64,000 nucleotides of DNA, from positions 928,001 to 992,000 of the forward strand of contig CAXXXD010000002.1 in assembly GCA_963663385.2 (NCBI GenBank). The letters are read 5' to 3'. Position numbers and translations under genes: made by a program. Every line of letters starts with the position of its first letter. The first letter of the stretch is position 1. The stretch comes from Oceanispirochaeta sp. (GTDB lineage: Bacteria > Spirochaetota > Spirochaetia > DSM-2461). Under the pieces are notes generated by a model. The model was not told the DNA's origin and did not search any database. It was given only the letters and a program-made list of their open reading frames with translations. Positions 1 to 64,000 of the stretch are shown in pieces.

Positions 1-59
1 CTGGGGTTTTAAGTCCGCGTCAGAAAGAACGGGTGATGCAGTGTTTTTCTATTATATAA

Positions 60-99
60 GGCGCTCATCCCGGGATATTTCCTGTCAGGTCTGAGCGCC
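60..99 (-). terminator. Stem-loop downstream of kdgK (possible terminator)
   Basis: Inverted repeat GGCGCTCA (60-67) / TGAGCGCC (92-99) just past the kdgK stop codon. Confidence 0.4.
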
Positions 100-110
100 G
101 CTTCATATTA

Positions 111-1208
111 TTACCGTTTAACCCGTCCCGAAGCATCTCCCTTCATCAGTGAGATCACTTCCTCTCTGGTGGAGTAATTCAAATCATTCAGAATGGAGTG
201 GCAGAGGCAGGATGCCGCCACCGCATATCCAAGGGAATCCTGCAGGTTCAGAGACAGCTCATCATCTGTCAGGGCATAGATAAGTCCGGCAGAGAAAGCG
301 TCTCCTCCGCCTACCCGGTCTACGATATTTTTTATCTCATAGGGTTTATACTGACCGCCGTCAAGGGGTGCGAAATAGGATTTTTCCGTTATCCCGTCAT
401 ATAACATGGCTCTCCAGTTATTATGACTGGCCGAAAGGCTTTCCCGCAGGGTTATGGCCACTTTCCGAACATTGGGAAACTGGCTGATTATCTGGCCTGC
501 CACATCCGGGTAACGATCGATTTCCAGATTGCCGCTGTGTACATCCGTATCGCCTGCTTTAATCTGCAGGATATCCCAGGCATCCTCCTCATTTCCGATG
601 ACAACATCAACAAAGGGCAGGATTTGTCGCATGGTTTTTTCGGAAAGCTCCCTCGGATCTGTTCCGGGCTCCCATCTCCAGAGTTTCCTGCGGAAGTTCA
701 GATCACAGGAAACCTGCAGCCCTGCTTCTCTGGCTTTTTGGACAGCTGTCAGTGATGCTTCTGCCGCAACCCGGGATATGGCGGGAGTAATCCCGCTGAT
801 ATGGAACCAGTGGGCATCTTTAAAGGCGCCTTCCCAGTTATAATCCTCCGCCGGTGTCCGGGTTATAACAGAATGTTCTCTGTCATAGATTACACTGCTG
901 GGACGCTGATTGGCTCCGGTTTCTATAAAATACAAACCAAGCCGTCCCTCAGATCTCCGGATAAATGAGGTGTCCACACCGAATTTCCTTACCGCATCAA
1001 GACAGGCTTCTCCCAGAGAGTTCGAAGGCAGGGCAGAGATGAATCTGGCATTCCGGCCCATTATTCTGTTCGATACGGCAACATTCCCTTCGGCTCCCGA
1101 AAAACTTATGGAAATATTTCCCGGCATCCCCTGGCGAATCTTCATAAAACCTTCAGGAGCAATCCGCCCCATGATTTCTCCAAATGTTACGACTGTTTTA
1201 TTGCTCAT
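111..1208 (-). CDS. kdgK: 2-dehydro-3-deoxygluconokinase (PfkB family)
   Basis: FGEIM N-terminus, GAEGNVA, SCDLNFRRKLW, VDRVGGGDAF PfkB signature; adjacent to eda. Confidence 0.9.
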   Translation of the reverse strand: MSNKTVVTFGEIMGRIAPEGFMKIRQGMPGNISISFSGAEGNVAVSNRIMGRNARFISALPSNSLGEACLDAVRKFGVDTSFIRRSEGRLGLYFIETGANQRPSSVIYDREHSVITRTPAEDYNWEGAFKDAHWFHISGITPAISRVAAEASLTAVQKAREAGLQVSCDLNFRRKLWRWEPGTDPRELSEKTMRQILPFVDVVIGNEEDAWDILQIKAGDTDVHSGNLEIDRYPDVAGQIISQFPNVRKVAITLRESLSASHNNWRAMLYDGITEKSYFAPLDGGQYKPYEIKNIVDRVGGGDAFSAGLIYALTDDELSLNLQDSLGYAVAASCLCHSILNDLNYSTREEVISLMKGDASGRVKR

Positions 1209-1209
1209 A

Positions 1210-1869
1210 TTACCCTCTTACTTCTTTAAGAATTTTAACAGCCTCATCGGCATTGCGGGCGATGGAATCCCAGTCTCCTGCATCAATCAACCGGGGAGGG
1301 GCTATCCAGCTTCCCCCCAGCGCTATTACTTCCGGAGCTTCAAGGTAACTCCGCATATTATCTAAAGTCAGACCTCCCAGAGGCATATACCGGAGTCCCA
1401 GAAAACTGTAGGGTGCGTTTATACCCTTCAGATATTTGATGCCTCCCATCCCTTCCGCATGAAAAAACTTGAGAATATTGCAGCCGTTTTCAACAGCGCT
1501 TTCAATTTCCGAGGGGATGGATATTCCGGGAGCAAACGGAACAGCCTTTCGGGACGCTTCGTTCATTACATTCAGATTCAACCCCGGAGCAACCGCAAAA
1601 TCTACTCCGGCGCTGCTTACCTGCCGAACCTGATCGGTTGTGAGAACTGTTCCGGCTCCGCATGTCATTTCCGGAACTTCGTTCATTATTCTTTTCATTG
1701 ATTCCATTGCGGCAGCTGTTCGGAGGGTTAACTCTATGGCTTTGATACCGCTGTCGGCAAGGGTTCTGGCAAGAGGGACGGCTTTCTCCGCATCATTAAT
1801 GACCAGAACGGCAATAATCCCCGCTGTTTCTATTTTCCTTTCAAGAGGCTCTTCTATTCTTTTATGCAT
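1210..1869 (-). CDS. eda: KDPG/KHG aldolase
   Basis: IELTLRT, GAGTVL, KFF.AE..GG, MPLGG, GGSW motifs; start moved to the ATG at 1869, which has an AAGGAG SD. Confidence 0.92.
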   Translation of the reverse strand: MHKRIEEPLERKIETAGIIAVLVINDAEKAVPLARTLADSGIKAIELTLRTAAAMESMKRIMNEVPEMTCGAGTVLTTDQVRQVSSAGVDFAVAPGLNLNVMNEASRKAVPFAPGISIPSEIESAVENGCNILKFFHAEGMGGIKYLKGINAPYSFLGLRYMPLGGLTLDNMRSYLEAPEVIALGGSWIAPPRLIDAGDWDSIARNADEAVKILKEVRG

Positions 1870-1911
1870 TTGTACAAAGCTCCTTCGGATCTGTATTTTC
1901 TGATGATAAAA

Positions 1912-1940
1912 AACATACAACGGAATTTTTGCAGTGTCAA
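1912..1940 (-). promoter_or_regulatory. sigma70-type promoter for eda-kdgK
   Basis: TTGACA-N17-TATGTT on the minus strand. Confidence 0.5.
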
Positions 1941-2042
1941 TATAATGATACTCAAGTCTCATTATATGGGATTGCATTATCTTAAATAGCGATCTTAATC
2001 TCTTTTAATGAGATAAGAAGGTCTTTGTAACAAAAAGGTTCC

Positions 2043-2071
2043 TTGAAAAGCGGGAATCCCATTGATATAAT
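2043..2071 (+). promoter_or_regulatory. sigma70 promoter of the IclR gene (probably leaderless)
   Basis: TTGAAA-N17-TATAAT with extended TGn; ATG lies 8 nt downstream with no SD. Confidence 0.6.
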
Positions 2072-2079
2072 CATTCCCT

Positions 2080-2832
2080 ATGGATGTTGCACAAACCGTT
2101 GCCAGAGCCCTGGGCCTGCTTGAACTGCTGGGTAAGCATAAAAAGCTTACCGCCGGGAAAATTACCGAACTGACTCAGATAAACCGGAGTACCACCTATC
2201 GTCTTCTGGCGACCCTGCAGCAGCTGGGCTATATTCGAAAAGATAAGGAGTTCGGTTTTTATTCCCTTTCTCCCAAGATCCTGAATCTGGCGTCTTCGGT
2301 ACGGGAAACGCGGGATATCAAGGAAATCAGCAGCCCCTTTCTGAATGAACTCCATAAGGAGACACAGGAAACGGTTCATCTTGCGGTTCTGGATGTGGAT
2401 GAACTGATCTACCTGGAAAAAAGGGAATCAACCAGGAGCCTCCGGGTTGTTACAATTTCAAAACCCGGCAGTCATGCTCCTCTCTATTGTACTGCCATAG
2501 GTAAAGTACTGCTTTCAGGCATGCCGGATGATCAATTCAGAAGCTATATAAAAAATGTACAATTCAGGAAATATACAGAATCGACTCTCACGGGTATTCA
2601 GGAACTTATTACAGAACTGGATGCTATCAGGGATATGGCATATGCCGAAGACAGGGAGGAACACGAAGAGGGGGTGTACTGTATTGCCGCTCCCATTAAA
2701 GATCCTTCGGGAAAAATTATTGCGGCATTCAGTATTTCCATGCCAACAGTAAGGTGCACCCCTGAACGTAAGGCGGAGCTGATAGAGAGAATTGTTAAGG
2801 TTTCACAGAAAATCTCCGGAGCGATTGGTTAG
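2080..2832 (+). CDS. IclR-family transcriptional regulator (KdgR-like)
   Basis: N-terminal HTH (RSTTYRLLATL..GY), ETVHL, PLYCTAIGKVLL, GVYCIAAPI; divergent from eda-kdgK. Confidence 0.9.
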   Translation: MDVAQTVARALGLLELLGKHKKLTAGKITELTQINRSTTYRLLATLQQLGYIRKDKEFGFYSLSPKILNLASSVRETRDIKEISSPFLNELHKETQETVHLAVLDVDELIYLEKRESTRSLRVVTISKPGSHAPLYCTAIGKVLLSGMPDDQFRSYIKNVQFRKYTESTLTGIQELITELDAIRDMAYAEDREEHEEGVYCIAAPIKDPSGKIIAAFSISMPTVRCTPERKAELIERIVKVSQKISGAIG

Positions 2833-3015
2833 AAGCTTCAAACAGGCAGCTCTGATGAATCTGGAATTGTAATTCTGGACGGGAAGTACAGAAAATCCTG
2901 CAGAATCAGTGCATTCAGCAGGGAATCGGATTAAAATTATAATGAGAGGTTATTGGCAGCATATTCTTCCCGGCAAATAAATATCTTGATCCGGTAACTG
3001 CTCGGGAGGACTAAA

Positions 3016-4071
3016 ATGAAAAGTTATATATCCGTTATAACTCTGTTCTTCATCCTGCTTTTCATGGAAATACCGCTTCCGTCTGCTGAAATCGAAAGTT
3101 CCGATCTTGATGCCCTTGCCGACTATATCTATTCCCCCATCAGAATAAAAACCGTGCAGCGGGGAAACTTTCAGGGGATTTTAAGGGATGTCAATGAACA
3201 GTGGGTGGAAATTATCGCCCGGGACGGGCAGATCCTTTTAATTGATTATGCATCCATAGAGACCTATGTCCTATTCGATCCGGTTCTGGAGAAGGATACT
3301 TTTTTTCAGGATTCCGCTTCCAACCGTCTGATAGTTATGCCCACTGCCTTTCCCATGGAAACAGGTGAATTTCATGTTGCCAATCAGGAAATCGCCGCTT
3401 TCTCCATGAGTTACGGATTAAATGACAGTGTCTCTTTATGGTCGGGGATCAGTATTCCCGGTCTTCTGCTGAATGCCCGGTACTCCACCGCTCTGTCTTC
3501 GGGTTTTGCCGTTTCATTCGGCTCTTTTGCCGGTTTCTCCTGGTTTGCAGACAGCTTTGATTCGATCCCCGCTGTAATGATTCCCTACGGTATCGCCTCC
3601 TGGGGTGAGGAGAATAATAACTTTACCATTGGGGGCGGTCCCGTATTTCTGTTTAATCAGGAGTGGGATATGCCCGGCTTTGTTCTTGTGGCGGGGGGCA
3701 AAAAAGTTCTGACGTCTACAACATCTTTAGTATTTGAGAACTGGATCTCCTGGGGGCTGCGGGAGGACTTTCATCCGATGAACCCGATCCCTTATACGGA
3801 GGATGACGATGATGATCCTCCGGAAAGCCTCTATGATGAAAAATGGAGCGCCGTTCCGGTTATGATCTTTCCTGCGGTGTGTTTCCGGATTGCCAGTGAA
3901 CGGCTCTCCTGGGATATAGGGATTGTCGTTCCCCTGACCATTACCAATACAGACTATATCCGGGAGGATGACACCCACTACTGGGAAAACGGCGATTTTG
4001 AAATTAACGGGATTGCGGATGATTTTATTATCCCCATTCCCCTTATCAGTGTGACCTACCGGATTGATTGA
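3016..4071 (+). CDS. Exported hypothetical protein, probable outer-membrane beta-barrel
   Basis: GGAGGA SD, signal peptide, alternating amphipathic strands, C-terminal ISVTYRI beta-signal-like motif. Confidence 0.6.
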   Translation: MKSYISVITLFFILLFMEIPLPSAEIESSDLDALADYIYSPIRIKTVQRGNFQGILRDVNEQWVEIIARDGQILLIDYASIETYVLFDPVLEKDTFFQDSASNRLIVMPTAFPMETGEFHVANQEIAAFSMSYGLNDSVSLWSGISIPGLLLNARYSTALSSGFAVSFGSFAGFSWFADSFDSIPAVMIPYGIASWGEENNNFTIGGGPVFLFNQEWDMPGFVLVAGGKKVLTSTTSLVFENWISWGLREDFHPMNPIPYTEDDDDDPPESLYDEKWSAVPVMIFPAVCFRIASERLSWDIGIVVPLTITNTDYIREDDTHYWENGDFEINGIADDFIIPIPLISVTYRID

Positions 4072-4156
4072 GCGCCCTGTTAAACTTCATCATCATATTT
4101 CCATGCCCTGCATTTACCAGTTTCCCGCTATCATAGAGAATCTCGTGCAATTTGAT

Positions 4157-5995
4157 TTATGCATTATTATCAGCAGATAAGATGTATCCTGGAAGTTCAA
4201 TCCTGATCGTAAGACCTCCGCCGGTGTTATTTAACGCTTCGATTAATCCATTGTGTTTTTCTATAATATTATGGCAGATTGCCAGGCCCATTCCCAAATT
4301 CGCTTCTCCTGTTTTTGAACTGAAAAAGGGAAGAAATACTGACTGGAGTTCTTCATCTGCAAGACCCGGTCCATTGTCGCTTACTTTAATAACCACTTTA
4401 CTGTGGTTTTTATCTAAACCGCATTGAACTGTTACAGTTCCTTCTTTCTCGAGGGCTTCAAAACTGTTTTTAATCAGATTCAGGATCAGCTGTTTTATTT
4501 CAAGTTTATCGGCATTGATCAGAATCTCATCATTAACTATATCAATGAGAAGATTGATTTTCCGTTTTCTGGCTTCATATCCAATAAGATTGCAGATGTC
4601 TTTTATAGTCTGACCAAGATCAAATACCTGCACCGTTTCATTCTCTTTTCCAGGTGACAGGGCAACCAGATTCCCGATAATTTTGGATATATCCTCCACT
4701 TCCTCCTCAATACTGACCAGAGAGGCTGCTATTTCATCATTTTTGTTATTAAAGCGTATGTTCTCAAGATAATAGTGGATGATTTCCAATGGATTATTTA
4801 TTTCATGGGCTACTCCTGAAGCCAGCAGCCCTACTGATGCCAGGTTTTCCGAGAGCTGCATCTTTTTTCGGAGTTCTTCATAGGATGTTATATCTTCAAT
4901 AATGATGATGGTTCCTATCAGCTTGCTGCCTTCTCTTACAGGAAACAGAGTAATATTATTCAAGGTTGCCATCTTTTCTGTATAAAGGCGAATATTAAAA
5001 TACTTGTTCTCTTTACCCCTCTTCAGGTCCGGTCTGATCTGCCTGAGAACTTCAGCATTTTCAATTCCCAGAAGGGTCGAGAATCTTGTGGAATCTTCAA
5101 GAGTCTCGCCCTTGGGAAAAAGTTCTGCCGCCTGTTTGTTTACAAGTTTTACTTCTTCATCAGTATTGATAAGGATAAGGTTTACAGGCAGGTCATTCAG
5201 AATTGTTTCATTGAATTTCAGAAGCTCGGTAAATGACTGTCTCGTCAGCTTTTGAAGGCTGTCCGTTATCTGTGTGTAAGCCAGTTTGATTAGTGCTATC
5301 CGGTCTATCTTATCAGCATCTTCCGTTGCAAATACCGAGCCGTTTCTGATAATGGAAACTTTATCGGCAAAGAAGAAAATATCGTCGATCCTGTGGGTTA
5401 TGAAGAGTATCCCCATACCCAGATCTTTCCTTCTGTGCAGAAGGATGTGAATCTTGCGGAGGCTTGCGGCATTCAGTTTTTCCAGCGCCTCGTCAATAAT
5501 CAGAAGAGACGGGTTTTTATACAGTGCTTTTAGAATATCAACCAGGACAAGATCGCTTAGACCCAGTTGTTTTATGGGCTTCGAAAGATCCAGATCAATT
5601 TCCACATCCAGGGATGCCAGAAAATCAATGACTTTCCTTTTCTGTCCTCTTCTTGTCTGCAGAGGAAATACGGAAGATTTTTCATCCAGGATTATGTTTT
5701 CCCAGACTGAAAATTCGGTAACCAGGGGGTTCTGCTGACTGACATAATAGATTCCCAGTTCTCTGGCTTTTTTTCTGCTCAGCTTTGATTCAAACTGTCC
5801 GTTAACGCTGAGATGCCCGCCCTTGGGACTGAAGAAGCCGCTGAGAATATGGGCAATCGTAGATTTCCCGGTCCCATGCTCACCCACAATGGCATGAATT
5901 TCTCCGCAGTTAACTTCAAGGGTCGTATCGTTGAGAACAGGATTCGTTCCGTAATTGTAGCTGACTTTCTGAAGGGTTATTGTTTCAAGCTTCAT
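4157..5995 (-). CDS. Soluble sensor histidine kinase with N-terminal ABC ATPase (RbsA/MglA-type NBD) and PAS domain
   Basis: Walker A GEHGTGKS, Q-loop VSQ, Walker B LLIIDE, H-loop ITHR; PAS (ILNDLPVNLILIN..VN..A); H-box GVAHEINNPL, N-box NLIKNS, DNGPG, FLPFFSSK, GMGL. Confidence 0.9.
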   Translation of the reverse strand: MKLETITLQKVSYNYGTNPVLNDTTLEVNCGEIHAIVGEHGTGKSTIAHILSGFFSPKGGHLSVNGQFESKLSRKKARELGIYYVSQQNPLVTEFSVWENIILDEKSSVFPLQTRRGQKRKVIDFLASLDVEIDLDLSKPIKQLGLSDLVLVDILKALYKNPSLLIIDEALEKLNAASLRKIHILLHRRKDLGMGILFITHRIDDIFFFADKVSIIRNGSVFATEDADKIDRIALIKLAYTQITDSLQKLTRQSFTELLKFNETILNDLPVNLILINTDEEVKLVNKQAAELFPKGETLEDSTRFSTLLGIENAEVLRQIRPDLKRGKENKYFNIRLYTEKMATLNNITLFPVREGSKLIGTIIIIEDITSYEELRKKMQLSENLASVGLLASGVAHEINNPLEIIHYYLENIRFNNKNDEIAASLVSIEEEVEDISKIIGNLVALSPGKENETVQVFDLGQTIKDICNLIGYEARKRKINLLIDIVNDEILINADKLEIKQLILNLIKNSFEALEKEGTVTVQCGLDKNHSKVVIKVSDNGPGLADEELQSVFLPFFSSKTGEANLGMGLAICHNIIEKHNGLIEALNNTGGGLTIRIELPGYILSADNNA

Positions 5996-7317
5996 AGCAG
6001 CCCATGTTTTTCCAGCCGGTTGTAAATCGTTCTTCTGCTGATTTTCAGATACTCAGCAGCTTTTTTTTTGTTGTTGTTGCATGCCCTGAGAGCACCAAGA
6101 AGTTCTTCTTTTTCAAGTTCCTCGGGATTCTCCGAAGAATGTTCAATGGAGGAGTTCTCTCTGCCCGTAAGATAGGGCGGGAGATCCTGTTTTCTTATCA
6201 GTTCATCAGATGACATTGTCATGGCAAAATTGATAACATTTTTTAACTCCCGGATATTACCCGGCCAGAAATAACTGTTAATAATATTCCTGGCTTCCAT
6301 ATCAAAAGCTTTTTCTTCTCCGTAATCCTTCATAAAGTTAGTGATGAGACCTGGAAGATCGTCCTTTCTCTCCCGTAACGGCGGGAGTCGGAATAAGGCC
6401 GTATTCAGTCTGTAATACAGGTCCTCCCGAAACTGTTTTTCTTTGATCAGTTCTTCCAGATCCTTATTGGTGGCTGCAATAAAGCGGACATTTACTTTGA
6501 TAGTCTTATCCCCTCCAAGGCGTCTTATTTCACTGTTCTGCAGAGTTCTCAGAACACGCGCCTGAATCTCAAGGGGCATGTCCCCGATTTCATCCAGAAA
6601 GAGTGTTCCCCCGTCAGCCTGCTCAAATATCCCTTTGTAAAGGGAGTTCGCCCCTGTATAGGCCCCCTTTTCATGGCCGAACAGTTCGTTGTCCAGCAGG
6701 TTCGCCGGGAAAGAGGCACAATTTATTCTATACATTTTACGGGATGCCCTCGGGGAGTGATTATGTACATACTCCGCCATAATCTCTTTTCCCGTTCCGC
6801 TTTCACCGATAAATACCACAGGAAAATCGGTTTCCGCCATTTTATGAATCTTCATCATAAGGCTGTTGATTTGCGGATTCATGGATTGATAAGCGGCTGT
6901 ACGGCGGCTGAGCCTGTTTTTCAGTTCCGCATTTTCGCTGGCTAATCTGGTGGATTGAAGAGCATTTTCGACGACTCTCTGTACACGTGCAAAGGGCAGT
7001 GGTTTCTGCATATAATCCCAGGCTCCCAGTTTGATGGCATCAACAGCTGTTTCTATGCTGGCATAACCCGTCATAATGATGACAGGGACAGCGGAGTCGA
7101 TGCTTTTAATTTTCTTCAGGATATTTATCCCATCTTCATCTTTCAGCCTGAGATCCAGAAGTACGACATCGGCCTGTTTTTCCCGGATATAGGGGAGGGC
7201 TTCTCTGCTGTTCAGAGCAAAATGGGCTTTGTAACCGATATTTTCAAAGTCATGAGCCAGAATGCGACAGAGTTTTTCCTTGTCATCAATGATCAATAAT
7301 GTATAGTTTGTGTGCAT
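5992..7317 (-). CDS. NtrC/AtoC-family sigma54-dependent response regulator
   Basis: REC domain (IIDD, LLDLRL, MTGY, KP), GESGTGKE, ELFGHEKGAYTGA, LFLDEIGDM, FREDLYYRLN, WPGNIREL, Fis-type HTH; stop overlaps the kinase start. Confidence 0.95.
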   Translation of the reverse strand: MHTNYTLLIIDDKEKLCRILAHDFENIGYKAHFALNSREALPYIREKQADVVLLDLRLKDEDGINILKKIKSIDSAVPVIIMTGYASIETAVDAIKLGAWDYMQKPLPFARVQRVVENALQSTRLASENAELKNRLSRRTAAYQSMNPQINSLMMKIHKMAETDFPVVFIGESGTGKEIMAEYVHNHSPRASRKMYRINCASFPANLLDNELFGHEKGAYTGANSLYKGIFEQADGGTLFLDEIGDMPLEIQARVLRTLQNSEIRRLGGDKTIKVNVRFIAATNKDLEELIKEKQFREDLYYRLNTALFRLPPLRERKDDLPGLITNFMKDYGEEKAFDMEARNIINSYFWPGNIRELKNVINFAMTMSSDELIRKQDLPPYLTGRENSSIEHSSENPEELEKEELLGALRACNNNKKKAAEYLKISRRTIYNRLEKHGLL

Positions 7318-7319
7318 GT

Positions 7320-7360
7320 ATGTAAAATTACCCTTTACATAATGTAAACCTGGTGCACAT
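7320..7360. promoter_or_regulatory. Putative upstream activator sequences for the sigma54 activator
   Basis: ATGTAAA-N7-TTTACAT perfect inverted repeat (7320-7340) plus a related ATGT...ACAT element (7342-7360), 100-140 bp upstream of the -24/-12 promoter. Confidence 0.5.
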
Positions 7361-7459
7361 AATAATGCAAGGCTTATTTTGAATATATTACTTTGTGATT
7401 AATTTAAATCCTTGTGGTATAAAATAATAAATCGCATTTTCTTTTATATTTCTGTAAAG

Positions 7460-7475
7460 TGGCATGATCTTTGCA
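7460..7475 (+). promoter_or_regulatory. sigma54 (-24/-12) promoter
   Basis: TGGCATGATCTTTGCA: GG-N10-GC, near consensus, about 50 bp upstream of the binding-protein gene. Confidence 0.85.
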
Positions 7476-7526
7476 ATTTGAATGAGAAAAGCCCCTCAAA
7501 GGGGCAGGACATTCAAAGGAGTTTTT

Positions 7527-8663
7527 ATGAAACGTATTCTAACCAGTTTTATTGTCTTGATGTCGGTAATTCCCATGGGTTTTGCAGCCGGTCAGCAGGA
7601 AAGTGCTGCAGTACCGGAACCTGAAGTTATGGAAGTGGAAGTGCTGCCGGAAGTCAGCGATAGTGATCTGGCTCTTGCAAAGGGACCGAATGGCGAAGCC
7701 GCCGTACGGGCCGCAGAAGTAAAACTGACGGATGCACAGATTCAGAAAGTGAAAGACGGTGAGTATAAGGCCGCTCTTCTATGGGCCGGATCTGGTGAAT
7801 GGTACAATGCCCTCTCAAAAGGAGCGGAGGACGAATTCGCCCGTCTCGGTGTAAAAGTGGTATCCAATGCGGACGCACAGTTCGATCCGGCCAAACAGGC
7901 TACCGACGTTGAAACATGTATGGCTCTGAGGCCGGATGCCATTTTGACTCTTGTTGTTGATCCTGTTTCAGGTGCCCGTGCCTTCAGGCCTGTTGTGGAT
8001 AATGATGTTGTCCTCGTTTTTGCAGATAACGGTGTAGACGGGTATCGGGCGGGAAGCGAATATGTCAATGTTGTCACCGGTGATCATTTCGGTATGGGAC
8101 GTGCTGCGGCAGAACTGATGAATGACGCACTGGACGGAGAAGGCAAGGTAGGATTTATCTACCATGATGCCGATTTCTTTGTCACAAATAACAGAGATTC
8201 AGCATTCAAGAAAGATATTGAAAACAAATACAACGGTATTTCCATCGTTGCTGAAAAAGGATTCTCCGAAGAGAGTGCCACGGAAGAAGTCACGAATGCG
8301 ATGATGACCCAGAATCCGGACATCAACGGAATCTATGTGGCCTGGGATGTGGCGGCGGAAGGTGTTGTTGCAGCCCTTCGTTCAGGCGGATGGAAGGATG
8401 TCAAAGTAATCACTCATGACCTTGGTGCCACCCTGGATCTGGATATAGCACTTAAAGGAAATGTTTACGGTAAAGTGGCTGATGTTCCCTATGATATCGG
8501 AGTCACCATGGCCCGATCCGCCGCTCTTAAACTTTTAGGTGAAGATGTTCCTCCCTTCGTCGTTGTCCCTTATCTGAAGATGACCAGTGACAATATCCGG
8601 GAGGTCTGGAATCAGTCTCTCAGAAAAGATCCCCCCTCCAGTGTTTTGAAGTCTCTGCAGTAA
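7527..8663 (+). CDS. Sugar ABC transporter periplasmic binding protein (RbsB-like, type I PBP)
   Basis: AAGGAG SD, signal peptide FAAGQQE, DAQFDPAKQ..DVE, GIYVAWD. Confidence 0.88.
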   Translation: MKRILTSFIVLMSVIPMGFAAGQQESAAVPEPEVMEVEVLPEVSDSDLALAKGPNGEAAVRAAEVKLTDAQIQKVKDGEYKAALLWAGSGEWYNALSKGAEDEFARLGVKVVSNADAQFDPAKQATDVETCMALRPDAILTLVVDPVSGARAFRPVVDNDVVLVFADNGVDGYRAGSEYVNVVTGDHFGMGRAAAELMNDALDGEGKVGFIYHDADFFVTNNRDSAFKKDIENKYNGISIVAEKGFSEESATEEVTNAMMTQNPDINGIYVAWDVAAEGVVAALRSGGWKDVKVITHDLGATLDLDIALKGNVYGKVADVPYDIGVTMARSAALKLLGEDVPPFVVVPYLKMTSDNIREVWNQSLRKDPPSSVLKSLQ

Positions 8664-8689
8664 TTCTTAAGGCATATTGACAGACAATC

Positions 8690-8717
8690 TGCCGGAGCAG
8701 TTCTAACTGTTCCGGTA
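8690..8717 (+). terminator. Intercistronic stem-loop after the binding-protein gene
   Basis: TGCCGGAGCAGTT / AACTGTTCCGGTA inverted repeat. Confidence 0.5.
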
Positions 8718-8749
8718 TTTGCCGGCCCAGGCCGGAGACAGGAGGATCC

Positions 8750-9715
8750 ATGACAAACATTTTATCTAATAAGGAATCTTTAAAAGATTTTATCCGGCAG
8801 TATATTGTTTATATAAGTTTTGTTTTTCTACTGCTTATTTTCTCCATAATACTATATGACAAAGGTTTTCTTTCTTCAGTGAATCTTATGAATATATTAA
8901 GGCAGACCGCAATGGTGTCTGTTATGGCGGTAGGTATGACTTTTGCCATTTCTGCCGGGGAAATCGACCTTTCCATCGGGGGGACTGTTGCTCTCTCCGC
9001 TCTTATAGCCGCTTTGGTTCTGGAGAGAACAGATGTCGTTATTTTCGCACTTGCCGCTGCGCTGACGACAGGCGGACTTATCGGACTGGTGAATGGTCTC
9101 ATCACGACCAAAGCCAGAATCCCCGCCTTTCTTGTAACTCTGGGAACATCCAGTATCGTTACAGGTCTGGCCCGTTCCATAACAAATCTGGAAGCGGTTC
9201 CCATTATTAACAGGGGCTTTACATTCTTTTTCGGTTCCGGCGATATCGGTCCGGTTTCAACACTGTTTATCTGGACTGCAGTTGTTGCCTGTCTCGGCCA
9301 TATACTGCTTAAACATACCCCATTCGGCAAAGCTGTTCTTGCAACCGGAGGGAACCGGAATGCTGCTCATTACACTGGAATCAAAACAGATTTCACAAGG
9401 CTTATGGTTCTTGTTATCAGCGGTATTTCCGCATCCTCTGCCGGTATCCTTTACGCCGGAAGACTGCATGGCGCCCGTTACACACTGGGAGAAGCAGATG
9501 TGATGACCGTCATTGCCTCTGTCATAATCGGAGGAACCAGTTTTACAGGAGGAAAAGGAACTGCTATCGGAGCCATTATCGGTTCGGTTATTATGGGGAT
9601 GCTGAACAATGCGCTTCTTCTTATGGGGCTTTCTGTTTCAGAGCAGATGATAGCAAGGGGAATCATCATCATTATCGCGGTATCTCTCAGCTTGAGAGAA
9701 GGATCGAGGCATTAA
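8750..9715 (+). CDS. Sugar ABC transporter permease (RbsC family)
   Basis: GEIDLSIG, IPAFLVTLG, FGKAVLATGGN..AA..TGI, IGGTSF.GG.G. Confidence 0.92.
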   Translation: MTNILSNKESLKDFIRQYIVYISFVFLLLIFSIILYDKGFLSSVNLMNILRQTAMVSVMAVGMTFAISAGEIDLSIGGTVALSALIAALVLERTDVVIFALAAALTTGGLIGLVNGLITTKARIPAFLVTLGTSSIVTGLARSITNLEAVPIINRGFTFFFGSGDIGPVSTLFIWTAVVACLGHILLKHTPFGKAVLATGGNRNAAHYTGIKTDFTRLMVLVISGISASSAGILYAGRLHGARYTLGEADVMTVIASVIIGGTSFTGGKGTAIGAIIGSVIMGMLNNALLLMGLSVSEQMIARGIIIIIAVSLSLREGSRH

Positions 9716-9782
9716 TTTTCAGGGACCTTAATGAGAAAATAGCAGGGTTCTGAGAACCCTTGACAGTTTGCAGGAGATAACA

Positions 9783-10976
9783 ATGTTCTTAAATACACTT
9801 ATCAGGAAGAATCCTGAATTTATAAAAGCCGCAGTCACTCTGCATCAGGAAATGAAACTGCCTTCCAACTGCTGTGTCCTTGATCTGGACGCAATAAGAA
9901 AAAACGCCTCTTCTATAAGCAGCAAAGCCCGTTCTCTGGGTATGCAGACATTCGGGATGACAAAGCAGATCGGCCGGCATAAACAAGCCCTAGAGGCAGC
10001 TGTTTCCGGAGGGATAACCAGCTTTGTCACAGTCGATATCAAAGGGTTCCGTTCCCTGAGAAGCAATGGATATAAGATCGGACACACCGGTCATCTGGTA
10101 CAGATCCCTGCAGGGGACATTCCCTATTGCCTGTCTCAAAAGCCGGAGTACTGGACCGTTTTCAATAAGGAAACCTTTACTGTTTTGAATACGGAAGCAC
10201 AGCGGCAGGGGCTGATTCAGAAGGTATTTCTGAGAATTTACGGAAAAAATGATACTTTTTATGAAGGTCACGCGGGAGGCATCCCTGTGGAGGAACTGGA
10301 AAGCACTCTGGACTACCTTTCCGGTCTCAGTTCACTCCGTTTTGCCGGTCTGACAACATTTCCCTGTCTTCTCTATAATCGTGACAGTTCCTCCGTGGAA
10401 AAAACTCATAATCTGAAGACACTCAGTGCGGCGGCCGTACGTCTGCAGAATCTTGGATTAAAGGATTTTGAAGTTAACGCACCGGGAACAACTTCCGGAG
10501 AAATCCTGCCTCTGCTGGCTGAGGAAGGGGTTACTCAGGTTGAGCCGGGTCATGGACTGACCGGCACCACTCCTCTTCATGCAGTAAGGTCCCTTGATGA
10601 GATCCCCGGGGTTCTTTATTTATCGGAAGTGGCTCATCTGCATAAGGGGACACCCTACTTTTATGGCGGCGGTCTGTATATAGATCCTGTTTTCCCTGAT
10701 TACAAACCATCTGCTCTCACATCCGAAAGACCCGGTGATATTCTTAACAGTTCCTATGAGGCACAGATTCCTCCCTATCAGGCCATTGACTATTACGGAA
10801 TGCTGCATGGGGTAAAGGATCACAGTAGTAAAATCGGAGATTCTGTTATCCTCGGATTCCGCCCTCAGGCGTTTGTCCGTACATCCTATGTCGCTTCAAT
10901 AAAAGGGATCAGCAGCGGGAATCCTGAAGTTGCAGGAATTTCGGACTCCAATGGAGGAGCTGTACAGTGGCCGTAA
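9783..10976 (+). CDS. YhfX-family PLP-dependent enzyme (alanine racemase fold)
   Basis: MF...L.RKNP, MTKQIGR (PLP lysine), GHLVQIP, GLT.FPCLL, NAP.TTS, EPGH.LTGT, YGGG, IDYY, FR.Q.F match E. coli YhfX as recalled. Confidence 0.85.
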   Translation: MFLNTLIRKNPEFIKAAVTLHQEMKLPSNCCVLDLDAIRKNASSISSKARSLGMQTFGMTKQIGRHKQALEAAVSGGITSFVTVDIKGFRSLRSNGYKIGHTGHLVQIPAGDIPYCLSQKPEYWTVFNKETFTVLNTEAQRQGLIQKVFLRIYGKNDTFYEGHAGGIPVEELESTLDYLSGLSSLRFAGLTTFPCLLYNRDSSSVEKTHNLKTLSAAAVRLQNLGLKDFEVNAPGTTSGEILPLLAEEGVTQVEPGHGLTGTTPLHAVRSLDEIPGVLYLSEVAHLHKGTPYFYGGGLYIDPVFPDYKPSALTSERPGDILNSSYEAQIPPYQAIDYYGMLHGVKDHSSKIGDSVILGFRPQAFVRTSYVASIKGISSGNPEVAGISDSNGGAVQWP

Positions 10977-12466
10977 AAACAATTCTTGAAATGAATGGGA
11001 TCTGTAAGTCATTCGGTCCGGTAGAAGTCCTTAAGAATATTAATTTCTCCCTGGAGAAGGGGGAAATCGTCGGTTTAGCCGGAGCCAACGGTGCAGGCAA
11101 GTCCACTCTGATGAAAATCCTGAACGGGGTCTATTCCTGTGATTCCGGATCAATTTCTGTTAACGGTAAAAAGGGCGTTTTCAACTCTCCGAGGGAATCA
11201 GCGAAAGCGGGAATCGCCATGGTATTTCAGGATTTCAGTCTGATACCGACTCTGACTGTCTGGGAGAATCTGTTTCTGGCTCATGAACCTCTGAAAAAAA
11301 ACGGCTTGATTGACCGGGAGCTTTGCATCAGAAAATCCAGAGATCTTTTCAGAAAACTTGAAATGGATATTGATCCTGAAATACATCTGGAAAAACTCCC
11401 AGTGGGAAGGCAGCAGATTGTTGAGATTGCCAAAGCACTGAATCACAGTGATGAGGGCGTGTTGATTCTGGATGAGCCTACAGCATCCCTGTCCTGCTCT
11501 GAAATTGAATCCCTTTTTACAATGCTCAGAACACTTAAGAAGCAGGGGCTGTCAATTATAATTGTAACTCATCATCTTCAGGAAATTATGGATCTCTGCG
11601 ACAGGGTCTCGGTATTGCGGGATGGGCAGATTGTGCTCAACTCATCAATTACGGATATAACAGTTGATCATATTGTTGAAGCTTTAGTGGGAGACCAGAT
11701 TGAGCATGTCAACTTTCATTCAGGAAGGAGCCATTCAGATGAAGTTGTCCTTTCTGTCGAAAATCTCGGTATGGATGGTTTCTGGAGTAATCTGTCATTT
11801 GAACTTTGTAAGGGTGAGATCCTGGGAATTGCAGGAGTCCTTGGCAGCGGCAGGACGGAGTTATTAAGTTCGCTTTACGGTCTTATGAAAAACAGTACGG
11901 GTCAGGTTTCTCTGGAAGGAAAGGTTTTTAATCCTGAAAATCCGGCAGATGCTCAGGGTTCGGGGCTTTTTATGATCCCTGAAAACAGGCATCGCCATGG
12001 GATTGTAATGGGAGATTCGGTTTATAATAATATACTGCTTCCAGTCTGGAGGAAGTTGAGTTCCAGGGGATTTCTCAGAAATGACACGGGGTGCAACCTG
12101 GTGCAGTCGCTTATCGAACGTTTGAATATAAAGGTTCAAACTATGGATCAGGATATTGCAAGCCTTTCGGGAGGAAACCAGCAGAAGGCTGTACTCGCCC
12201 GCTGCCTCACGTCTGATTTCTCCGTCCTTCTTCTGGATGAACCCACCATTGGGGTCGATATAGCGTCAAAGAACGAAATTGCTTCCATTATAAGCGATAT
12301 GGCACAGGAAGGCCGCTCGATCATATTAGTCTCTTCCGAACTGGATGAGATGGCCAAAGTCTGTGACAGGGTCCTGCTGCTTAAGAATGGAAGTCTTTCC
12401 GGTGAACTTTCCTATAGAAAAGGTGATGAAATAAGCGAAGACAGTATAATGCGGCTGATTCAGTGA
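10967..12466 (+). CDS. Sugar ABC transporter ATP-binding protein (tandem NBD, RbsA/MglA family)
   Basis: GANGAGKS, LILDEPTASL, second half LSGGNQQK, LLDEPT.GVD. Confidence 0.93.
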   Translation: MAVKTILEMNGICKSFGPVEVLKNINFSLEKGEIVGLAGANGAGKSTLMKILNGVYSCDSGSISVNGKKGVFNSPRESAKAGIAMVFQDFSLIPTLTVWENLFLAHEPLKKNGLIDRELCIRKSRDLFRKLEMDIDPEIHLEKLPVGRQQIVEIAKALNHSDEGVLILDEPTASLSCSEIESLFTMLRTLKKQGLSIIIVTHHLQEIMDLCDRVSVLRDGQIVLNSSITDITVDHIVEALVGDQIEHVNFHSGRSHSDEVVLSVENLGMDGFWSNLSFELCKGEILGIAGVLGSGRTELLSSLYGLMKNSTGQVSLEGKVFNPENPADAQGSGLFMIPENRHRHGIVMGDSVYNNILLPVWRKLSSRGFLRNDTGCNLVQSLIERLNIKVQTMDQDIASLSGGNQQKAVLARCLTSDFSVLLLDEPTIGVDIASKNEIASIISDMAQEGRSIILVSSELDEMAKVCDRVLLLKNGSLSGELSYRKGDEISEDSIMRLIQ

Positions 12467-12470
12467 TTTA

Positions 12471-12506
12471 TTCAGGGGCTGAATATTTTCAGCCCCATAC
12501 CCTGAA
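12471..12506. terminator. Stem-loop between convergent genes
   Basis: GGGGCTGAA-TATT-TTCAGCCCC hairpin (12475-12496). Confidence 0.6.
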
Positions 12507-12563
12507 AACTCCCGGATTTCCGGCAGAAAAACGGCCTGATCTGCGAAAGCTATGGAGGGAGTA

Positions 12564-13745
12564 TTACAGGTCTGCCATCATCTCCGGAACCGACCCTATA
12601 CCAATAGCTTTTATTTCCGGAGTGATTGAAAAATCATGGCTGGTTCGGCTGATAACATAAGATTTTCCAGCCTGGTAGGAGGATGTGGATTTCTCTATTT
12701 CCTTTTTTATCTCTTCAATCATCCGGGTATCTTTTTTATCGGGATTCTCAGTCCATTTACACTCTATCAGGGTCAGCTTTCCACCCGTATCAATAAAGAA
12801 GTCTACCTCCCGGCCGGAGGAGTCTCTATAAAACCAGAAAGCTGGAGCTGCGGTGATGGTTCGTCCGATTTTCCGCAGTTCCGAGAAAACAAAGGTTTCC
12901 CATATCTGCCCTTTAAAGGGAGAAGAGGAAATATCAGTCTCCTTTATTCCCAGAAGAAAGCAGAGCAGTCCTGAATCACAGAAGTAAAACTTAGGGGATT
13001 TAATCACACGTTTTGAAAAATTCTGAAACCATGGTTCCAGAAGTGATATCTGATTAGATGCTTCGAGGACATTAAGCCAATCTCCTGCCGCTTTAACAGA
13101 AATACCCGTATCTCTTGCTACTTCTGATTTATTCAGAATCTGTCCGCTCCGGGGCGCCAGAACCCTGAGAAAACGTTCAAAATCTCTGAGGCTTCCCACA
13201 TTGAGGATCTGGCGGACATCCCTTTCAAGATAAGTGGCCAGGTATGAGCTGATAAAGGGGAGGGCAGGCATCTCCTGCTGTCTCCACAATTCCGGGTATT
13301 GTCCACGGGTTATGATTTTTTCCAGAAGCACTTTATCGGTGATTTCCCGGAAACTCAGATTCTCCAATTCAATAATGACCGAACGTCCGGCCAGGCTTTC
13401 GGATACTTCTTTCATCAGTGTAAACTTCTGGCTGCCTGTCAGGATATAAGATCCCATTTTATGTCTGTTCTGGTCTATTCTGTTTTTTAAGTGCCGGAAT
13501 AGTCCGGGGGCATACTGAACTTCATCAATTATAAGGGGCTCTTTGTATTGATTGAAGAACTCCTCCGGATTTTGCTCCGCCTGTTCCGCCAGGCTGGGTA
13601 GATCGAGGGATACGTAATTATATTGGGGAAAGAGCCGTTGCAGCATTGTCGTTTTACCTGATTGCCTGGCTCCGGTAAGAATTAAAACAGGAAAAAACTG
13701 ACACAGCTCTCTGATTTTTTCAGAATAAATCCTTTTGTAATACAT
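12564..13745 (-). CDS. AAA+ ATPase (AAA_14) with DUF4143 / PD-(D/E)xK-like C-terminus
   Basis: GARQSGKT, LIIDEVQ, LTGS, GQYP, KSPKFYFCDSGL, EVDF...IECK. Confidence 0.88.
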   Translation of the reverse strand: MYYKRIYSEKIRELCQFFPVLILTGARQSGKTTMLQRLFPQYNYVSLDLPSLAEQAEQNPEEFFNQYKEPLIIDEVQYAPGLFRHLKNRIDQNRHKMGSYILTGSQKFTLMKEVSESLAGRSVIIELENLSFREITDKVLLEKIITRGQYPELWRQQEMPALPFISSYLATYLERDVRQILNVGSLRDFERFLRVLAPRSGQILNKSEVARDTGISVKAAGDWLNVLEASNQISLLEPWFQNFSKRVIKSPKFYFCDSGLLCFLLGIKETDISSSPFKGQIWETFVFSELRKIGRTITAAPAFWFYRDSSGREVDFFIDTGGKLTLIECKWTENPDKKDTRMIEEIKKEIEKSTSSYQAGKSYVISRTSHDFSITPEIKAIGIGSVPEMMADL

Positions 13746-13753
13746 AATAAACA

Positions 13754-13793
13754 ATTTTAACTTTCAAAGTTAATATTGTCAACTTTCAAAGTT
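13754..13793 (-). promoter_or_regulatory. sigma70 promoter of the AAA+/DUF4143 gene with two palindromic operators
   Basis: TTGACA(13782-13777)-N17-TAAAAT(13759-13754); TTAACTTTCAAAGTTAA (13757-13773) and AACTTTCAAAGTT (13781-13793). Confidence 0.7.
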
Positions 13794-13884
13794 TGAAAAG
13801 TAGCATGTAATCCGCCTGATAAACTGCCGGTTCCCTCCAATTAAAATCCTTGCAAAGCATAAGCATATAAGTTTTACTATTCAT

Positions 13885-15534
13885 ATGGATTTTCAGGCCA
13901 GGTTACGAAAAGAATTCATGGTTTTCTCTATAAAACTGATTTTCGCTATTGTATTTCTCTTCACATCTGTAACGGTCATTGTCAATCTGATAAATAACAA
14001 TATCAATAAAACTCATAGTATCGAATTTGTAAACGAGTCTTTTATGAACTTAACTGATAAAATTGCCATGCAGATAAGTTTACACAATTCTGATGATGAT
14101 TACATTAATGCCATACAGAAGAACCATGTCAGCAGCAAACTTGTTTCAAGCACCGACTATTCATTTTCCCGGACCATAAGTGTCCGGTATAATTACGATA
14201 TTTATGATATGAATACAGATCCCGTATATCAGGAATCCTATCATCTGTTCCCTCAATACAAAATATATCTGAATATAATCAGAGACCGGATTAGAAATAA
14301 CTCCCCTGTAAAGTTTATTTTATATCCGAGCTTCAAAACCCGAACGGCTATTCTTATATATTACGGCGGATTATACAAAGATACGGAACTTATCGGGTTT
14401 GATATGTATTCGATTGAAATCAGTGACCTGGATAATGCTTTATTACCCAATACCGGTGACTATGTTATAACTGATCGATTCGGCGGTATTATCGCAACAA
14501 ACAATTTCAAGCTGTTGGAGAACAGCCTGGATTTTGAATATGCCCCGGGATATACGATTGATGCTGTTAAATATCATGTTACCAGAGTCGAAAAGGATTT
14601 CTATTCTATTTACTCCCTTGAGGAAAACATCAGTTTAAGCAGATCCTATGTAATTGTTTTCTCTGCATTGTTCCTGATAGTACTTGCTGTAGTAGCAATC
14701 TCTAATAGGATTATTAAAAAGATTGCCAGAGAAAATGCCCGGAGCGTCGAGTCTATCATATCCGATACAAACACCGTATCAATGGGGCATCTGGATCATA
14801 GAATCAATGAAAACCTTGATGATGACTTCAGGAGTCTGGCAATCAACGTAAACGAGATGTTAGATAAATTGAATTACGAAATTACCTTGAATAAAGAGTT
14901 AAGTGAAACGAATATCATCTTCGAAAAAAGAAAACTCGATGCTCAATTCAATCCTCATTTTTTATATAATTCTCTGGAAACAATTCGCTATTCAATGCAG
15001 TTTGATATTAAAGGGACTGAACAGTACATTTTAGACTTAACTGCTATTTTGAGGTACTCAATATCCAATGATATCAGTTATTCATCAGTGGAAAACGATC
15101 TGATATATATAAGAAAGTATTTAGAGCTGCATAAATTCCGATTTTCTGATAAACTAACGTATTCCATAACAGCATCAGATGAGATGAAGGGTGTTTTAGT
15201 TCCCAAACTTGCTCTGCAGCCTCTGATAAGCAACAGTATCAAATACGGCTTTACCGATAGTTTATCAGTAAGAATAGATATCACCACGGAAGTAATCGAT
15301 GAAGTCTGTTATATAAAAGTACGCGATAATGGAGTCAGTATTACAGATGAAGTCATAGACGAAATTAATAAAACCTGCAAACAGAAAAAGAACCCTACAA
15401 ACCACATAGGCGTTCATAACGTTTTAAGACGATTTATGATCCTTTATCCCGATGCCGTGCTGAATGTCTGGCGCGATGACGAGGGAACTGTCTTTCAAAT
15501 AAGTTTTAAAAACAGGTTGGTCGCAAATGTATAA
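13885..15534 (+). CDS. YesM/LytS-type sensor histidine kinase
   Basis: Two TM segments, HAMP, LDAQFNPHFLYNSLETI, LQPLISNSIKYG, DNG, HIGVHNV. Confidence 0.9.
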   Translation: MDFQARLRKEFMVFSIKLIFAIVFLFTSVTVIVNLINNNINKTHSIEFVNESFMNLTDKIAMQISLHNSDDDYINAIQKNHVSSKLVSSTDYSFSRTISVRYNYDIYDMNTDPVYQESYHLFPQYKIYLNIIRDRIRNNSPVKFILYPSFKTRTAILIYYGGLYKDTELIGFDMYSIEISDLDNALLPNTGDYVITDRFGGIIATNNFKLLENSLDFEYAPGYTIDAVKYHVTRVEKDFYSIYSLEENISLSRSYVIVFSALFLIVLAVVAISNRIIKKIARENARSVESIISDTNTVSMGHLDHRINENLDDDFRSLAINVNEMLDKLNYEITLNKELSETNIIFEKRKLDAQFNPHFLYNSLETIRYSMQFDIKGTEQYILDLTAILRYSISNDISYSSVENDLIYIRKYLELHKFRFSDKLTYSITASDEMKGVLVPKLALQPLISNSIKYGFTDSLSVRIDITTEVIDEVCYIKVRDNGVSITDEVIDEINKTCKQKKNPTNHIGVHNVLRRFMILYPDAVLNVWRDDEGTVFQISFKNRLVANV

Positions 15535-16285
15535 TGTGATTATTTGTGAAGATGAAGATATCATTCGAAAGGGACTGATTTTCAGCTTTGACTTTCATAG
15601 CCTGAATTTAAAAGTTATAGCAGATTTTGATAATCCCGTTTCCTGTTTAGAGTTTTTAGAGAGTAATTCCGCAGATATCATTATTACTGATATAAAAATG
15701 CCGCTTATGAGCGGACTGGAAATGATCAGCAGGATCGAAAATAAAAGAAAATATGAATTTATCATTTTAAGCGGTCATAGTGATTTTGAGTATGCAAAGA
15801 AAGCGATTACCTACGGAGTTACAGAATATCTGGTTAAACCTTTGGATTATCAGTTACTGGCGGTTTCATTAAAAAAAGCAATTGCAAATCTTAACGATAA
15901 AAACCTTTTAAACAATACTAAATCTCAAATTATAGACTTATCTGAAGTGTACACAGATATACAGAATGAAGACCCTCTGTTTCAATCGATTATTTCATTT
16001 ATAAAGGATAATTATATGCATAAGATTGTATTGGATGACGTTGCGAACGAACTGAACTATAGTGTCTCTTCTATAAAAAACAAATTGAAAGAGCATGATC
16101 TGACATTCAACACAACCCTTAATCGCTACAGAATTTATAAGTCTATCCATTTTATGAAGCTGGATGAATTGCCCATATATAAAATCGCGAAGATGGTCGG
16201 TTTCAGCGACTATAAGTATTTTTGTACAAAATTTAAGAACTATACCGGATTTTCTGTAACTGAATTAGCACAAAAAAAACAATAA
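15527..16285 (+). CDS. YesN-type response regulator (REC + AraC HTH)
   Basis: EDE, ITDIKMP, ILSG..DFEYA, YLVKP; IAKMVGFSDYKYF. Confidence 0.92.
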   Translation: MYNVIICEDEDIIRKGLIFSFDFHSLNLKVIADFDNPVSCLEFLESNSADIIITDIKMPLMSGLEMISRIENKRKYEFIILSGHSDFEYAKKAITYGVTEYLVKPLDYQLLAVSLKKAIANLNDKNLLNNTKSQIIDLSEVYTDIQNEDPLFQSIISFIKDNYMHKIVLDDVANELNYSVSSIKNKLKEHDLTFNTTLNRYRIYKSIHFMKLDELPIYKIAKMVGFSDYKYFCTKFKNYTGFSVTELAQKKQ

Positions 16286-16391
16286 TTACTCTGTTTTGTC
16301 TTTTTTTCATCCAAAGTCTGCCTTTTCGTGGTATATCGCGCTGTAAATACCGGTGATAATATTAATTATCACTTTATAAAGGAAGGTAGAA

Positions 16392-17441
16392 ATGAAAAGA
16401 GTATTAATCATGGCTATGGCAGTTTTTATGCTGGTAAGCTTCAATGTAGTTGCCTCCGGGGCTCAGGATTCCAATGACGCCGGCGGAGCACAGGAAGAAA
16501 AAAAACTGGTTGTGTATTCTCCCAACTCCGAGGGGCTTCTCAATGCTGTAGAAAAGCCGTTTGAAGAGAAATACGGTATTGAAGTAGAGATTATTTCAGC
16601 TGGTACCGGTGAATGCCTGAAGCGTATCGAATCTGAAAAACATGACCCCCAGGGGGATGTTATGTACGGCGGTAGCTATGCAACCATCCTGGCTCAAAGA
16701 GACCTGTGGGAAGACTATGTCAGTAAAAATGATTCTAAACTGATTGAAGCGTTTCGGAATGAGAGCGGATATGTAACCAAGAACACCCTTGACGGAAGCG
16801 TTATTGTTATAAACAAAACAAAACTGGCAGAAAAACTGCCTGGTGTTACCATTACCGGTTACAAAGATATTATCAAATATGGGCCTCAGCTGGAAGGTCA
16901 GATCGTTTCCGGCGACCCTGCAAAATCATCAAGTTCCTTTGCTCATCTGACTAATATGCTGATTGACTTCGGCGGCTATGAAGATGACGCAGCCTGGGCT
17001 ACAGTAACTGATATATTCAAAAACCTGAAAGTTCTTGGTTCCAGTTCCGCAGTCTGGAAGGGTGTAAGAGACGGTGAATATACCATCGGTCTTTCCTATG
17101 AGGATCCCTGTCTGACACTGATCAACGACGGCGCCGATGTAGAGGTTGTTTATATGGAAGAAGGCGTTGTATTCCTGCCCGCCGGTTGTGCCATCATCAA
17201 GGGCGCCAAGCATCCGGAAGCCGCAAAACTGTTCATGGACTTTGTTACTTCCAAGGAAGTTCAGGATGTATATGGTATGACCCTGACCAACAGACCTGTA
17301 TATGAAGGTGTACAGACAGCAGATTACATGAAACCGATTGATCAGATCAATGTAAAGATTGAGGACACAGCTTATATTTCTGCTAATAAACAGAAGATTG
17401 TAGACCGTTATATTGAAATGTTTACAAGCCTGGAAAACTAA
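16392..17441 (+). CDS. ABC substrate-binding protein, Fe3+/sugar-phosphate (AfuA/BitB-like) family
   Basis: Signal peptide, LVVYSPN, AGTGE...RI..E..P.GDV.YGG, DPAKSSS, GLSYED, AAKLF.DF..S. Confidence 0.82.
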   Translation: MKRVLIMAMAVFMLVSFNVVASGAQDSNDAGGAQEEKKLVVYSPNSEGLLNAVEKPFEEKYGIEVEIISAGTGECLKRIESEKHDPQGDVMYGGSYATILAQRDLWEDYVSKNDSKLIEAFRNESGYVTKNTLDGSVIVINKTKLAEKLPGVTITGYKDIIKYGPQLEGQIVSGDPAKSSSSFAHLTNMLIDFGGYEDDAAWATVTDIFKNLKVLGSSSAVWKGVRDGEYTIGLSYEDPCLTLINDGADVEVVYMEEGVVFLPAGCAIIKGAKHPEAAKLFMDFVTSKEVQDVYGMTLTNRPVYEGVQTADYMKPIDQINVKIEDTAYISANKQKIVDRYIEMFTSLEN

Positions 17442-17453
17442 TAGAACTGTCAT

Positions 17454-17487
17454 TCACCTGAAGAAGACCATTACTTTCTTCAGGTGA
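17454..17487 (+). terminator. Intercistronic stem-loop
   Basis: TCACCTGAAGAA / TTCTTCAGGTGA 12-bp perfect inverted repeat. Confidence 0.6.
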
Positions 17488-17506
17488 GTATTTAATGAGG
17501 AAAAGT

Positions 17507-18577
17507 ATGAGTGTTGCAATAGATATAAACCATGCATTAAAAAAATATGGAGAAAATGTCATTATCCCGGATTTGAATCTTCAGATTAAAGATGGAGAGT
17601 TTTTTACATTATTAGGCCCATCGGGGTGTGGTAAAACAACTCTGCTCCGAATGATTGCCGGTTTTAACAGTATAGAAGGCGGGGAATTTTATTTTGATGA
17701 AAATATCATTAATGATCTGGATCCGAGCAAAAGAAACATCGGTATGGTGTTTCAGAATTATGCCATATTCCCTCATTTGACAGTACGGGCAAATGTTGAG
17801 TTCGGATTAAATAACCGGGACTACAGCAAAAAAGACATTGGTCCTTTAGCTGATAAATTTTTAAAGCTCATGCAAATCTATGAATACAGGGATAGAATGC
17901 CGGAAAATTTATCCGGTGGTCAGCAGCAGAGAGTCGCCCTGGCAAGGGCTCTGGTTATTGCTCCGGATGTTCTTTTAATGGATGAGCCTTTATCCAACCT
18001 GGATGCCAAACTTCGTCTTGAAATGCGGCAGGCCATCAGGGATATTCAGAAGGAAGTCGGAATCACGACGGTATATGTTACCCATGACCAGGAAGAAGCC
18101 ATGGCAATCAGTGATAGAATTGCGGTCATGAATCTGGGAGAGATCCAGCAGATCGGTACACCCCAGTCAATTTATCATCGACCTGTAAACGAGTTTGTTG
18201 CCAATTTTATCGGACGGACGAATTTAATTCTCGCTGATTGTGATAAAGATGAAGTAGATGTGTTAGGGCATAAGGTACGGATAAAAGAGCTTGATTACAA
18301 GGGTAAGGTCAAAGTTTCTATCCGCCCGGAAGAGTTTATGCTGACTGATAATATAAACACCATCAAAGCCGTAATAAAAGATACAGTTTTCCTGGGATTA
18401 AATACTCATTATTTTATAGAACTTCCCAATAAGCAGGTAGTGGAAGTTATTAAAGAGAGTATGATTGATAATTTAATCAAACCTGGAACAGAAGTATATC
18501 TGACAATCAATACAGAAAAAGTAAATGTTTATACAGAAGACGGTTTGAAAAATCTGGTGATTGCTCATGAAGATTAG
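17507..18577 (+). CDS. ABC ATP-binding protein (AfuC/FbpC/PotA family)
   Basis: GPSGCGKT, VFQNYAIFPH, LSGGQQQRVALARA, MDEPLSNLDAKLR, C-terminal TOBE. Confidence 0.92.
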   Translation: MSVAIDINHALKKYGENVIIPDLNLQIKDGEFFTLLGPSGCGKTTLLRMIAGFNSIEGGEFYFDENIINDLDPSKRNIGMVFQNYAIFPHLTVRANVEFGLNNRDYSKKDIGPLADKFLKLMQIYEYRDRMPENLSGGQQQRVALARALVIAPDVLLMDEPLSNLDAKLRLEMRQAIRDIQKEVGITTVYVTHDQEEAMAISDRIAVMNLGEIQQIGTPQSIYHRPVNEFVANFIGRTNLILADCDKDEVDVLGHKVRIKELDYKGKVKVSIRPEEFMLTDNINTIKAVIKDTVFLGLNTHYFIELPNKQVVEVIKESMIDNLIKPGTEVYLTINTEKVNVYTEDGLKNLVIAHED

Positions 18578-20222
18578 AAAGCCGAAGATAAACTTGTGGT
18601 CCACATCAACCTTAAGCTTATTGGTTCTATATACGATTTTTCTGATCATACCCCTGTTCATACTGCTGTCGGAGTCGTTTATAGATAGTAATACGGGACG
18701 ATTCACTTTGGAGAATTTCCAGAGATTTTTCAGCAAAAAATACTACTATTCCACCCTGTTGAATTCTTTTAAGGTTACTGTTTCGGTTACGGTTATTGCC
18801 GTATCCCTGGGTACAACTCTGGCGTATTTTTTTGCACGGTTTAAAATTAAGGGTGCCAAAACTTTAAGAATCCTGATTATTCTATCCAGTATGTCTGCCC
18901 CCTTTGTCGGAGCCTATTCCTGGATTCTGTTATTGGGAAGGAACGGAATCATCACTCAGTTTTTTGAAGGAATTTTTGGCATTACCATGCCCGATATCTA
19001 TGGATTCAAGGGGATTCTGCTTGTACTATCCCTGCAACTCTATCCGCTTATTTTCCTTTATGTTTCGGGAGCTCTGCACAATGTAGACAACTCTCTGCTG
19101 GAAGCTTCCGAGAATTTGGGCTGTTCCGGGCCCAAACGATTTTTCAAGGTTATTGTACCACTGATTTTTCCCACCGTTCTGGCCGGTGCGCTGCTTGTCT
19201 TTATGAGATGCTTCAGCGACTTCGGTACCCCCATGCTTATCGGGGAAGGGTATCGTACATTTCCAGTTACGATCTACGATGCCTACATGTCCGAATTAGG
19301 TGGAAATAACAGCTTCGCGGCAAGCATTGCCATTCTGGCTATCATTCTCACTCTGATTATCTTTTTAGCCCAGAGATGGATTGCCAACAAGCATGCCTTT
19401 ACGATGAACAGTATTAATAAAATCAGACCGATTCAGATTGAAGGTATCAAAAACATCCTGATACACATCTATGCCTATTTATTAATAACCCTGTCCATTG
19501 CTCCCCAGGCCTATGTTATATACACATCCTTCAGGAATGTTAACGGAACTGTATTCACAAGCGGCTATTCCCTGAATAATTATGTTATAGCCTTCTCCAA
19601 GATGGGCAATGCCATAAGAAATACCATTATCATACCGTTGACTGCTTTAACCTTTGTTCTCATCTTTGCCGTATTTATCGCTTATCTGGTAGTGAGAAAG
19701 AGATCAAAAATTACGGCCACAATCGATTCGGTTTCCATGGTCCCCTATATTGTACCGGGTATTGTTGTGGGTATTGCCCTGGCAAACGCCTTCAGCCGTC
19801 CGCCAATTGTATTAACAGGCAGTATGACAATCATGGTCATCGCCCTTATAATCAGACGTCTGCCTTACACAATCCGTTCGAGTGTTGCCACTTTACAGCA
19901 GATCCCCATAACAATTGAAGAAGCAGCACTATCATTGGGGGCCAGCAATATAAAAACATTCTGGAAAATTACCATTCCCATGATGTCCGCCGGTATCATA
20001 TCCGGAGCAATTTTATCCTGGATAACCATGATTTCAGAACTGGCTTCGGCTATTCTCCTTTATACCGGTAAAACAAGAACTCTGACGGTAGAAGTTTACA
20101 CCCAGGTTCTCCGGGGTAATTACGGTGTAGCCGCTGCTCTGGCCGCAATCCTTGCCGTTTTAACAACCCTGTCTCTGGTACTCTTTAACAAGTTTAATAA
20201 AGGTCAGGATTTGTCAATGTAA
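18567..20222 (+). CDS. ABC permease (AfuB/FbpB family, duplicated domain)
   Basis: Two EAA loops (LLEASENLG; IEEAALSLGA), DFGTP, about 12 TM segments. Confidence 0.9.
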   Translation: MKIRKPKINLWSTSTLSLLVLYTIFLIIPLFILLSESFIDSNTGRFTLENFQRFFSKKYYYSTLLNSFKVTVSVTVIAVSLGTTLAYFFARFKIKGAKTLRILIILSSMSAPFVGAYSWILLLGRNGIITQFFEGIFGITMPDIYGFKGILLVLSLQLYPLIFLYVSGALHNVDNSLLEASENLGCSGPKRFFKVIVPLIFPTVLAGALLVFMRCFSDFGTPMLIGEGYRTFPVTIYDAYMSELGGNNSFAASIAILAIILTLIIFLAQRWIANKHAFTMNSINKIRPIQIEGIKNILIHIYAYLLITLSIAPQAYVIYTSFRNVNGTVFTSGYSLNNYVIAFSKMGNAIRNTIIIPLTALTFVLIFAVFIAYLVVRKRSKITATIDSVSMVPYIVPGIVVGIALANAFSRPPIVLTGSMTIMVIALIIRRLPYTIRSSVATLQQIPITIEEAALSLGASNIKTFWKITIPMMSAGIISGAILSWITMISELASAILLYTGKTRTLTVEVYTQVLRGNYGVAAALAAILAVLTTLSLVLFNKFNKGQDLSM

Positions 20223-20242
20223 TGTCGCGGAGAACAGATCCG

Positions 20243-20300
20243 GCACAATTGCTGATGGTACATGAACTATCGGCAATTGTGTTATTTCTTCTTTTTATTT
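20243..20300 (+). terminator. Rho-independent terminator
   Basis: GCACAATTGCTGATGGT / ACTATCGGCAATTGTGT stem followed by a T-rich tract. Confidence 0.7.
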
Positions 20301-20420
20301 CTTACGGGTAAAACTCTACTAACTGTTAATTTTAGCAATATTTTTAGGGGTATAGTGTTCCCCGCCAGCTGACTTTTCCGTTGACTTAGTATTGTCTAAT
20401 AAATCAAACTGAGAAATTTG
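20296..20420 (-). pseudogene. Possible remnant of an N6-adenine DNA methyltransferase (HsdM-like)
   Basis: Minus-strand translation ...KSAGGEHYTPKNIAK, continuing after a frameshift as LTVSRVLP; resembles the G(E/Q)(F/H)YTP motif X. Confidence 0.3.
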
Positions 20421-20518
20421 ATTTCCTGTCCAGACATAAGGGCCCACTATACAGCTTAAGGGATTTTTTTTGTCCAGAAAACCTGAAAAAGAAATCGCAC
20501 CCTTTAGATTTACTATTA

Positions 20519-20547
20519 ATGACAAATGAAAACGTTTACTATATAAT
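20519..20547 (+). promoter_or_regulatory. Promoter of the LacI gene with operator in the spacer
   Basis: ATGACA-N17-TATAAT; ATGAAAACGTTTACTAT (20526-20542) matches the operators at 25646 and 25671. Confidence 0.65.
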
Positions 20548-20556
20548 TTCTATAAT

Positions 20557-21579
20557 ATGAAAAAACGTGTTTCAATTGGAGATGTAGCTAAGCTGGCAAA
20601 AGTTTCAATTGCTACAGTATCAAGAGTGATTAATGATACCGGGTATCCTGTATCAAAAGAAGCAAGGGAGCGGATTCTTGATGCCGTTGATCAATTAAAC
20701 TACACACCTAGCTATGCTGCCCAGAGACTCCGAAGAGATTTTAATCCTGTGATTGGTCTGATTGTTAGAGACATCGCTAATAGTTTTTTTGGGGAAATTG
20801 CCAAAGGTGCGACTGAACGCGCTATGGAACTTGGACATCTGTCTTTTGTTTGTAATACAGGAAGAGATGCTGTAAATGAGATGGAGTTTCATGAGTTACT
20901 CTGGAAAAACAGGGTTAGGGGAATCCTCTTAATTGGAGGAGGGATAGATACTCCTGAATATCAGAGAATGATGGAAAAACAGATTCTACGTTGTAATAAA
21001 TTCGGATTAAGGATTGTTGCAAATGCTCCGCAGGGGGTTGATCTTCCAATGGTAACGGTAGATCTGGAGAAAATCAGTTTTGAGATAACCGAGTATTTAT
21101 TAAAACTGGGGCATCAATCCATAGGGTTGATTACCGGAGAGCAAGGTGTCATGACCAGTAGAAGGCATCTTGACGGGTATTCCAAGGCCCTATCTAACCA
21201 ACAAATACCGGTAGATATGAACCTGATAAGATTAGAGGCTTTTACCGAAAAATGTGGATACAGATCCTGTAAGGAAATGCTTGAATCCCAACTTAAACCA
21301 ACAGCTATTTGCTGTGGTTGTGATCCAATTGCCGTGGGAGTCCTTCATGCTCTTCATGAGGCTAACCTGAAGGTTCCAGAGGACGTATCTCTAATTTCTA
21401 TTGGAGACACTCCGATGGCAAGTCATTTGAGACCCGCTCTCTCCAGCGTTTGTGTCCCCCGGTATGAAATGGGAGCAAAAGCGGTCGAATTAATCTTATC
21501 TAATAATGTTGATAATTCCTATATTGAGAATCTTCCATATAGATTTATTGAGAGGGATTCAGTAAAATCCCTGCTTTAA
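20557..21579 (+). CDS. LacI-family transcriptional regulator
   Basis: IGDVAKLAKVSIATVSRVIN, hinge YTPSYAAQRL, VPEDVSLI. Confidence 0.95.
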   Translation: MKKRVSIGDVAKLAKVSIATVSRVINDTGYPVSKEARERILDAVDQLNYTPSYAAQRLRRDFNPVIGLIVRDIANSFFGEIAKGATERAMELGHLSFVCNTGRDAVNEMEFHELLWKNRVRGILLIGGGIDTPEYQRMMEKQILRCNKFGLRIVANAPQGVDLPMVTVDLEKISFEITEYLLKLGHQSIGLITGEQGVMTSRRHLDGYSKALSNQQIPVDMNLIRLEAFTEKCGYRSCKEMLESQLKPTAICCGCDPIAVGVLHALHEANLKVPEDVSLISIGDTPMASHLRPALSSVCVPRYEMGAKAVELILSNNVDNSYIENLPYRFIERDSVKSLL

Positions 21580-21659
21580 ATATGATTGAAATCAAAAAAA
21601 AAGTTGTGATAATGACTGTTGTTATCATTATCACAACTGGTTCTTTACCTATTGCTGGT

Positions 21660-23516
21660 TTATGCTATTTTTGTAATTTTCTGTTTAGTAATTAGCCATC
21701 TTCCAAGGAATAGAAGCGTTACGATTCCAGCTGCAGTCAAATCACTAAAGAATCCCGGTTTTAAAAGTAGAATTGCTGAACCAAAAAGCAGCACTCTTGA
21801 GAAAATACTCCATTTACCCAGAAAATACCCTTCAATCGCAGCTACAAGACAGCAAATTCCAAAGATAGCTGTTATAATGGCTAGGACTATTGAGAGAGGG
21901 GCTCCCACCATAAGTAACTCGGGTGAGAATACAAATATAAAAGGAATGATATAACCGGGTAAACCATAGATAAACCCACGTACTGCCACTTCCGTCGGAC
22001 TTGTTTTTGCAATTCCAGCAGCTGTATATGATGTAATAGCGACAGGTGGAGTTAAACCGGCTACCGCAGCAAACAAGAAAATAAACATATGGGCACTTAG
22101 AGGCTCTGCCCCCATTGAAACAAGCGGTTTTACCAGGGTAGCGGCCAGGATTATATAAACAGCTGTAATAGGCATTCCTGTACCCAGAATTATTGCAGAG
22201 ATCATTGTCAAAATCAGCCCCAGCAGGAGGTTTCCATGAGCGAAGCTTATCAGACCGCTAGCTATTTTGGTACCAAGTCCCGTTACTCCTATAACTCCAA
22301 CAATTATTCCAGCCCCGGCGCAAGCAACCGCAATGGGAACTGTCTGTTTTGATCCTTGATAAAAGGCTTCAATTACATTAGTAAACCATTTTGCAGGATT
22401 CCTCATTGAAATTAACGCTATAATTATTGTCAGAACTGTTGCCCAGAATGCTACTCTTAACGGACTCCAACCTGCAATAATAAAGACAATGAGAAACAAC
22501 AGGGGTAAACCATGGTATCCCCTCTTTAGTAAAGCATCTTTGATATCCGGTAGTTCTTCGGGGGGTAAACCTTTTAAATCAGCTTTTACAGCTCTTATAT
22601 CAGTTATTAAAAACAGGGATATATAAAATAGAATTGCAGGAATAAGAGCTGCTTTAGCAATAGAAAGATAAGGGACATTCAGATATTCTGCCATAATGAA
22701 TGCTCCTGCTCCCATTACGGGAGGCAGAAACATACCACCAGTAGAAGCTACAGCTTCTACTGCGCCAGCAATCTTTGGTTGAAAACCGATTTTCTGCATG
22801 AGAGGTATGGTAAAAGTCCCAGTAGTTACAACATTTGCTACAGGAGATCCTGAAACTGTTCCCATAAGGGCACTGGCTACTACAGAGGTCTTTGCGGGGC
22901 CTCCACGGTATCTTCCGGTCAGAGCATAGGCGAGGTCGACAAACCATTCACCTCCCCCCAAACCGCTCAACATGGAACCGAAAATCACAAAGGCGATTAT
23001 GAATGTGGATGAGATACCTAAAGCCACTCCGAATATCCCTTCTGCAGTAAGATAGAGAAAGTTAATCAATCTGGAGAGTTTTACTCCGGAATGTCCAAGA
23101 AATCCCGGAAATATTGGGCCAAGTAGAGCATACACAAGAAAAAAGCTTGCGGTAATTGTAAGACCCCAACCGACTGTAAGTTTTATTGCCAGAATTAATA
23201 CAGCCAGTGCTAAAATGCCCATTATCATATCAAGATTTGATATATCCCCAATTCCGAATATCCTTTGACGCCAGGTTAAGAGTACATAAATACTTGATGC
23301 GAATGCTGCGGCTGCCATGAAAATCTTTCCTGACTTACCCCAGATTGTTTTTGTTTCTAAAACGAGGTATGCAGCAGTTGACATGAATAGCCAATGCAGG
23401 GCCCTTTGCGTTAATGTACTGAAGCTTCCGAATCCACAGGTGAAGAAAAAAATTAGTGAGCTTAAGATTAATAACCACTTAACAAATACATTTATCCACG
23501 AAGCTTTTTCTTTCAT
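21660..23516 (-). CDS. TRAP transporter fused permease (4TM/12TM, TAXI-associated)
   Basis: EGIFGVALG, GGPAK..V.AS, SGSPVANV.TTG.FTIP, EAVASTGG..LPPVMGAGAF, TPPVA. Confidence 0.92.
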   Translation of the reverse strand: MKEKASWINVFVKWLLILSSLIFFFTCGFGSFSTLTQRALHWLFMSTAAYLVLETKTIWGKSGKIFMAAAAFASSIYVLLTWRQRIFGIGDISNLDMIMGILALAVLILAIKLTVGWGLTITASFFLVYALLGPIFPGFLGHSGVKLSRLINFLYLTAEGIFGVALGISSTFIIAFVIFGSMLSGLGGGEWFVDLAYALTGRYRGGPAKTSVVASALMGTVSGSPVANVVTTGTFTIPLMQKIGFQPKIAGAVEAVASTGGMFLPPVMGAGAFIMAEYLNVPYLSIAKAALIPAILFYISLFLITDIRAVKADLKGLPPEELPDIKDALLKRGYHGLPLLFLIVFIIAGWSPLRVAFWATVLTIIIALISMRNPAKWFTNVIEAFYQGSKQTVPIAVACAGAGIIVGVIGVTGLGTKIASGLISFAHGNLLLGLILTMISAIILGTGMPITAVYIILAATLVKPLVSMGAEPLSAHMFIFLFAAVAGLTPPVAITSYTAAGIAKTSPTEVAVRGFIYGLPGYIIPFIFVFSPELLMVGAPLSIVLAIITAIFGICCLVAAIEGYFLGKWSIFSRVLLFGSAILLLKPGFFSDLTAAGIVTLLFLGRWLITKQKITKIA

Positions 23517-23518
23517 GA

Positions 23519-24499
23519 TTACTGCTCCAGAAGGTTATTTTCCCGATAATACCTTTCAGCACCAGGATGGAGAGGTATTGGCATATCCGCTGCAGTTTCC
23601 AGTGTGAAAGCCCTGGCAGCAGGATGGGAATCATTAATTTTGGTTGGATCTTCCATTAAGGCCTTTAATATCTGGTAAACAGTCTCTTCTGAAAGCTTAT
23701 TATCAACGACTACCATATTCGTGCTTTTAAAAGTCACTATGTCTGAATCTGTTTCATATACTGATGCTGGTATTGTAAAAGAGGAGTAATAAGGGTGAAC
23801 TAGATTAACTTTATCAATAACATTTGCCGGAACCGGGATTAATCTGAAATCTTTACCAGTTTCCTTGAGTTGCTTTAATGCAGGGCTTGGCATAGCCGCC
23901 TGAATGATAATAGCATCCAGATTCCCATCTGATAGCATGGTTGCGCTTTCACCATAAGAAAGGAAAGTAGCAGTAACATCATCAATAGTAAAACCGGCAG
24001 CCTCAAACGCATATTTTGAGATCTCCACTCCCAAACCGCCTTGTGGTCCAAGTGAAATCCTCTTGCCTTTTAAATTATAGAAATCTTTAACATCCGAGTC
24101 TTTTAACACTGCAATCTGATAAATACCCTGTGTGAGATTGCTGAATAATCCACTAATCCTGGGATTAGGTTCAGAAAAGGGAGATAATCCATTTAATCCT
24201 CTGTAGGCAGATGCGTTTGATGTTATGGCAATTTTAACACTGCCTTCCTGGATAAGACGAATATTATCTACAGCTCCCCCGGTTACCTGTGCTGTTGCCT
24301 GGGTGTCGAGTTTATCTGTCAAGATTTCAGCCATTGCAATTCCTATCGGATAGTAGGCACCTCCGGTTCCTGCCGTTCCAATTTCAATAAATCTTGGAAT
24401 ATCTCCGTTTCCTTCTTTTTGTCCTTCCGAATAAAGAGTAACGGAAAACAGGAGAATCATACAAAGTGAAAATATAAAAGTAGATGTTTTTTTTAACAT
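23519..24499 (-). CDS. TAXI-family TRAP solute-binding protein
   Basis: IGTAGTGGAYYPIG, TGGAVDN, LKGKRISLG, PLHPGAERYY; start at 24499 has a GGAGG SD. Confidence 0.92.
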   Translation of the reverse strand: MLKKTSTFIFSLCMILLFSVTLYSEGQKEGNGDIPRFIEIGTAGTGGAYYPIGIAMAEILTDKLDTQATAQVTGGAVDNIRLIQEGSVKIAITSNASAYRGLNGLSPFSEPNPRISGLFSNLTQGIYQIAVLKDSDVKDFYNLKGKRISLGPQGGLGVEISKYAFEAAGFTIDDVTATFLSYGESATMLSDGNLDAIIIQAAMPSPALKQLKETGKDFRLIPVPANVIDKVNLVHPYYSSFTIPASVYETDSDIVTFKSTNMVVVDNKLSEETVYQILKALMEDPTKINDSHPAARAFTLETAADMPIPLHPGAERYYRENNLLEQ

Positions 24500-24631
24500 A
24501 TTAATCCCTCCTTTGGGATTGAATGAACCGGAATGATGAAAATATATTATAATCTTCAACATTCCTGTTCTTACCATCAAAATATTGAATATAATACTGT
24601 TTAGATGAAAATGCTTTAGAAGCTGTCGGAT

Positions 24632-25567
24632 TTATGAAATTCTGCTTAGTCCGGCTGCTTTTACTGCTTCATGGATCTCAGTTTCCGCACCAGCCTCTAA
24701 TGGGAGAAGAGGTGATCTTACTGTTGCGTGTTCAAGAATCCCTCTGGCAACCAGAGCATGTTTCAGAGCCACAGTTCCTTCCATATGAGACCCTCTATGG
24801 TAGATGGATTTAGTGATTGGCATTAATTGATCATGGATTTTTTTAGCTTCAGGGTAATTCTGTGCTTTTCCGGCTTTGATAAAAGCGACAAGTAATTCGG
24901 GAGCAACATTTCCATAGCCAACAAGAAGGCCGTCAACATCAAAAATGGTATGAAGCAGGTATTCATCATGGCAACTGAGAATTTGCAGGTCAGGTCTTTC
25001 TTTACGAATGACTGGAATTTCCGTATCCCATCTTCTCATGTTTCTCACTCCATTTTTCATGGCAAATACACCGGGTTGTGCTGCTATATCAAGCATAGTT
25101 TCAAGATCATATGTACATTTTGTGACATCCGGATATTGAAAAAGGATAAGAGGGAGACCGCTCTTATCGAAAACCTGTTTGTATTTGTCCTGTGGAGCAC
25201 CATTCTGATAACCAAAACGGAGCCATCCGTGAGAAGGATAAAGGAGGCCTGCTGATGCTCCGGATTTTACAGCTCTTTTAGCTTCTTCTGCGGCAACTTC
25301 AGTTCCTTCTTTTGTTATGCCTGCAATAATCGGGATCTCTCCGTTTACAGCTTCAACAAATGCTTCAATAACCTTCATTTGTTCATCATCCGATAAAAAT
25401 GTACCTTCCCCGGCATGACCGAGTACAGTCAAACTTTTTACCCCTTCGATACTTCCCAGCCATGATCCCAACTTTTTAATAGCAGGGTAATCAACATCTC
25501 CATCTTTTGTAAAAGGTGTTACGGGGGCGGGATTTAATCCTTTTAAATCAATTTCAATTTTACTCAC
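24632..25567 (-). CDS. DapA/NAL-family class I aldolase or dehydratase, atypical subfamily
   Basis: PVTPF..DG.VD, GHAGEG, Schiff-base Lys in FAMKNG, VRSPLLPL. Confidence 0.85.
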   Translation of the reverse strand: MSKIEIDLKGLNPAPVTPFTKDGDVDYPAIKKLGSWLGSIEGVKSLTVLGHAGEGTFLSDDEQMKVIEAFVEAVNGEIPIIAGITKEGTEVAAEEAKRAVKSGASAGLLYPSHGWLRFGYQNGAPQDKYKQVFDKSGLPLILFQYPDVTKCTYDLETMLDIAAQPGVFAMKNGVRNMRRWDTEIPVIRKERPDLQILSCHDEYLLHTIFDVDGLLVGYGNVAPELLVAFIKAGKAQNYPEAKKIHDQLMPITKSIYHRGSHMEGTVALKHALVARGILEHATVRSPLLPLEAGAETEIHEAVKAAGLSRIS

Positions 25568-25645
25568 AAGCTTCTCCTAAGTTTTTTTTGTTATAATTTG
25601 TCAGGAAATAGGTCCTGGTTCTGTGTATACAAGATTCAATACACC

Positions 25646-25697
25646 ATAGAAAACGTTTTCTATATTTATTATAGTAATCGTTTTCTATTCTTGTCAA
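25646..25697 (-). promoter_or_regulatory. sigma70 promoter with two LacI-type operators
   Basis: TTGACA-N18-TATAAT on the minus strand; perfect palindrome ATAGAAAACGTTTTCTAT (25646-25663) and ATAGTAATCGTTTTCTAT (25671-25688). Confidence 0.8.
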
Positions 25698-25916
25698 GAA
25701 AAAGTTTCCTCTGAATAATTCCTTAATACATTTTTCTTTTCTATAATGTTAATTTATTGTATAACAATTAAATAAATATGAATCAGGACTAGGGGAGGTT
25801 CTAGTATGAATTCATTTAATTTTTATCTTTTAAAAAAAAGAAAAGGTGTAGTTTGAAAAAGGAATGATCAAAAAAGAGGGAATGAGATTAACTGTCGGCT
25901 ATTTTTACAATACCCC

Positions 25917-27719
25917 TCAATACCCCAAAAACTCCTTAATCTTCGGCAGAAAAAACGGCCCATACTGCTCCAGCTTCGTCTCACCCACACCGGAAACCCG
26001 TAAAAATCCACTATTATCCACAGGCTTGAGCGCACTCATCTCCCGCAGGGTTTTATCTGAAAAAATCACATAAGGCGGCACATTCTTCTTCCGGGCCAGT
26101 TCTGTCCGGACTTCTTTCAGCAGATCAAACAGATCCGTATCGTAGTTGCCCGATTTGGCAAAGAGATCTTCCTCACCCGTGGGGACTTTCGGGAGTTTGT
26201 CATCCTTTTTGATAATAAAGAAAGGCTCCCGGCCGAAGAGGATCTCCCGGCCTTTGGGAGTCAGTTTCAGGGCGTTATAGGACTCCGCATCCTGAATAAC
26301 AGCCTTCTGGCTGATCAGCTCCTCTACAATCCCGCGCCACCACTTCTTGCTTTTGTCCTTTCCCACCCCGTAGGTCTTGATATTCTCATGGCCCATCCGC
26401 CGGATCTTCTCCGTATCCGCTCCCTGTACTATATCTATTACATGGGTCAGGCCGAATCGCTCTTCCGTACGAATAACAGCAGACAGGATCTTCTGGGCAT
26501 CCACGGAGCCGTTGACCTTTTCGATCTCGCCTGTGCATATATCGCAGAACCCGCAGTCATCCTCTGCCGGTTCGTCGAAGTACTCCAGGATCTGCTTCCG
26601 GCGGCATACATTGACAGAAGCATAGTTGGCCATCCGCTGCATATTCTGCCGGGCCCGTTCCTTCTCTTCCGGATTTTCCATTTGATCGATAAAGTACTGG
26701 AGTTTCACCAGATCTCCGGCGGAGTAGAGGAGCAGACAGTGGGATTCCAGGCCGTCCCGTCCGGCCCGTCCGGTCTCCTGGTAGTAGCCTTCCATACTTT
26801 TAGGGAGGTCTCCGTGAATCACAAAACGGATGTTGCTCTTGTCAATTCCCATGCCGAAGGCGATGGTCGCCACAATCACATCCACTTCATCCCGGTTGAA
26901 CATCTCCTGGTTCTCCTCCCGGGTGGCCTGGGGCAGCCCCGCATGGTAGGGGAGGGCTTTGATTCCGCTGGCCGCCAGGTGGGCGGCGGTTTTCTCTACA
27001 TCCTTCCGGCTGGTCCGGTAGACTATCCCCGCCTGGTCGGAGTGATCCAGGATAAAGCCGGTAATCTGACGCAGAACCTTCTCCTTGCGGTCAACCCGGT
27101 AGAACAGTTCCTTTCTGTTGAAAGACGCCCGTACCAGAAAGGGGTTTTTCAAACGGAGAATCCGGACGATATCATCCTGAACTTTCTTGGTGGCGGTGGC
27201 GGTAAAAGCAGCGATGGGAACATCTGGAAATGCTTCCCGAATCCGGGAAAGTACCAGGTAGTCGGGACGGAAGTCGTGGCCCCACTCGGAGAGGCAGTGG
27301 GCTTCATCAATGGCAAAGAATTTAACCGGCCACTCTTTCAGTTTTTCCAGGTATCCGTCCAGGGCCAGCCGTTCGGGTGAAATGTAGAGCAGTTTGATCT
27401 CTCCTGCGTAAAGCCGGGCATAGGTAACGGAGGCTTCCTCGGCATTCAGGGTGCTGTTGATGAATACAGCGGGTATCCCCGTCTCCACAGCCGCATCCAC
27501 CTGATCCTTCATCAGGGCTATCAGGGGGCTAATGACGATAGTTAGCCCCTCCAGGCAGAGAGCGGGGATCTGGTAGCAGATGGATTTTCCCCCTCCCGTA
27601 GGCATGGAGGCAAAGGCATCTTTTCCGTTCAGTACCGCTTCAATAATCTCTTTCTGATTGGGACGGAAGGCATCGTAGCCGAATTGTTTCTGCAGGTAGG
27701 TGAGGGGCATTTTTGTCAT
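25917..27719 (-). CDS. recQ: ATP-dependent DNA helicase RecQ
   Basis: MPTGGGKS, DEAHC.SEWGHDFRP, TATAT, QETGRAGRDG, Zn-binding cysteines, RQC and HRDC domains. Confidence 0.96.
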   Translation of the reverse strand: MTKMPLTYLQKQFGYDAFRPNQKEIIEAVLNGKDAFASMPTGGGKSICYQIPALCLEGLTIVISPLIALMKDQVDAAVETGIPAVFINSTLNAEEASVTYARLYAGEIKLLYISPERLALDGYLEKLKEWPVKFFAIDEAHCLSEWGHDFRPDYLVLSRIREAFPDVPIAAFTATATKKVQDDIVRILRLKNPFLVRASFNRKELFYRVDRKEKVLRQITGFILDHSDQAGIVYRTSRKDVEKTAAHLAASGIKALPYHAGLPQATREENQEMFNRDEVDVIVATIAFGMGIDKSNIRFVIHGDLPKSMEGYYQETGRAGRDGLESHCLLLYSAGDLVKLQYFIDQMENPEEKERARQNMQRMANYASVNVCRRKQILEYFDEPAEDDCGFCDICTGEIEKVNGSVDAQKILSAVIRTEERFGLTHVIDIVQGADTEKIRRMGHENIKTYGVGKDKSKKWWRGIVEELISQKAVIQDAESYNALKLTPKGREILFGREPFFIIKKDDKLPKVPTGEEDLFAKSGNYDTDLFDLLKEVRTELARKKNVPPYVIFSDKTLREMSALKPVDNSGFLRVSGVGETKLEQYGPFFLPKIKEFLGY

Positions 27720-27891
27720 TTGCTGTATCTTACAGATTAAATAGAATCCCTGCATCAATCCGGGGACTGAATTCGTAAAAAAACTTGATCAGTTTTCCGA
27801 GGAAGGATTGAAAAGGCTGGAGATAGATGCCCGCTGAATAACAATATCAGGGCATTCTGGTAATAATCCCCTGTTCTTATATAATGAAAGA

Positions 27892-28929
27892 ATGAGTAAT
27901 TTCGAAAAATCCCTGCCCGATCCAAAAAAATATCCCATACTCCCTCCGGATATGGACTATATCTACTTTGAAAACCATAAAAGCTTTCCCTTTGAGCCGG
28001 AGAAGAAGGCGTTTTCCCTGAATAATGCCTGGTGGCTGGGGGAGTGCGCTTTTCTGGTGTACAACCACCCCGGTTTTGCCCGGATGGCTTTTAAACTGGC
28101 CGGCCTGGATCATTTCCGATTTTTCCAGGGGCCCGGCACGGAGTGTATGGTCTCTTGCAATGATGAGACCGTGATTGTCAGTTTCCGGGGAACCGAGATG
28201 AAAAGCTTCTCGGCCCTGCATGAAATCCGTACCGATCTGGATACGATTCCCGTTCCTTTCGATGGAGGAGGGAAAGTTCACAGGGGATTCCTGGCCGGGC
28301 TTGAAGAAATCTGGAGCGGCGAGGATGGCCTGAAGGCCTTTCTGGATTCCCTTCTGGCGGATAAACCGGAAAGGCCGTTATGGATTTGCGGCCACAGCCT
28401 GGGGGGAGCTCTGGCAACTTTGTGTCTGGCTCGTATTCCCCGGGCCGCGGGAGCCTATGTTTACGGATCTCCCCGTGTGGGAGACCAGGCCTTTATGGAC
28501 CTGCTGGAAGACCGGCCTTTTTTCAGAATAGAGCATGCCAGGGATCCCATCCCCATGGTTCCTCCCGATTTGCCCTCAATGAAGTTCTGTTTCAGGGACC
28601 CGGGACAGCTGGTTTTTATCGACAAACCGGGACGAATCCTCTCCGAAAGGACACAGCTCTCAACAGAGGATCATCTTATGATCATTGAAGGGGGGCTGGA
28701 GGAGCGCAAAAAACGCCGATTGCATCTTGCCGGTAAAGTAAAGGAGGCGCCCTTTACCCTGGAGGCAACAAAGGAGATCATGCTGGAAATGAACGATCAT
28801 CTGGAAAAGTCACTCAGTGAATGGAAACGCTATCTGAATACCCTTCACGATGATGTAGGGCTGAAGTTGGAAGATCATATGCCCATTTACTATTGTATAA
28901 AACTGTGGAACGCCCTGGTTAAACTATAA
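27892..28929 (+). CDS. Class 3 lipase family protein
   Basis: VSFRGTE, VHRGF, GHSLGGALA, YGSPRVGD, DPIP.VPP, C-terminal DH. Confidence 0.88.
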   Translation: MSNFEKSLPDPKKYPILPPDMDYIYFENHKSFPFEPEKKAFSLNNAWWLGECAFLVYNHPGFARMAFKLAGLDHFRFFQGPGTECMVSCNDETVIVSFRGTEMKSFSALHEIRTDLDTIPVPFDGGGKVHRGFLAGLEEIWSGEDGLKAFLDSLLADKPERPLWICGHSLGGALATLCLARIPRAAGAYVYGSPRVGDQAFMDLLEDRPFFRIEHARDPIPMVPPDLPSMKFCFRDPGQLVFIDKPGRILSERTQLSTEDHLMIIEGGLEERKKRRLHLAGKVKEAPFTLEATKEIMLEMNDHLEKSLSEWKRYLNTLHDDVGLKLEDHMPIYYCIKLWNALVKL

Positions 28930-29611
28930 ACCGGTAGCCCCGTCCCCGGACCGTCTGAATATGCCGGGGGAGTTCCGATTCTCCCAGCCGCTGCCGCAGT
29001 TTGGCTACGTGAACATCAACCGTCCGTGTGGTCGTTTCGCTTCCATAGCCCCATACTTCGTCCAGGATCCGGTCCCGGCTGAGAAGGTCTCCCGGGTGGG
29101 CGGACAGAAACTCCAGCAGGGCGTACTCCCTGGCATGGAGTTCGATAAAATCCCCGCCCTGTTTCAGAGTTCCCTTTTTCCTGTCCAGGATAAACTCTCC
29201 AAATGTCAGAATCCCGTCACAGTTGTTCTGCTGCTGATTCACACTGATGGCAGCTCTTCTCAGCAGAGCTTCTATCCGGGCCAGAAGCAGTCCCGTATCA
29301 AATGGTTTGGCCAGGTAGTCATCCGCCCCCTGACGCAGTCCCATAATGGTGTCCAGGTCCGTATTCCGGGCCGTAAGCATCAGGATGGGAGTGAATATAT
29401 TATCTTTTCTGAGGTTTCGGCAGACTGCAAACCCGTCCCGGCCGGGGAGCATGACATCCAGCAGGATCATGTCGTAGTTTCCCCTGCGTGCTTCCTCTTC
29501 CCCGGAGATCCCCTCTCCTTTGACCTCTGTTTCGTAACCTTCTGCATTCAGACGGTCTTCCAGTGTCATCTGAACGCCCGGTTCGTCCTCGATTATCAGT
29601 ATGCGGGCCAT
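28919..29611 (-). CDS. OmpR-family response regulator
   Basis: IIEDE, LLDVMLP, MLTAR, GADDY.AKPF, RTVDVHV.KLR, TVRG.GY. Confidence 0.95.
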   Translation of the reverse strand: MARILIIEDEPGVQMTLEDRLNAEGYETEVKGEGISGEEEARRGNYDMILLDVMLPGRDGFAVCRNLRKDNIFTPILMLTARNTDLDTIMGLRQGADDYLAKPFDTGLLLARIEALLRRAAISVNQQQNNCDGILTFGEFILDRKKGTLKQGGDFIELHAREYALLEFLSAHPGDLLSRDRILDEVWGYGSETTTRTVDVHVAKLRQRLGESELPRHIQTVRGRGYRFIV

Positions 29612-31410
29612 CAGTTTTCATCCCTGCCAAGCAGTTTTCCGGGTATTTTAAGGGTAAAACGGCATCCCTGCTGCTTTGTGCCGTCAATCTTTCTGTAGGG
29701 GCTTTCCACTTTCAGGTATCCTCCGGTCGCTGCTGCTTTTTTGGCGGTAATAAACAGACCCAGTCCGCTTCCCTTTTCCTGATTCTGCCGGCTGAACCGC
29801 CCCCTGTAAAAGGGTGAGAAAATCTTTTTCTGTTCTCCCGATGGAATCCCCCGGCCTTCATCCTCCACGGTCAGTATCAGAGCATCGGGAATCCCTGCCC
29901 GGAGAGATACTCTGATCGGACCCGGTTTCTCCTGGTAGGCATGGTTCAGGGCATTCATAATAAGGTTGTTCAGTCCCAGACGCAGAATTTCCGGATCCCC
30001 TGAAAACCGGTAGGATGAACCTTCTGTGTCCCATTTCAGGGAGATCCCCCGGGTTTCTGAATGGGCTTCTATTGAATTCCGAACGGTATTGAGTACAGAT
30101 TCCGGGTCCATTATTACCGGATCGGGGGAAGCCGCATTCCCTTCCATACTGGAAAACTGGAGTATTTCTTCAATCATCCGTCCCAGTCTCTGTACCTGAT
30201 CTTTTATCATGGAACCGTAAGGTTCAACCTTTTCGGGGGGAACTATCCCGTTTGCCAGATTATCCGCTGCGGATTGAATCACCGTCAATGGAGTACGCAG
30301 CTCATGGGTCATGGAGGCAACAAACTCCTTTTCCTTTTCCCGCAGTTTTTTCAGTCTGGCGTACTGGGCAACCAGAACCAGAAAAATCAGTCCCAGCCCC
30401 CACAGGATAAGTGTGCTCTGCAGCCAGTTTACCGCACTGCGCTTCTCGATATCCCTGTAAAAAGGGGCATCCTCAAAACCGATTATCAACAGGGACTCCC
30501 ATCCCCTGATGTCATCCCGGTCGAACCGGAAATTAAAATCTCTGCGGTAATCGGCCCAGTTCATCTCCGAAACGGATTCCGTATGTTCTGTATGAATAAT
30601 AAATGGTTTTCTGTTGAGCAGAGGGGTGCGCAGAACAAAAATATGATCCTGCTGACTGTTATGGGGGATGTTCAGAAGCGCCTGCAGAGGATTGAAGTTG
30701 AACAGATCCTTTTCATGACGGGGATTCTGCCAGCCCGGGTCATCCGATCTGTCTATCTGTTCCGGATCAGCCGGAACGTTTGTCCAATCCAGTTCGTATT
30801 GGCTCAGAAACTCCTCTACCGAAGGTTTTATATACAGCTCTTCAAACCGGAGCCAGTCGAATTCCATCAGAATGCTGTAACGTTCTGTTTCTTCCGGTTT
30901 GTACCGGATATAGATCGAGGGCCTGTCAGTACTGTCATAGGCTGTATTGAAAAACAGGAAATCACCCGGTTCCAGCTTCTCCTCTTCATCTGAAAGATGA
31001 AGAGGCGGTGTCCGGGGCAGGGCGGTCAGATGCCAGGATCCTCCCGGTTCGGCCGTCCACCACTCCTCCGGCGTCTCCCGGTCCAGATAACCTCCGGATC
31101 GGATTATCCCGGATCCATTGCCGAGGGTGCCGTAAATCTCAAGAATATCTGATATTTCATCCTTCAGAATCTCTGGAGTAGCATCGGACGTATTACGGAT
31201 GGCCTGCATCAGCAGGGACAGCCTTTGATACTCTCTTATATAGGAACGGAAAATCTGGGAGTCCAGCTGCATCCTCTCATCCTGTATCCTGTTAAATGTC
31301 TGATTTCTGTAAAACCTGTACAGCATGATATTTCCGACCAGCATCAGAAATATTATCGGCAGGAGGAGAAGAGGTATAGTTGCCCTGTTTCCCGTTTTCA
31401 GCATCTTCAT
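29611..31410 (-). CDS. Membrane-bound sensor histidine kinase
   Basis: Two TM segments, large periplasmic region, HELRTPL, NLIMNA, DEG.GI, GSGLGL. Confidence 0.92.
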   Translation of the reverse strand: MKMLKTGNRATIPLLLLPIIFLMLVGNIMLYRFYRNQTFNRIQDERMQLDSQIFRSYIREYQRLSLLMQAIRNTSDATPEILKDEISDILEIYGTLGNGSGIIRSGGYLDRETPEEWWTAEPGGSWHLTALPRTPPLHLSDEEEKLEPGDFLFFNTAYDSTDRPSIYIRYKPEETERYSILMEFDWLRFEELYIKPSVEEFLSQYELDWTNVPADPEQIDRSDDPGWQNPRHEKDLFNFNPLQALLNIPHNSQQDHIFVLRTPLLNRKPFIIHTEHTESVSEMNWADYRRDFNFRFDRDDIRGWESLLIIGFEDAPFYRDIEKRSAVNWLQSTLILWGLGLIFLVLVAQYARLKKLREKEKEFVASMTHELRTPLTVIQSAADNLANGIVPPEKVEPYGSMIKDQVQRLGRMIEEILQFSSMEGNAASPDPVIMDPESVLNTVRNSIEAHSETRGISLKWDTEGSSYRFSGDPEILRLGLNNLIMNALNHAYQEKPGPIRVSLRAGIPDALILTVEDEGRGIPSGEQKKIFSPFYRGRFSRQNQEKGSGLGLFITAKKAAATGGYLKVESPYRKIDGTKQQGCRFTLKIPGKLLGRDEN

Positions 31411-31471
31411 ACCAGTAAGTAAACCTTCTTTTTCTACTTTGTTCCAGAAAAAAAAGGTCCTGTCCGGCTGA

Positions 31472-31509
31472 TTTTACATAATTTACATTCCTTTTACACA
31501 GGCTTCACC
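31472..31509 (+). promoter_or_regulatory. Tandem direct repeats, likely OmpR-type regulator binding sites
   Basis: TTTACA at 31473, 31482 and 31493 plus TTCACC at 31504, between the divergent kinase and efflux genes. Confidence 0.55.
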
Positions 31510-31552
31510 AAAGGGATTTCCTCCGGACTTATAGTAGTGCCGGAGGAGCGGA

Positions 31553-32845
31553 ATGAACGAAGAAAAGAAAATTATACAACTGGACGAAGTGGGACCGAAA
31601 ACGTCAAAAGCCCGAAAGGGGAAAGTTCTGTCCGGCCTGATATTCATCCTTGCCCTGACGGCAGGGATATTTTTCTGGTTTTCCTACTCCGGTCGGAAAG
31701 ACGAAGTCTCCCTAAAAAACTATACCGTATCCAGAGTCTCGAAGGAACAGTTTGTATCAGCAACAGAAGCCAGTGGAACGGTTGTTCTTCCCATACAGGT
31801 CGAGATAGTCAGTCCCGATGAAGGGTACACCCTCAGCCTTAACGTGGAAGAGGGCGATACGGTAGGAACCGGGGATGTTCTGGCGGAGCTGGATGTTCCC
31901 GATCTGGATGATAAGTTAAATGAATTGACTGTGGACCTGAAACAGGCGGAAATAGAACTGGAGAATCTCGAGAATACCTACTACTACACTATCCGGCAGC
32001 TGGAACGGGATCTGAAGCGTCTTGATGAGGAGATCCTGGAGGCGGAAGAGGATGTCCGGATCAGGAAGGAACTGGCCGAACTTAAAAGCTCCCGGGAGAG
32101 CGACTATGAGGATGCCCTGGACATTCTGGAAGAGCTGGAAGAGCAGCGGGAAGATGCGGGGGATGATCTGGAATCTGCCGTCAAAGCCGGAGATATCGCC
32201 CTCCGGAAACAGCAGGCCGCTATCAATCAGCTTCAGGTGGATCTGGATATTGTCAGGGAGGATATCGAAGAGAACCGTATTAAAAGCCCCATCGCGGGAG
32301 AGGTCCTCAGCATCAGTGATGATCTGTATATCCCGGGAAGCCTGATAGAAGATACGGATACCCTTTTTACGGTAGCCGACAGGAATGAGGTCTATATCGA
32401 TTTTGATGTGTATGAGCAGTACGCCAGCCTTCTGGAAATCGGCGGCGAGATGACTGTAACCGTCGGAACAGATACCATGAAGGCCGAGATTATCAGAATC
32501 GGTAAAATCGCCACCATGGACACAGACGGCCTTTCCGCCATGATCACCGTCCGGGCTGAACCTGTTACCGATAAATCCCTGACCCCCGGCGCTTCGGCTG
32601 TGGCTACCATTACCCTGAGTGTACAGGACGACGTCCTGGTCCTGCCCCGCGGATCCTGGCTGACTACAGGCGGTCAGGAGTATGCCTATGTTGTGAAAGA
32701 CGGAAAGGCCTGTAAAACGAAAGTCGTTCTGGGCGAGATTCAGGGTACGGATGTGGAGATCCTGAGTGGTCTTGAAGCGGGAGACAAGGTTATAACAGGC
32801 AGTTATCAGGCCTATATCGATCAGGAAGTGGTTTCCCTTAAATAA
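31553..32845 (+). CDS. Efflux periplasmic adaptor (MacA/HlyD family)
   Basis: N-terminal TM, lipoyl half motifs V.EGD.V..GD.LA and IKSPI.GEV, long coiled hairpin, VEILSGL.AGD.VI. Confidence 0.88.
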   Translation: MNEEKKIIQLDEVGPKTSKARKGKVLSGLIFILALTAGIFFWFSYSGRKDEVSLKNYTVSRVSKEQFVSATEASGTVVLPIQVEIVSPDEGYTLSLNVEEGDTVGTGDVLAELDVPDLDDKLNELTVDLKQAEIELENLENTYYYTIRQLERDLKRLDEEILEAEEDVRIRKELAELKSSRESDYEDALDILEELEEQREDAGDDLESAVKAGDIALRKQQAAINQLQVDLDIVREDIEENRIKSPIAGEVLSISDDLYIPGSLIEDTDTLFTVADRNEVYIDFDVYEQYASLLEIGGEMTVTVGTDTMKAEIIRIGKIATMDTDGLSAMITVRAEPVTDKSLTPGASAVATITLSVQDDVLVLPRGSWLTTGGQEYAYVVKDGKACKTKVVLGEIQGTDVEILSGLEAGDKVITGSYQAYIDQEVVSLK

Positions 32846-32891
32846 ATAAACGGAGAACAGAACCCCGGCGGTGCGCCGGGAGGAGGAATAA

Positions 32892-33584
32892 ATGATAAAT
32901 CTGATAAATGTAAATAAACAGTACGACCTGGGAGATGTAAAGGTGAATGCTCTCCAGGGGGTTTCCCTGACCATAAACAGAGGCGAATATATCGCCATTA
33001 TGGGTCCGTCCGGTTCGGGAAAATCCACCCTTATGCATATTATGGGGATCCTGGATTCCATGAGTTCGGGCAGATACTTTCTGGAGGACTACGAGATCAG
33101 CTCCCTCCCCGACAGGGAGCAGGCCCGGATCCGGAACAGGCACTTCGGTTTTATCTTTCAGAGCTTTAATCTCTTCCCCGAATTAAGCGCCCTTGAAAAT
33201 GTCATGCTTCCCATGAGTTACGCCGGTGTGCCCTACGGCAGACGGAAACAGCGGGCGGGGGAACTGCTGGAAGAGGTCGGGCTGGTTCACCGTCTGAACC
33301 ATCTGCCTGCCATGATGAGCGGCGGGGAACAGCAGCGCGTGGCAATCGCCCGCTCCCTCTCCAATGAACCCGATCTGATTCTGGCGGACGAACCGACAGG
33401 GAATCTTCCTTCCGACAAGGGGGAGGAGATTATGCAGATCCTGGAGAATTTCAACCGCAGAGGGGTTACGGTTGTAATGGTAACCCATAACCCCGATCAG
33501 GGGGCCCGGGCCCGGAGAGTAATTAATCTGAAAGACGGTATCCTGCAGGAAGAAGGAATCCTGAAGGAGGAAATCGATGCATGA
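32892..33584 (+). CDS. ABC ATP-binding protein (MacB/LolD family)
   Basis: GPSGSGKS, GFIFQSFNL, SGGEQQRVAIAR, LADEPTGNL. Confidence 0.93.
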   Translation: MINLINVNKQYDLGDVKVNALQGVSLTINRGEYIAIMGPSGSGKSTLMHIMGILDSMSSGRYFLEDYEISSLPDREQARIRNRHFGFIFQSFNLFPELSALENVMLPMSYAGVPYGRRKQRAGELLEEVGLVHRLNHLPAMMSGGEQQRVAIARSLSNEPDLILADEPTGNLPSDKGEEIMQILENFNRRGVTVVMVTHNPDQGARARRVINLKDGILQEEGILKEEIDA

Positions 33585-34962
33585 TGAATCCCGTAAAATA
33601 ATCCTGCGCCGGTCAGTGAACCGTATGCTGGAAACGGGGCTTCTGATACTGGCAGTAGCCCTGGGGATCGGAGCGGCTTCGGCGGGGATGTCCCTTCTGG
33701 CCAATATCCTGCAGAGTTCCCGTGAGATGCTGGCCTCTCCCGCCTATCAGGAGATTGTGGTCAGCACTGTAGGCGAAGCGGACGAGATGGACAAGCCCGT
33801 TTCTCTCAAACCCGTATCGGAAGATGCTGTTCTGACTTCTGCCGATCTGGATGCGGCGGGTATGGCTCCCTCTGTGGATTATGCCTATGTAAAGAACCAT
33901 ATACGGATGCACTTTATCAATGAAGAGAGTATCGCAGAAGAGGAAGAGAGGCGGCAGGAGTTTGAGCAGATGCGGTCGGAGGCCGGCGGGGCATTGGGGA
34001 ACTCTGAAGGCGGTGAAGCTCCTCCCGAAGAGGGACCTCGAATGGAGCAGACCTCCCTGGAGGATCTGGAAAACATGGCTCTTGACGGGGACATTGTCAT
34101 TGCCGAACTGGAGGAGATTAACGGTTATGAGGTTACCCCCGGTTTTTTCGATGCCTGGGAGCTGACCGCTTCCTCGGGAAGCCTGTTTACCGAAAGCGAT
34201 ATGACCGGGACCTCTTCCATTGTTGTACTGGGGGCGGAAACGGCTGAACTCCTTGCCCCGGAGGGGGAACCGCCCGAATCCCTTCCGGGGAAGAAACTTC
34301 TGACCCGTGACGGTCTGGTTACGGTTATCGGGATAGCCGATAAAACGGGAGGCGATAACGATGATGCCTTCTTTCAACCCTATCAGAGTGACGGAGGTTT
34401 GTCCGGATTCCGCAGGATGTTTATGAATACGCAGCTCCGTTTTACCGTGGATGATCCTGACAATCTGGATGAAACGGCCCTGCTCCTGCAGAAGTGGTTT
34501 GACAGGGAATACGGAGAACAGCAGATTGTTATTTCCAATCCCCGTTCGGAAGCGGTTCAACTGGCCTCCCGTAATACGGGAATCGGTTTCCTTATCCTTT
34601 TTCTCTCTCTGGCGGGACTCTTTATCGCATCGGTTAATGTTTCCAATATCCTTATGAGCCGGGCCATGCGGATGAAAAAGCATGTAGGGATTCTGATGGC
34701 CCTTGGGGCTTCCCGCCGCCGGGTTCTGGAACTCTTTGGAACAGAAGCTCTGGGTATAACCCTGGCGGGAGCTGTCTTTGGCACCTTTCTGTCCCTCCCC
34801 CTCGGGAACTATATGCAGAGTTCTCTTGATATAGCCAGGGGATCGGGGATCTACACATTCCTGGGGGTTGTTCTGTCGGCAGCTCTTACCTTTATCTTCG
34901 GGATACTCCCGGCCAGGCAGTATTCCGGAATCGATCCCGCCCAAGCCATGCGGGCTGCCTGA
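33577..34962 (+). CDS. ABC permease (MacB/FtsX family)
   Basis: N-terminal TM, periplasmic core, NVSNILM...VGIL.ALGA, PA......P.QAMR. Confidence 0.88.
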   Translation: MHDESRKIILRRSVNRMLETGLLILAVALGIGAASAGMSLLANILQSSREMLASPAYQEIVVSTVGEADEMDKPVSLKPVSEDAVLTSADLDAAGMAPSVDYAYVKNHIRMHFINEESIAEEEERRQEFEQMRSEAGGALGNSEGGEAPPEEGPRMEQTSLEDLENMALDGDIVIAELEEINGYEVTPGFFDAWELTASSGSLFTESDMTGTSSIVVLGAETAELLAPEGEPPESLPGKKLLTRDGLVTVIGIADKTGGDNDDAFFQPYQSDGGLSGFRRMFMNTQLRFTVDDPDNLDETALLLQKWFDREYGEQQIVISNPRSEAVQLASRNTGIGFLILFLSLAGLFIASVNVSNILMSRAMRMKKHVGILMALGASRRRVLELFGTEALGITLAGAVFGTFLSLPLGNYMQSSLDIARGSGIYTFLGVVLSAALTFIFGILPARQYSGIDPAQAMRAA

Positions 34963-34978
34963 GGAGGTATGAAAAACT

Positions 34979-36289
34979 ATGAAAAAATTTCTAACCATGC
35001 TGATCCGGAACTGGTCCGGATCGCCTGTAAAAATAATCCTGACCCTGAGCTCCGTCGCCCTGGGTACGGGTATCCTGATACTGGCCGGCAGCGCCGGTAA
35101 AATCCTGGAGCAGCAGATTGCCAGCGAACTGGAGAAGGACGGTCTGGTACTGATGATGGCAAACGGGGAGTGGGATTCCAACGGAAAGGTGGAACAGACC
35201 CGGCCGACCGAGTGGGATTCCACAGCTCCCTCCGTTCTTGTCAGTGATATAGAAGAGGTTACGGCTGCGGTACCCGTTGTGGCGCCCCCTTTCTCCGAAA
35301 TCACCACGGAAGGGCAGTCCTACAATATGCGTTCGGTTGTCGGGACAGGACCGGATTATTTCACCATATTCTCCCTTGATATTGTGGCGGGAGTCCCCAT
35401 GACCGACCGGGATATCGATTCGGGATTCAAGAAGGTCTGGATCAGCAGCGAGATGGCGGAAATCCTCTACGGGTCAGCTGATGCGGCCATAGGCAAATGG
35501 ATCCAGCCCCCCGGTGAGATGCTCCACAGAGGCCCCGGGGGAGGGAAAAGCCGGAATATGATACAGCAGTATTCGGTGGCCGGTGTATTTGAATCCCCCG
35601 GTGAGGTGGCCCGTCGCTCCTACGGCATAGGCGATGCCGTCTTTCCCTATACGGCACTGCTTTCCGCGGGAGGCAATATTCAGAGGATGATGGATATGAT
35701 GGCCGGACAGCTTCTTCTGCAGGCCGGCAGCGGTTCGGTTGAGAAGGTGAGCGCTTCCATTGCCGAGGTGGTTGCATCCAACTACGGTTACGATATCGAT
35801 CTGGTTGTCTGGGAAGGTTCTCCCAACGGGGTTACCGATTATATGGATGAGCTTCGTCAGTCAGTCCGGATTTTCTCGGTTTCCCTGTCTATTCTGGGGA
35901 TGGTTCTTCTTCTTACAAGTTCCCTTGGAATCTTCAGTATCATGGTAGTGGAGGCTCTAAACCGGCGGCGGGATATCGCTCTGGAGCGCTCCCTGGGTGC
36001 TTCCCGGCAGATGGTCGTCCGGGAATTCTGGTCCTGGTCCATCGCTTTGAGTTTCACAGGTGCGGCTGTGGGCGTGATCCTGGCTCTAATCCTCTCCCGG
36101 CCGGTTCTGGGTACCCTTTCGCCCCTTGTGGGAGAGGTTTCCACCCGGTTCAGCGAAGCCGCCGGAGTCAAAGGCGGTTCCGTGTTTCTCGGAGTGGGAA
36201 TGGCTCTCCTTTTCGGCGGGGTGCTGGGGCTTTTACCTTCCTTCTCGGCTGTAAAAGGCAATATCGCCGAAACCTTGAGGGAGGCCTGA
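34979..36289 (+). CDS. ABC permease (MacB/FtsX family), second copy
   Basis: GIFSIM.V....RRRDIAL.RSLGA, 1+3 TM topology. Confidence 0.88.
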   Translation: MKKFLTMLIRNWSGSPVKIILTLSSVALGTGILILAGSAGKILEQQIASELEKDGLVLMMANGEWDSNGKVEQTRPTEWDSTAPSVLVSDIEEVTAAVPVVAPPFSEITTEGQSYNMRSVVGTGPDYFTIFSLDIVAGVPMTDRDIDSGFKKVWISSEMAEILYGSADAAIGKWIQPPGEMLHRGPGGGKSRNMIQQYSVAGVFESPGEVARRSYGIGDAVFPYTALLSAGGNIQRMMDMMAGQLLLQAGSGSVEKVSASIAEVVASNYGYDIDLVVWEGSPNGVTDYMDELRQSVRIFSVSLSILGMVLLLTSSLGIFSIMVVEALNRRRDIALERSLGASRQMVVREFWSWSIALSFTGAAVGVILALILSRPVLGTLSPLVGEVSTRFSEAAGVKGGSVFLGVGMALLFGGVLGLLPSFSAVKGNIAETLREA

Positions 36290-36290
36290 T

Positions 36291-37565
36291 ATGGGTAGAT
36301 TCCTCCATGCGGTAATAGTCATCATTCTGCTGTTGCTTTCGGGAGCTCTGGGGGCGCAGGAATTGACAAGTCTGGATGATATTAAAGCCTATGCCCTTGA
36401 AAACAGTCTGGCTTATAAACAGGCTGCCCGGGATGCGGCAAAAGCCGCAAATGATGTGGATGGTATACTGGAGCTGGAAGAGACAAGCTTTTTCGCGGCA
36501 GCTGATTATTCCGATACGGCAGATGAGATCAGTTCTTCCGCAGGGGCGGTTGTTCCCCTGATAGATCAGCTGAGCCTTAACGGAACCTGGTATGATGATA
36601 ACAGGACCAGTGTGGGAGTGAGTTTTTCTCCCCTGGTTCATAGCGATGACAGGGACCAGCAGGATATCAATCTAAGGAAAGCCCTGGCTCTGGCTGAGGA
36701 AACTGCTGTTACAGCGGAAAACAGCGCTCTTTCGGCTGCCCTGTACTGGATGGCCGTTTCCAGGCAGCTCCGGGTTCAGGAAGAGGCTGTATCGGTCCGG
36801 TCCGTTATCTATCAGGATGAGAAGGTCCGCTATGAAGCGGGAGAGGTCACCCTGGATGATGTCAGGGATGCCCTGGTCAGCTGGACCGAATCCCGTACGA
36901 CCCTGAGCAGCCTGCAGACCCAGCTCCGTCAGAAGGAGTCGGATCTGATGAAAGCGCTGAATGTGAATCCCGCGGAAGTCTCCATCCCTCTGCTGGACCG
37001 TACGGAACTGGGGAAGGAGTTGAATCTGCTGAAACTGTCTATCATTCCCGAAGAGACGGATGCCGCAGGCAGCTGCTCCGTGCTGAGTGCCTACCTGGCT
37101 CTGGAAAGTGTTCAGCAAAGTCTGGCGGATACGTGGCTCTTTGATCCGACTCTGAGTCTGACTGCCGGAGCTCTCAGGGAGGGGGGCGATATCACCTGGG
37201 AAGCGGGGCTGCAGTTCGGTTTTTCCCTGCAGGACTGGCAGAAGGTCGACCGGGAAGAACTGCTGACAGACCTGGCCCTCAGCCGGGAAGAGGCATTTCA
37301 GGCGGAACAGGCTGCGGATCTTGCCCTGCAGCAGGCCCTGATTGCTCTGGACAATACGGCCCGGAACCGGGAAGTCGCCGAACTGGAGCTTGAGCAGGCG
37401 ACGGATCTCTATGAGGAAGCTCTTTATCTTAACGAAATAGGGGAGTACTCGGAAGCCGAGCGGGATGATGCCGAACTGGCGCTCCGATTAGCCGAAACAG
37501 GTTTGTTCAGCTCCCTGGCCGATGAATACCTGGCCTGGCGGGAGATCCTCCTGTACCTTCCCTGA
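36291..37565 (+). CDS. TolC-family outer membrane efflux protein
   Basis: Signal peptide, ALENS, RYEAGE, repeated helical/beta architecture, last gene of the efflux operon. Confidence 0.75.
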   Translation: MGRFLHAVIVIILLLLSGALGAQELTSLDDIKAYALENSLAYKQAARDAAKAANDVDGILELEETSFFAAADYSDTADEISSSAGAVVPLIDQLSLNGTWYDDNRTSVGVSFSPLVHSDDRDQQDINLRKALALAEETAVTAENSALSAALYWMAVSRQLRVQEEAVSVRSVIYQDEKVRYEAGEVTLDDVRDALVSWTESRTTLSSLQTQLRQKESDLMKALNVNPAEVSIPLLDRTELGKELNLLKLSIIPEETDAAGSCSVLSAYLALESVQQSLADTWLFDPTLSLTAGALREGGDITWEAGLQFGFSLQDWQKVDREELLTDLALSREEAFQAEQAADLALQQALIALDNTARNREVAELELEQATDLYEEALYLNEIGEYSEAERDDAELALRLAETGLFSSLADEYLAWREILLYLP

Positions 37566-37615
37566 AAGGGCGCTCTGGTTTGGGCAAAAACTATTCTTTC
37601 TGTCTGAAGCGGAAT

Positions 37616-38008
37616 TTACTGCTCCCTGATCCATTCCAGGGCATTCCTCAGATTCGGGAAAAAGGCAAGGTTTATCCCTTCAGCCAGAAAGGGCGACTTG
37701 TGCATCCTCTGGTTCAGTCTGCTGCTGAAGTTTTCCGGCTCCACAACAGCCCAGGTTCGCCATCCGGCTTCTTTCGCCCTGGGAAGCCAGTCATTATGAA
37801 TCCAGTCTGCCCCTTCGTCGCTGATCCGGCCGTTTTTCCTGTTGTCAGAAATCCATTTGGTAAGATTGTGTTTTTTCAGGAATTCCAGTCCAGTCGTCAA
37901 AATATCCTGCCATACCTCTATGGTCACTGCGGTTTTCAGTGTATGAATCATTGTTTCCGACTCTTCCAGGTAAGCCAGAATATAATTGTCCGTTTCCTTG
38001 ATAATCAT
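37616..38008 (-). CDS. Small STAS/SEC14-like (SpoIIAA-like) protein
   Basis: KWISDNR, DW...W.PRA..AGW..WAVV.P, FF.....ALEW pattern. Confidence 0.6.
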   Translation of the reverse strand: MIIKETDNYILAYLEESETMIHTLKTAVTIEVWQDILTTGLEFLKKHNLTKWISDNRKNGRISDEGADWIHNDWLPRAKEAGWRTWAVVEPENFSSRLNQRMHKSPFLAEGINLAFFPNLRNALEWIREQ

Positions 38009-38085
38009 TATTAAACCTTATATATAAAACCTAGCCTGTTTCAGTAAAAAGGATCAATCGTTTAATCGGAGAGACAGAGAAAAAA

Positions 38086-39654
38086 TCAATAATAGGGATT
38101 AAAATATTTATTAATCATTCTAAAAAGATGCAGCTCCGAAACCGGTTTGATTAATATATCTGTAAATCCCGCCTCATCAAAAAGTTTTATATCCTCCTTC
38201 TGGGAGTAGGCGGTTACAGCGATTACGGGAATATGAAAATCACTCTTTATTCTGTTTATTTCCTGCATTACCTGAATCCCGCTGATTTCGGGAAGGCCTA
38301 TATCCATCAGAACAAGATCAAAAGATTTTTCCGATAGGACTTCCAGTGCTTCCGTACCATTTATAACCTGAGTAACATGGCATCCTGCCTCTTCCAGTAT
38401 CTTTTCCAGGTAATATATGGATACAGTATCATCTTCAACAATCAGAATGGAAAGGGACGGTATCTTTAAATCTACCGGATCCTCGATCTCCTTTTCCGTG
38501 TTGGCGTCGTGGGCTGGGATGGCAATTTGAAAGGCAGTTCCTTCCGGAGTCGATTGAAAAGTAATTGAACCATCCATGGCCGTTACCAGGCTCTGGGTGA
38601 TGGCCAGACCGAGTCCAAGACTGTTCTCTCCATTAATATATCTCTTATTTTTCTGAACAAAGGGTTTGAAAATATCATTCTGTATTTCCATGGGGATACC
38701 CTTCCCCTCGTCGGAGATTCTCAGATCCAGTTTGTCCTTATATGTATAGGCAATGGAGATTGTTCCTTTTTCCGAATATTTTATCGCGTTGGTAAGGATA
38801 TTCTCCAGGATCTGGAGGATTCTATCCCTGTCTCCTGTAAAAACGATGGATTCACCTGGATGGGTAATCTCCAGATTTAATCCTTTTTTCCGGCATTGCA
38901 GACTATATAACTGTTCCAGTTTTCTGAACAGGTCGGTTAATGAAAAAGGAGAATAACGCAAGAGCATGGAGTTATTTTCCAGCTGTGTATAATCCAGGAT
39001 ATTATTTATCAGAAAAGAGAGATGGTTGGCCGAATAATCTGCCAGGTCTATGTACAACTCCTGAAGATCCTCATCCTGTGCGCCTTTCTTCAATAAACTT
39101 AACATTCCCATTATACCGTTTAAGGGAGTCCGGAATTCATGATTGATCTGGGATATGAAAAGGGATTTTGCTTTATTGGCCTGTTCCGCTTCTTCCTTTG
39201 CGCGTTGCAGTTCAAGAGTCCTTTTTTTTATCTCCTGTTCCAACCGGCTGTTGAAAATCAGGATTTCCTCCATAGATCTTTTCAGATTGATATGGGTTCG
39301 GACCCGGGATAGAACATCCATCGATATAAAAGGCTTTGTAATGTAATCCGCTCCGCCTGCGTTAAACCCCATGACTTTCTTGCTTCCTTCCATTATTCCG
39401 GATACGAATATTACGGGAACCGCCAGTAAATGGGGTATCTTTTTTATGGCTCTGCATAGGTCTATTCCGTTCATCCCGGGGATATCTATATCCAGTAAAA
39501 ACAAATCGGGAGTGTTTTCTTCTGCATAGGCCAATGCTTCTTCGGAGGATTGAAACGGGACCGTTTCATATCCCTTTTCCGTCAGTATATCCTGCAATAG
39601 ATTTACAATGTAGATATCGTCATCTACGATTACAATTTTCCCTTTCAGTATCAT
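38086..39654 (-). CDS. Hybrid histidine kinase REC-HisKA-HATPase-REC
   Basis: N-terminal REC (VDDD, LLDI, DYITKP), AKSLF...[15 protein letters not shown]-terminal REC. Confidence 0.92.
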
Positions 39655-39664
39655 TTTTTCCTGC

Positions 39665-40396
39665 CTAACGGTTATTTTTACATGTGATCATTAGAAAATC
39701 AGCGATTTCATAAACAGTATTCATATCTTTTCGTGCATCCGGGTGTGTTTCTTCGGAACAGGGAAAAACAGAGGCTGCAATCTGGTTGCCGCTGTTTCTG
39801 CTGCAAATCCTGATTTCATAGCCTGTCATCCGGTCATAATTCATAAATCTGATATTGGCGTCCAATTGAACCCGGGTCTTAAAGTTGTCCGGTTCTTTTG
39901 AACGGATGAAAAGGTACTGGAGCAGCTGCATATTTAATAAATCATACTTATCAAAGAATAAATTCCGGCGGGACTCAAATACAATATGCAATACCGTGTT
40001 CTCAAAACAGAAGAAATACTCCATTTCATCTGAACCGGTACTTTTTTTGTAAGTGTTTTCTTCGTTATTCCTATTATACAGGAATTCCGGAATATACGAT
40101 CCCTTCGGAAGGGATATGAGAACCGCATCATGACGCCCGTCCGTCTTGTAATACTCTACAAGACGGTCGCGAAGGCGTTTGGCCTCAACCCGGACTCTCG
40201 GATTCTGCTGCTGATCAAAGTCTGCATTCAGACCGAACGCTTCAATTGCGATTGTATACTCTTTGATTTGATCGGTTTCACCGTTCAGGGTTTTATAACA
40301 TACATATTTTAAAAAACTGACAGACCTTTTGGATGATTTGAAGGAATCATGAGATACTATTTTTTGAATCTGATTCTGGACTGTTTCTTTTTTCAT
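39665..40396 (-). CDS. Hypothetical protein with N-terminal wHTH-like domain of the type seen in TPR/TolB-like regulators
   Basis: F..S.R...FL.Y....L.G....IKEYTIA.E.FG...DFD...NP.VRVEA.RLR..L..YY...G.....I.LPKG.Y.P.F. Confidence 0.7.
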
Positions 40397-40496
40397 GATA
40401 ATTGAAATGATTATATCTTAAACAGATAAAATAAGGATGATTTTTCCGGATGTAACTGTTACACATGGGCAGCTGTTCCATCCGGTACCGAATTGT

Positions 40497-43400
40497 CTAG
40501 CGTTTCAGGAGTTCCTGTATGCTGCCTATGAGAAGATTGATGGACAGAGGTTTCTGGACAATTTTCATACTCTCCTTTATCAATATTTCTTTATTCTGAA
40601 GGTCTTCCAGATATCCGGTCATAAAGAGAGTTTTCAGATGGGGAGACTTTTCGGTCAGCTTGTCATGCAGGGTGATTCCGTCCCGGCCAGGTAAAACGAT
40701 ATCCGTTAACAGTAAATCAATGGAATCAGCGCCTTCTGTACAGATTTCCAATGCCTCCTCGGCAGATTCAGCCGGAATGACATTATACCCGTACTGATCA
40801 AGGATAGTCGATGTAACAGTTCTTACCTGGGGGTCATCTTCCACAAGGAGGATTGTTCCGGTGGATCGGGATTCTACGGAATGTAAATCTTCCTCTTCCC
40901 TGGCCGGTGAATTCTCCTCTATTACGGGAAGGGATATACGTACAACCGTTCCTTTGCCAACTGTGCTGTTTACCGATATCTCCCCTTTGTGCTGCTTGAC
41001 GATACTGTGAACATTGGCTAATCCCAATCCTGTCCCTTTGTCTCCCTTGGTGGAATAATAGGGTTCGAATATCTTATCTATGTTATCCCGACTGATACCG
41101 CATCCCGTATCGGAAATTTTAACAGCGATCCGGTAGAATCCCTCTCTGTGTTCTTTCTCCGTTTGTATTGTAATCGTTCCTCCCCCGGGCATGGCATCCT
41201 GGGCATTTACTGCCAGATTCATAATTATCAGCTCGATTTTTCCGGGATCGGCGTTAACGGATGGTAAATCAAGATCCAGGATTGTCCGGATTGTAATATT
41301 CTCCCTTAGTGTTCTTTTAAGCAGATGCATAAAATCCGAAACAAGAATATTCAGGTTAACCGCGTGAAATTCCAGGTCATGTTTACGGCTGAAAGTCAGC
41401 AGCTGTTTGATAAGCTTCCTGGCTCTTTCTCCGGCTTCCTGAATCTGCCTGATCCTCTTCTGTTTCATTTCGTCCAGAGTCGAATCATTCAATAACAGCT
41501 CACTGTACCCCAGTATGGGCGAGAGCATATTGTTCAGGTCATGGGCAATCCCTCCGGCAAGGCGCCCGATGGATTCTTCCTTTTGCGCCTGATAATACTG
41601 CTCTTCCAAACGGACGTTTTCCTTCTCTATTTTCAGTTGTTCCGTAATATCCCGTTCCATACAGACGTAGTGTATAATAGCGCCTTCCGGGTTAATAATC
41701 GGAAAAACACTGGCCTCCACGATATAGTCGGAACCGTCCTTCCTTTTATTGCATATACGGCCGGACCATAGCCTTTTAGAGGATACGGTCTGCCAGATTT
41801 CCTGATAGGAGTCGCTGTCTATCAGGTGACTCTTAAGCACGCAGGCGGCAGGAAGATGCAGTACTTCGGCTTCCGAATAACCGGAGATCTGTTCGAATGA
41901 GGGGTTTACAAATACGATATTCCCTTTTGAATCTGTCACTATAATGCTGTCATGGCTCTGTTTATATGCGGATATAAGAATCTCCCGTTCCTTCTCTTTT
42001 TCCTTTCTTTCTGTAATATCCTGTATCCTGTGTACATATCCCTTAGAGTAATCTGCTGTATCCAATGGACTGGCGCATACTGAAATGTTGATCAGCCGGC
42101 CTGTTTTATGTTTCCAAACAGCTTCTATTGTGCTGATGCCCTTAAAGGAGAACTGGGCCGCTTCTTCCTGTAATACGCGGTTGTATTCCTCCCGGTCGGC
42201 ATACAGGATCTCTCTATTCTGATTTATCAGTTCTTCGGAAGAATACCCGGTTATATCATGAATCCTGTTATTGATATGCAGGATTCTGTTATCCTTTATT
42301 ACGCCGATTCCTACAGGGGCTACTTTTAAAATACCCCGCAAGTATTCCTCTTTTTCTTTAATATCGCTGATAATTTCTGTCCGGACGGCAATATACTTCT
42401 TCAGTTTGAGGTTCTGAAACGCAATCGTCGAGATTTGTTTTGTTATTGTGTTCAGCAAAGACACCGCTGCCTTGAGATCATCGGATGTCATCCGGGTGGT
42501 GTTCCGGTAAGCATTATACAGAATCTCCGGATCGGCTCCGATCTCTTCGGCGTAGGAATAGATAAATTCCTTTTGATCTTCTGTTCCCCGGACTTGACCT
42601 ATAAGCCATGTGGCAACATGTTTCCCCCCGATTATTATGGGTGAGCTTGAGTCCCACAGTCTGCCGCTGGAGCAGCAGTATGTATTGGGTAAATAATCTG
42701 AGTCCTGTATCCGGGAGTCCGATTTTATACAATTGCCGTAGCCCTTCTGAGTTTTTCGTATGATCCGGCAGTATTCGCTGAAATTGACTGGAGGCAGAAT
42801 CGGTTCGCCTTCAGGATCTGCAATAATGGAGGATACACCGGTTACACGGCAGAATTCTTTCTGAAGCAGATGAATCTGTTCCAGATCGAAATAATCCTCC
42901 AGCTGCAGATCCGGCTCGCCCTCATTATGTATTTTCGCTGCTGTGTCTTTTTCTGATGCTTTATTTATAAACACCTGTGAATCAGGATCTATTTTTGTTT
43001 CGGAGGCTGCTTTTTTCTTGTTTATTCTATTTTGAATACGAATCGACCAGATGGCATCGGAGAGGTCTTCCGCTAAAGTATTGACAAATTCCGGATCAAT
43101 AGAGATGACCGGGTCTATGGAGTAGGACGCGCAGAATACACCGAGGCGGATCCCGCGGTGAAAAAGGGGGATCAGGAGCTTCCGGTTATTTTTAAAGTAT
43201 GAATGAAGGGGACACTCCGAACAGTATGTATCGGGGCTCTTCAGAATAATTCCTTCCTTATGATCCAGCATTTCAATATAACAGATTGGAATGCGGCCTG
43301 AATCGAATACCTGCTCCATTGCGTTTGCCGAATTCCGATCCCAGCGGGTATAGTGGGGAATTTCACTATTGTCCTTATCCAGAATCAGCCAGGCCTGATT

Positions 43401-43541
43401 GATTTCTATCCTGTTTGAAATATACCAGCATGCCGTATCCAGAATGGACTGCAGATTTTTTCCTTCCCGGATATTCTTATGAATCGTACTTGTTATCTGA
43501 ATGGATTCGAAATGGTCCAACGCTGTTAAAGTTTTTATCAT
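40497..43541 (-). CDS. Cytoplasmic hybrid sensor kinase GAF-PocR-PAS-PAS-HisKA-HATPase-REC
   Basis: PocR motifs (YC.IIR, C..SD, WD...PI.IGG.HVA.WLIGQV), two PAS/PAC, AGGIAHDLNN, NA.DAMP.GG, GTGLGL, C-terminal REC. Confidence 0.9.
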   Translation of the reverse strand: MIKTLTALDHFESIQITSTIHKNIREGKNLQSILDTACWYISNRIEINQAWLILDKDNSEIPHYTRWDRNSANAMEQVFDSGRIPICYIEMLDHKEGIILKSPDTYCSECPLHSYFKNNRKLLIPLFHRGIRLGVFCASYSIDPVISIDPEFVNTLAEDLSDAIWSIRIQNRINKKKAASETKIDPDSQVFINKASEKDTAAKIHNEGEPDLQLEDYFDLEQIHLLQKEFCRVTGVSSIIADPEGEPILPPVNFSEYCRIIRKTQKGYGNCIKSDSRIQDSDYLPNTYCCSSGRLWDSSSPIIIGGKHVATWLIGQVRGTEDQKEFIYSYAEEIGADPEILYNAYRNTTRMTSDDLKAAVSLLNTITKQISTIAFQNLKLKKYIAVRTEIISDIKEKEEYLRGILKVAPVGIGVIKDNRILHINNRIHDITGYSSEELINQNREILYADREEYNRVLQEEAAQFSFKGISTIEAVWKHKTGRLINISVCASPLDTADYSKGYVHRIQDITERKEKEKEREILISAYKQSHDSIIVTDSKGNIVFVNPSFEQISGYSEAEVLHLPAACVLKSHLIDSDSYQEIWQTVSSKRLWSGRICNKRKDGSDYIVEASVFPIINPEGAIIHYVCMERDITEQLKIEKENVRLEEQYYQAQKEESIGRLAGGIAHDLNNMLSPILGYSELLLNDSTLDEMKQKRIRQIQEAGERARKLIKQLLTFSRKHDLEFHAVNLNILVSDFMHLLKRTLRENITIRTILDLDLPSVNADPGKIELIIMNLAVNAQDAMPGGGTITIQTEKEHREGFYRIAVKISDTGCGISRDNIDKIFEPYYSTKGDKGTGLGLANVHSIVKQHKGEISVNSTVGKGTVVRISLPVIEENSPAREEEDLHSVESRSTGTILLVEDDPQVRTVTSTILDQYGYNVIPAESAEEALEICTEGADSIDLLLTDIVLPGRDGITLHDKLTEKSPHLKTLFMTGYLEDLQNKEILIKESMKIVQKPLSINLLIGSIQELLKR

Positions 43542-43689
43542 GATGCACCTAAAAATAAACGCCTTTACTTTGTTTTATCAGTCTAACATATCAGATTTTC
43601 AAATAATATAATAGTTGTTGAAAATAATGATCTTTAAAAAATATATAATGTTAAAACGTTTACAGGTATGGGATTACTGTATTTTAACT

Positions 43690-44844
43690 TCAGACTGCTT
43701 CTGTCAGGGAAGCCGGCCGGTTTGTGTCCCCGTTGTCATGAAATTGTTCGCTGACCTCTAAAATTTCATTTCTGCAATTTAGAAATGCCTCAACAAAATC
43801 CGGATCAAACTGTTTCCCCTTCTGTTCCGATAAGTATTGAAAACAGGCCTGATTATCCCAGCTCTCTTTGTAGGGTCTTGAACTGCCTAATGCATCGAAT
43901 ACATCCGCAATGGCTACGATCCGGGCTTCTATTGGAATTTCATCACCAACCAGACGGTAGGGATACCCTGTCCCGTCAAACCTCTCATGATGAAATTTGG
44001 CAATATTGATCGCGGTCTCCAGCAGATTATCTGAATCGGGCATTTTCTGATAAACATAGGATAGGCTGAAAATCCGGGATTCCAGGAATTGGCTGGTTAG
44101 TATTTCTTCTCCGTAAACAGGATGCTTCTGGATCTCTTTTATCTCATTTTTATCCAGTTTCCCTTTCTTCAACAGTATGGATTCGGGGATACCGATTTTA
44201 CCGATATCATGCAGAGGGGACGCCATCTGGATTGTCTGAATAAAATCTTCATCCATATTGAGCTTGCGGGCAAGGATGGTACTGTAATTTGACACACGGA
44301 TAACATGCTGACCGGTTTCATAATCCTTGAACTCTGCCGCACGGGATAGTATGCCCACCAGCTGGCTTCTGGAATCATGGAGCTCTCTGTTTTTTATTTT
44401 CAGTTCCTTTGTCCTTTTGTCCACCAGTTCTTCCAGATGGTTTTTATATAACTTATTTTCCAGGAGCAGTTCTCTTTTTTCCAATGCGGCTTTAATCGTT
44501 TTTAAAAATAAAGGAAAGCCGGTTATCGGTTTTTTTATGTAGTCATAGATCCCGGAATGGAACGCATCAATGGTTGATTGTATATCATTATTTCCCGAAA
44601 CGATTATATAGGCCGTATCCGGGAACCGCTTCCGGGCTTTTCTGATGAATTCAATACCGCTCATGCTTCCCGGCATCATCATATCGGTTAAAACCAGGTC
44701 TATCCGGATCGACTGCATGATACTTAAGGCTTCTATCCCTTCCTCAGCCTGTAATACAAAGTAATCTTTTTCCAATACCGATGATAACAGATCCCGTAAG
44801 CTCCTATCATCATCCAGTATCAGTATCTGATATTTAGAATCCAT
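43690..44844 (-). CDS. Response regulator with HD-GYP phosphodiesterase domain (RpfG-like)
   Basis: REC domain, ETGQH..RV, HDIGKIG, HHERFDGTGYP, ADVFDAL, RPYK. Confidence 0.93.
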   Translation of the reverse strand: MDSKYQILILDDDRSLRDLLSSVLEKDYFVLQAEEGIEALSIMQSIRIDLVLTDMMMPGSMSGIEFIRKARKRFPDTAYIIVSGNNDIQSTIDAFHSGIYDYIKKPITGFPLFLKTIKAALEKRELLLENKLYKNHLEELVDKRTKELKIKNRELHDSRSQLVGILSRAAEFKDYETGQHVIRVSNYSTILARKLNMDEDFIQTIQMASPLHDIGKIGIPESILLKKGKLDKNEIKEIQKHPVYGEEILTSQFLESRIFSLSYVYQKMPDSDNLLETAINIAKFHHERFDGTGYPYRLVGDEIPIEARIVAIADVFDALGSSRPYKESWDNQACFQYLSEQKGKQFDPDFVEAFLNCRNEILEVSEQFHDNGDTNRPASLTEAV

Positions 44845-44917
44845 ATCGTGTCTGCCCGATAGTATCAGTTTTTCTATGGACAGGCTGCTCTCCCTAATGG
44901 AAAAGGTGCTTTTCAAG

Positions 44918-46894
44918 TCAGAACTCGATGAAATCGCTGTCATTAACACTCCCTCCAGAAGTCCGCCTGTCTATGCTTGCTATGGAAGATGCCAAAAGCA
45001 GCTTCCTGTGTTTTTTCTCGGGGGATGTTTTCTTTAATGTCTTATCATTCAAATCTCTCTTTTGACTGTCGTCGGTCTGGAAATAGCTGACAGCTTCTAT
45101 CATCGTATGGGCCTGGGCAGACATCTCTTCCGACATGGATGCCAACTCTTCCGAGGCAGAAGCATTCTGCTGTATAACCGTATCCAATTGAACCACAGAA
45201 TCATTAATCTGAGAGGAGCCGATCGTCTGTTCTTTACTGGCATAGGAAATCTCTTCTACCAGTTCCGCCGTCTTTTTCATCAGGGGTAGAACTTTTTCGA
45301 TTCTTTTCTGAGCCTGTTCTGCCTGATGGACACTGCTTTTCGTAATTTCAGTAATCTCTTTGGCCGCTATCGCACTGGATTCCGCCAGTTTCCTGACTTC
45401 TGAAGCAACTACTGCAAATCCTTTTCCAGCTTCACCGGCTCTTGCCGCCTCAATTGCCGCGTTCAGTGCCAGCAGATTCGTATTCCTTGCCAGTTCTTCA
45501 ACAATGGCTGTTTTCTCGTCGATTATCCGCATGGCATTTAGTGTCTCTGTAACTGAGTCGCTGGCTTCTTTAGCATTCTCTGTCACTTCCTGAGACATGG
45601 TGTTGGAGTGTGCCGCATTATCGGAATTCTGTTGAATATTGGAGTTCAACTCCTCTATGGACGCTGAAATTTCTTCCATATTGGCTGCCTGTTCGCTGGC
45701 ACCGGATGAGATTTCACTGGCTGATTCTGCAATCTGGTCAGATCCGTTTGTCAGTTCCTTCGCCGATTCGGTTATGGCAATCACAATTGATTTCAATCGG
45801 GACGTCATTGTTTCCATCGACCCGTATATCCCTGTCAGTTTCTTTTCCGGGAAAGTTAAAGTAAGGTCCCCTTTGGCAATGCTTGATGCAATCGCCTCTA
45901 TTTCATAGGGTTCTCCCCCCAACTGGCGTGAAAGAGAGGATGTTATAAGAAAGGTGATTCCAATACTGAATAAAATGGCAACAATGCTGAAAAGGACGGC
46001 AATGGCAATATTCAGTTTTGCTCTTTGATTAATGACTTCTTCAATACTAGCTCTGATCTGATCTCCCTCTTTCATAACCTCAAGAGCGTGACTTTGCTGG
46101 TCGGCATATATTTCTGTCTGGCTGTTTTCTAAATCAACGAACTCTGAAATTGTTTCCTGATATATATCGATCTGATTCAGACAGGTTTCAATATATATAT
46201 GAAACTCTTCTGCGTTTATGTTCTTTTCATAATCCAGCAACAGATTCCGTGACTGAATGATTCCGGTCGTCCAGCTTTCCAGATAAGCCGCTTTTTCTTC
46301 TTTTTTAACGGCTTGTTTGTACTTCTCGGCATTAATATGATACTCATAGGTCACATTCAATATCTTCTGCAGTTTCTGCAGCCCCCGAACCTGATCTCTG
46401 TACTCTCCGCCGGAAAGGCTATCGCTGGAAAGCCGATCTTCAGTCAGGCCGATTATCTGATGAATCGTCTGCTGTAATTTTCGGGCCGCATCGGATCGTA
46501 TCCTGTCGCTTTCATTCCTTTGCATCTGAATCCGGTAAGATTCCTGATTCAGGGATTCATACTCTTCCATATTGTTAATCAATTGAGTCAGCAGCTGCTG
46601 GTCCTGCCGGAAGACCATCCTGTCGTAAGCTGTTTCTGCCTTTGCAACGCCCTTGATTATGGCGTCTTCAGCCTTCTGTATATAGGATTCATCCTGGTAG
46701 ATAATGTAACGGAGGGTTGCTGCCTGCGCTTCCTGGGAATAGGACAGGGACTGATTTGTCAGATAATTGGTACCATTCATGTGGATGATCTGATTAATAC
46801 CTCTGGTTCCGAGGAATCCTACGGTTACAGTGAATGCAATCAGCAAGGTAAAACTTGATAGAATCTTTGTTCGAATTTTCATCTTTTTAAACAT
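44918..46894 (-). CDS. Methyl-accepting chemotaxis protein
   Basis: Two TM segments, helical periplasmic domain, [35 protein letters not shown]-terminal pentapeptide DFIEF; AGGAG SD. Confidence 0.95.
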
Positions 46895-47046
46895 AACGGT
46901 CTCCTGTGTTATATCCCTTGAACTTAGAGAAATTGCACAGAAAAAATAAGTATCATTTTTCATGTAACGGTAACAAAGGTTTATTAAGGAGTCTTACCGT
47001 AATGGAAACGGTAGGGAGCTGTTACGGGTAGTGTATCAGGGGAGGG

Positions 47047-47082
47047 TGCGGATGAACCGAGAGAACATTCGTTTCATCCGCA
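47047..47082 (-). terminator. Stem-loop downstream of the GH4 gene
   Basis: TGCGGATGAA / TTCATCCGCA inverted repeat. Confidence 0.55.
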
Positions 47083-47087
47083 GATTT

Positions 47088-48455
47088 CTATTTCAGATAA
47101 TCCAGCCAGGGACTCTGACGGCTTATCATCCGGTCTACCATCTCTTTCAGGGGACGGGCCCTGTTGACTACAGGGTTGGCCAGCAGTGACTGAATCACAT
47201 AATCCCTGCTCTGGTTCAGAACTGCTTCCGCCAGAAGGTCATAGGCTCCCGTGTAATTCCGGAGAAGAGCTGTAAATCCTTTGGGGAGATCCAGTTTGCG
47301 TCCCGTGATTCCGTCTTTTGAAATAATACCGGGTACTTCAACGGCAATCCAGTCGGGAAGATCCGCAATCAGTCCATTGTTGATAATATTGACTGCCGGC
47401 TCCAAATAACCGCTGTTGTCAATCATCCCTTCGGCAATGGGAACAAAGCGTTCCTTGCAGATCATCTCTATTTCTGCTTTGCCTTCAGCGCTCAGCATAA
47501 CCTTGTAGATGTCGAAGAAGTCCATGATTCCCCTGTTATCCACAACTTCCCAGGCCCAGCTGAGGTACTCCCCGAAGTGGCTGTCACCTGTAATGGGCAG
47601 CAGGTTGTATGTATCCATGATAAAACGGAAGAGATTCCTGTCCGCCCATTCATAGGCGCTGCCCTCTTCCAGTCCCAGCTGCAAACGGCCTTTGGAACCT
47701 TCCGTATGGATGATTTCTCCGGTTTTTTTATAGTAATCCAGCATATCGCTGTACCCGGGCTCCCTGCTGAAAAACTCATAAGCCTTCTCCATAATGGCAG
47801 GGTAGAGATCATCTCCGGTCTTTCGGTCTTTTGCTTCCAGAAGGCAGCTGAAGTGGTTGAGCCCTCCTGCAATCAGTTCCATATCCTTGTAGGGTTTGTT
47901 CAGCATGGAGGGTATGTAACGTTCCAGTGAGGCTATCTCGTGGCACATACCGGTGAATCTGATACCCGGGAAGGCACGGTGAACCGTTGTAGTAATCGCT
48001 GTCATGGGATTGGAGTAACAGAATATCTGGGCTTCAGGGCAAATCTCCACGGCATCCCGGCAGATCTCAAGAATGGGAGGCAGGATCCTGAGGGCATGAA
48101 AAGTTCCCCCGGGACCTCCGTTTTCTCCATATACCTGCTTAAACCCATACTGCTGGGGTACCTTCCAGTCCTCTTCCCATAGTCTGAACCTGTCACCCGC
48201 TTCAATCGAAAGAATTATATGATCAGCTCCCTTAAAGGCAGCCTTTCTGTCCAGAGTGGTGTGAATGGCAAAGTCCAGATTATGTTTCTTCAGGAATCCT
48301 ACTGTTTCGTCCCTGACGTTCTGCAGCGCCTTTTCATTAATATCAAGCAGGGTTATTTCTGAACCTGTCAGTTTTTTACTGGAAAAAATATCCCCCAGCA
48401 TTCCCAACCCGAACTGGGCGCTTCCTGCGCCGACCAATACGATTTTCTTGCTCAT
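47088..48455 (-). CDS. Family 4 glycoside hydrolase (NAD+-dependent alpha-glucosidase/alpha-galactosidase)
   Basis: KIVLVGAGS, GENGGPGG, YSNPM, GMCH, GGLNHF, DSHFGEY, VEVP. Confidence 0.92.
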   Translation of the reverse strand: MSKKIVLVGAGSAQFGLGMLGDIFSSKKLTGSEITLLDINEKALQNVRDETVGFLKKHNLDFAIHTTLDRKAAFKGADHIILSIEAGDRFRLWEEDWKVPQQYGFKQVYGENGGPGGTFHALRILPPILEICRDAVEICPEAQIFCYSNPMTAITTTVHRAFPGIRFTGMCHEIASLERYIPSMLNKPYKDMELIAGGLNHFSCLLEAKDRKTGDDLYPAIMEKAYEFFSREPGYSDMLDYYKKTGEIIHTEGSKGRLQLGLEEGSAYEWADRNLFRFIMDTYNLLPITGDSHFGEYLSWAWEVVDNRGIMDFFDIYKVMLSAEGKAEIEMICKERFVPIAEGMIDNSGYLEPAVNIINNGLIADLPDWIAVEVPGIISKDGITGRKLDLPKGFTALLRNYTGAYDLLAEAVLNQSRDYVIQSLLANPVVNRARPLKEMVDRMISRQSPWLDYLK

Positions 48456-48590
48456 GACCGCATTCTCCTGTTCTATTTTATATAGTTACTATTTAAAAGC
48501 ATTTCTGAAATAAATCAATATAAATTTCGAAAAATAAATAAAAAACATGAAAATAAATGAAAAATATAGTGAAAATTATCATTGTGAGAA

Positions 48591-48619
48591 TTGACAGTCC
48601 CTGACCTGGAGGCTAATAT
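48591..48619 (+). promoter_or_regulatory. sigma70 promoter of the LacI gene (probably leaderless)
   Basis: TTGACA-N17-TAATAT, ATG 6 nt downstream. Confidence 0.6.
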
Positions 48620-48625
48620 CGCATT

Positions 48626-49618
48626 ATGGGTAAGATAAATTTGAAGGATATTGCCGAAGAGTGCGGGGTCAGCATCAGCACTGTCAGCCGGGTGATCAAT
48701 GATCCCGATCAGGTTCAGGCCGGAACGCGGGAAAACGTCTATAAAGCAATGCGGGATCTGGGGTATAAGCCGAGTCTTAAAACAGAAACCGGAAAACAGG
48801 GGCATGGCGCCGTTGCTCTGATAACATCCTGCTCGGGATCGGAGTTCTTTACAGATTTTATGATTGCCCTCCAGGATGAGTTCTCACGACATAATCTGTA
48901 TCCTCTGCTGATTGATACGAGGGGTGAACTCTCTCTCTCTGCTTTTATCGGGCGTAACAGTTCATGGGTGAATCTGGTGGATGCGGCTATTGTATTCTAC
49001 TGTCAGATTGATGAACTGGCCCGGGATTTCCTGAAGGAACACAACCTGCCGACAGCAGTTGTCCACAACCGCTGTCCCTATTTCTATTCCATAATGAATA
49101 ATGATTATCTTGGCGGGTATGATGCGGCCGCCTATCTGTGGGATAAAGGATACCGCCGGTTCTCCCTGATAGACTGGGATAAAAAAGAAGAGGATAAGAG
49201 CGGGGGCAGAAAAGCAGGATTTTTCCAGTTCCTGAAAGAAAAGGATATTGATCCGGATAAGGATATACGGCAGCAGACCGAGCGGATAAGTATGGAAGGG
49301 GGGTATAAGGCTACGGAGAGGCTGCTGGAGAAGGGCAGGCCGGATGTAGTATTTTACGCCTGCGATACCATGGCCATGGGCGGAATTGAGTACTGCCGTG
49401 AGCAGGGGATTCGTATCCCCGAGGATCTGGCCATAATGGGATTTGATGATATCCGTATGGCCGAGGCCATGAACCTGACTACGATGAAACAATTTATTTC
49501 AAGCAAGGCCCGTTCCGTATCCCGGCATATTCTGGATGGACTGAACGGAGCCATCCCCCCGGAATTCCCGGAGGAAGTTACCATTACTCCCATAGTGGTG
49601 GAACGGAAAACAACCTGA
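48626..49618 (+). CDS. LacI-family regulator lacking the canonical hinge helix
   Basis: LKDIAEECGVSISTVSRVIN, RIPEDLAIMGFDD; hinge reads GYKPSLKTETG. Confidence 0.9.
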   Translation: MGKINLKDIAEECGVSISTVSRVINDPDQVQAGTRENVYKAMRDLGYKPSLKTETGKQGHGAVALITSCSGSEFFTDFMIALQDEFSRHNLYPLLIDTRGELSLSAFIGRNSSWVNLVDAAIVFYCQIDELARDFLKEHNLPTAVVHNRCPYFYSIMNNDYLGGYDAAAYLWDKGYRRFSLIDWDKKEEDKSGGRKAGFFQFLKEKDIDPDKDIRQQTERISMEGGYKATERLLEKGRPDVVFYACDTMAMGGIEYCREQGIRIPEDLAIMGFDDIRMAEAMNLTTMKQFISSKARSVSRHILDGLNGAIPPEFPEEVTITPIVVERKTT

Positions 49619-49632
49619 TATACTCTTTTTTT

Positions 49633-50580
49633 ATGAACAATATCTCTTATGCATCCTGTCGGATCTGCGGCCGTAACTGCGGTGTGGACCGTAGTAAAAC
49701 AACAGCCTGGTGCGGTCAGAAAGATACTATCCGGATGGCATGGGCCGGTCTTCACTTCGGCGAGGAGCCCCCGGTTACGGGGGAGGGCGGAAGCGGAACT
49801 CTCTTTTTTTCCGGCTGTACCCTGGGTTGTCCCTTCTGTCAGAACTGGCAGATCAGCCGGCATGGTATGGGAAAGGATATTTCCACAGAAGAGTTTGTCG
49901 CAATCTGCCGGGTATTGATGGATGCGGGGGCGGAGAATCTGAATCTGGTTACTCCCTCCCATTTTATCCCCGGTCTGGCGGAGCTTCTGCCCCTTCTGAA
50001 ATCGGAGGGTGTGAATCTTCCTGTTGTGTGGAACTCTTCCGGACAGGAGTCTCCCGAAGCCCTGGAGGCTGTGGCCGGTCATATTGATATATTCCTTCCT
50101 GATCTGAAAACCCTGGACCATCGGGTAGCCCGTGAGTACTACCGCTTTGAGGAATATCCCGGAGTAGCCGAACCGGCCATAAACAAGATGATTGAATCCC
50201 GTCCCCTGGAACTGGATAAAAAGGGTGTAATGAAAAGAGGCGTTCTTCTCAGGCATCTCATTCTGCCCGGTGAGATCGAATCAACAAGGCAGGTGCTGGA
50301 GTGGTTTGCCCGCAATGGCAGGGACCGGGCACTGCTGTCTCTCATGAGTCAGTACACCCCTGTCCCGACACCGGATTTTCCTCATGTCCGTCCGGACCGT
50401 TACCTTTCGGAAGATGAGTATGAACAGGTTCTGGAATGGCTGCAGGAGTATGACCTGGAAGACGGTTTCATTCAGGAGCTGATTACAGGGAGCGACTGGC
50501 TCCCCGATTTTAATAAACCCCGTCCGTTTTCGTCCGAACTGTCCAAAGCTCTCTGGCACTGGAAAGAAGGGTTTTTATAG
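49633..50580 (+). CDS. Radical SAM protein, PflX family
   Basis: C.IC.RNCGVDR, HFGEEPP, FFSGC...C.FCQN, NLNLVTPSH, RHLILPG, MSQYTP. Confidence 0.88.
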   Translation: MNNISYASCRICGRNCGVDRSKTTAWCGQKDTIRMAWAGLHFGEEPPVTGEGGSGTLFFSGCTLGCPFCQNWQISRHGMGKDISTEEFVAICRVLMDAGAENLNLVTPSHFIPGLAELLPLLKSEGVNLPVVWNSSGQESPEALEAVAGHIDIFLPDLKTLDHRVAREYYRFEEYPGVAEPAINKMIESRPLELDKKGVMKRGVLLRHLILPGEIESTRQVLEWFARNGRDRALLSLMSQYTPVPTPDFPHVRPDRYLSEDEYEQVLEWLQEYDLEDGFIQELITGSDWLPDFNKPRPFSSELSKALWHWKEGFL

Positions 50581-50584
50581 GAAG

Positions 50585-51112
50585 TTATAAAACTTTGATT
50601 TCTATCTTCTTACGGGGAAGAAAGGAGTATTTGAGACTCCCCTTTGGACAGGATGCTACACACTCCAGGCAGCGGGAGCAGCTGAAGGCATCACCCGATT
50701 TACTCTTGTCATCCTGATAGAGACTGTATTCTTCGTTTAGACTGGAAATATAACAGGTCTTATCGCAAATCCCGCAGGACGTACAGCTTTCCTGATCTCT
50801 GGTTATTCTGAAAAAGCTGTATTTATTCAGGAATCCCCCCACCCAGGCAATGGGACAGCCCAACTTATGGTATTGATACATTTGAGAGGCTTCGGATCCT
50901 TTCTTATTTCCTCCCATCATCAGTTCCATAATGAACCCCAGGGGACATATCCACCGGCAGAATACTTTTCCCAGGATGATTCCGGTAAATGATCCTCCGA
51001 TAAGAACATACAGGATGGGAATATGAAAGTAGGATGTTAAAGTATAAATACCCAGCCCTGCCAGAGCCTGAATGATTCGTCTTTTAGGTATTATGATTTT
51101 TGAATATTGCAT
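50585..51112 (-). CDS. Membrane 4Fe-4S binding protein (polyferredoxin-like)
   Basis: FCRWICPLG, CP, CTSCGICDKTC, CSRCLECVASCP. Confidence 0.8.
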   Translation of the reverse strand: MQYSKIIIPKRRIIQALAGLGIYTLTSYFHIPILYVLIGGSFTGIILGKVFCRWICPLGFIMELMMGGNKKGSEASQMYQYHKLGCPIAWVGGFLNKYSFFRITRDQESCTSCGICDKTCYISSLNEEYSLYQDDKSKSGDAFSCSRCLECVASCPKGSLKYSFLPRKKIEIKVL

Positions 51113-51223
51113 AAATACTATATAAGGTATAATTCAATCGTTGTCAATCGATTTTCACGGGAATCCGGCAAAACTGAAAACTCTGGATATAAAGCTTTTA
51201 TCCAGAGTTAATTCGGCGCAGAC

Positions 51224-51919
51224 TTATTCCGGACCGATTACCGTGCCCGTAAAATCCTCTTCGTTGAAAATCTTCCTGAGGTTGGGAAGATCCTTTCCGT
51301 CTGCAGCAATAACTTGCAGTTTCAGCTCTCTGGCTTTCTTTGTGGCAACAGGGTCAAAAGGCGTATTTTTACCAGGGGTCCAGACATCGCCGCACATCTT
51401 CTGATATTCGGTCCAGCTAATTTCATCAAGGGGTTTAGCATCTGGATTCAGGTTGGGATCGTCGGTATACACTTTTTTGATATTGGACAAATTCAGAATC
51501 GTATGCGCCTGGAAAGTTTCTGCCAGGAGTACCGCGTCGTAATCGGTGGACCATCCCGGTTTCCATCCCGCTGCCACCAGAACCCGGCCTTTCATGGATT
51601 TGACTACAGTAGGATCGGTTACGACAGGATCCTTGCACCACTCTCCCATAACGGCTTTCACCATCTGCGCATTCAGACGGGTCGCCATAATGCCTATCCA
51701 GTCCAACTCCTCGTCCGAGGGGGCTGCTTCGGTTTCCTTGTATGCCTGCTGATACTTCCGGGCCGGGGCTCCTCCGCCAATTATAAGGATAATTTTTCTC
51801 TCTTCATCCGCCTTTAACCAGTCTGTCAGAAAGTTTCGCATTTCCTTCAGAAAATCCGTGTCGATTACTTCGGGAGCGACAATTGAGCCTCCCAGATCCA
51901 GTACCTGAATTTTTTCCAT
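51224..51919 (-). CDS. pyrH: Uridylate kinase, archaeal/spirochaete type
   Basis: LGGS, GGG..AR.Y, LD.IGI.ATRLNA, PGWSTD, VYTDDP, PG.N.PFDP.A. Confidence 0.9.
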   Translation of the reverse strand: MEKIQVLDLGGSIVAPEVIDTDFLKEMRNFLTDWLKADEERKIILIIGGGAPARKYQQAYKETEAAPSDEELDWIGIMATRLNAQMVKAVMGEWCKDPVVTDPTVVKSMKGRVLVAAGWKPGWSTDYDAVLLAETFQAHTILNLSNIKKVYTDDPNLNPDAKPLDEISWTEYQKMCGDVWTPGKNTPFDPVATKKARELKLQVIAADGKDLPNLRKIFNEEDFTGTVIGPE

Positions 51920-52077
51920 ATGCCTCTCCCCGGTTTTCTGTATTACCATTCACAGGGCTCCGACCGGGCCTGTTTATGGTCGCCGCTATTGTATATGCTC
52001 TGCTTATTTTTTGACAAGACCTGCCGGAAGGGATTTGCCTTGACAGTACACCGTCCCGTCGGGGTATATTAGACCTT

Positions 52078-52749
52078 ATGAGAAAAATTATGACAGTTCT
52101 CCTGCTTTTGACAGCGGGACTCTATACGGCTGCCGCACAGGAAACGGCGGAAAAATATTTTGACAGGATTTCGGAATATTACGGATCAGTCAATGATTAC
52201 GAGGGTGATCTGATTATTACGAGGGGAGACCAGGAGCAGAAAGCCCGGATTTCCTATAAAATACCCAATATGCTCCGTCTGGACTTTTCCAGTCCCGAAG
52301 GGCAGGTCCTTGTTGTCAATAATGAAAAGCTGGAGCTCTATCTTCCCGAGTACAGAGTATCCTTTGTTCAGCCTGTCGGTAACCACTCCGACACGGCCCT
52401 GGCAAATATGGCCAATGCCCAGGGGCTGACTCTGATGAAACGAAATTACAGTATAGGTTATGTTTCCGGTCCGGAACCTGTTCCGCTGGATACGGGGTCG
52501 GAGGAGATCGTGACAAAACTGAGGCTCAGTACCCGGTCCAGCAGCGAGGGGTTCCGGGAAATGACCATGAGTATCGGCAGCAATAACCTGATCAGACGGA
52601 TAGAGGGGATTACCACAGGAATGGAAAAGATCGTTTTTGATTTTACCAATCTGGAAATAAACAGGGGTATTCCTGATGCCCGGTTTGATTACAAGAGTCC
52701 TCCCGAAGGAAATACCATTGAGAATTTTCTATTTGAACCTGAAAGTTGA
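52078..52749 (+). CDS. lolA: Outer membrane lipoprotein carrier LolA family protein
   Basis: Signal peptide, YK.PN.LR.DF..P..Q.LV, IN..I....F...PP.G; upstream of rodZ-rimO. Confidence 0.8.
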   Translation: MRKIMTVLLLLTAGLYTAAAQETAEKYFDRISEYYGSVNDYEGDLIITRGDQEQKARISYKIPNMLRLDFSSPEGQVLVVNNEKLELYLPEYRVSFVQPVGNHSDTALANMANAQGLTLMKRNYSIGYVSGPEPVPLDTGSEEIVTKLRLSTRSSSEGFREMTMSIGSNNLIRRIEGITTGMEKIVFDFTNLEINRGIPDARFDYKSPPEGNTIENFLFEPES

Positions 52750-52755
52750 GGCAGT

Positions 52756-53832
52756 ATGAAATCTATCGGAGAAACACTGAAAGAGGCCCGGGAGGCAAAA
52801 GGCAGTACCATACAGCAGATTTCCCTGGATTTGAATATATCCAGAGAGTATCTGGCAGCTCTGGAAGAGGAGCAGTTTGATATCTTCCCGGCCGAAACCT
52901 ACCTTCTGGGATTTCTGAGAAATTATTCGGAATACCTGGGTCTGGATGTGGATAAGAATATTAATCTGTATAAAAACTACAAGATCAGTGAAGAGCCGGC
53001 TCCCCTTGAAGAGCTGGTGGGTCAGCAGAAAATTTCTGCCGTCATTCCCCTGAGACTGTTCCTTATTGTCCTTGTTCTGGGCATTGTCGCAGCAGCCGGC
53101 TGGTTCGGGTACCGGTATTTTTCTCCGCGGCTGATGCAGAAAGAAGCGCCTGTTGAAATCTATAAAGGGGTGGATTACAGCCTGGATCTGAATTCGGCGG
53201 AGTGGCAGATGCATACGGGCGATCGTATTCTGGTCCCCCATGGTGACGGGGAACTGGTTATGAGGATCAGTCTTGAGGACAGGCGCTGCCGGATTGCCAT
53301 CTCTGATCTGGCAGATGAGGATATTATCCTTTTTCCCGGGGATGAAAAGATTCTGCCCGGGGGGGACGGTATACCTGTAATTCGTTTGAAACTGAATTCC
53401 CTTGATGAAAACGGGGCTCTTCTTCTGGTGGAAAGAACCGATGTGGTTACGGAAAACAATCCGGACAATGACGCGGAAGAGCTGATTCCACCCGTTGCCA
53501 GTATAAAAGAGGATGCGGAAAAAACGATTCTCACAGGATTGAATAAACCGGAAGACTTTACTTTAAATGCACAGTTCAGCAGCTACTGTCTCTTCCGTTA
53601 CCAGGCGGACGGGGCAGATTATGTGGAAAAGTACTACCGCGAGGGAGACCGTATTCGTCTGGGGGTTGAAAAACAGCTGATGATCTGGGGTTCCAGCGCC
53701 GGAGCTGTTTCTCTGTCTGTGAACGGCGTTAGTGTGGCGCAGGGAAAGTCCGGAGAAGTTCTAGTTAAATTAATACAGTGGGTGAAGAATGATGAAGGAA
53801 AATATGACCTCGTCCTCTTCCCTGTCCAGTAA
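52756..53832 (+). CDS. rodZ: RodZ-like protein (HTH, TM, periplasmic domain)
   Basis: IGETLKEARE, YLAALEEE.FD.FP..TY..GFLRNY.EYLGLD, one TM, C-terminal DUF4115-like GSSAGAV. Confidence 0.75.
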   Translation: MKSIGETLKEAREAKGSTIQQISLDLNISREYLAALEEEQFDIFPAETYLLGFLRNYSEYLGLDVDKNINLYKNYKISEEPAPLEELVGQQKISAVIPLRLFLIVLVLGIVAAAGWFGYRYFSPRLMQKEAPVEIYKGVDYSLDLNSAEWQMHTGDRILVPHGDGELVMRISLEDRRCRIAISDLADEDIILFPGDEKILPGGDGIPVIRLKLNSLDENGALLLVERTDVVTENNPDNDAEELIPPVASIKEDAEKTILTGLNKPEDFTLNAQFSSYCLFRYQADGADYVEKYYREGDRIRLGVEKQLMIWGSSAGAVSLSVNGVSVAQGKSGEVLVKLIQWVKNDEGKYDLVLFPVQ

Positions 53833-55159
53833 AACCTTTTATGTAGAGAATCTTGGTTGTTCTAAAAATCAGGTTGATGCAGAAACAATAATCTCGGCTC
53901 TGAAAAGAGCGGGATGGCAGTATTGTGACAGTCCGGACAGGGCTGAGTTGATAATTGTAAATACATGCGGGTTTATCAAATCCGCCAAAGAAGAATCCAT
54001 TCAGACTATTTTTGAGTACAGGGAACAGTATCCCGACAGGAAGGTTCTGGCGGCAGGCTGTTTTGCTCAGCGGTATAACGAAAATCTGATGGATATGATC
54101 CCCGAGCTGGATGGGGTGTTCGGAAACCGTGCTCCCGCTCTGATTCCGGATATTGTCAACGGTGTCATGAAGGGGGAAAAGCCCGTTTATGTACCCGAGC
54201 AGGATCTGAGGGTCCCCATGCGGGATGAGTTCCTCTCTTTTAAGGGGTCGGCATTTGTTAAAATAGGCGAGGGATGCAACAACCGGTGCAAGTTCTGTGC
54301 TATCCCCCTTATCAAAGGGGATCTGAAAAACCGGACAATCGAATCGATCATTGATGAAATCCGTGATCTCCTTGCAAAGGGCGTTTTTGAAATAAACCTG
54401 GTTTCCCAGGATCTGGCCAATTTCGGTATTGACCGGGGGCAGAGGGAACTTCCGGAGCTGCTCAAACAGATCTCCGCACTGGAAGGAAAATTCTGGCTGC
54501 GTCTGCTCTATATCCATCCGGATCATTTCCCTCTGGACATCCTGCCCCTGATGAAGGCTGACCCGAGGATCCTGCCGTACTTTGATATCCCCTTTCAGCA
54601 TGCCCATCCGGGAATTCTGAAAAGGATGGGACGGAAGGGCGACAGGGAGACTTATTTAAATCTGATACGCAGATTGAGAGAAGAATTTCCGGACGGTGTG
54701 ATCCGGTCGACCATTATGACCGGTTTCCCCGGAGAAAACAGGGAATCCTTTGCAGAACTGAGCCGCTTTCTGGAGGAAGCCCGCCTGGACTGGGTTGGTT
54801 TCTTTATCTATTCCAGAGAAGAGGGAACGGAAGCCTATCACTACAGGGGTGCTTTGGGAACGAAACTGGCCCTGCGCCGCGCTTCAAGGCAGAAGACCCT
54901 TCTGGAAAATCTGCAGAGTACAATTTCCGAAGAGCAGATGGAACGTTTTGTAGGGAAAGAGATGGTTCTTCTGGTGGAAGAAGCGGTTGAGGAAGAACCT
55001 CTGTATCTGACAAGGGCCGCTATACAGGCTCCGGAAGTGGATGGGCTGGTTGTGCTCCGTGCCGAAGGGCTTATCTCCGGACAGATCGTTAACGCCCGTA
55101 TCATAAGGCGGAACGGACTGGATCTGGAAGCGGTTCTGGTGGGAAACGGGGATGACTGA
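53804..55159 (+). CDS. rimO: Ribosomal protein S12 methylthiotransferase
   Basis: LGCSKN.VD.E, NTCGFI..AKEESI, EGCNNRCKFCAIP, APEVDG, TRAM domain. Confidence 0.93.
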   Translation: MTSSSSLSSKTFYVENLGCSKNQVDAETIISALKRAGWQYCDSPDRAELIIVNTCGFIKSAKEESIQTIFEYREQYPDRKVLAAGCFAQRYNENLMDMIPELDGVFGNRAPALIPDIVNGVMKGEKPVYVPEQDLRVPMRDEFLSFKGSAFVKIGEGCNNRCKFCAIPLIKGDLKNRTIESIIDEIRDLLAKGVFEINLVSQDLANFGIDRGQRELPELLKQISALEGKFWLRLLYIHPDHFPLDILPLMKADPRILPYFDIPFQHAHPGILKRMGRKGDRETYLNLIRRLREEFPDGVIRSTIMTGFPGENRESFAELSRFLEEARLDWVGFFIYSREEGTEAYHYRGALGTKLALRRASRQKTLLENLQSTISEEQMERFVGKEMVLLVEEAVEEEPLYLTRAAIQAPEVDGLVVLRAEGLISGQIVNARIIRRNGLDLEAVLVGNGDD

Positions 55160-57248
55160 TCCCGTCTGGCTGGATGCGCTTAACAAGGAGCAGAGACAGG
55201 CCGTTAAGCATGAACAGGCTCCTCTTCTGATCCTGGCCGGCGCCGGATCGGGGAAAACCCGTGTGGTTACCACCCGTATCGCCTACCTTGTCCGGAAAAT
55301 GGGCTTTCAGCCGCTCTCCATCCTTGCCGTGACATTTACCAATAAAGCAGCCGCAGAGATGCGGGAACGTGTGGAGCAGATGGTTCCCGAGGCGGAGGGC
55401 GTCATGATCCGTACGTTTCACTCCTTCGGTGCCTGGCTGCTGCGGCGGAACGGCTCGCCTCTGGGGCTTAAAAGCAGTTTCACCATCTATGATGATGACG
55501 ATACACTGGGGCTGTTGAAGACCCTTTTTGAGAATCTGTCCCGAAACGAACTGAAACTGATTGCCCGGAATATTTCCCGGGCCAAGGACGAATGCCTTAC
55601 CCCTGAGGATGATCTGGGGCATATCAGTGCCGACCCTGACTTCCCCGGATACTACGCCCGGTATGAGCAGAGGTTACGGGAGATCGGTAATGCCGATTTC
55701 GGGGACCTTATCTTTCTGACCAAAAGGCTTCTGGAAGAGAATAACCCCGTCCGGCAGCGGATACAGCAGCGTTTCCGTGTTATTCTGGTAGATGAATACC
55801 AGGACTCCAACCGGGCCCAGTTCCAGCTGCTGCAGCAGCTGGTTTCACCGGATACCTGGCTCTGTGTGGTGGGGGATGATGATCAGTCCATCTACCGTTT
55901 CCGCGGGGCCGAGGTGGAGAATATACTGGGGTTTAAGGATCACTTCCCCGGGACCCGGGTGATTAAACTGGAGGAGAATTACCGTTCCACAGGGCATATC
56001 CTGGCCGTTGCCTCCCATGTTGTTTCCCATAATGAGGGGCGTCTGGGGAAAAACCTGTGGACCAGAAAGGAAGAGGGGGTTAAACCCCGTCTTGTCTATC
56101 TCTCCGATCAGGAAGAGGAAGCCCGGTACTGTGCCGACATCCTTCAGGACGGGAATTTCGGTAACAGCGCCATACTATACAGAACCAACGCCCAGTCCCG
56201 GATCTTTGAGAAGGTGTTCCGTCAGCAGAATATCCCCTACAGACTGGTGGGAACCGTCAGTTTCTACAGCAGGGAAGAGGTGAAAGATTCCCTGGCCTAT
56301 CTGGGATTCCTCAGCAATCCGGCGGATGAGGTCGCTTTCAGGCGGATCATCAATAAGCCTGCCAGGGGGATCGGAGCGGTTTCTCTCAGGAAAATCCTGA
56401 CCCGAAACGGCCGGGAGATGGTTGTCCGGGATCTGGATGAAGCTCTCCTTTCCGCCGAAGGGTTCCTCAAAGGGAAGGCGGCCAAAGGGGTTAAGGCTCT
56501 TAACGAAGTCCTCCGGGAGTTGAGGGAAAGCCTGGGGCAGGATGAAAATCTGGGAGCCTACCTGAAGAATCTTGTGGTACTGACCGGTCTTCTTGATTAC
56601 TACCGGGAACAGGACCGTGTTGAAAATTCCCAGAGAGTGGGGAACCTGGAGGAGCTGGTTTCGGCTGCGTCGGATTATCCCTCCACTCCGGAGGGACTGG
56701 CGGAATTCCTGGAACTGATCGAACTGGACCAGTCTTCCCTTGAAGAGGAAGAGACGGACATCAACAGGGTTACCCTGATTACCATGCATAACACGAAGGG
56801 CCTGGAATTCGACCGGGTTTTCATTTCCGGAATGGAAGAGGGGCTGTTTCCCAGGGGCAGCCTTTATGATGATGAAGAGGAGATAGAGGAAGAACGGCGC
56901 CTTTTCTATGTCAGCATAACCAGAGCCCGGAAAGAACTCTATCTGACAAGCTGCCGCAGACGGATGCTCTACGGCCGTACGGAAGATGCACTTCCCAGCC
57001 GTTTCCTGGATGAACTGCCCGGGGAGCACATTGATGTGGAGGGAGGCGCGCCTTCAGTCCGGAACGAATCGGACTATCCTCCCGGTACCAGGCTTTATCA
57101 TGAGGACTATGGTGTGGGCGAGGTTGTGAGCAATGCGGAAAACGGGGGACATCTTGTTATTATGGTCCGTTTTGAAACCGGACAGTCCATGACTTTCCTG
57201 CCGGAATTCAACGGCTATCAACTGGAAAAACTGGGAGGTGAATGGTGA
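55152..57248 (+). CDS. uvrD: UvrD/PcrA-family DNA helicase
   Basis: AGAGSGKT, TFTNKAA, DEYQD, VGDDDQSIY.FRGA, NYRS, KGLEF, EERRLFYV.ITRA, C-terminal Tudor-like domain. Confidence 0.93.
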   Translation: MTDPVWLDALNKEQRQAVKHEQAPLLILAGAGSGKTRVVTTRIAYLVRKMGFQPLSILAVTFTNKAAAEMRERVEQMVPEAEGVMIRTFHSFGAWLLRRNGSPLGLKSSFTIYDDDDTLGLLKTLFENLSRNELKLIARNISRAKDECLTPEDDLGHISADPDFPGYYARYEQRLREIGNADFGDLIFLTKRLLEENNPVRQRIQQRFRVILVDEYQDSNRAQFQLLQQLVSPDTWLCVVGDDDQSIYRFRGAEVENILGFKDHFPGTRVIKLEENYRSTGHILAVASHVVSHNEGRLGKNLWTRKEEGVKPRLVYLSDQEEEARYCADILQDGNFGNSAILYRTNAQSRIFEKVFRQQNIPYRLVGTVSFYSREEVKDSLAYLGFLSNPADEVAFRRIINKPARGIGAVSLRKILTRNGREMVVRDLDEALLSAEGFLKGKAAKGVKALNEVLRELRESLGQDENLGAYLKNLVVLTGLLDYYREQDRVENSQRVGNLEELVSAASDYPSTPEGLAEFLELIELDQSSLEEEETDINRVTLITMHNTKGLEFDRVFISGMEEGLFPRGSLYDDEEEIEEERRLFYVSITRARKELYLTSCRRRMLYGRTEDALPSRFLDELPGEHIDVEGGAPSVRNESDYPPGTRLYHEDYGVGEVVSNAENGGHLVIMVRFETGQSMTFLPEFNGYQLEKLGGEW

Positions 57249-58051
57249 TGGGTATGGAACTGCTGCGGGAGATGCCTGTAATCCGGCGTGCACGGGAATT
57301 TCACCTTTATGATAATGCGGGGAAACGACTGCTGGACCTGTATCTGAACGGGGGAAAGGCTCTGCTGGGGCATCGCCCCGAGGGATTTTCCCTGATTGTA
57401 AAGAATACGCTGGCCCGGGGGGTAACAGCGGAATACCCATCCCACGAAGAGGGGAAAATGCTGAAAGCGGCTAAGGCCCTCTGGGGGAAAACTCACCCCC
57501 GGATCCGTTACTACCGGGATATGACCCGGCTGGGGATCTGGCTGTCCGATCAGAATCTGCTGCTCCCGGGTAATCCTGTTCCCGATCCGGTTCTGAATGA
57601 GACAGGGGAGGTTTCCCTGTGGCGGCCCTGGCTGACGGGGCTGAAGGCTCCCGGGATTTTTATCCCCGTTTTACCTGTTCCCGGTATGGAAACCGGGGTG
57701 CTGCTCTGTGCATCGGAGGGGATAAAAGATCTGCCGGAAGGGGATATCCCGTCTCCCGTCCTGGCGGCCGGACTCAGCCGCTGTCTCTGGTTACTTAAAT
57801 CGGTTATGGAGGAACACCCTTTATCGCCCCATGATTCCATGAGCGGGCTGCCGGTTTTTAAGGGGTGGGAGAGGAAAGGATCCTACCTTGTCTGGCTGGG
57901 AAAAAAGGACGATTATGCAGATATCTTTCGCCGGGCTCTGGAGGGAGGAATTTTGCTCCCTCCTGATCCGTCAATTCCTGCCGTGCTGCCCTATGAGCTG
58001 ACCAGCGGTGACAGAAAAGTACTGAATAAGCTTTTTTCCCAAGGAGAATAA
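57242..58051 (+). CDS. Hypothetical protein with a degenerate class-III aminotransferase (HemL-like) fold
   Basis: IRRA....LYD..G.R.LDL...GG..LLGH N-terminus and F...L..GILL C-terminus; central PLP-binding motifs not seen. Confidence 0.6.
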   Translation: MVMGMELLREMPVIRRAREFHLYDNAGKRLLDLYLNGGKALLGHRPEGFSLIVKNTLARGVTAEYPSHEEGKMLKAAKALWGKTHPRIRYYRDMTRLGIWLSDQNLLLPGNPVPDPVLNETGEVSLWRPWLTGLKAPGIFIPVLPVPGMETGVLLCASEGIKDLPEGDIPSPVLAAGLSRCLWLLKSVMEEHPLSPHDSMSGLPVFKGWERKGSYLVWLGKKDDYADIFRRALEGGILLPPDPSIPAVLPYELTSGDRKVLNKLFSQGE

Positions 58052-58054
58052 ACC

Positions 58055-58348
58055 ATGGATTACCCCGTAGTGCTTCTAGCAAAAACATCCGGAAGTTTTC
58101 TGGCAGCCTTTCTGGCCATCTGGGTGTGGACCAGGATCAGGGAGGAGGGCTGGGCCCTTCTTGTTCTGGGAACCCTGATCCAGTTTGCGGTTCTTCTCCT
58201 TGAAGTTCTGCTTATTTTCGGGATCCTCTCTCTGGAAGGGGCTCCGGGAAGAGCTGTCCCTCTCTGGTTCGGCATCCTCCAGGCACTGCCCTATCTGTTT
58301 TACTCCATGGGTTTCGGCTTTTTTGTTTACCGGAACAGGCATTACTGA
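58055..58348 (+). CDS. Small membrane protein (about 3 TM)
   Basis: AAGGAG SD, hydrophobic segments, operonic position. Confidence 0.65.
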   Translation: MDYPVVLLAKTSGSFLAAFLAIWVWTRIREEGWALLVLGTLIQFAVLLLEVLLIFGILSLEGAPGRAVPLWFGILQALPYLFYSMGFGFFVYRNRHY

Positions 58349-58470
58349 AAAAAACTTATAAAGTGTTTGACCGGATGCATTTCCTTATTGACAATTATTC
58401 TCTCCTGTGTGAAACTAACGAACCCGTTACGACTATATAAAAGACCTATTGGATAAGGCAGAAGAAAAGA

Positions 58471-58899
58471 ATGAAAACAATATTTGTTAAACCAAATGAA
58501 GTAGAGCGTAAGTGGTACGTTATTGATGCGGCTGGTCAGTCTCTCGGACGTGTTGCAGTAAAAGCGGCTACTATACTTCGCGGAAAGAATAAAGCTCTTT
58601 ACACACCTCACCAGGAAGTTGGTGACTATGTTATTATCGTGAATGCAAAAAATGCAGTTATGACCGGTAATAAGAGAAACGACAAGATGTACTACCGTCA
58701 CTCCGGTTTCCTGGGTGGAATGAAATCAGAGAACTATGAAAAGCTGGTTGCCAGAAAACCTACTGCTCCCATGGAAAAGGCTGTAAAGGGAATGCTTCCC
58801 CGCGGTCCCCTCGGGAACAAGCTGTTTTCCAACGTAAAGATCTACGCCGGTGCGGAACATCCTCATACGGCTCAGCAGCCCGAAAAGATTGAGATGTAA
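58471..58899 (+). CDS. rplM: 50S ribosomal protein L13
   Basis: [38 protein letters not shown]. Confidence 0.98.
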
Positions 58900-58916
58900 G
58901 GAACAGGAGAGATACA

Positions 58917-59309
58917 GTGATTAAAAATCTTGCACATGGAACAGGAAGAAGAAAAACCGCCACTGCTCGTGTTTATCTGAGACAGGGAAAAGGTGAAATC
59001 AAAGTGAATGGCAAAGCCATTGCAGATTTTTTCCCTATTGAGCAGCAGGTTACCATGATTCGTCAGCCCCTGGTTGTGACTGACAATGATGAAAAATACG
59101 ATGTCCTAATTAATGTAAAAGGCGGTGGAATTACCGGTCAGGCTGGTGCCTGTCGTCATGGTATTTCCAGAGCTCTTGTTGATCTGGATGAAGCCAACAG
59201 ACCTTCTCTGAAGGCTAACGGATTCCTGACAAGGGATTCCAGAATGGTAGAGAGAAAGAAATATGGACAGAGAGGAGCTCGTAGAAAGTTCCAGTTCTCA
59301 AAACGTTAA
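58917..59309 (+). CDS. rpsI: 30S ribosomal protein S9
   Basis: [43 protein letters not shown]. Confidence 0.98.
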
Positions 59310-59916
59310 TCTTTTTATCGCAGACCTGCGAAATAGAGGAACCAGAAAGGAGACCGTTTCGGTCTCTCTTTCAGAGGGTTCCTCTTTTTTTATACCCTCA
59401 GCCTGGGCCGAACGGTTTGGAGAGGGGGTGCAGCTGGGAGAGAGAGACCTTGAGGAAATACGGAAAGCGGATGAATATATCCGCTGCAGGGAGTGGGCAG
59501 CTGCTTTTCTGGCATCCCGGGAGGAATCTTCCGGGCGGCTGCTTCAGAAAATGATCAAGCGCGGTTACAGCCGGGATACCGGGCGGGAAGTCATTCAGGA
59601 ACTTCAGCAGCTGGGATTTCAGGATGATGCCCGGTTTGCAGAGCAGTGGCTGCGGGGGCGTATGGAATCTCATCCTGAAAGCAGACAATATCTGGAGGCC
59701 CGGCTCCTTCAGCGGGGAGTCAGCAGCTGTATTGCCAGTGAATCTGTTTCTCAAATGGTAGGCCAGGAGGAGGAGCTTCTCATGCTTCGCCGTTTGATAG
59801 AGAAGTGGATTCCCGATCCCTCTGAGGCGGATGAGAAGCAGATACGCAGAATTATGAACAGGGGTTTTTCATACAGTTACATAAAAAGAAATTTATTCAA
59901 TGACAATGAATACTGA
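59263..59916 (+). CDS. recX: Regulatory protein RecX (long form); start overlaps rpsI
   Basis: A..FLA.RE.S...L..K...RGY, GFQDD.RFA..W, L..RL.QRGV, RGFSY. Confidence 0.85.
59335..59391 (+). terminator. Rho-independent terminator of rplM-rpsI, inside the recX reading frame
   Basis: AGAGGAACC...GAAAGGAGACCG-TTT-CGGTCTCTCTTTC...GGTTCCTCT followed by a T run. Confidence 0.8.
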
Positions 59917-59962
59917 TTCGCTGTATAATATTTCTGAATCTTCTATCTGAAAGGAATGATTG

Positions 59963-60346
59963 ATGAGTGATGAAAAAGCGGTACTCCTGGTCGAAGACGA
60001 AGATGCTATCCGGTTGACTTTACGGGATTACCTTTTGAAAAAAGGGTATGCAGTCTTTGTGGCTTCCGATGGTGTCGGTGCTATCAAACAGCTTCTGGAT
60101 AATCCTCATATCAAAGTGATTGTCAGCGATTACCGCATGGAAATCCTCGGCGGCGATTACTGGATCAAATTCCTTAATCATTACTGTTCCGACAAGGAGG
60201 TTATTGTTACAAGCGGCTTCCTTCGTCCTGAATTTCCTGTCCCTTATGAGGTTTTTTATAAACCCTATGATTATGCGGATCTGGAATCCGCTCTTGCTGG
60301 CGTCTTTGATAAGATGAATGGAGTTGCAGAACCTTCTGATGGTTGA
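59963..60346 (+). CDS. Single-domain response regulator
   Basis: LLVEDE, VSDY.M, VTSG, KPY. Confidence 0.85.
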   Translation: MSDEKAVLLVEDEDAIRLTLRDYLLKKGYAVFVASDGVGAIKQLLDNPHIKVIVSDYRMEILGGDYWIKFLNHYCSDKEVIVTSGFLRPEFPVPYEVFYKPYDYADLESALAGVFDKMNGVAEPSDG

Positions 60347-60614
60347 AGCCTGGCATGTAACCGTTACCGGGCGGGTCCAGGGAGTGGGATTCCGTTTTTC
60401 TACTTTCCGGCAAGCAAAATTGACTGGCGTGAACGGTTGGGTGCGCAATGCATTCGACGGTTCGGTTGAGGTTTTTGTTCAGGGGGAAAATCTGCCGGTA
60501 GCCCGGTTTCTGCAATGGCTCTCACAGGGGCCGCCCCTGTCTCATGTGACAGGTCTGGTAAAAATGCCTGCGGCTGTTGATGAAAACTGCCGGGACTTTG
60601 AAATAACCTTTTAA
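60339..60614 (+). CDS. acyP: Acylphosphatase
   Basis: GRVQGVGFR, GWVRN..DGSVE, GPP...V. Confidence 0.93.
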   Translation: MVEAWHVTVTGRVQGVGFRFSTFRQAKLTGVNGWVRNAFDGSVEVFVQGENLPVARFLQWLSQGPPLSHVTGLVKMPAAVDENCRDFEITF

Positions 60615-60676
60615 TATTCTATGTGATTAAGATATTCTCCTTTTATACTATATAGTAACTTTTCTTTCAGGAAGGG

Positions 60677-61675
60677 ATGTATATGCATCGATACAGGAAG
60701 ATATTTATTCTGGGTTCCGGTTTTTCAAAGGCGGTATCCTCCAATATGCCGACTATCAAGGATTTGAAGAAGAGGTTGATCTCCCTCGATCCTTCCGAAG
60801 CGAACTTCGGCGAGCTGGTACGGTACATACAAAACCTGACAGATCTGTCCAATAATGATCCGGCTTTGACAAGTTTTGAATCAATCTGTCATCTGATCCT
60901 TTCCAAACCTTTTTATTTTAACAGTGATGAAGAGCTTCGGTATTATATTCTAAGGACTCAACTGCTCCGCTGGATTCATTCCAGGATCGAGAACGAAGAG
61001 CCGACTATTGACCGGAAGTACCGCTCTGATGTTATCGATTTTCTGGAATACAGCAGTTGTAGCTGTTCTCCGGCAGTACAGGAGGGAGAAAGCCTTGTTA
61101 TTACTTTTAATTATGACCTTCTACTGGAACGGCTTTTAAAGAACAACAAAAACCGTGTCTGTCGCATGAATCACTCAGTACGGTTAAATACCTACCGCGA
61201 TATGGTCCGGGATGAAGGACGTTCCTCTTCTGATCTGGTGTTTGAGTATTTAAAACTTCACGGATCTTTTGACTGGTATCTGGCTCCTTCTTCAGACAGT
61301 ATCAATATAAGCAATACATATCATGTAGAGTTCGATGATCATAACAGGGAGCTTATTCATAAGGGAGATATACCCGTATTTGTTCCCATGTCATTCAGTA
61401 AGACCAAGTACCTGAAGGGCTCTCTTTTTAATATCCTCTGGAATAAAGCTGTTTCCTATATGGACGCGGCTGAGCAGATTCATTTTATCGGATACGGTTT
61501 TCCCGCTTCGGATAATGACTATCTGGAGCTTTTTTTAAAGTATAAGCAGAAGGTCCGGGATATTGTCCTTTTTGATAAACCCTCTCAGAAAAGGGCGGAA
61601 AGAATCTTTGAGAATGCCCGGGTGATGCATATGCATGCCGGGGAGTATCTTAAGCAGAAGATGTACAGGATATAG
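60677..61675 (+). CDS. SIR2-like domain protein (SIR2_2 type)
   Basis: FILGSGFS....MPT, ITFNYDLLLE, LKLHGS.DW, FIGYGF..SD. Confidence 0.8.
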   Translation: MYMHRYRKIFILGSGFSKAVSSNMPTIKDLKKRLISLDPSEANFGELVRYIQNLTDLSNNDPALTSFESICHLILSKPFYFNSDEELRYYILRTQLLRWIHSRIENEEPTIDRKYRSDVIDFLEYSSCSCSPAVQEGESLVITFNYDLLLERLLKNNKNRVCRMNHSVRLNTYRDMVRDEGRSSSDLVFEYLKLHGSFDWYLAPSSDSINISNTYHVEFDDHNRELIHKGDIPVFVPMSFSKTKYLKGSLFNILWNKAVSYMDAAEQIHFIGYGFPASDNDYLELFLKYKQKVRDIVLFDKPSQKRAERIFENARVMHMHAGEYLKQKMYRI

Positions 61676-61873
61676 ATGCTGATACGGACACGTTTAGTCA
61701 GGTGCACAATATCTGTCAGGATAGACAATTAACTTGACAAATGAGACATTTAATCGCAATGTGGATTCAATAGCAGGATGGTCTGATTTTGATATCCCTT
61801 TTTAACTATAAAATTAGAGAATTATGTTTCGAAATATCCCTATTTATTATAGCAGAAAACAAGTATTTGTTTA

Positions 61874-62872
61874 CTATCTTTTTACAAGCATAGTGGGGAT
61901 TCTTGTTTCTGTATATGGCATATCATCACTATCTAAACGACTCAATAATACTTCTGCTACTGCTTTTCCGATTTGCTGCCAATCCTGATCAACAGAGCAA
62001 ATTGATGTATATGCCAGAGACAACCAAAACGCATCATCAAAACAAACCACATCAACATCCCTTGGGACTTGAATATTATGCTCTTTTAAATAGCAAATGA
62101 CTCCGATTGAAGCTATATCATTACCACAAAAGAGAGCGGTGACTTTTTCTTCTTCAACCAGATATTTTGCTGCATTATAGCATTCCCCGTGTTTCAAAGT
62201 ACTAAGAGGCATGCTGTGCTCTTTTCCGAATTTAATTAGATTGTTATCCGGCTTCAAACCATGCTGTATTAAGGCTGAACGATATCCTTCACAGCGTTCG
62301 TTCATCGTACCGTCAATATGGGAGCCTACAAAACCTATTCGTTTATGTCCTTTGTTCAATAAGATTTCTGTGCCATCAGATGAACCTTCAGAATTGGTAG
62401 ACATAATGAAATCTCGATTATAACCTAAAGGTTTCCTGTCTAAAAAGACGCAAGGGCATTTATCTCCAATTACCTGATTCATATAGCTACAATCAGTGTC
62501 CACCGGAGCAATAATCAATCCGTCGACACTTTGCATTACCAATTTCTTAATATTCTCCTGCTCTTTCTGCTTATTTTCATCAGACGTCAGATAAATGAGT
62601 TGGTACCCTTTTTCTGAAAGTATTTCATCAATGATTAAACCAATATCAAGAAAGAAATTTGATAAATTGGCAATAACATACCCAATCATCTTTGAACTGC
62701 CACTACGAAGATTTCTAGCGACAGGGTTTAACTCGTAATTAAGTTTCTCTATTGCATCTCTGACTTTTTTTTCTGTTTCCGGATTTACCTTCCTCGTTTT
62801 ATTGATAACATGAGAAACAGTTGAAGTGGATACTTTTGCCAGCGATGCAACATCCTTTATAGAATAGCCCAT
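61874..62872 (-). CDS. LacI-family regulator (PurR/RbsR-like)
   Basis: IKDVASLAKVSTSTVSHVINKTR.V, hinge YELNPVARNL, VP.DV.VVCFDD; GGAGG SD. Confidence 0.95.
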   Translation of the reverse strand: MGYSIKDVASLAKVSTSTVSHVINKTRKVNPETEKKVRDAIEKLNYELNPVARNLRSGSSKMIGYVIANLSNFFLDIGLIIDEILSEKGYQLIYLTSDENKQKEQENIKKLVMQSVDGLIIAPVDTDCSYMNQVIGDKCPCVFLDRKPLGYNRDFIMSTNSEGSSDGTEILLNKGHKRIGFVGSHIDGTMNERCEGYRSALIQHGLKPDNNLIKFGKEHSMPLSTLKHGECYNAAKYLVEEEKVTALFCGNDIASIGVICYLKEHNIQVPRDVDVVCFDDAFWLSLAYTSICSVDQDWQQIGKAVAEVLLSRLDSDDMPYTETRIPTMLVKR

Positions 62873-62893
62873 AGCAAAACAACCTCCAAATCG

Positions 62894-62942
62894 ATACAAA
62901 CGTTTTCGTGTAAAGAATACTTAATCAAAATTGCATTGTCAA
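62894..62942 (-). promoter_or_regulatory. Promoter and operator of the LacI gene
   Basis: TTGACA-N17-TATTCT on the minus strand; ATACAAACGTTTTCGT operator (62894-62909). Confidence 0.65.
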
Positions 62943-63022
62943 TGTTGAAATTAGGCAAATTATCTCTATGTTTATATTGTAAAAAGAAATATTTACAAAT
63001 CATAGTTGTTATAAACTTTTTC

Positions 63023-63082
63023 TTGACAACATGAGGGAACCATTTTATTATTATCGAAACGATTGCGCAAACGTTTCGATAA
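63023..63082 (+). promoter_or_regulatory. sigma70 promoter with a 32-bp double LacI operator
   Basis: TTGACA-N17-TATTAT, then TTATCGAAACGATTGCGCAAACGTTTCGATAA. Confidence 0.8.
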
Positions 63083-63267
63083 GGTGTCGCCACGAAAAAA
63101 GGATATCAACACCCTCAGGCATAATAGGAGTTACATTCACGATCCCCAAAAAGGGGGGAGTGAATAAATGTTGTGAATAGTGGCACTTGTTGATTGAATT
63201 TTATATTTCTCTCTTTCGGGAGAATACTAAATGAAAATGGTTCTAAAATATCTGGAGGATTGAAGAG

Positions 63268-64000
63268 ATGAAAAAAATGATTTTGACGGTATTGTTGATA
63301 GCAGCAATGGGGTTGGGTGTTTTTGCAAACGGTCAGGCAGAAACCGCAGATGATGGTGTTATGAAAGTAGGGCTTACTCTACAGGATCTGACAAACCAGG
63401 TATGGGCATCCAGAGCTATGGCTGTTGAAGACATCATTAAAAAGAATGGTGGAGAGTTTACTTATGTAGGTTGTGAGTATAATGCAGCAACTCAGATCAG
63501 CCAGGTTGAAAATTTCATTGCAAGCGGTTGTGATATCGTAATGATCCACCCCGCAGAGAAAGCATCAATGGATTCAGCTCTGAAAGAATTTAAAGCTAAA
63601 AATCCGGATGTGAAGTTTTTTCTTTATGACGAAGAACTTGAGAATTCAGATATGAATTTTCTGGCTAATAACTATGACTGTGGATATATGATCGGTACCC
63701 AAGCTGCTAATTGGATTAATGAAAAGCTTGGTGGTACAGCGGAAGTCGGAGTTATTGGATGGCCTTCTATCGAAGTTCTACTTGAGAGAGAGAATGGTAT
63801 TAAGGATGCTATCAAGGATATTGCACCTAATGCAAAGATAGTTGCAAACGGTGCTGCTATAAACAATGTAGATGGTATGGCTCTGGCTGAGACTTTCTTG
63901 CAGGCTCATCCTGATATGCAGGTCATTGCATCAATAGGTGGGAGCTCTTGTGTAGGGGCAAATGAAGCTGTGAAAGCTGCTGGTAAACTGAACGATAAGT
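63268..64000 (+). CDS. Sugar ABC substrate-binding protein (RbsB family), truncated by the window edge
   Basis: Own translation: MKKMILTVLLIAAMGLGVFANGQAE...KVGLTLQDLTNQVW...QISQVENFIASGCD...ETFLQAHPD; GGAGG SD; absent from the ORF track because it has no stop in the window. Confidence 0.88.
   Translation, partial: MKKMILTVLLIAAMGLGVFANGQAETADDGVMKVGLTLQDLTNQVWASRAMAVEDIIKKNGGEFTYVGCEYNAATQISQVENFIASGCDIVMIHPAEKASMDSALKEFKAKNPDVKFFLYDEELENSDMNFLANNYDCGYMIGTQAANWINEKLGGTAEVGVIGWPSIEVLLERENGIKDAIKDIAPNAKIVANGAAINNVDGMALAETFLQAHPDMQVIASIGGSSCVGANEAVKAAGKLNDK

Follow-up and report, generated by a model that had tools for sequence, protein, structure and literature searches.

An ABC-transporter nucleotide-binding domain as the input module of a sigma-54-linked histidine kinase family encoded beside BPD_transp_2-type importers

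Introduction

The signals of two-component kinases are considered to enter through ligand-binding domains of the kinase or through separate partner proteins. One gene in the window, that is, in the whole 64-kb stretch of DNA analysed here, raises the question of what a histidine kinase reads when its input domain is the ATP motor domain of a transporter. The gene belongs to a large family that conserves this arrangement and is always accompanied by a sigma-54 regulator and almost always by a matching importer; no description of the arrangement was found in literature searches. Since the kinase is almost always encoded beside a transporter, it probably reads the transporter itself and not a free signal molecule. 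Physical coupling of the nucleotide-binding domain (NBD) to that transporter is, tentatively, the best reading of the data.

Architecture and integrity of the kinase gene

The kinase is encoded by a single, intact ORF (Table 1), which has the coordinates given in an earlier note on this DNA and lies on the minus strand. Pfam assigns ABC_tran to residues 21-171 (3e-19), PAS_9 weakly to 274-370, HisKA to 390-447 (9.4e-8) and HATPase_c to 496-602 (2e-20). In NCBIfam, residues 6-244 resemble the first half of the CUT2 ATPases LsrA, YtfR, AraG, AlsA, XylG, MglA and RbsA, with equivalog scores of 98-138 bits that all lie far under the cut-offs of 586-850. Residues 209-602 align best to AtoS (NF008468, 4.8e-59), with a score of 200.3 bits that comes from these residues only and stays below the equivalog cut-off of 646. 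The AlphaFold2 model (mean pLDDT 89) comprises the NBD, PAS, DHp and CA domains at the boundaries given in Table 1, with a DHp hairpin formed by helices 370-416 and 420-444 and a low-confidence linker (residues 241-250) between NBD and PAS. Its fold matches that of the YF1 kinase (4gcz) over 372 columns.

In the junction between the NBD and the remainder of the protein, the post-NBD helix (DKIxLIKLAYTQ; in the window kinase DKIDRIALIKLAY, residues 228-240) is joined to the PAS N-cap helix (EFxxLLKYNEAILxxLP) by a variable stretch of about 10 residues for which the pLDDT is low. In the kinase core, H397 of the H-box AHEINNPL is invariant in 144 sequences, as are N510, D540, G542, G544, G568 and G570; N506, F554 and F557 are kept in at least 90%, and the N, G1, F and G2 boxes of the CA domain are all present. 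Conservation within the family is lowest in the PAS domain, where the mean pairwise p-distance is 0.65 (NBD, 0.59; kinase core, 0.54). No transmembrane (TM) segment was detected in the kinase, as none of its 19-residue stretches exceeds a Kyte-Doolittle value of 1.6 (maximum 1.47); the neighbouring permease has 46 such stretches. The order NBD-PAS-HisKA-HATPase, the completeness of the kinase core and the absence of a TM segment, all of which the earlier note had read from the sequence, are borne out by the Pfam and NCBIfam matches, the model, the invariant columns and the hydropathy scan.

The gene could in principle be an artefact, with two genes fused by an assembly error or a frameshift, or a pseudogene. 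This has been ruled out, and its remaining probability is negligible. Positions 4000-7400 of the window are spanned by single contigs of the public runs X1, X2 and X6 with 0 gaps and 0 indels; the X6 contig differs by 10 substitutions, and X1 and X2 are possibly the source DNA themselves. Every catalytic box is intact, and the same architecture recurs in homologues from 82% to 25% identity. The earlier note had named a frameshift or misassembly as fatal to its reading, and the contigs of all three runs cross the join without an indel.

Table 1. Features of the kinase locus and the adjoining importer operon, in window coordinates.
Feature	Position	Strand	Basis
NBD-PAS-HisKA-HATPase_c sensor histidine kinase, soluble, 612 aa	4157..5995	-	ORF, Pfam, NCBIfam, AF2 model, no TM
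Kinase core: DHp residues 370-444 and CA residues 456-602	4190..4888	-	Invariant columns, fold match
PAS domain, residues 251-368	4892..5245	-	Pfam, conservation, model
Conserved junction, residues 229-270	5186..5311	-	Conservation in alignments A1 and A2; model
ABC NBD of CUT2 NBD1 type, residues 1-240	5276..5995	-	Pfam, NCBIfam, conservation, trees
Sigma-54-dependent response regulator (REC, AAA+ Sigma54_activat, HTH_8)	5992..7317	-	Pfam, NCBIfam, ORF coordinates
Candidate regulator-binding palindromes	7319..7348	.	Inverted repeats I4 and I6
Sigma-54 (-24/-12) promoter TGGCAT-N5-TTGCA	7460..7475	+	Pattern match
Periplasmic sugar-type binding protein (Peripla_BP_4)	7527..8663	+	Pfam, start analysis
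RbsC-like permease (BPD_transp_2)	8750..9715	+	Pfam, NCBIfam
YhfX-like PLP-fold protein (Ala_racemase_N and YhfX-like_C), within the transporter operon	9768..10976	+	Pfam
Complete two-NBD CUT2 ATPase (RbsA/AraG/XylG-like), 499 aa	10967..12466	+	Pfam, NCBIfam

The regulator and its target operon

The stop of the regulator gene and the start of the kinase gene overlap by 4 nt, and there is strong support for a single operon comprising the kinase and the NtrC-type regulator. The regulator carries a Sigma54_activat match of 7.3e-66, and its best NCBIfam alignments are AtoC and NtrC. Its target is, again with strong support, the divergent sigma-54 promoter of the adjoining importer operon. This promoter is the sole match to the pattern in the window, where 0.10 would be expected; the 5.3-Mb genome contains 26 such sites, four of them at NBD-kinase loci. 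An rpoN gene is present in the genome (Sigma54_DBD match of 190 bits), and the system thereby combines the enhancer-binding regulator, the -24/-12 promoter and the rpoN gene that characterise an NtrBC-type sigma-54 system. Two palindromes, TATGTAAA-N7-TTTACATA and TTTACAT-A-ATGTAAA, lie approximately 115-140 nt upstream of the promoter and are candidate binding sites of the regulator. The binding protein likely starts at the ATG at 7527, behind the RBS AAGGAG; the listed ORF start at 7482 is located 6 nt past the promoter. The permease has no relative by sequence in the PDB.

Motifs and descent of the nucleotide-binding domain

All NBD motifs named in the earlier note are present in the ORF. 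These are Walker A GEHGTGKS (residues 38-45, fitting GxxGxGK[ST]), the Q-loop glutamine Q87, the degenerate signature LGLSD (144-148), Walker B LIIDE (165-169), the altered D-loop ALEKL (170-174) and the H-loop ITH (199-201). Among 144 family sequences, G38 is kept in 141, K44 and D168 in 139 each, E169 in 130, Q87 in 113 and H201 in 99. The LSGGQ signature is absent from the kinase NBD family: its Ser position is occupied by S in only 32 of the 144 sequences, and its second Gly position by S in 65, A in 18 and P in 14. The SALD-type D-loop (DEPTxxLD) is likewise absent and the family has DEALEKL(S/T/N) there; NBD1 and NBD2 of the cognate ATPases both have DEPT. With signature and D-loop lost, formation of a canonical ATP-sandwich homodimer is doubtful.

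These losses would also suit an NBD that is a structural relic without a nucleotide cycle. Alternatively, the NBD might be an effector acting on the transporter, by inhibition or by competing for the permease as a form of feedback. The N-terminal ATP-using domain of KdpD, which is reported to act on its own transporter KdpFABC, offers a parallel for the latter (PMC11018627). The strong purifying selection on K44, D168 and E169 (130-139 of 144) argues against a relic, however, and an effector role leaves unexplained what the kinase senses; both ideas are considered very improbable.

In trees of 94-95 NBDs, all 27 histidine kinase NBDs form one clade (support 98 and 97), which groups with 30 CUT2 NBD1 sequences and apart from 30 NBD2 sequences (SH-aLRT 95). 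Judged from these trees, it is strongly supported that the kinase NBD descends from NBD1 of CUT2 (ribose-type) importer ATPases, which upholds the earlier assignment to the CUT2 type and narrows it to NBD1. The window kinase NBD is 30% identical to NBD1 and 23% to NBD2 of the neighbouring ATPase, versus 37-39% to the NBDs of two paralogous kinases. As the kinase NBDs are monophyletic and not nested among the neighbouring ATPases, the window NBD is no copy of its own neighbour's, and a recent duplication of that NBD1 was rejected. The fusion of kinase and NBD is old. The idea that PAS-kinase replaced the second NBD of an RbsA-like gene is compatible with the tree, but the exchange would then be an old one and would not have involved the present neighbour.

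Size and distribution of the family

The domain-architecture search proposed earlier revealed a large ABC_tran, HisKA and HATPase_c family: of 7999 candidates that were scored, 1716 match at E<=1e-3. In the best 120 of these 1716 matches, the combination of PF00005, HisKA and HATPase_c at about 600 aa is nearly universal, and three of the 120 are shorter fragments. When the best 150 clusters at 50% identity are considered, at least 130 show the full architecture as single-stretch, full-length matches; in one piece, it is common to hundreds of homologues, down to 25% identity. In a search of the phylum, in which only three candidates were scored per genome, the family was present in at least 12 of 400 other genomes.

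Two further scans were dominated by other proteins. The scan of a genome collection with alignment A1 responded mostly to the generic H-box pattern; 80 loci were kept, of which six (L001-L004, L006 and L009) contain a full NBD-kinase, and 74 ordinary kinases were excluded. A metagenome scan with the 851-aa variant P0185 returned 10 loci, mostly of about 1.4 kb, that match its NBD alone (residues 5-246) and are presumed to be ordinary two-NBD ATPases. On the basis of an Atlas lead, ABC_tran-GAF-HisKA clusters may occur in Actinomycetota.

Linkage to importers

The gene neighbourhood, which the earlier note had suggested surveying, was analysed for 47 family genes from Spirochaetota and KSB3 genomes. 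A sigma-54 NtrC-type regulator is adjacent to and upstream of the kinase in all 47 cases, and a BPD_transp_2-type ABC importer with its own ATPase lies within approximately 9 kb of 45. Complete importers are found at all five paralogous kinase loci of the same genome; 21 of 22 other Spirochaetota-type loci and 19 of 20 KSB3 loci have an importer, one of the 19 being HAAT-like. A consensus sigma-54 promoter precedes the transporter operon in 29 of the 47 loci. The two genes with no transporter within approximately 9 kb are L121, next to araBDA genes, and L145. Unlinked homologues would have spoken against a role with CUT2 transporters; linkage was found in nearly all cases. There is strong support for a conserved cassette that joins the regulator and the NBD-kinase to a BPD_transp_2-type importer; it is shared by two phyla and present several times per genome. 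Every complete locus retains its own full ATPase, and the kinase NBD is therefore dispensable for transport and would have to compete, pair or coexist with the ATPase. The ATPase of L124 has a single NBD and that of L148 is LivG-type.

A cassette of this kind could also arise if the kinase never touched the transporter. The PAS domain would then bind the imported substrate or a catabolite, the NBD would serve as an ATP/ADP-dependent dimerisation or energy switch, and the CUT2 linkage would reflect just the regulon and the evolutionary source of the NBD. The proposal fits the position of PAS immediately in front of DHp, where ligand- or light-regulated kinases such as YF1 have it, and also the variability of the PAS domain, which is expected if paralogues bind different ligands. 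The residues for ATP binding are conserved, all transporters keep their own ATPase, and the orphan loci L121 and L145 work without a nearby transporter. However, an energy sensor gives no reason for the one-to-one pairing with BPD_transp_2 importers at 45 of 47 loci or for several paralogues per genome, and the Q-loop, the element that communicates with membrane domains, is largely kept. Sequence distances, described below, weigh against a PAS-borne signal as well, and the proposal as a whole is rather unlikely.

Covariation and complex modelling

Distances between family members were compared in 26 non-redundant cassettes using p-distances and Mantel tests. With the kinase core controlled, NBD distances correlate with those of the permease (r=0.36, p=0.005) and of ATPase NBD2 (r=0.41, p=0.002), where the p-values are inflated for related sequences and the matrices are themselves inter-correlated (0.47-0.62). 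The correlation with NBD2 persists at r=0.24-0.32 (p about 0.01) after controls for kinase core, NBD1 and permease; after further controls, that with the permease is r=0.16 (p about 0.08-0.10) and that with NBD1 r=0.02. Neither PAS distances (r=0.00 to 0.10) nor kinase core distances track the transporter. The kinase core follows the regulator (r=0.68), and r=0.29 remains between NBD and regulator after the kinase core is controlled. When the NBD is split, covariation with the permease resides in the RecA-like core (r=0.29-0.38) and not in the helical sub-domain, residues 86-160 (r=-0.15 to 0.14). The coupling-helix groove is thus not singled out, and no conclusion was drawn from this result.

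Loci with orthologous transporters gave a negative result for co-adaptation. The transporters of L094 and KSB3 loci are 60-66% identical, yet the paired kinase NBDs share only 31-33% identity, which equals the median of all pairs; co-adaptation of NBD and transporter is therefore not general. The PAS domains of the same kinases are 11-17% identical, at or below the all-pair median of 17%, which argues against a PAS domain that binds what these permeases import. Overall, the covariation evidence for coupling between NBD and transporter is modest and mixed, and it points to ATPase NBD2 at least as much as to the permease.

A kinase NBD that pairs with NBD2 of the cognate ATPase, and not with the permease alone, would complete a composite ATP site and report the ATPase cycle or transport flux, as BceS does for BceAB activity. 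The half-sites are complementary: the kinase NBD has Walker A and B, the catalytic Glu and the Q- and H-loops but no signature, while in cognate NBD2 the signature is LSGGNQQK, Walker A is degenerate (GxGRT) and the H-loop has Ser. NBD2 covariation is also the strongest and survives control for kinase core, NBD1 and permease. Yet it rests on 26 sets with the inter-correlations and inflated p-values described above, and NBD2 is covalently joined to its own NBD1, which would need to be displaced. Moreover, a kinase dimer has two NBDs versus the single NBD2 of an ATPase, and the ATPases of L124 and L148 do not conform to the scheme. Such pairing is judged unlikely.

Direct contact with the permease was addressed by modelling two permease copies together with NBD residues 1-245. 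The model attains a score of 0.59, versus 0.00 for the best control. Among 157 solved complexes, 116 attain the score mark, as do 2 of 215 mismatched pairs, but scores of 0.60 or under account for only 18 of the 157 solved complexes and for both passing mismatches. Contacts agree in at least 93% across the runs, with a partner pLDDT of at least 80. The docking on the RbsC-type permease proposed in the earlier note thus gains weak support from the model, in which any ABC NBD might land on a permease.

A proposed transporter-coupled sensor

With moderate confidence, the gene is proposed to encode the sensor of a transporter-coupled, sigma-54-dependent two-component system with its NBD facing the importer. 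The protein would act as a soluble, dimeric HisKA kinase whose input module, the ATP-binding ABC domain, is directed towards the transporter. The two NBDs of the dimer would engage the cytoplasmic face of the cognate importer, either by docking on the permease dimer like a transporter NBD or by pairing with NBD2 of the ATPase. As they close and open with ATP, these NBDs would mirror what the transporter is doing, be it the docking of loaded binding protein or cycles of transport. The post-NBD helix and the PAS N-cap helix, both conserved, would transmit this motion to the DHp bundle, where it would switch the balance of kinase and phosphatase activity and so induce the importer.

Several observations argue against coupling. 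The NBD-PAS linker, variable and of low confidence, would be a poor mechanical transmitter. Coupling does not account for how five paralogues would each choose their own importer among the approximately 40 two-NBD ABC systems of the genome, and L121 and L145 have no transporter nearby to couple to.

A more specific version is possible but doubtful. Here, the kinase dimer would replace the ATPase on some permease dimers, so that binding protein, permease and (NBD-kinase)2 together form a complex dedicated to signalling. If this were true, a soluble kinase would obtain an extracellular signal through a borrowed importer, with the ABC power stroke reversed and without transport. It would also define a new class of transmembrane receptor, in which an ABC importer is combined with an input domain derived from a transporter, and of which Spirochaetota and KSB3 genomes have several copies each.

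In either form, an NBD that plugs into the importer would allow nutrients outside the cell, or transport flux, to be sensed from the cytoplasm in a simple, testable way, and would offer a natural model for turning ABC NBD closure into a non-transport signal. The system could explain how dozens of importers are wired to individual regulators in sugar-scavenging spirochaetes and KSB3 bacteria. As all parts are small and either soluble or well behaved, the question is directly open to biochemistry and cryo-EM.

Comparison with known systems

The closest sequence relatives of kinase residues 6-244 are the first NBDs of the CUT2 ATPases RbsA, MglA, AraG, XylG and LsrA. Both groups have a GE(N/H)GAGKS Walker A, a Q-loop with a VAENI segment, Walker B with the catalytic Glu, the H-loop and the helix after the NBD. 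They differ in that CUT2 ATPases contain two tandem NBDs in about 500 aa, whereas in the kinase there is only one NBD, and PAS-kinase takes the place of NBD2. Furthermore, the NBD1 signature LSvGxQQ has decayed further in the kinase, to L-x-L-S-[DE]-[RQK], and the D-loop DEPTxxL corresponds to DEALEKL. The remainder of the protein is comparable to NtrB and AtoS, which work with NtrC and AtoC, in having PAS directly before DHp and a sigma-54 promoter as output. AtoS sits in the membrane and has a periplasmic domain, and NtrB is under the control of PII; unlike the window kinase, both are without an NBD.

KdpD is another histidine kinase with an extra N-terminal nucleotide-using domain, which is reported to deal directly with KdpFABC, the transporter under its control (PMC11018627). 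This domain is not an ABC NBD and acts as an atypical serine kinase on KdpB. In contrast to the soluble window kinase, KdpD is membrane-anchored, and its pump is a P-type ATPase.

PhoU is an adaptor between PstB and PhoR. In PhoR-PhoU-PstSCAB and in DctA/DcuB-DcuS, the state of a transporter is reported to be relayed to a PAS-containing histidine kinase (PMC6978683). The components of these systems are separate proteins, and no transporter domain is fused to the kinase.

The membrane domain of 5TMR (LytS/YpdA-type) kinases is described as having the fold of an ECF S-component and as following a 'transceptor' logic (PMC11109136). By that description, these histidine kinases likewise take their input through a piece of an ABC-type transporter, but the recruited piece is the substrate-binding membrane subunit instead of the ATPase motor, and the arrangement does not imply a partner transporter.

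The Bce modules of Firmicutes (BceRS and BceAB) are close in logic to the proposed system. According to the cited reports, their kinase, which itself lacks a sensing domain, depends on an ABC transporter, and transporter activity is sensed to induce the transporter's own operon (PMC8534201, PMC6978683). The proposed system would likewise tie a histidine kinase to an ABC transporter whose operon it induces. BceS, however, is a separate, intramembrane-sensing protein that contacts the permease BceB in the membrane. In Bce-type modules, the kinase has two TM helices and the BceAB-type transporter a large extracellular domain, while the window kinase is free of TM segments, carries the transporter NBD covalently attached and has a BPD_transp_2 partner. 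Finally, the Bce systems combine an exporter-type transporter with an OmpR-type regulator, and the system described here combines a binding-protein-dependent importer with a sigma-54 activator.

Integrity of the gene and size of the family

The kinase is encoded by a single open reading frame of 612 codons. Window positions 4000 to 7400 are covered by single contigs in three public sequencing runs (X1, X2 and X6), which span the kinase and its regulator gene without insertion or deletion. The X6 contig shows 10 substitutions relative to the window; those of X1 and X2 are near-identical to it, and these two runs may be the source of the window DNA. An artefact, considered in the earlier note as a frameshift or a misassembly joining two genes, is practically excluded by these contigs and by the recurrence of the one-piece architecture in homologues.

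A word-indexed protein search scored 7999 candidates, of which 1716 were relatives at E ≤ 1e-3. Among the 120 relatives listed, nearly all are about 600 aa long and contain PF00005, HisKA and HATPase_c, with 3 shorter fragments; the named matches listed include Oceanispirochaeta (81%), other Spirochaetales and KSB3/Vecturithrix. In an exhaustive search, at least 130 of the best 150 representatives at 50% identity were full-length, single-stretch matches, down to 25% identity. Five distant or long members were checked, and ABC_tran and HATPase_c were present in all five, with a HisKA score in four. The public names of the relatives are generic, namely 'ATP-binding protein', 'ATP-binding cassette domain-containing protein' or 'histidine kinase'.

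Domain architecture and fold

Residues 6 to 244 of the kinase align to the first half of LsrA, YtfR, AraG, AlsA, XylG, MglA and RbsA in NCBIfam, and residues 209 to 602 to AtoS. As all NCBIfam scores lie far under the curated cut-offs, no curated family model covers the protein. The motifs read in the earlier note (GEHGTGKS, Q87, LGLSD, LIIDE, ALEKL, ITH and DKIDRIALIKLAY) were all located where it had placed them. Its assignment of a kinase devoid of transmembrane segments also held, with a peak 19-residue hydropathy of 1.47 and no window above 1.6, compared to 46 such windows in the neighbouring permease.

The AlphaFold2 model, built on 144 homologues, reached a mean pLDDT of 89. In Foldseek, the N-terminal 240 residues match NBDs of ABC proteins, LptB and a LivF-like protein among them, and the C-terminal 370 residues match PAS-kinases such as YF1 (4gcz); none of the matches listed combines an ABC NBD and a histidine kinase in one structure. 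The protein displays every feature of a HisKA kinase. Two motifs that define ABC NBDs, signature and D-loop, are not preserved in its NBD. With a single NBD and scores under the cut-offs it falls outside the CUT2 ATPases, and it is not a Bce-type kinase.

Features of the kinase (residues), of the window and of surveyed loci (nucleotides)
Feature	Position	Strand	Source or remark
Kinase gene	4157–5995	−	
ABC_tran	residues 21–171		Pfam, 3e-19
PAS, weak match	residues 274–370		Pfam
HisKA	residues 390–447		Pfam
HATPase_c	residues 496–602		Pfam
NBD	residues 1–240		AlphaFold2 model
Short linker, low confidence	residues 241–250		AlphaFold2 model
PAS	residues 251–368		AlphaFold2 model
DHp hairpin	residues 370–444		AlphaFold2 model
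Catalytic domain	residues 456–602		AlphaFold2 model
REC-AAA+(sigma-54)-HTH_8 regulator	5992–7317	−	stop overlaps kinase start by 4 nt
Palindromes, candidate regulator sites	7319–7348		
TGGCAY-N5-TTGCW	7460–7475		directly before binding-protein gene
YhfX-like gene (Ala_racemase_N + YhfX-like_C)	9768–10976	+	overlaps ATPase start by 10 nt
Sugar kinase, aldolase and IclR genes	111–2832		
351-aa ORF	3016–4071	+	directly downstream of kinase, opposite strand
AAA_14 + DUF4143 ATPase gene	12564–13754	−	between two transporter systems
Second transporter-linked two-component system	13885–20222	+	
L148, locus with NBD-kinase pair	5828–8800; 14863–19456	−; +	
L121, LacI, FGGY kinase, class II aldolase, L-arabinose isomerase genes	11155–16132	+	after kinase-regulator pair
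L122, shortened homologue	9016–10464	−	482 aa, in-frame TGA inside match
L122, neighbouring ATPase	12285–13701	+	split into 304-aa and 189-aa ORFs

Promoter and importer operon in the window

The importer operon is divergent from the regulator; besides a Peripla_BP_4 binding protein and an RbsC-like permease, it encodes a PLP-fold protein that is YhfX-like and a complete two-NBD CUT2 ATPase. The sigma-54 promoter motif has its sole match in the 64-kb window before this operon, with 0.10 expected by chance. Because of the promoter position, the true start of the binding protein is probably ATG 7527, following the ribosome-binding site AAGGAG, and not ATG 7482. The palindromes beyond the regulator gene could serve as binding sites of the regulator. 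Sigma-54 itself is encoded in the genome. The permease shares 64–74% identity with proteins whose names come from Chloroflexota and Thermoanaerobacterales records, and is thus far more conserved than the kinase.

Several further genes were observed in the window. The second two-component system is conventional: its sensor is a membrane His_kinase (PF06580) and its regulator is of REC-AraC type, and next come an SBP_bac_8 binding protein, a TOBE-type ATPase and a fused BPD_transp_1 permease. The 351-aa ORF opens with a hydrophobic leader, contains an Asp-rich stretch, and gave no match in a Pfam search. At the start of the window lies a catabolic set for keto-deoxy-sugar acids, with a PfkB-type sugar kinase, a KDPG/KHG aldolase and a divergently oriented IclR regulator; the listed aldolase start is probably too far upstream, since the Pfam match begins at residue 46.

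Conservation of the cassette

The own genome (5.3 Mb) encodes five NBD-kinases, each behind a sigma-54 regulator and each adjoined by a complete importer. The binding proteins of these importers are of Peripla_BP_4, Peripla_BP_1 or Bmp type, the ATPases have two NBDs, and the permeases, one or two per importer, belong to BPD_transp_2. Of 400 other genomes in the phylum, at least 12 encode NBD-kinases at E ≤ 1e-60, a lower bound because only three candidates were scored per genome. The 21 other Spirochaetota-type loci contain 22 kinase genes; all 22 have the regulator next to them and 21 have adjacent transporter genes, the ATPase at one locus (L124) having a single NBD. In the exceptional case, L121, LacI and araB/araD/araA-type genes are present instead, with no ABC transporter within about 9 kb of the kinase-regulator pair. 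At L122, the shortened kinase and split ATPase could mark a cassette in decay or come from several sequencing errors.

In the KSB3 phylum, seven of nine genomes carry NBD-kinases in 2–6 copies each. The 19 new loci (20 genes; L144 repeats L004) have the regulator adjacent to every kinase gene and a CUT2-type importer adjacent to 18. At L148 a Liv-type (HAAT) importer lies 2.5–7 kb from the NBD-kinase; it comprises Peripla_BP_6, two BPD_transp_2 and a LivG-like protein, is not of the CUT2 class, and precedes a 990-aa protein that combines REC and PPDK_N domains. No transporter lies within about 9 kb of the kinase-regulator pair of L145, which sits between EF-Tu/NusG and Nuo51-like genes.

In total, the regulator adjoins 47 of 47 kinase genes and a BPD_transp_2-type ABC importer 45 of 47, so that the survey bears out the transporter linkage anticipated in the earlier note. 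A TGG[CT]A[CT]-N5-TTGC[AT] site precedes the transporter operon in 29 of the 47 cases. Just 26 such sites occur in the own genome, four of them at NBD-kinase loci; at the fifth, a site with one mismatch was recognised by eye. From the cassette linkage and these promoter sites, it is well supported that the regulator drives the importer operon.

Ancestry and ATP site of the NBD

Trees were built from 27 kinase NBDs, the NBD1 and NBD2 sequences of 30 two-NBD ATPases, of which 22 lie beside NBD-kinases and eight are others from the own genome, and 7–8 single-NBD outgroups. The own genome is very rich in ABC systems: across all its contigs, an NBD is matched by 142 ORFs (minimum length 200 aa), 42 of them with two NBD hits at 400–599 aa. 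All kinase NBDs form one clade (FastTree support 98, IQ-TREE SH-aLRT 97), which groups with NBD1 and apart from NBD2 with a support of 95, supporting the proposed CUT2 NBD1-type origin; placement as sister to NBD1 versus nested within it has a support of 18. The fusion of NBD and kinase is therefore old and single. A copy of the neighbour's NBD1 was rejected as the source, with 30% identity there versus 37–39% to two paralogous kinases.

Strong constraint acts on the 'Walker side' of the ATP site: among 144 family members, G38 is kept in 141, K44 in 139, D168 in 139, the catalytic E169 in 130, Q87 in 113 and H201 in 99. LSGGQ is lost in favour of L-x-L-S-[DE]-[RQK], and the D-loop reads DEALEKL versus DEPTxxL. 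That the NBD is an effector or a relic, to be set beside both this constraint and these losses, is highly improbable. Consensus comparison shows CUT2 ATPases to be asymmetric, NBD1 having the catalytic residues and a weak signature, and NBD2 a perfect LSGGNQQK with degenerate Walker A (GxGRT), Q-loop (E) and H-loop (S). In this comparison, the kinase NBD is an exaggerated NBD1.

Two helices are among the best-conserved parts of the family: DKIxLIKLAYTQ after the NBD, with Y240 kept in 134 of 144 members, and EFxxLLKYNEAILxxLP at the PAS N-cap, with P270 kept in 138 of 144. The least conserved part is the PAS core. An arrangement in which the PAS domain binds a ligand and the NBD is an ATP gate appears unlikely. 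Kinase core and PAS show no correlation with transporter distances in the mirror-tree comparison described below.

Proposed coupling of the NBD to the importer

The earlier note had proposed docking of the kinase NBDs on the permease. A complex of two permease copies (61-row alignment) and NBD residues 1–245 (144-row alignment) was predicted with a score of 0.59, versus 0.00 for the best of three controls, an outcome graded 'weak support'. Of 157 solved complexes, 116 reach the score mark, as do 2 of 215 mismatched pairs; at 0.60 or below it is reached by just 18 of the 157 and by both of these mismatched pairs. The runs share at least 93% of contacts, with a partner pLDDT of at least 80, and no PDB relative of the permease was found by sequence. 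A prediction of this kind might put any ABC NBD at that position.

Distance matrices of kinase domains and neighbouring proteins were compared for 34 complete cassettes, or 26 after dropping kinases more than 75% identical. With the kinase core controlled, NBD distances correlate with those of the permease (r=0.36, p=0.005, the Mantel p-values being optimistic as the sequences are related) and of the ATPase (NBD1 r=0.28, NBD2 r=0.41), and a correlation with the regulator remains (r=0.29). The positive control, kinase core versus regulator with the NBD controlled, gave r=0.68. Under further controls the permease signal falls to r=0.16 (p about 0.08–0.10). The NBD2 signal holds at r=0.24–0.32 (p about 0.01), unlike that of NBD1, which falls to r=0.02; this speaks for a pairing of the kinase NBD with NBD2 of the ATPase, an alternative to permease docking that nevertheless seems distinctly improbable overall. 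It is the RecA-like core that carries the covariation, rather than the helical sub-domain. The importer of L094, the fifth paralogous locus of the own genome, is 60–66% identical to KSB3 importers; the paired kinase NBDs are 31–33% identical, equal to the all-pair median, and the PAS domains 11–17%. No tuning of NBD or PAS to transporter type is visible in this comparison.

The best-supported reading is a transporter-coupled sigma-54 two-component system with the NBD as transporter-facing input, its architecture, NBD origin, operon logic and cassette conservation being established or strongly supported. Physical coupling of the NBD to the importer, via the permease or more generally, is evenly balanced. 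Both NBDs of the kinase dimer would engage the importer, at the permease or NBD2; ATP-dependent NBD closure could then report binding-protein docking or transport cycles, and the motion may travel through the conserved junction helices to the DHp bundle.

Comparison with known systems

Full-text searches of the openly accessible literature, reviews included, yielded no account of a kinase whose input is an ABC NBD. The ESM Atlas contains further candidates, including an ABC_tran + GAF_2 + HisKA cluster (852 aa, 166 members) and an ABC_tran + HisKA + HATPase_c cluster (826 aa, 64 members), both mostly from Actinomycetota at a feature score of 0.84. Such ABC_tran + GAF_2 + HisKA clusters, mostly from Actinomycetota and with scores of 0.84, suggest that the NBD-as-input theme may be wider, with GAF replacing PAS.

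Functionally closest are the Bce modules and the co-sensing systems Pst-PhoU-PhoR and DctA-DcuS, in all of which kinase and transporter parts are separate proteins (PMC8534201, PMC6978683). In KdpD, an N-terminal nucleotide-using domain acts on its own pump (PMC11018627); this domain is not an ABC domain, in contrast to that of the window kinase. 5TMR kinases share a fold with ECF S-components (PMC11109136), another case in which a transporter part was recruited into a kinase. Sensing via a transporter-coupled two-component system is already known, and what differs here is the ABC NBD as kinase input.
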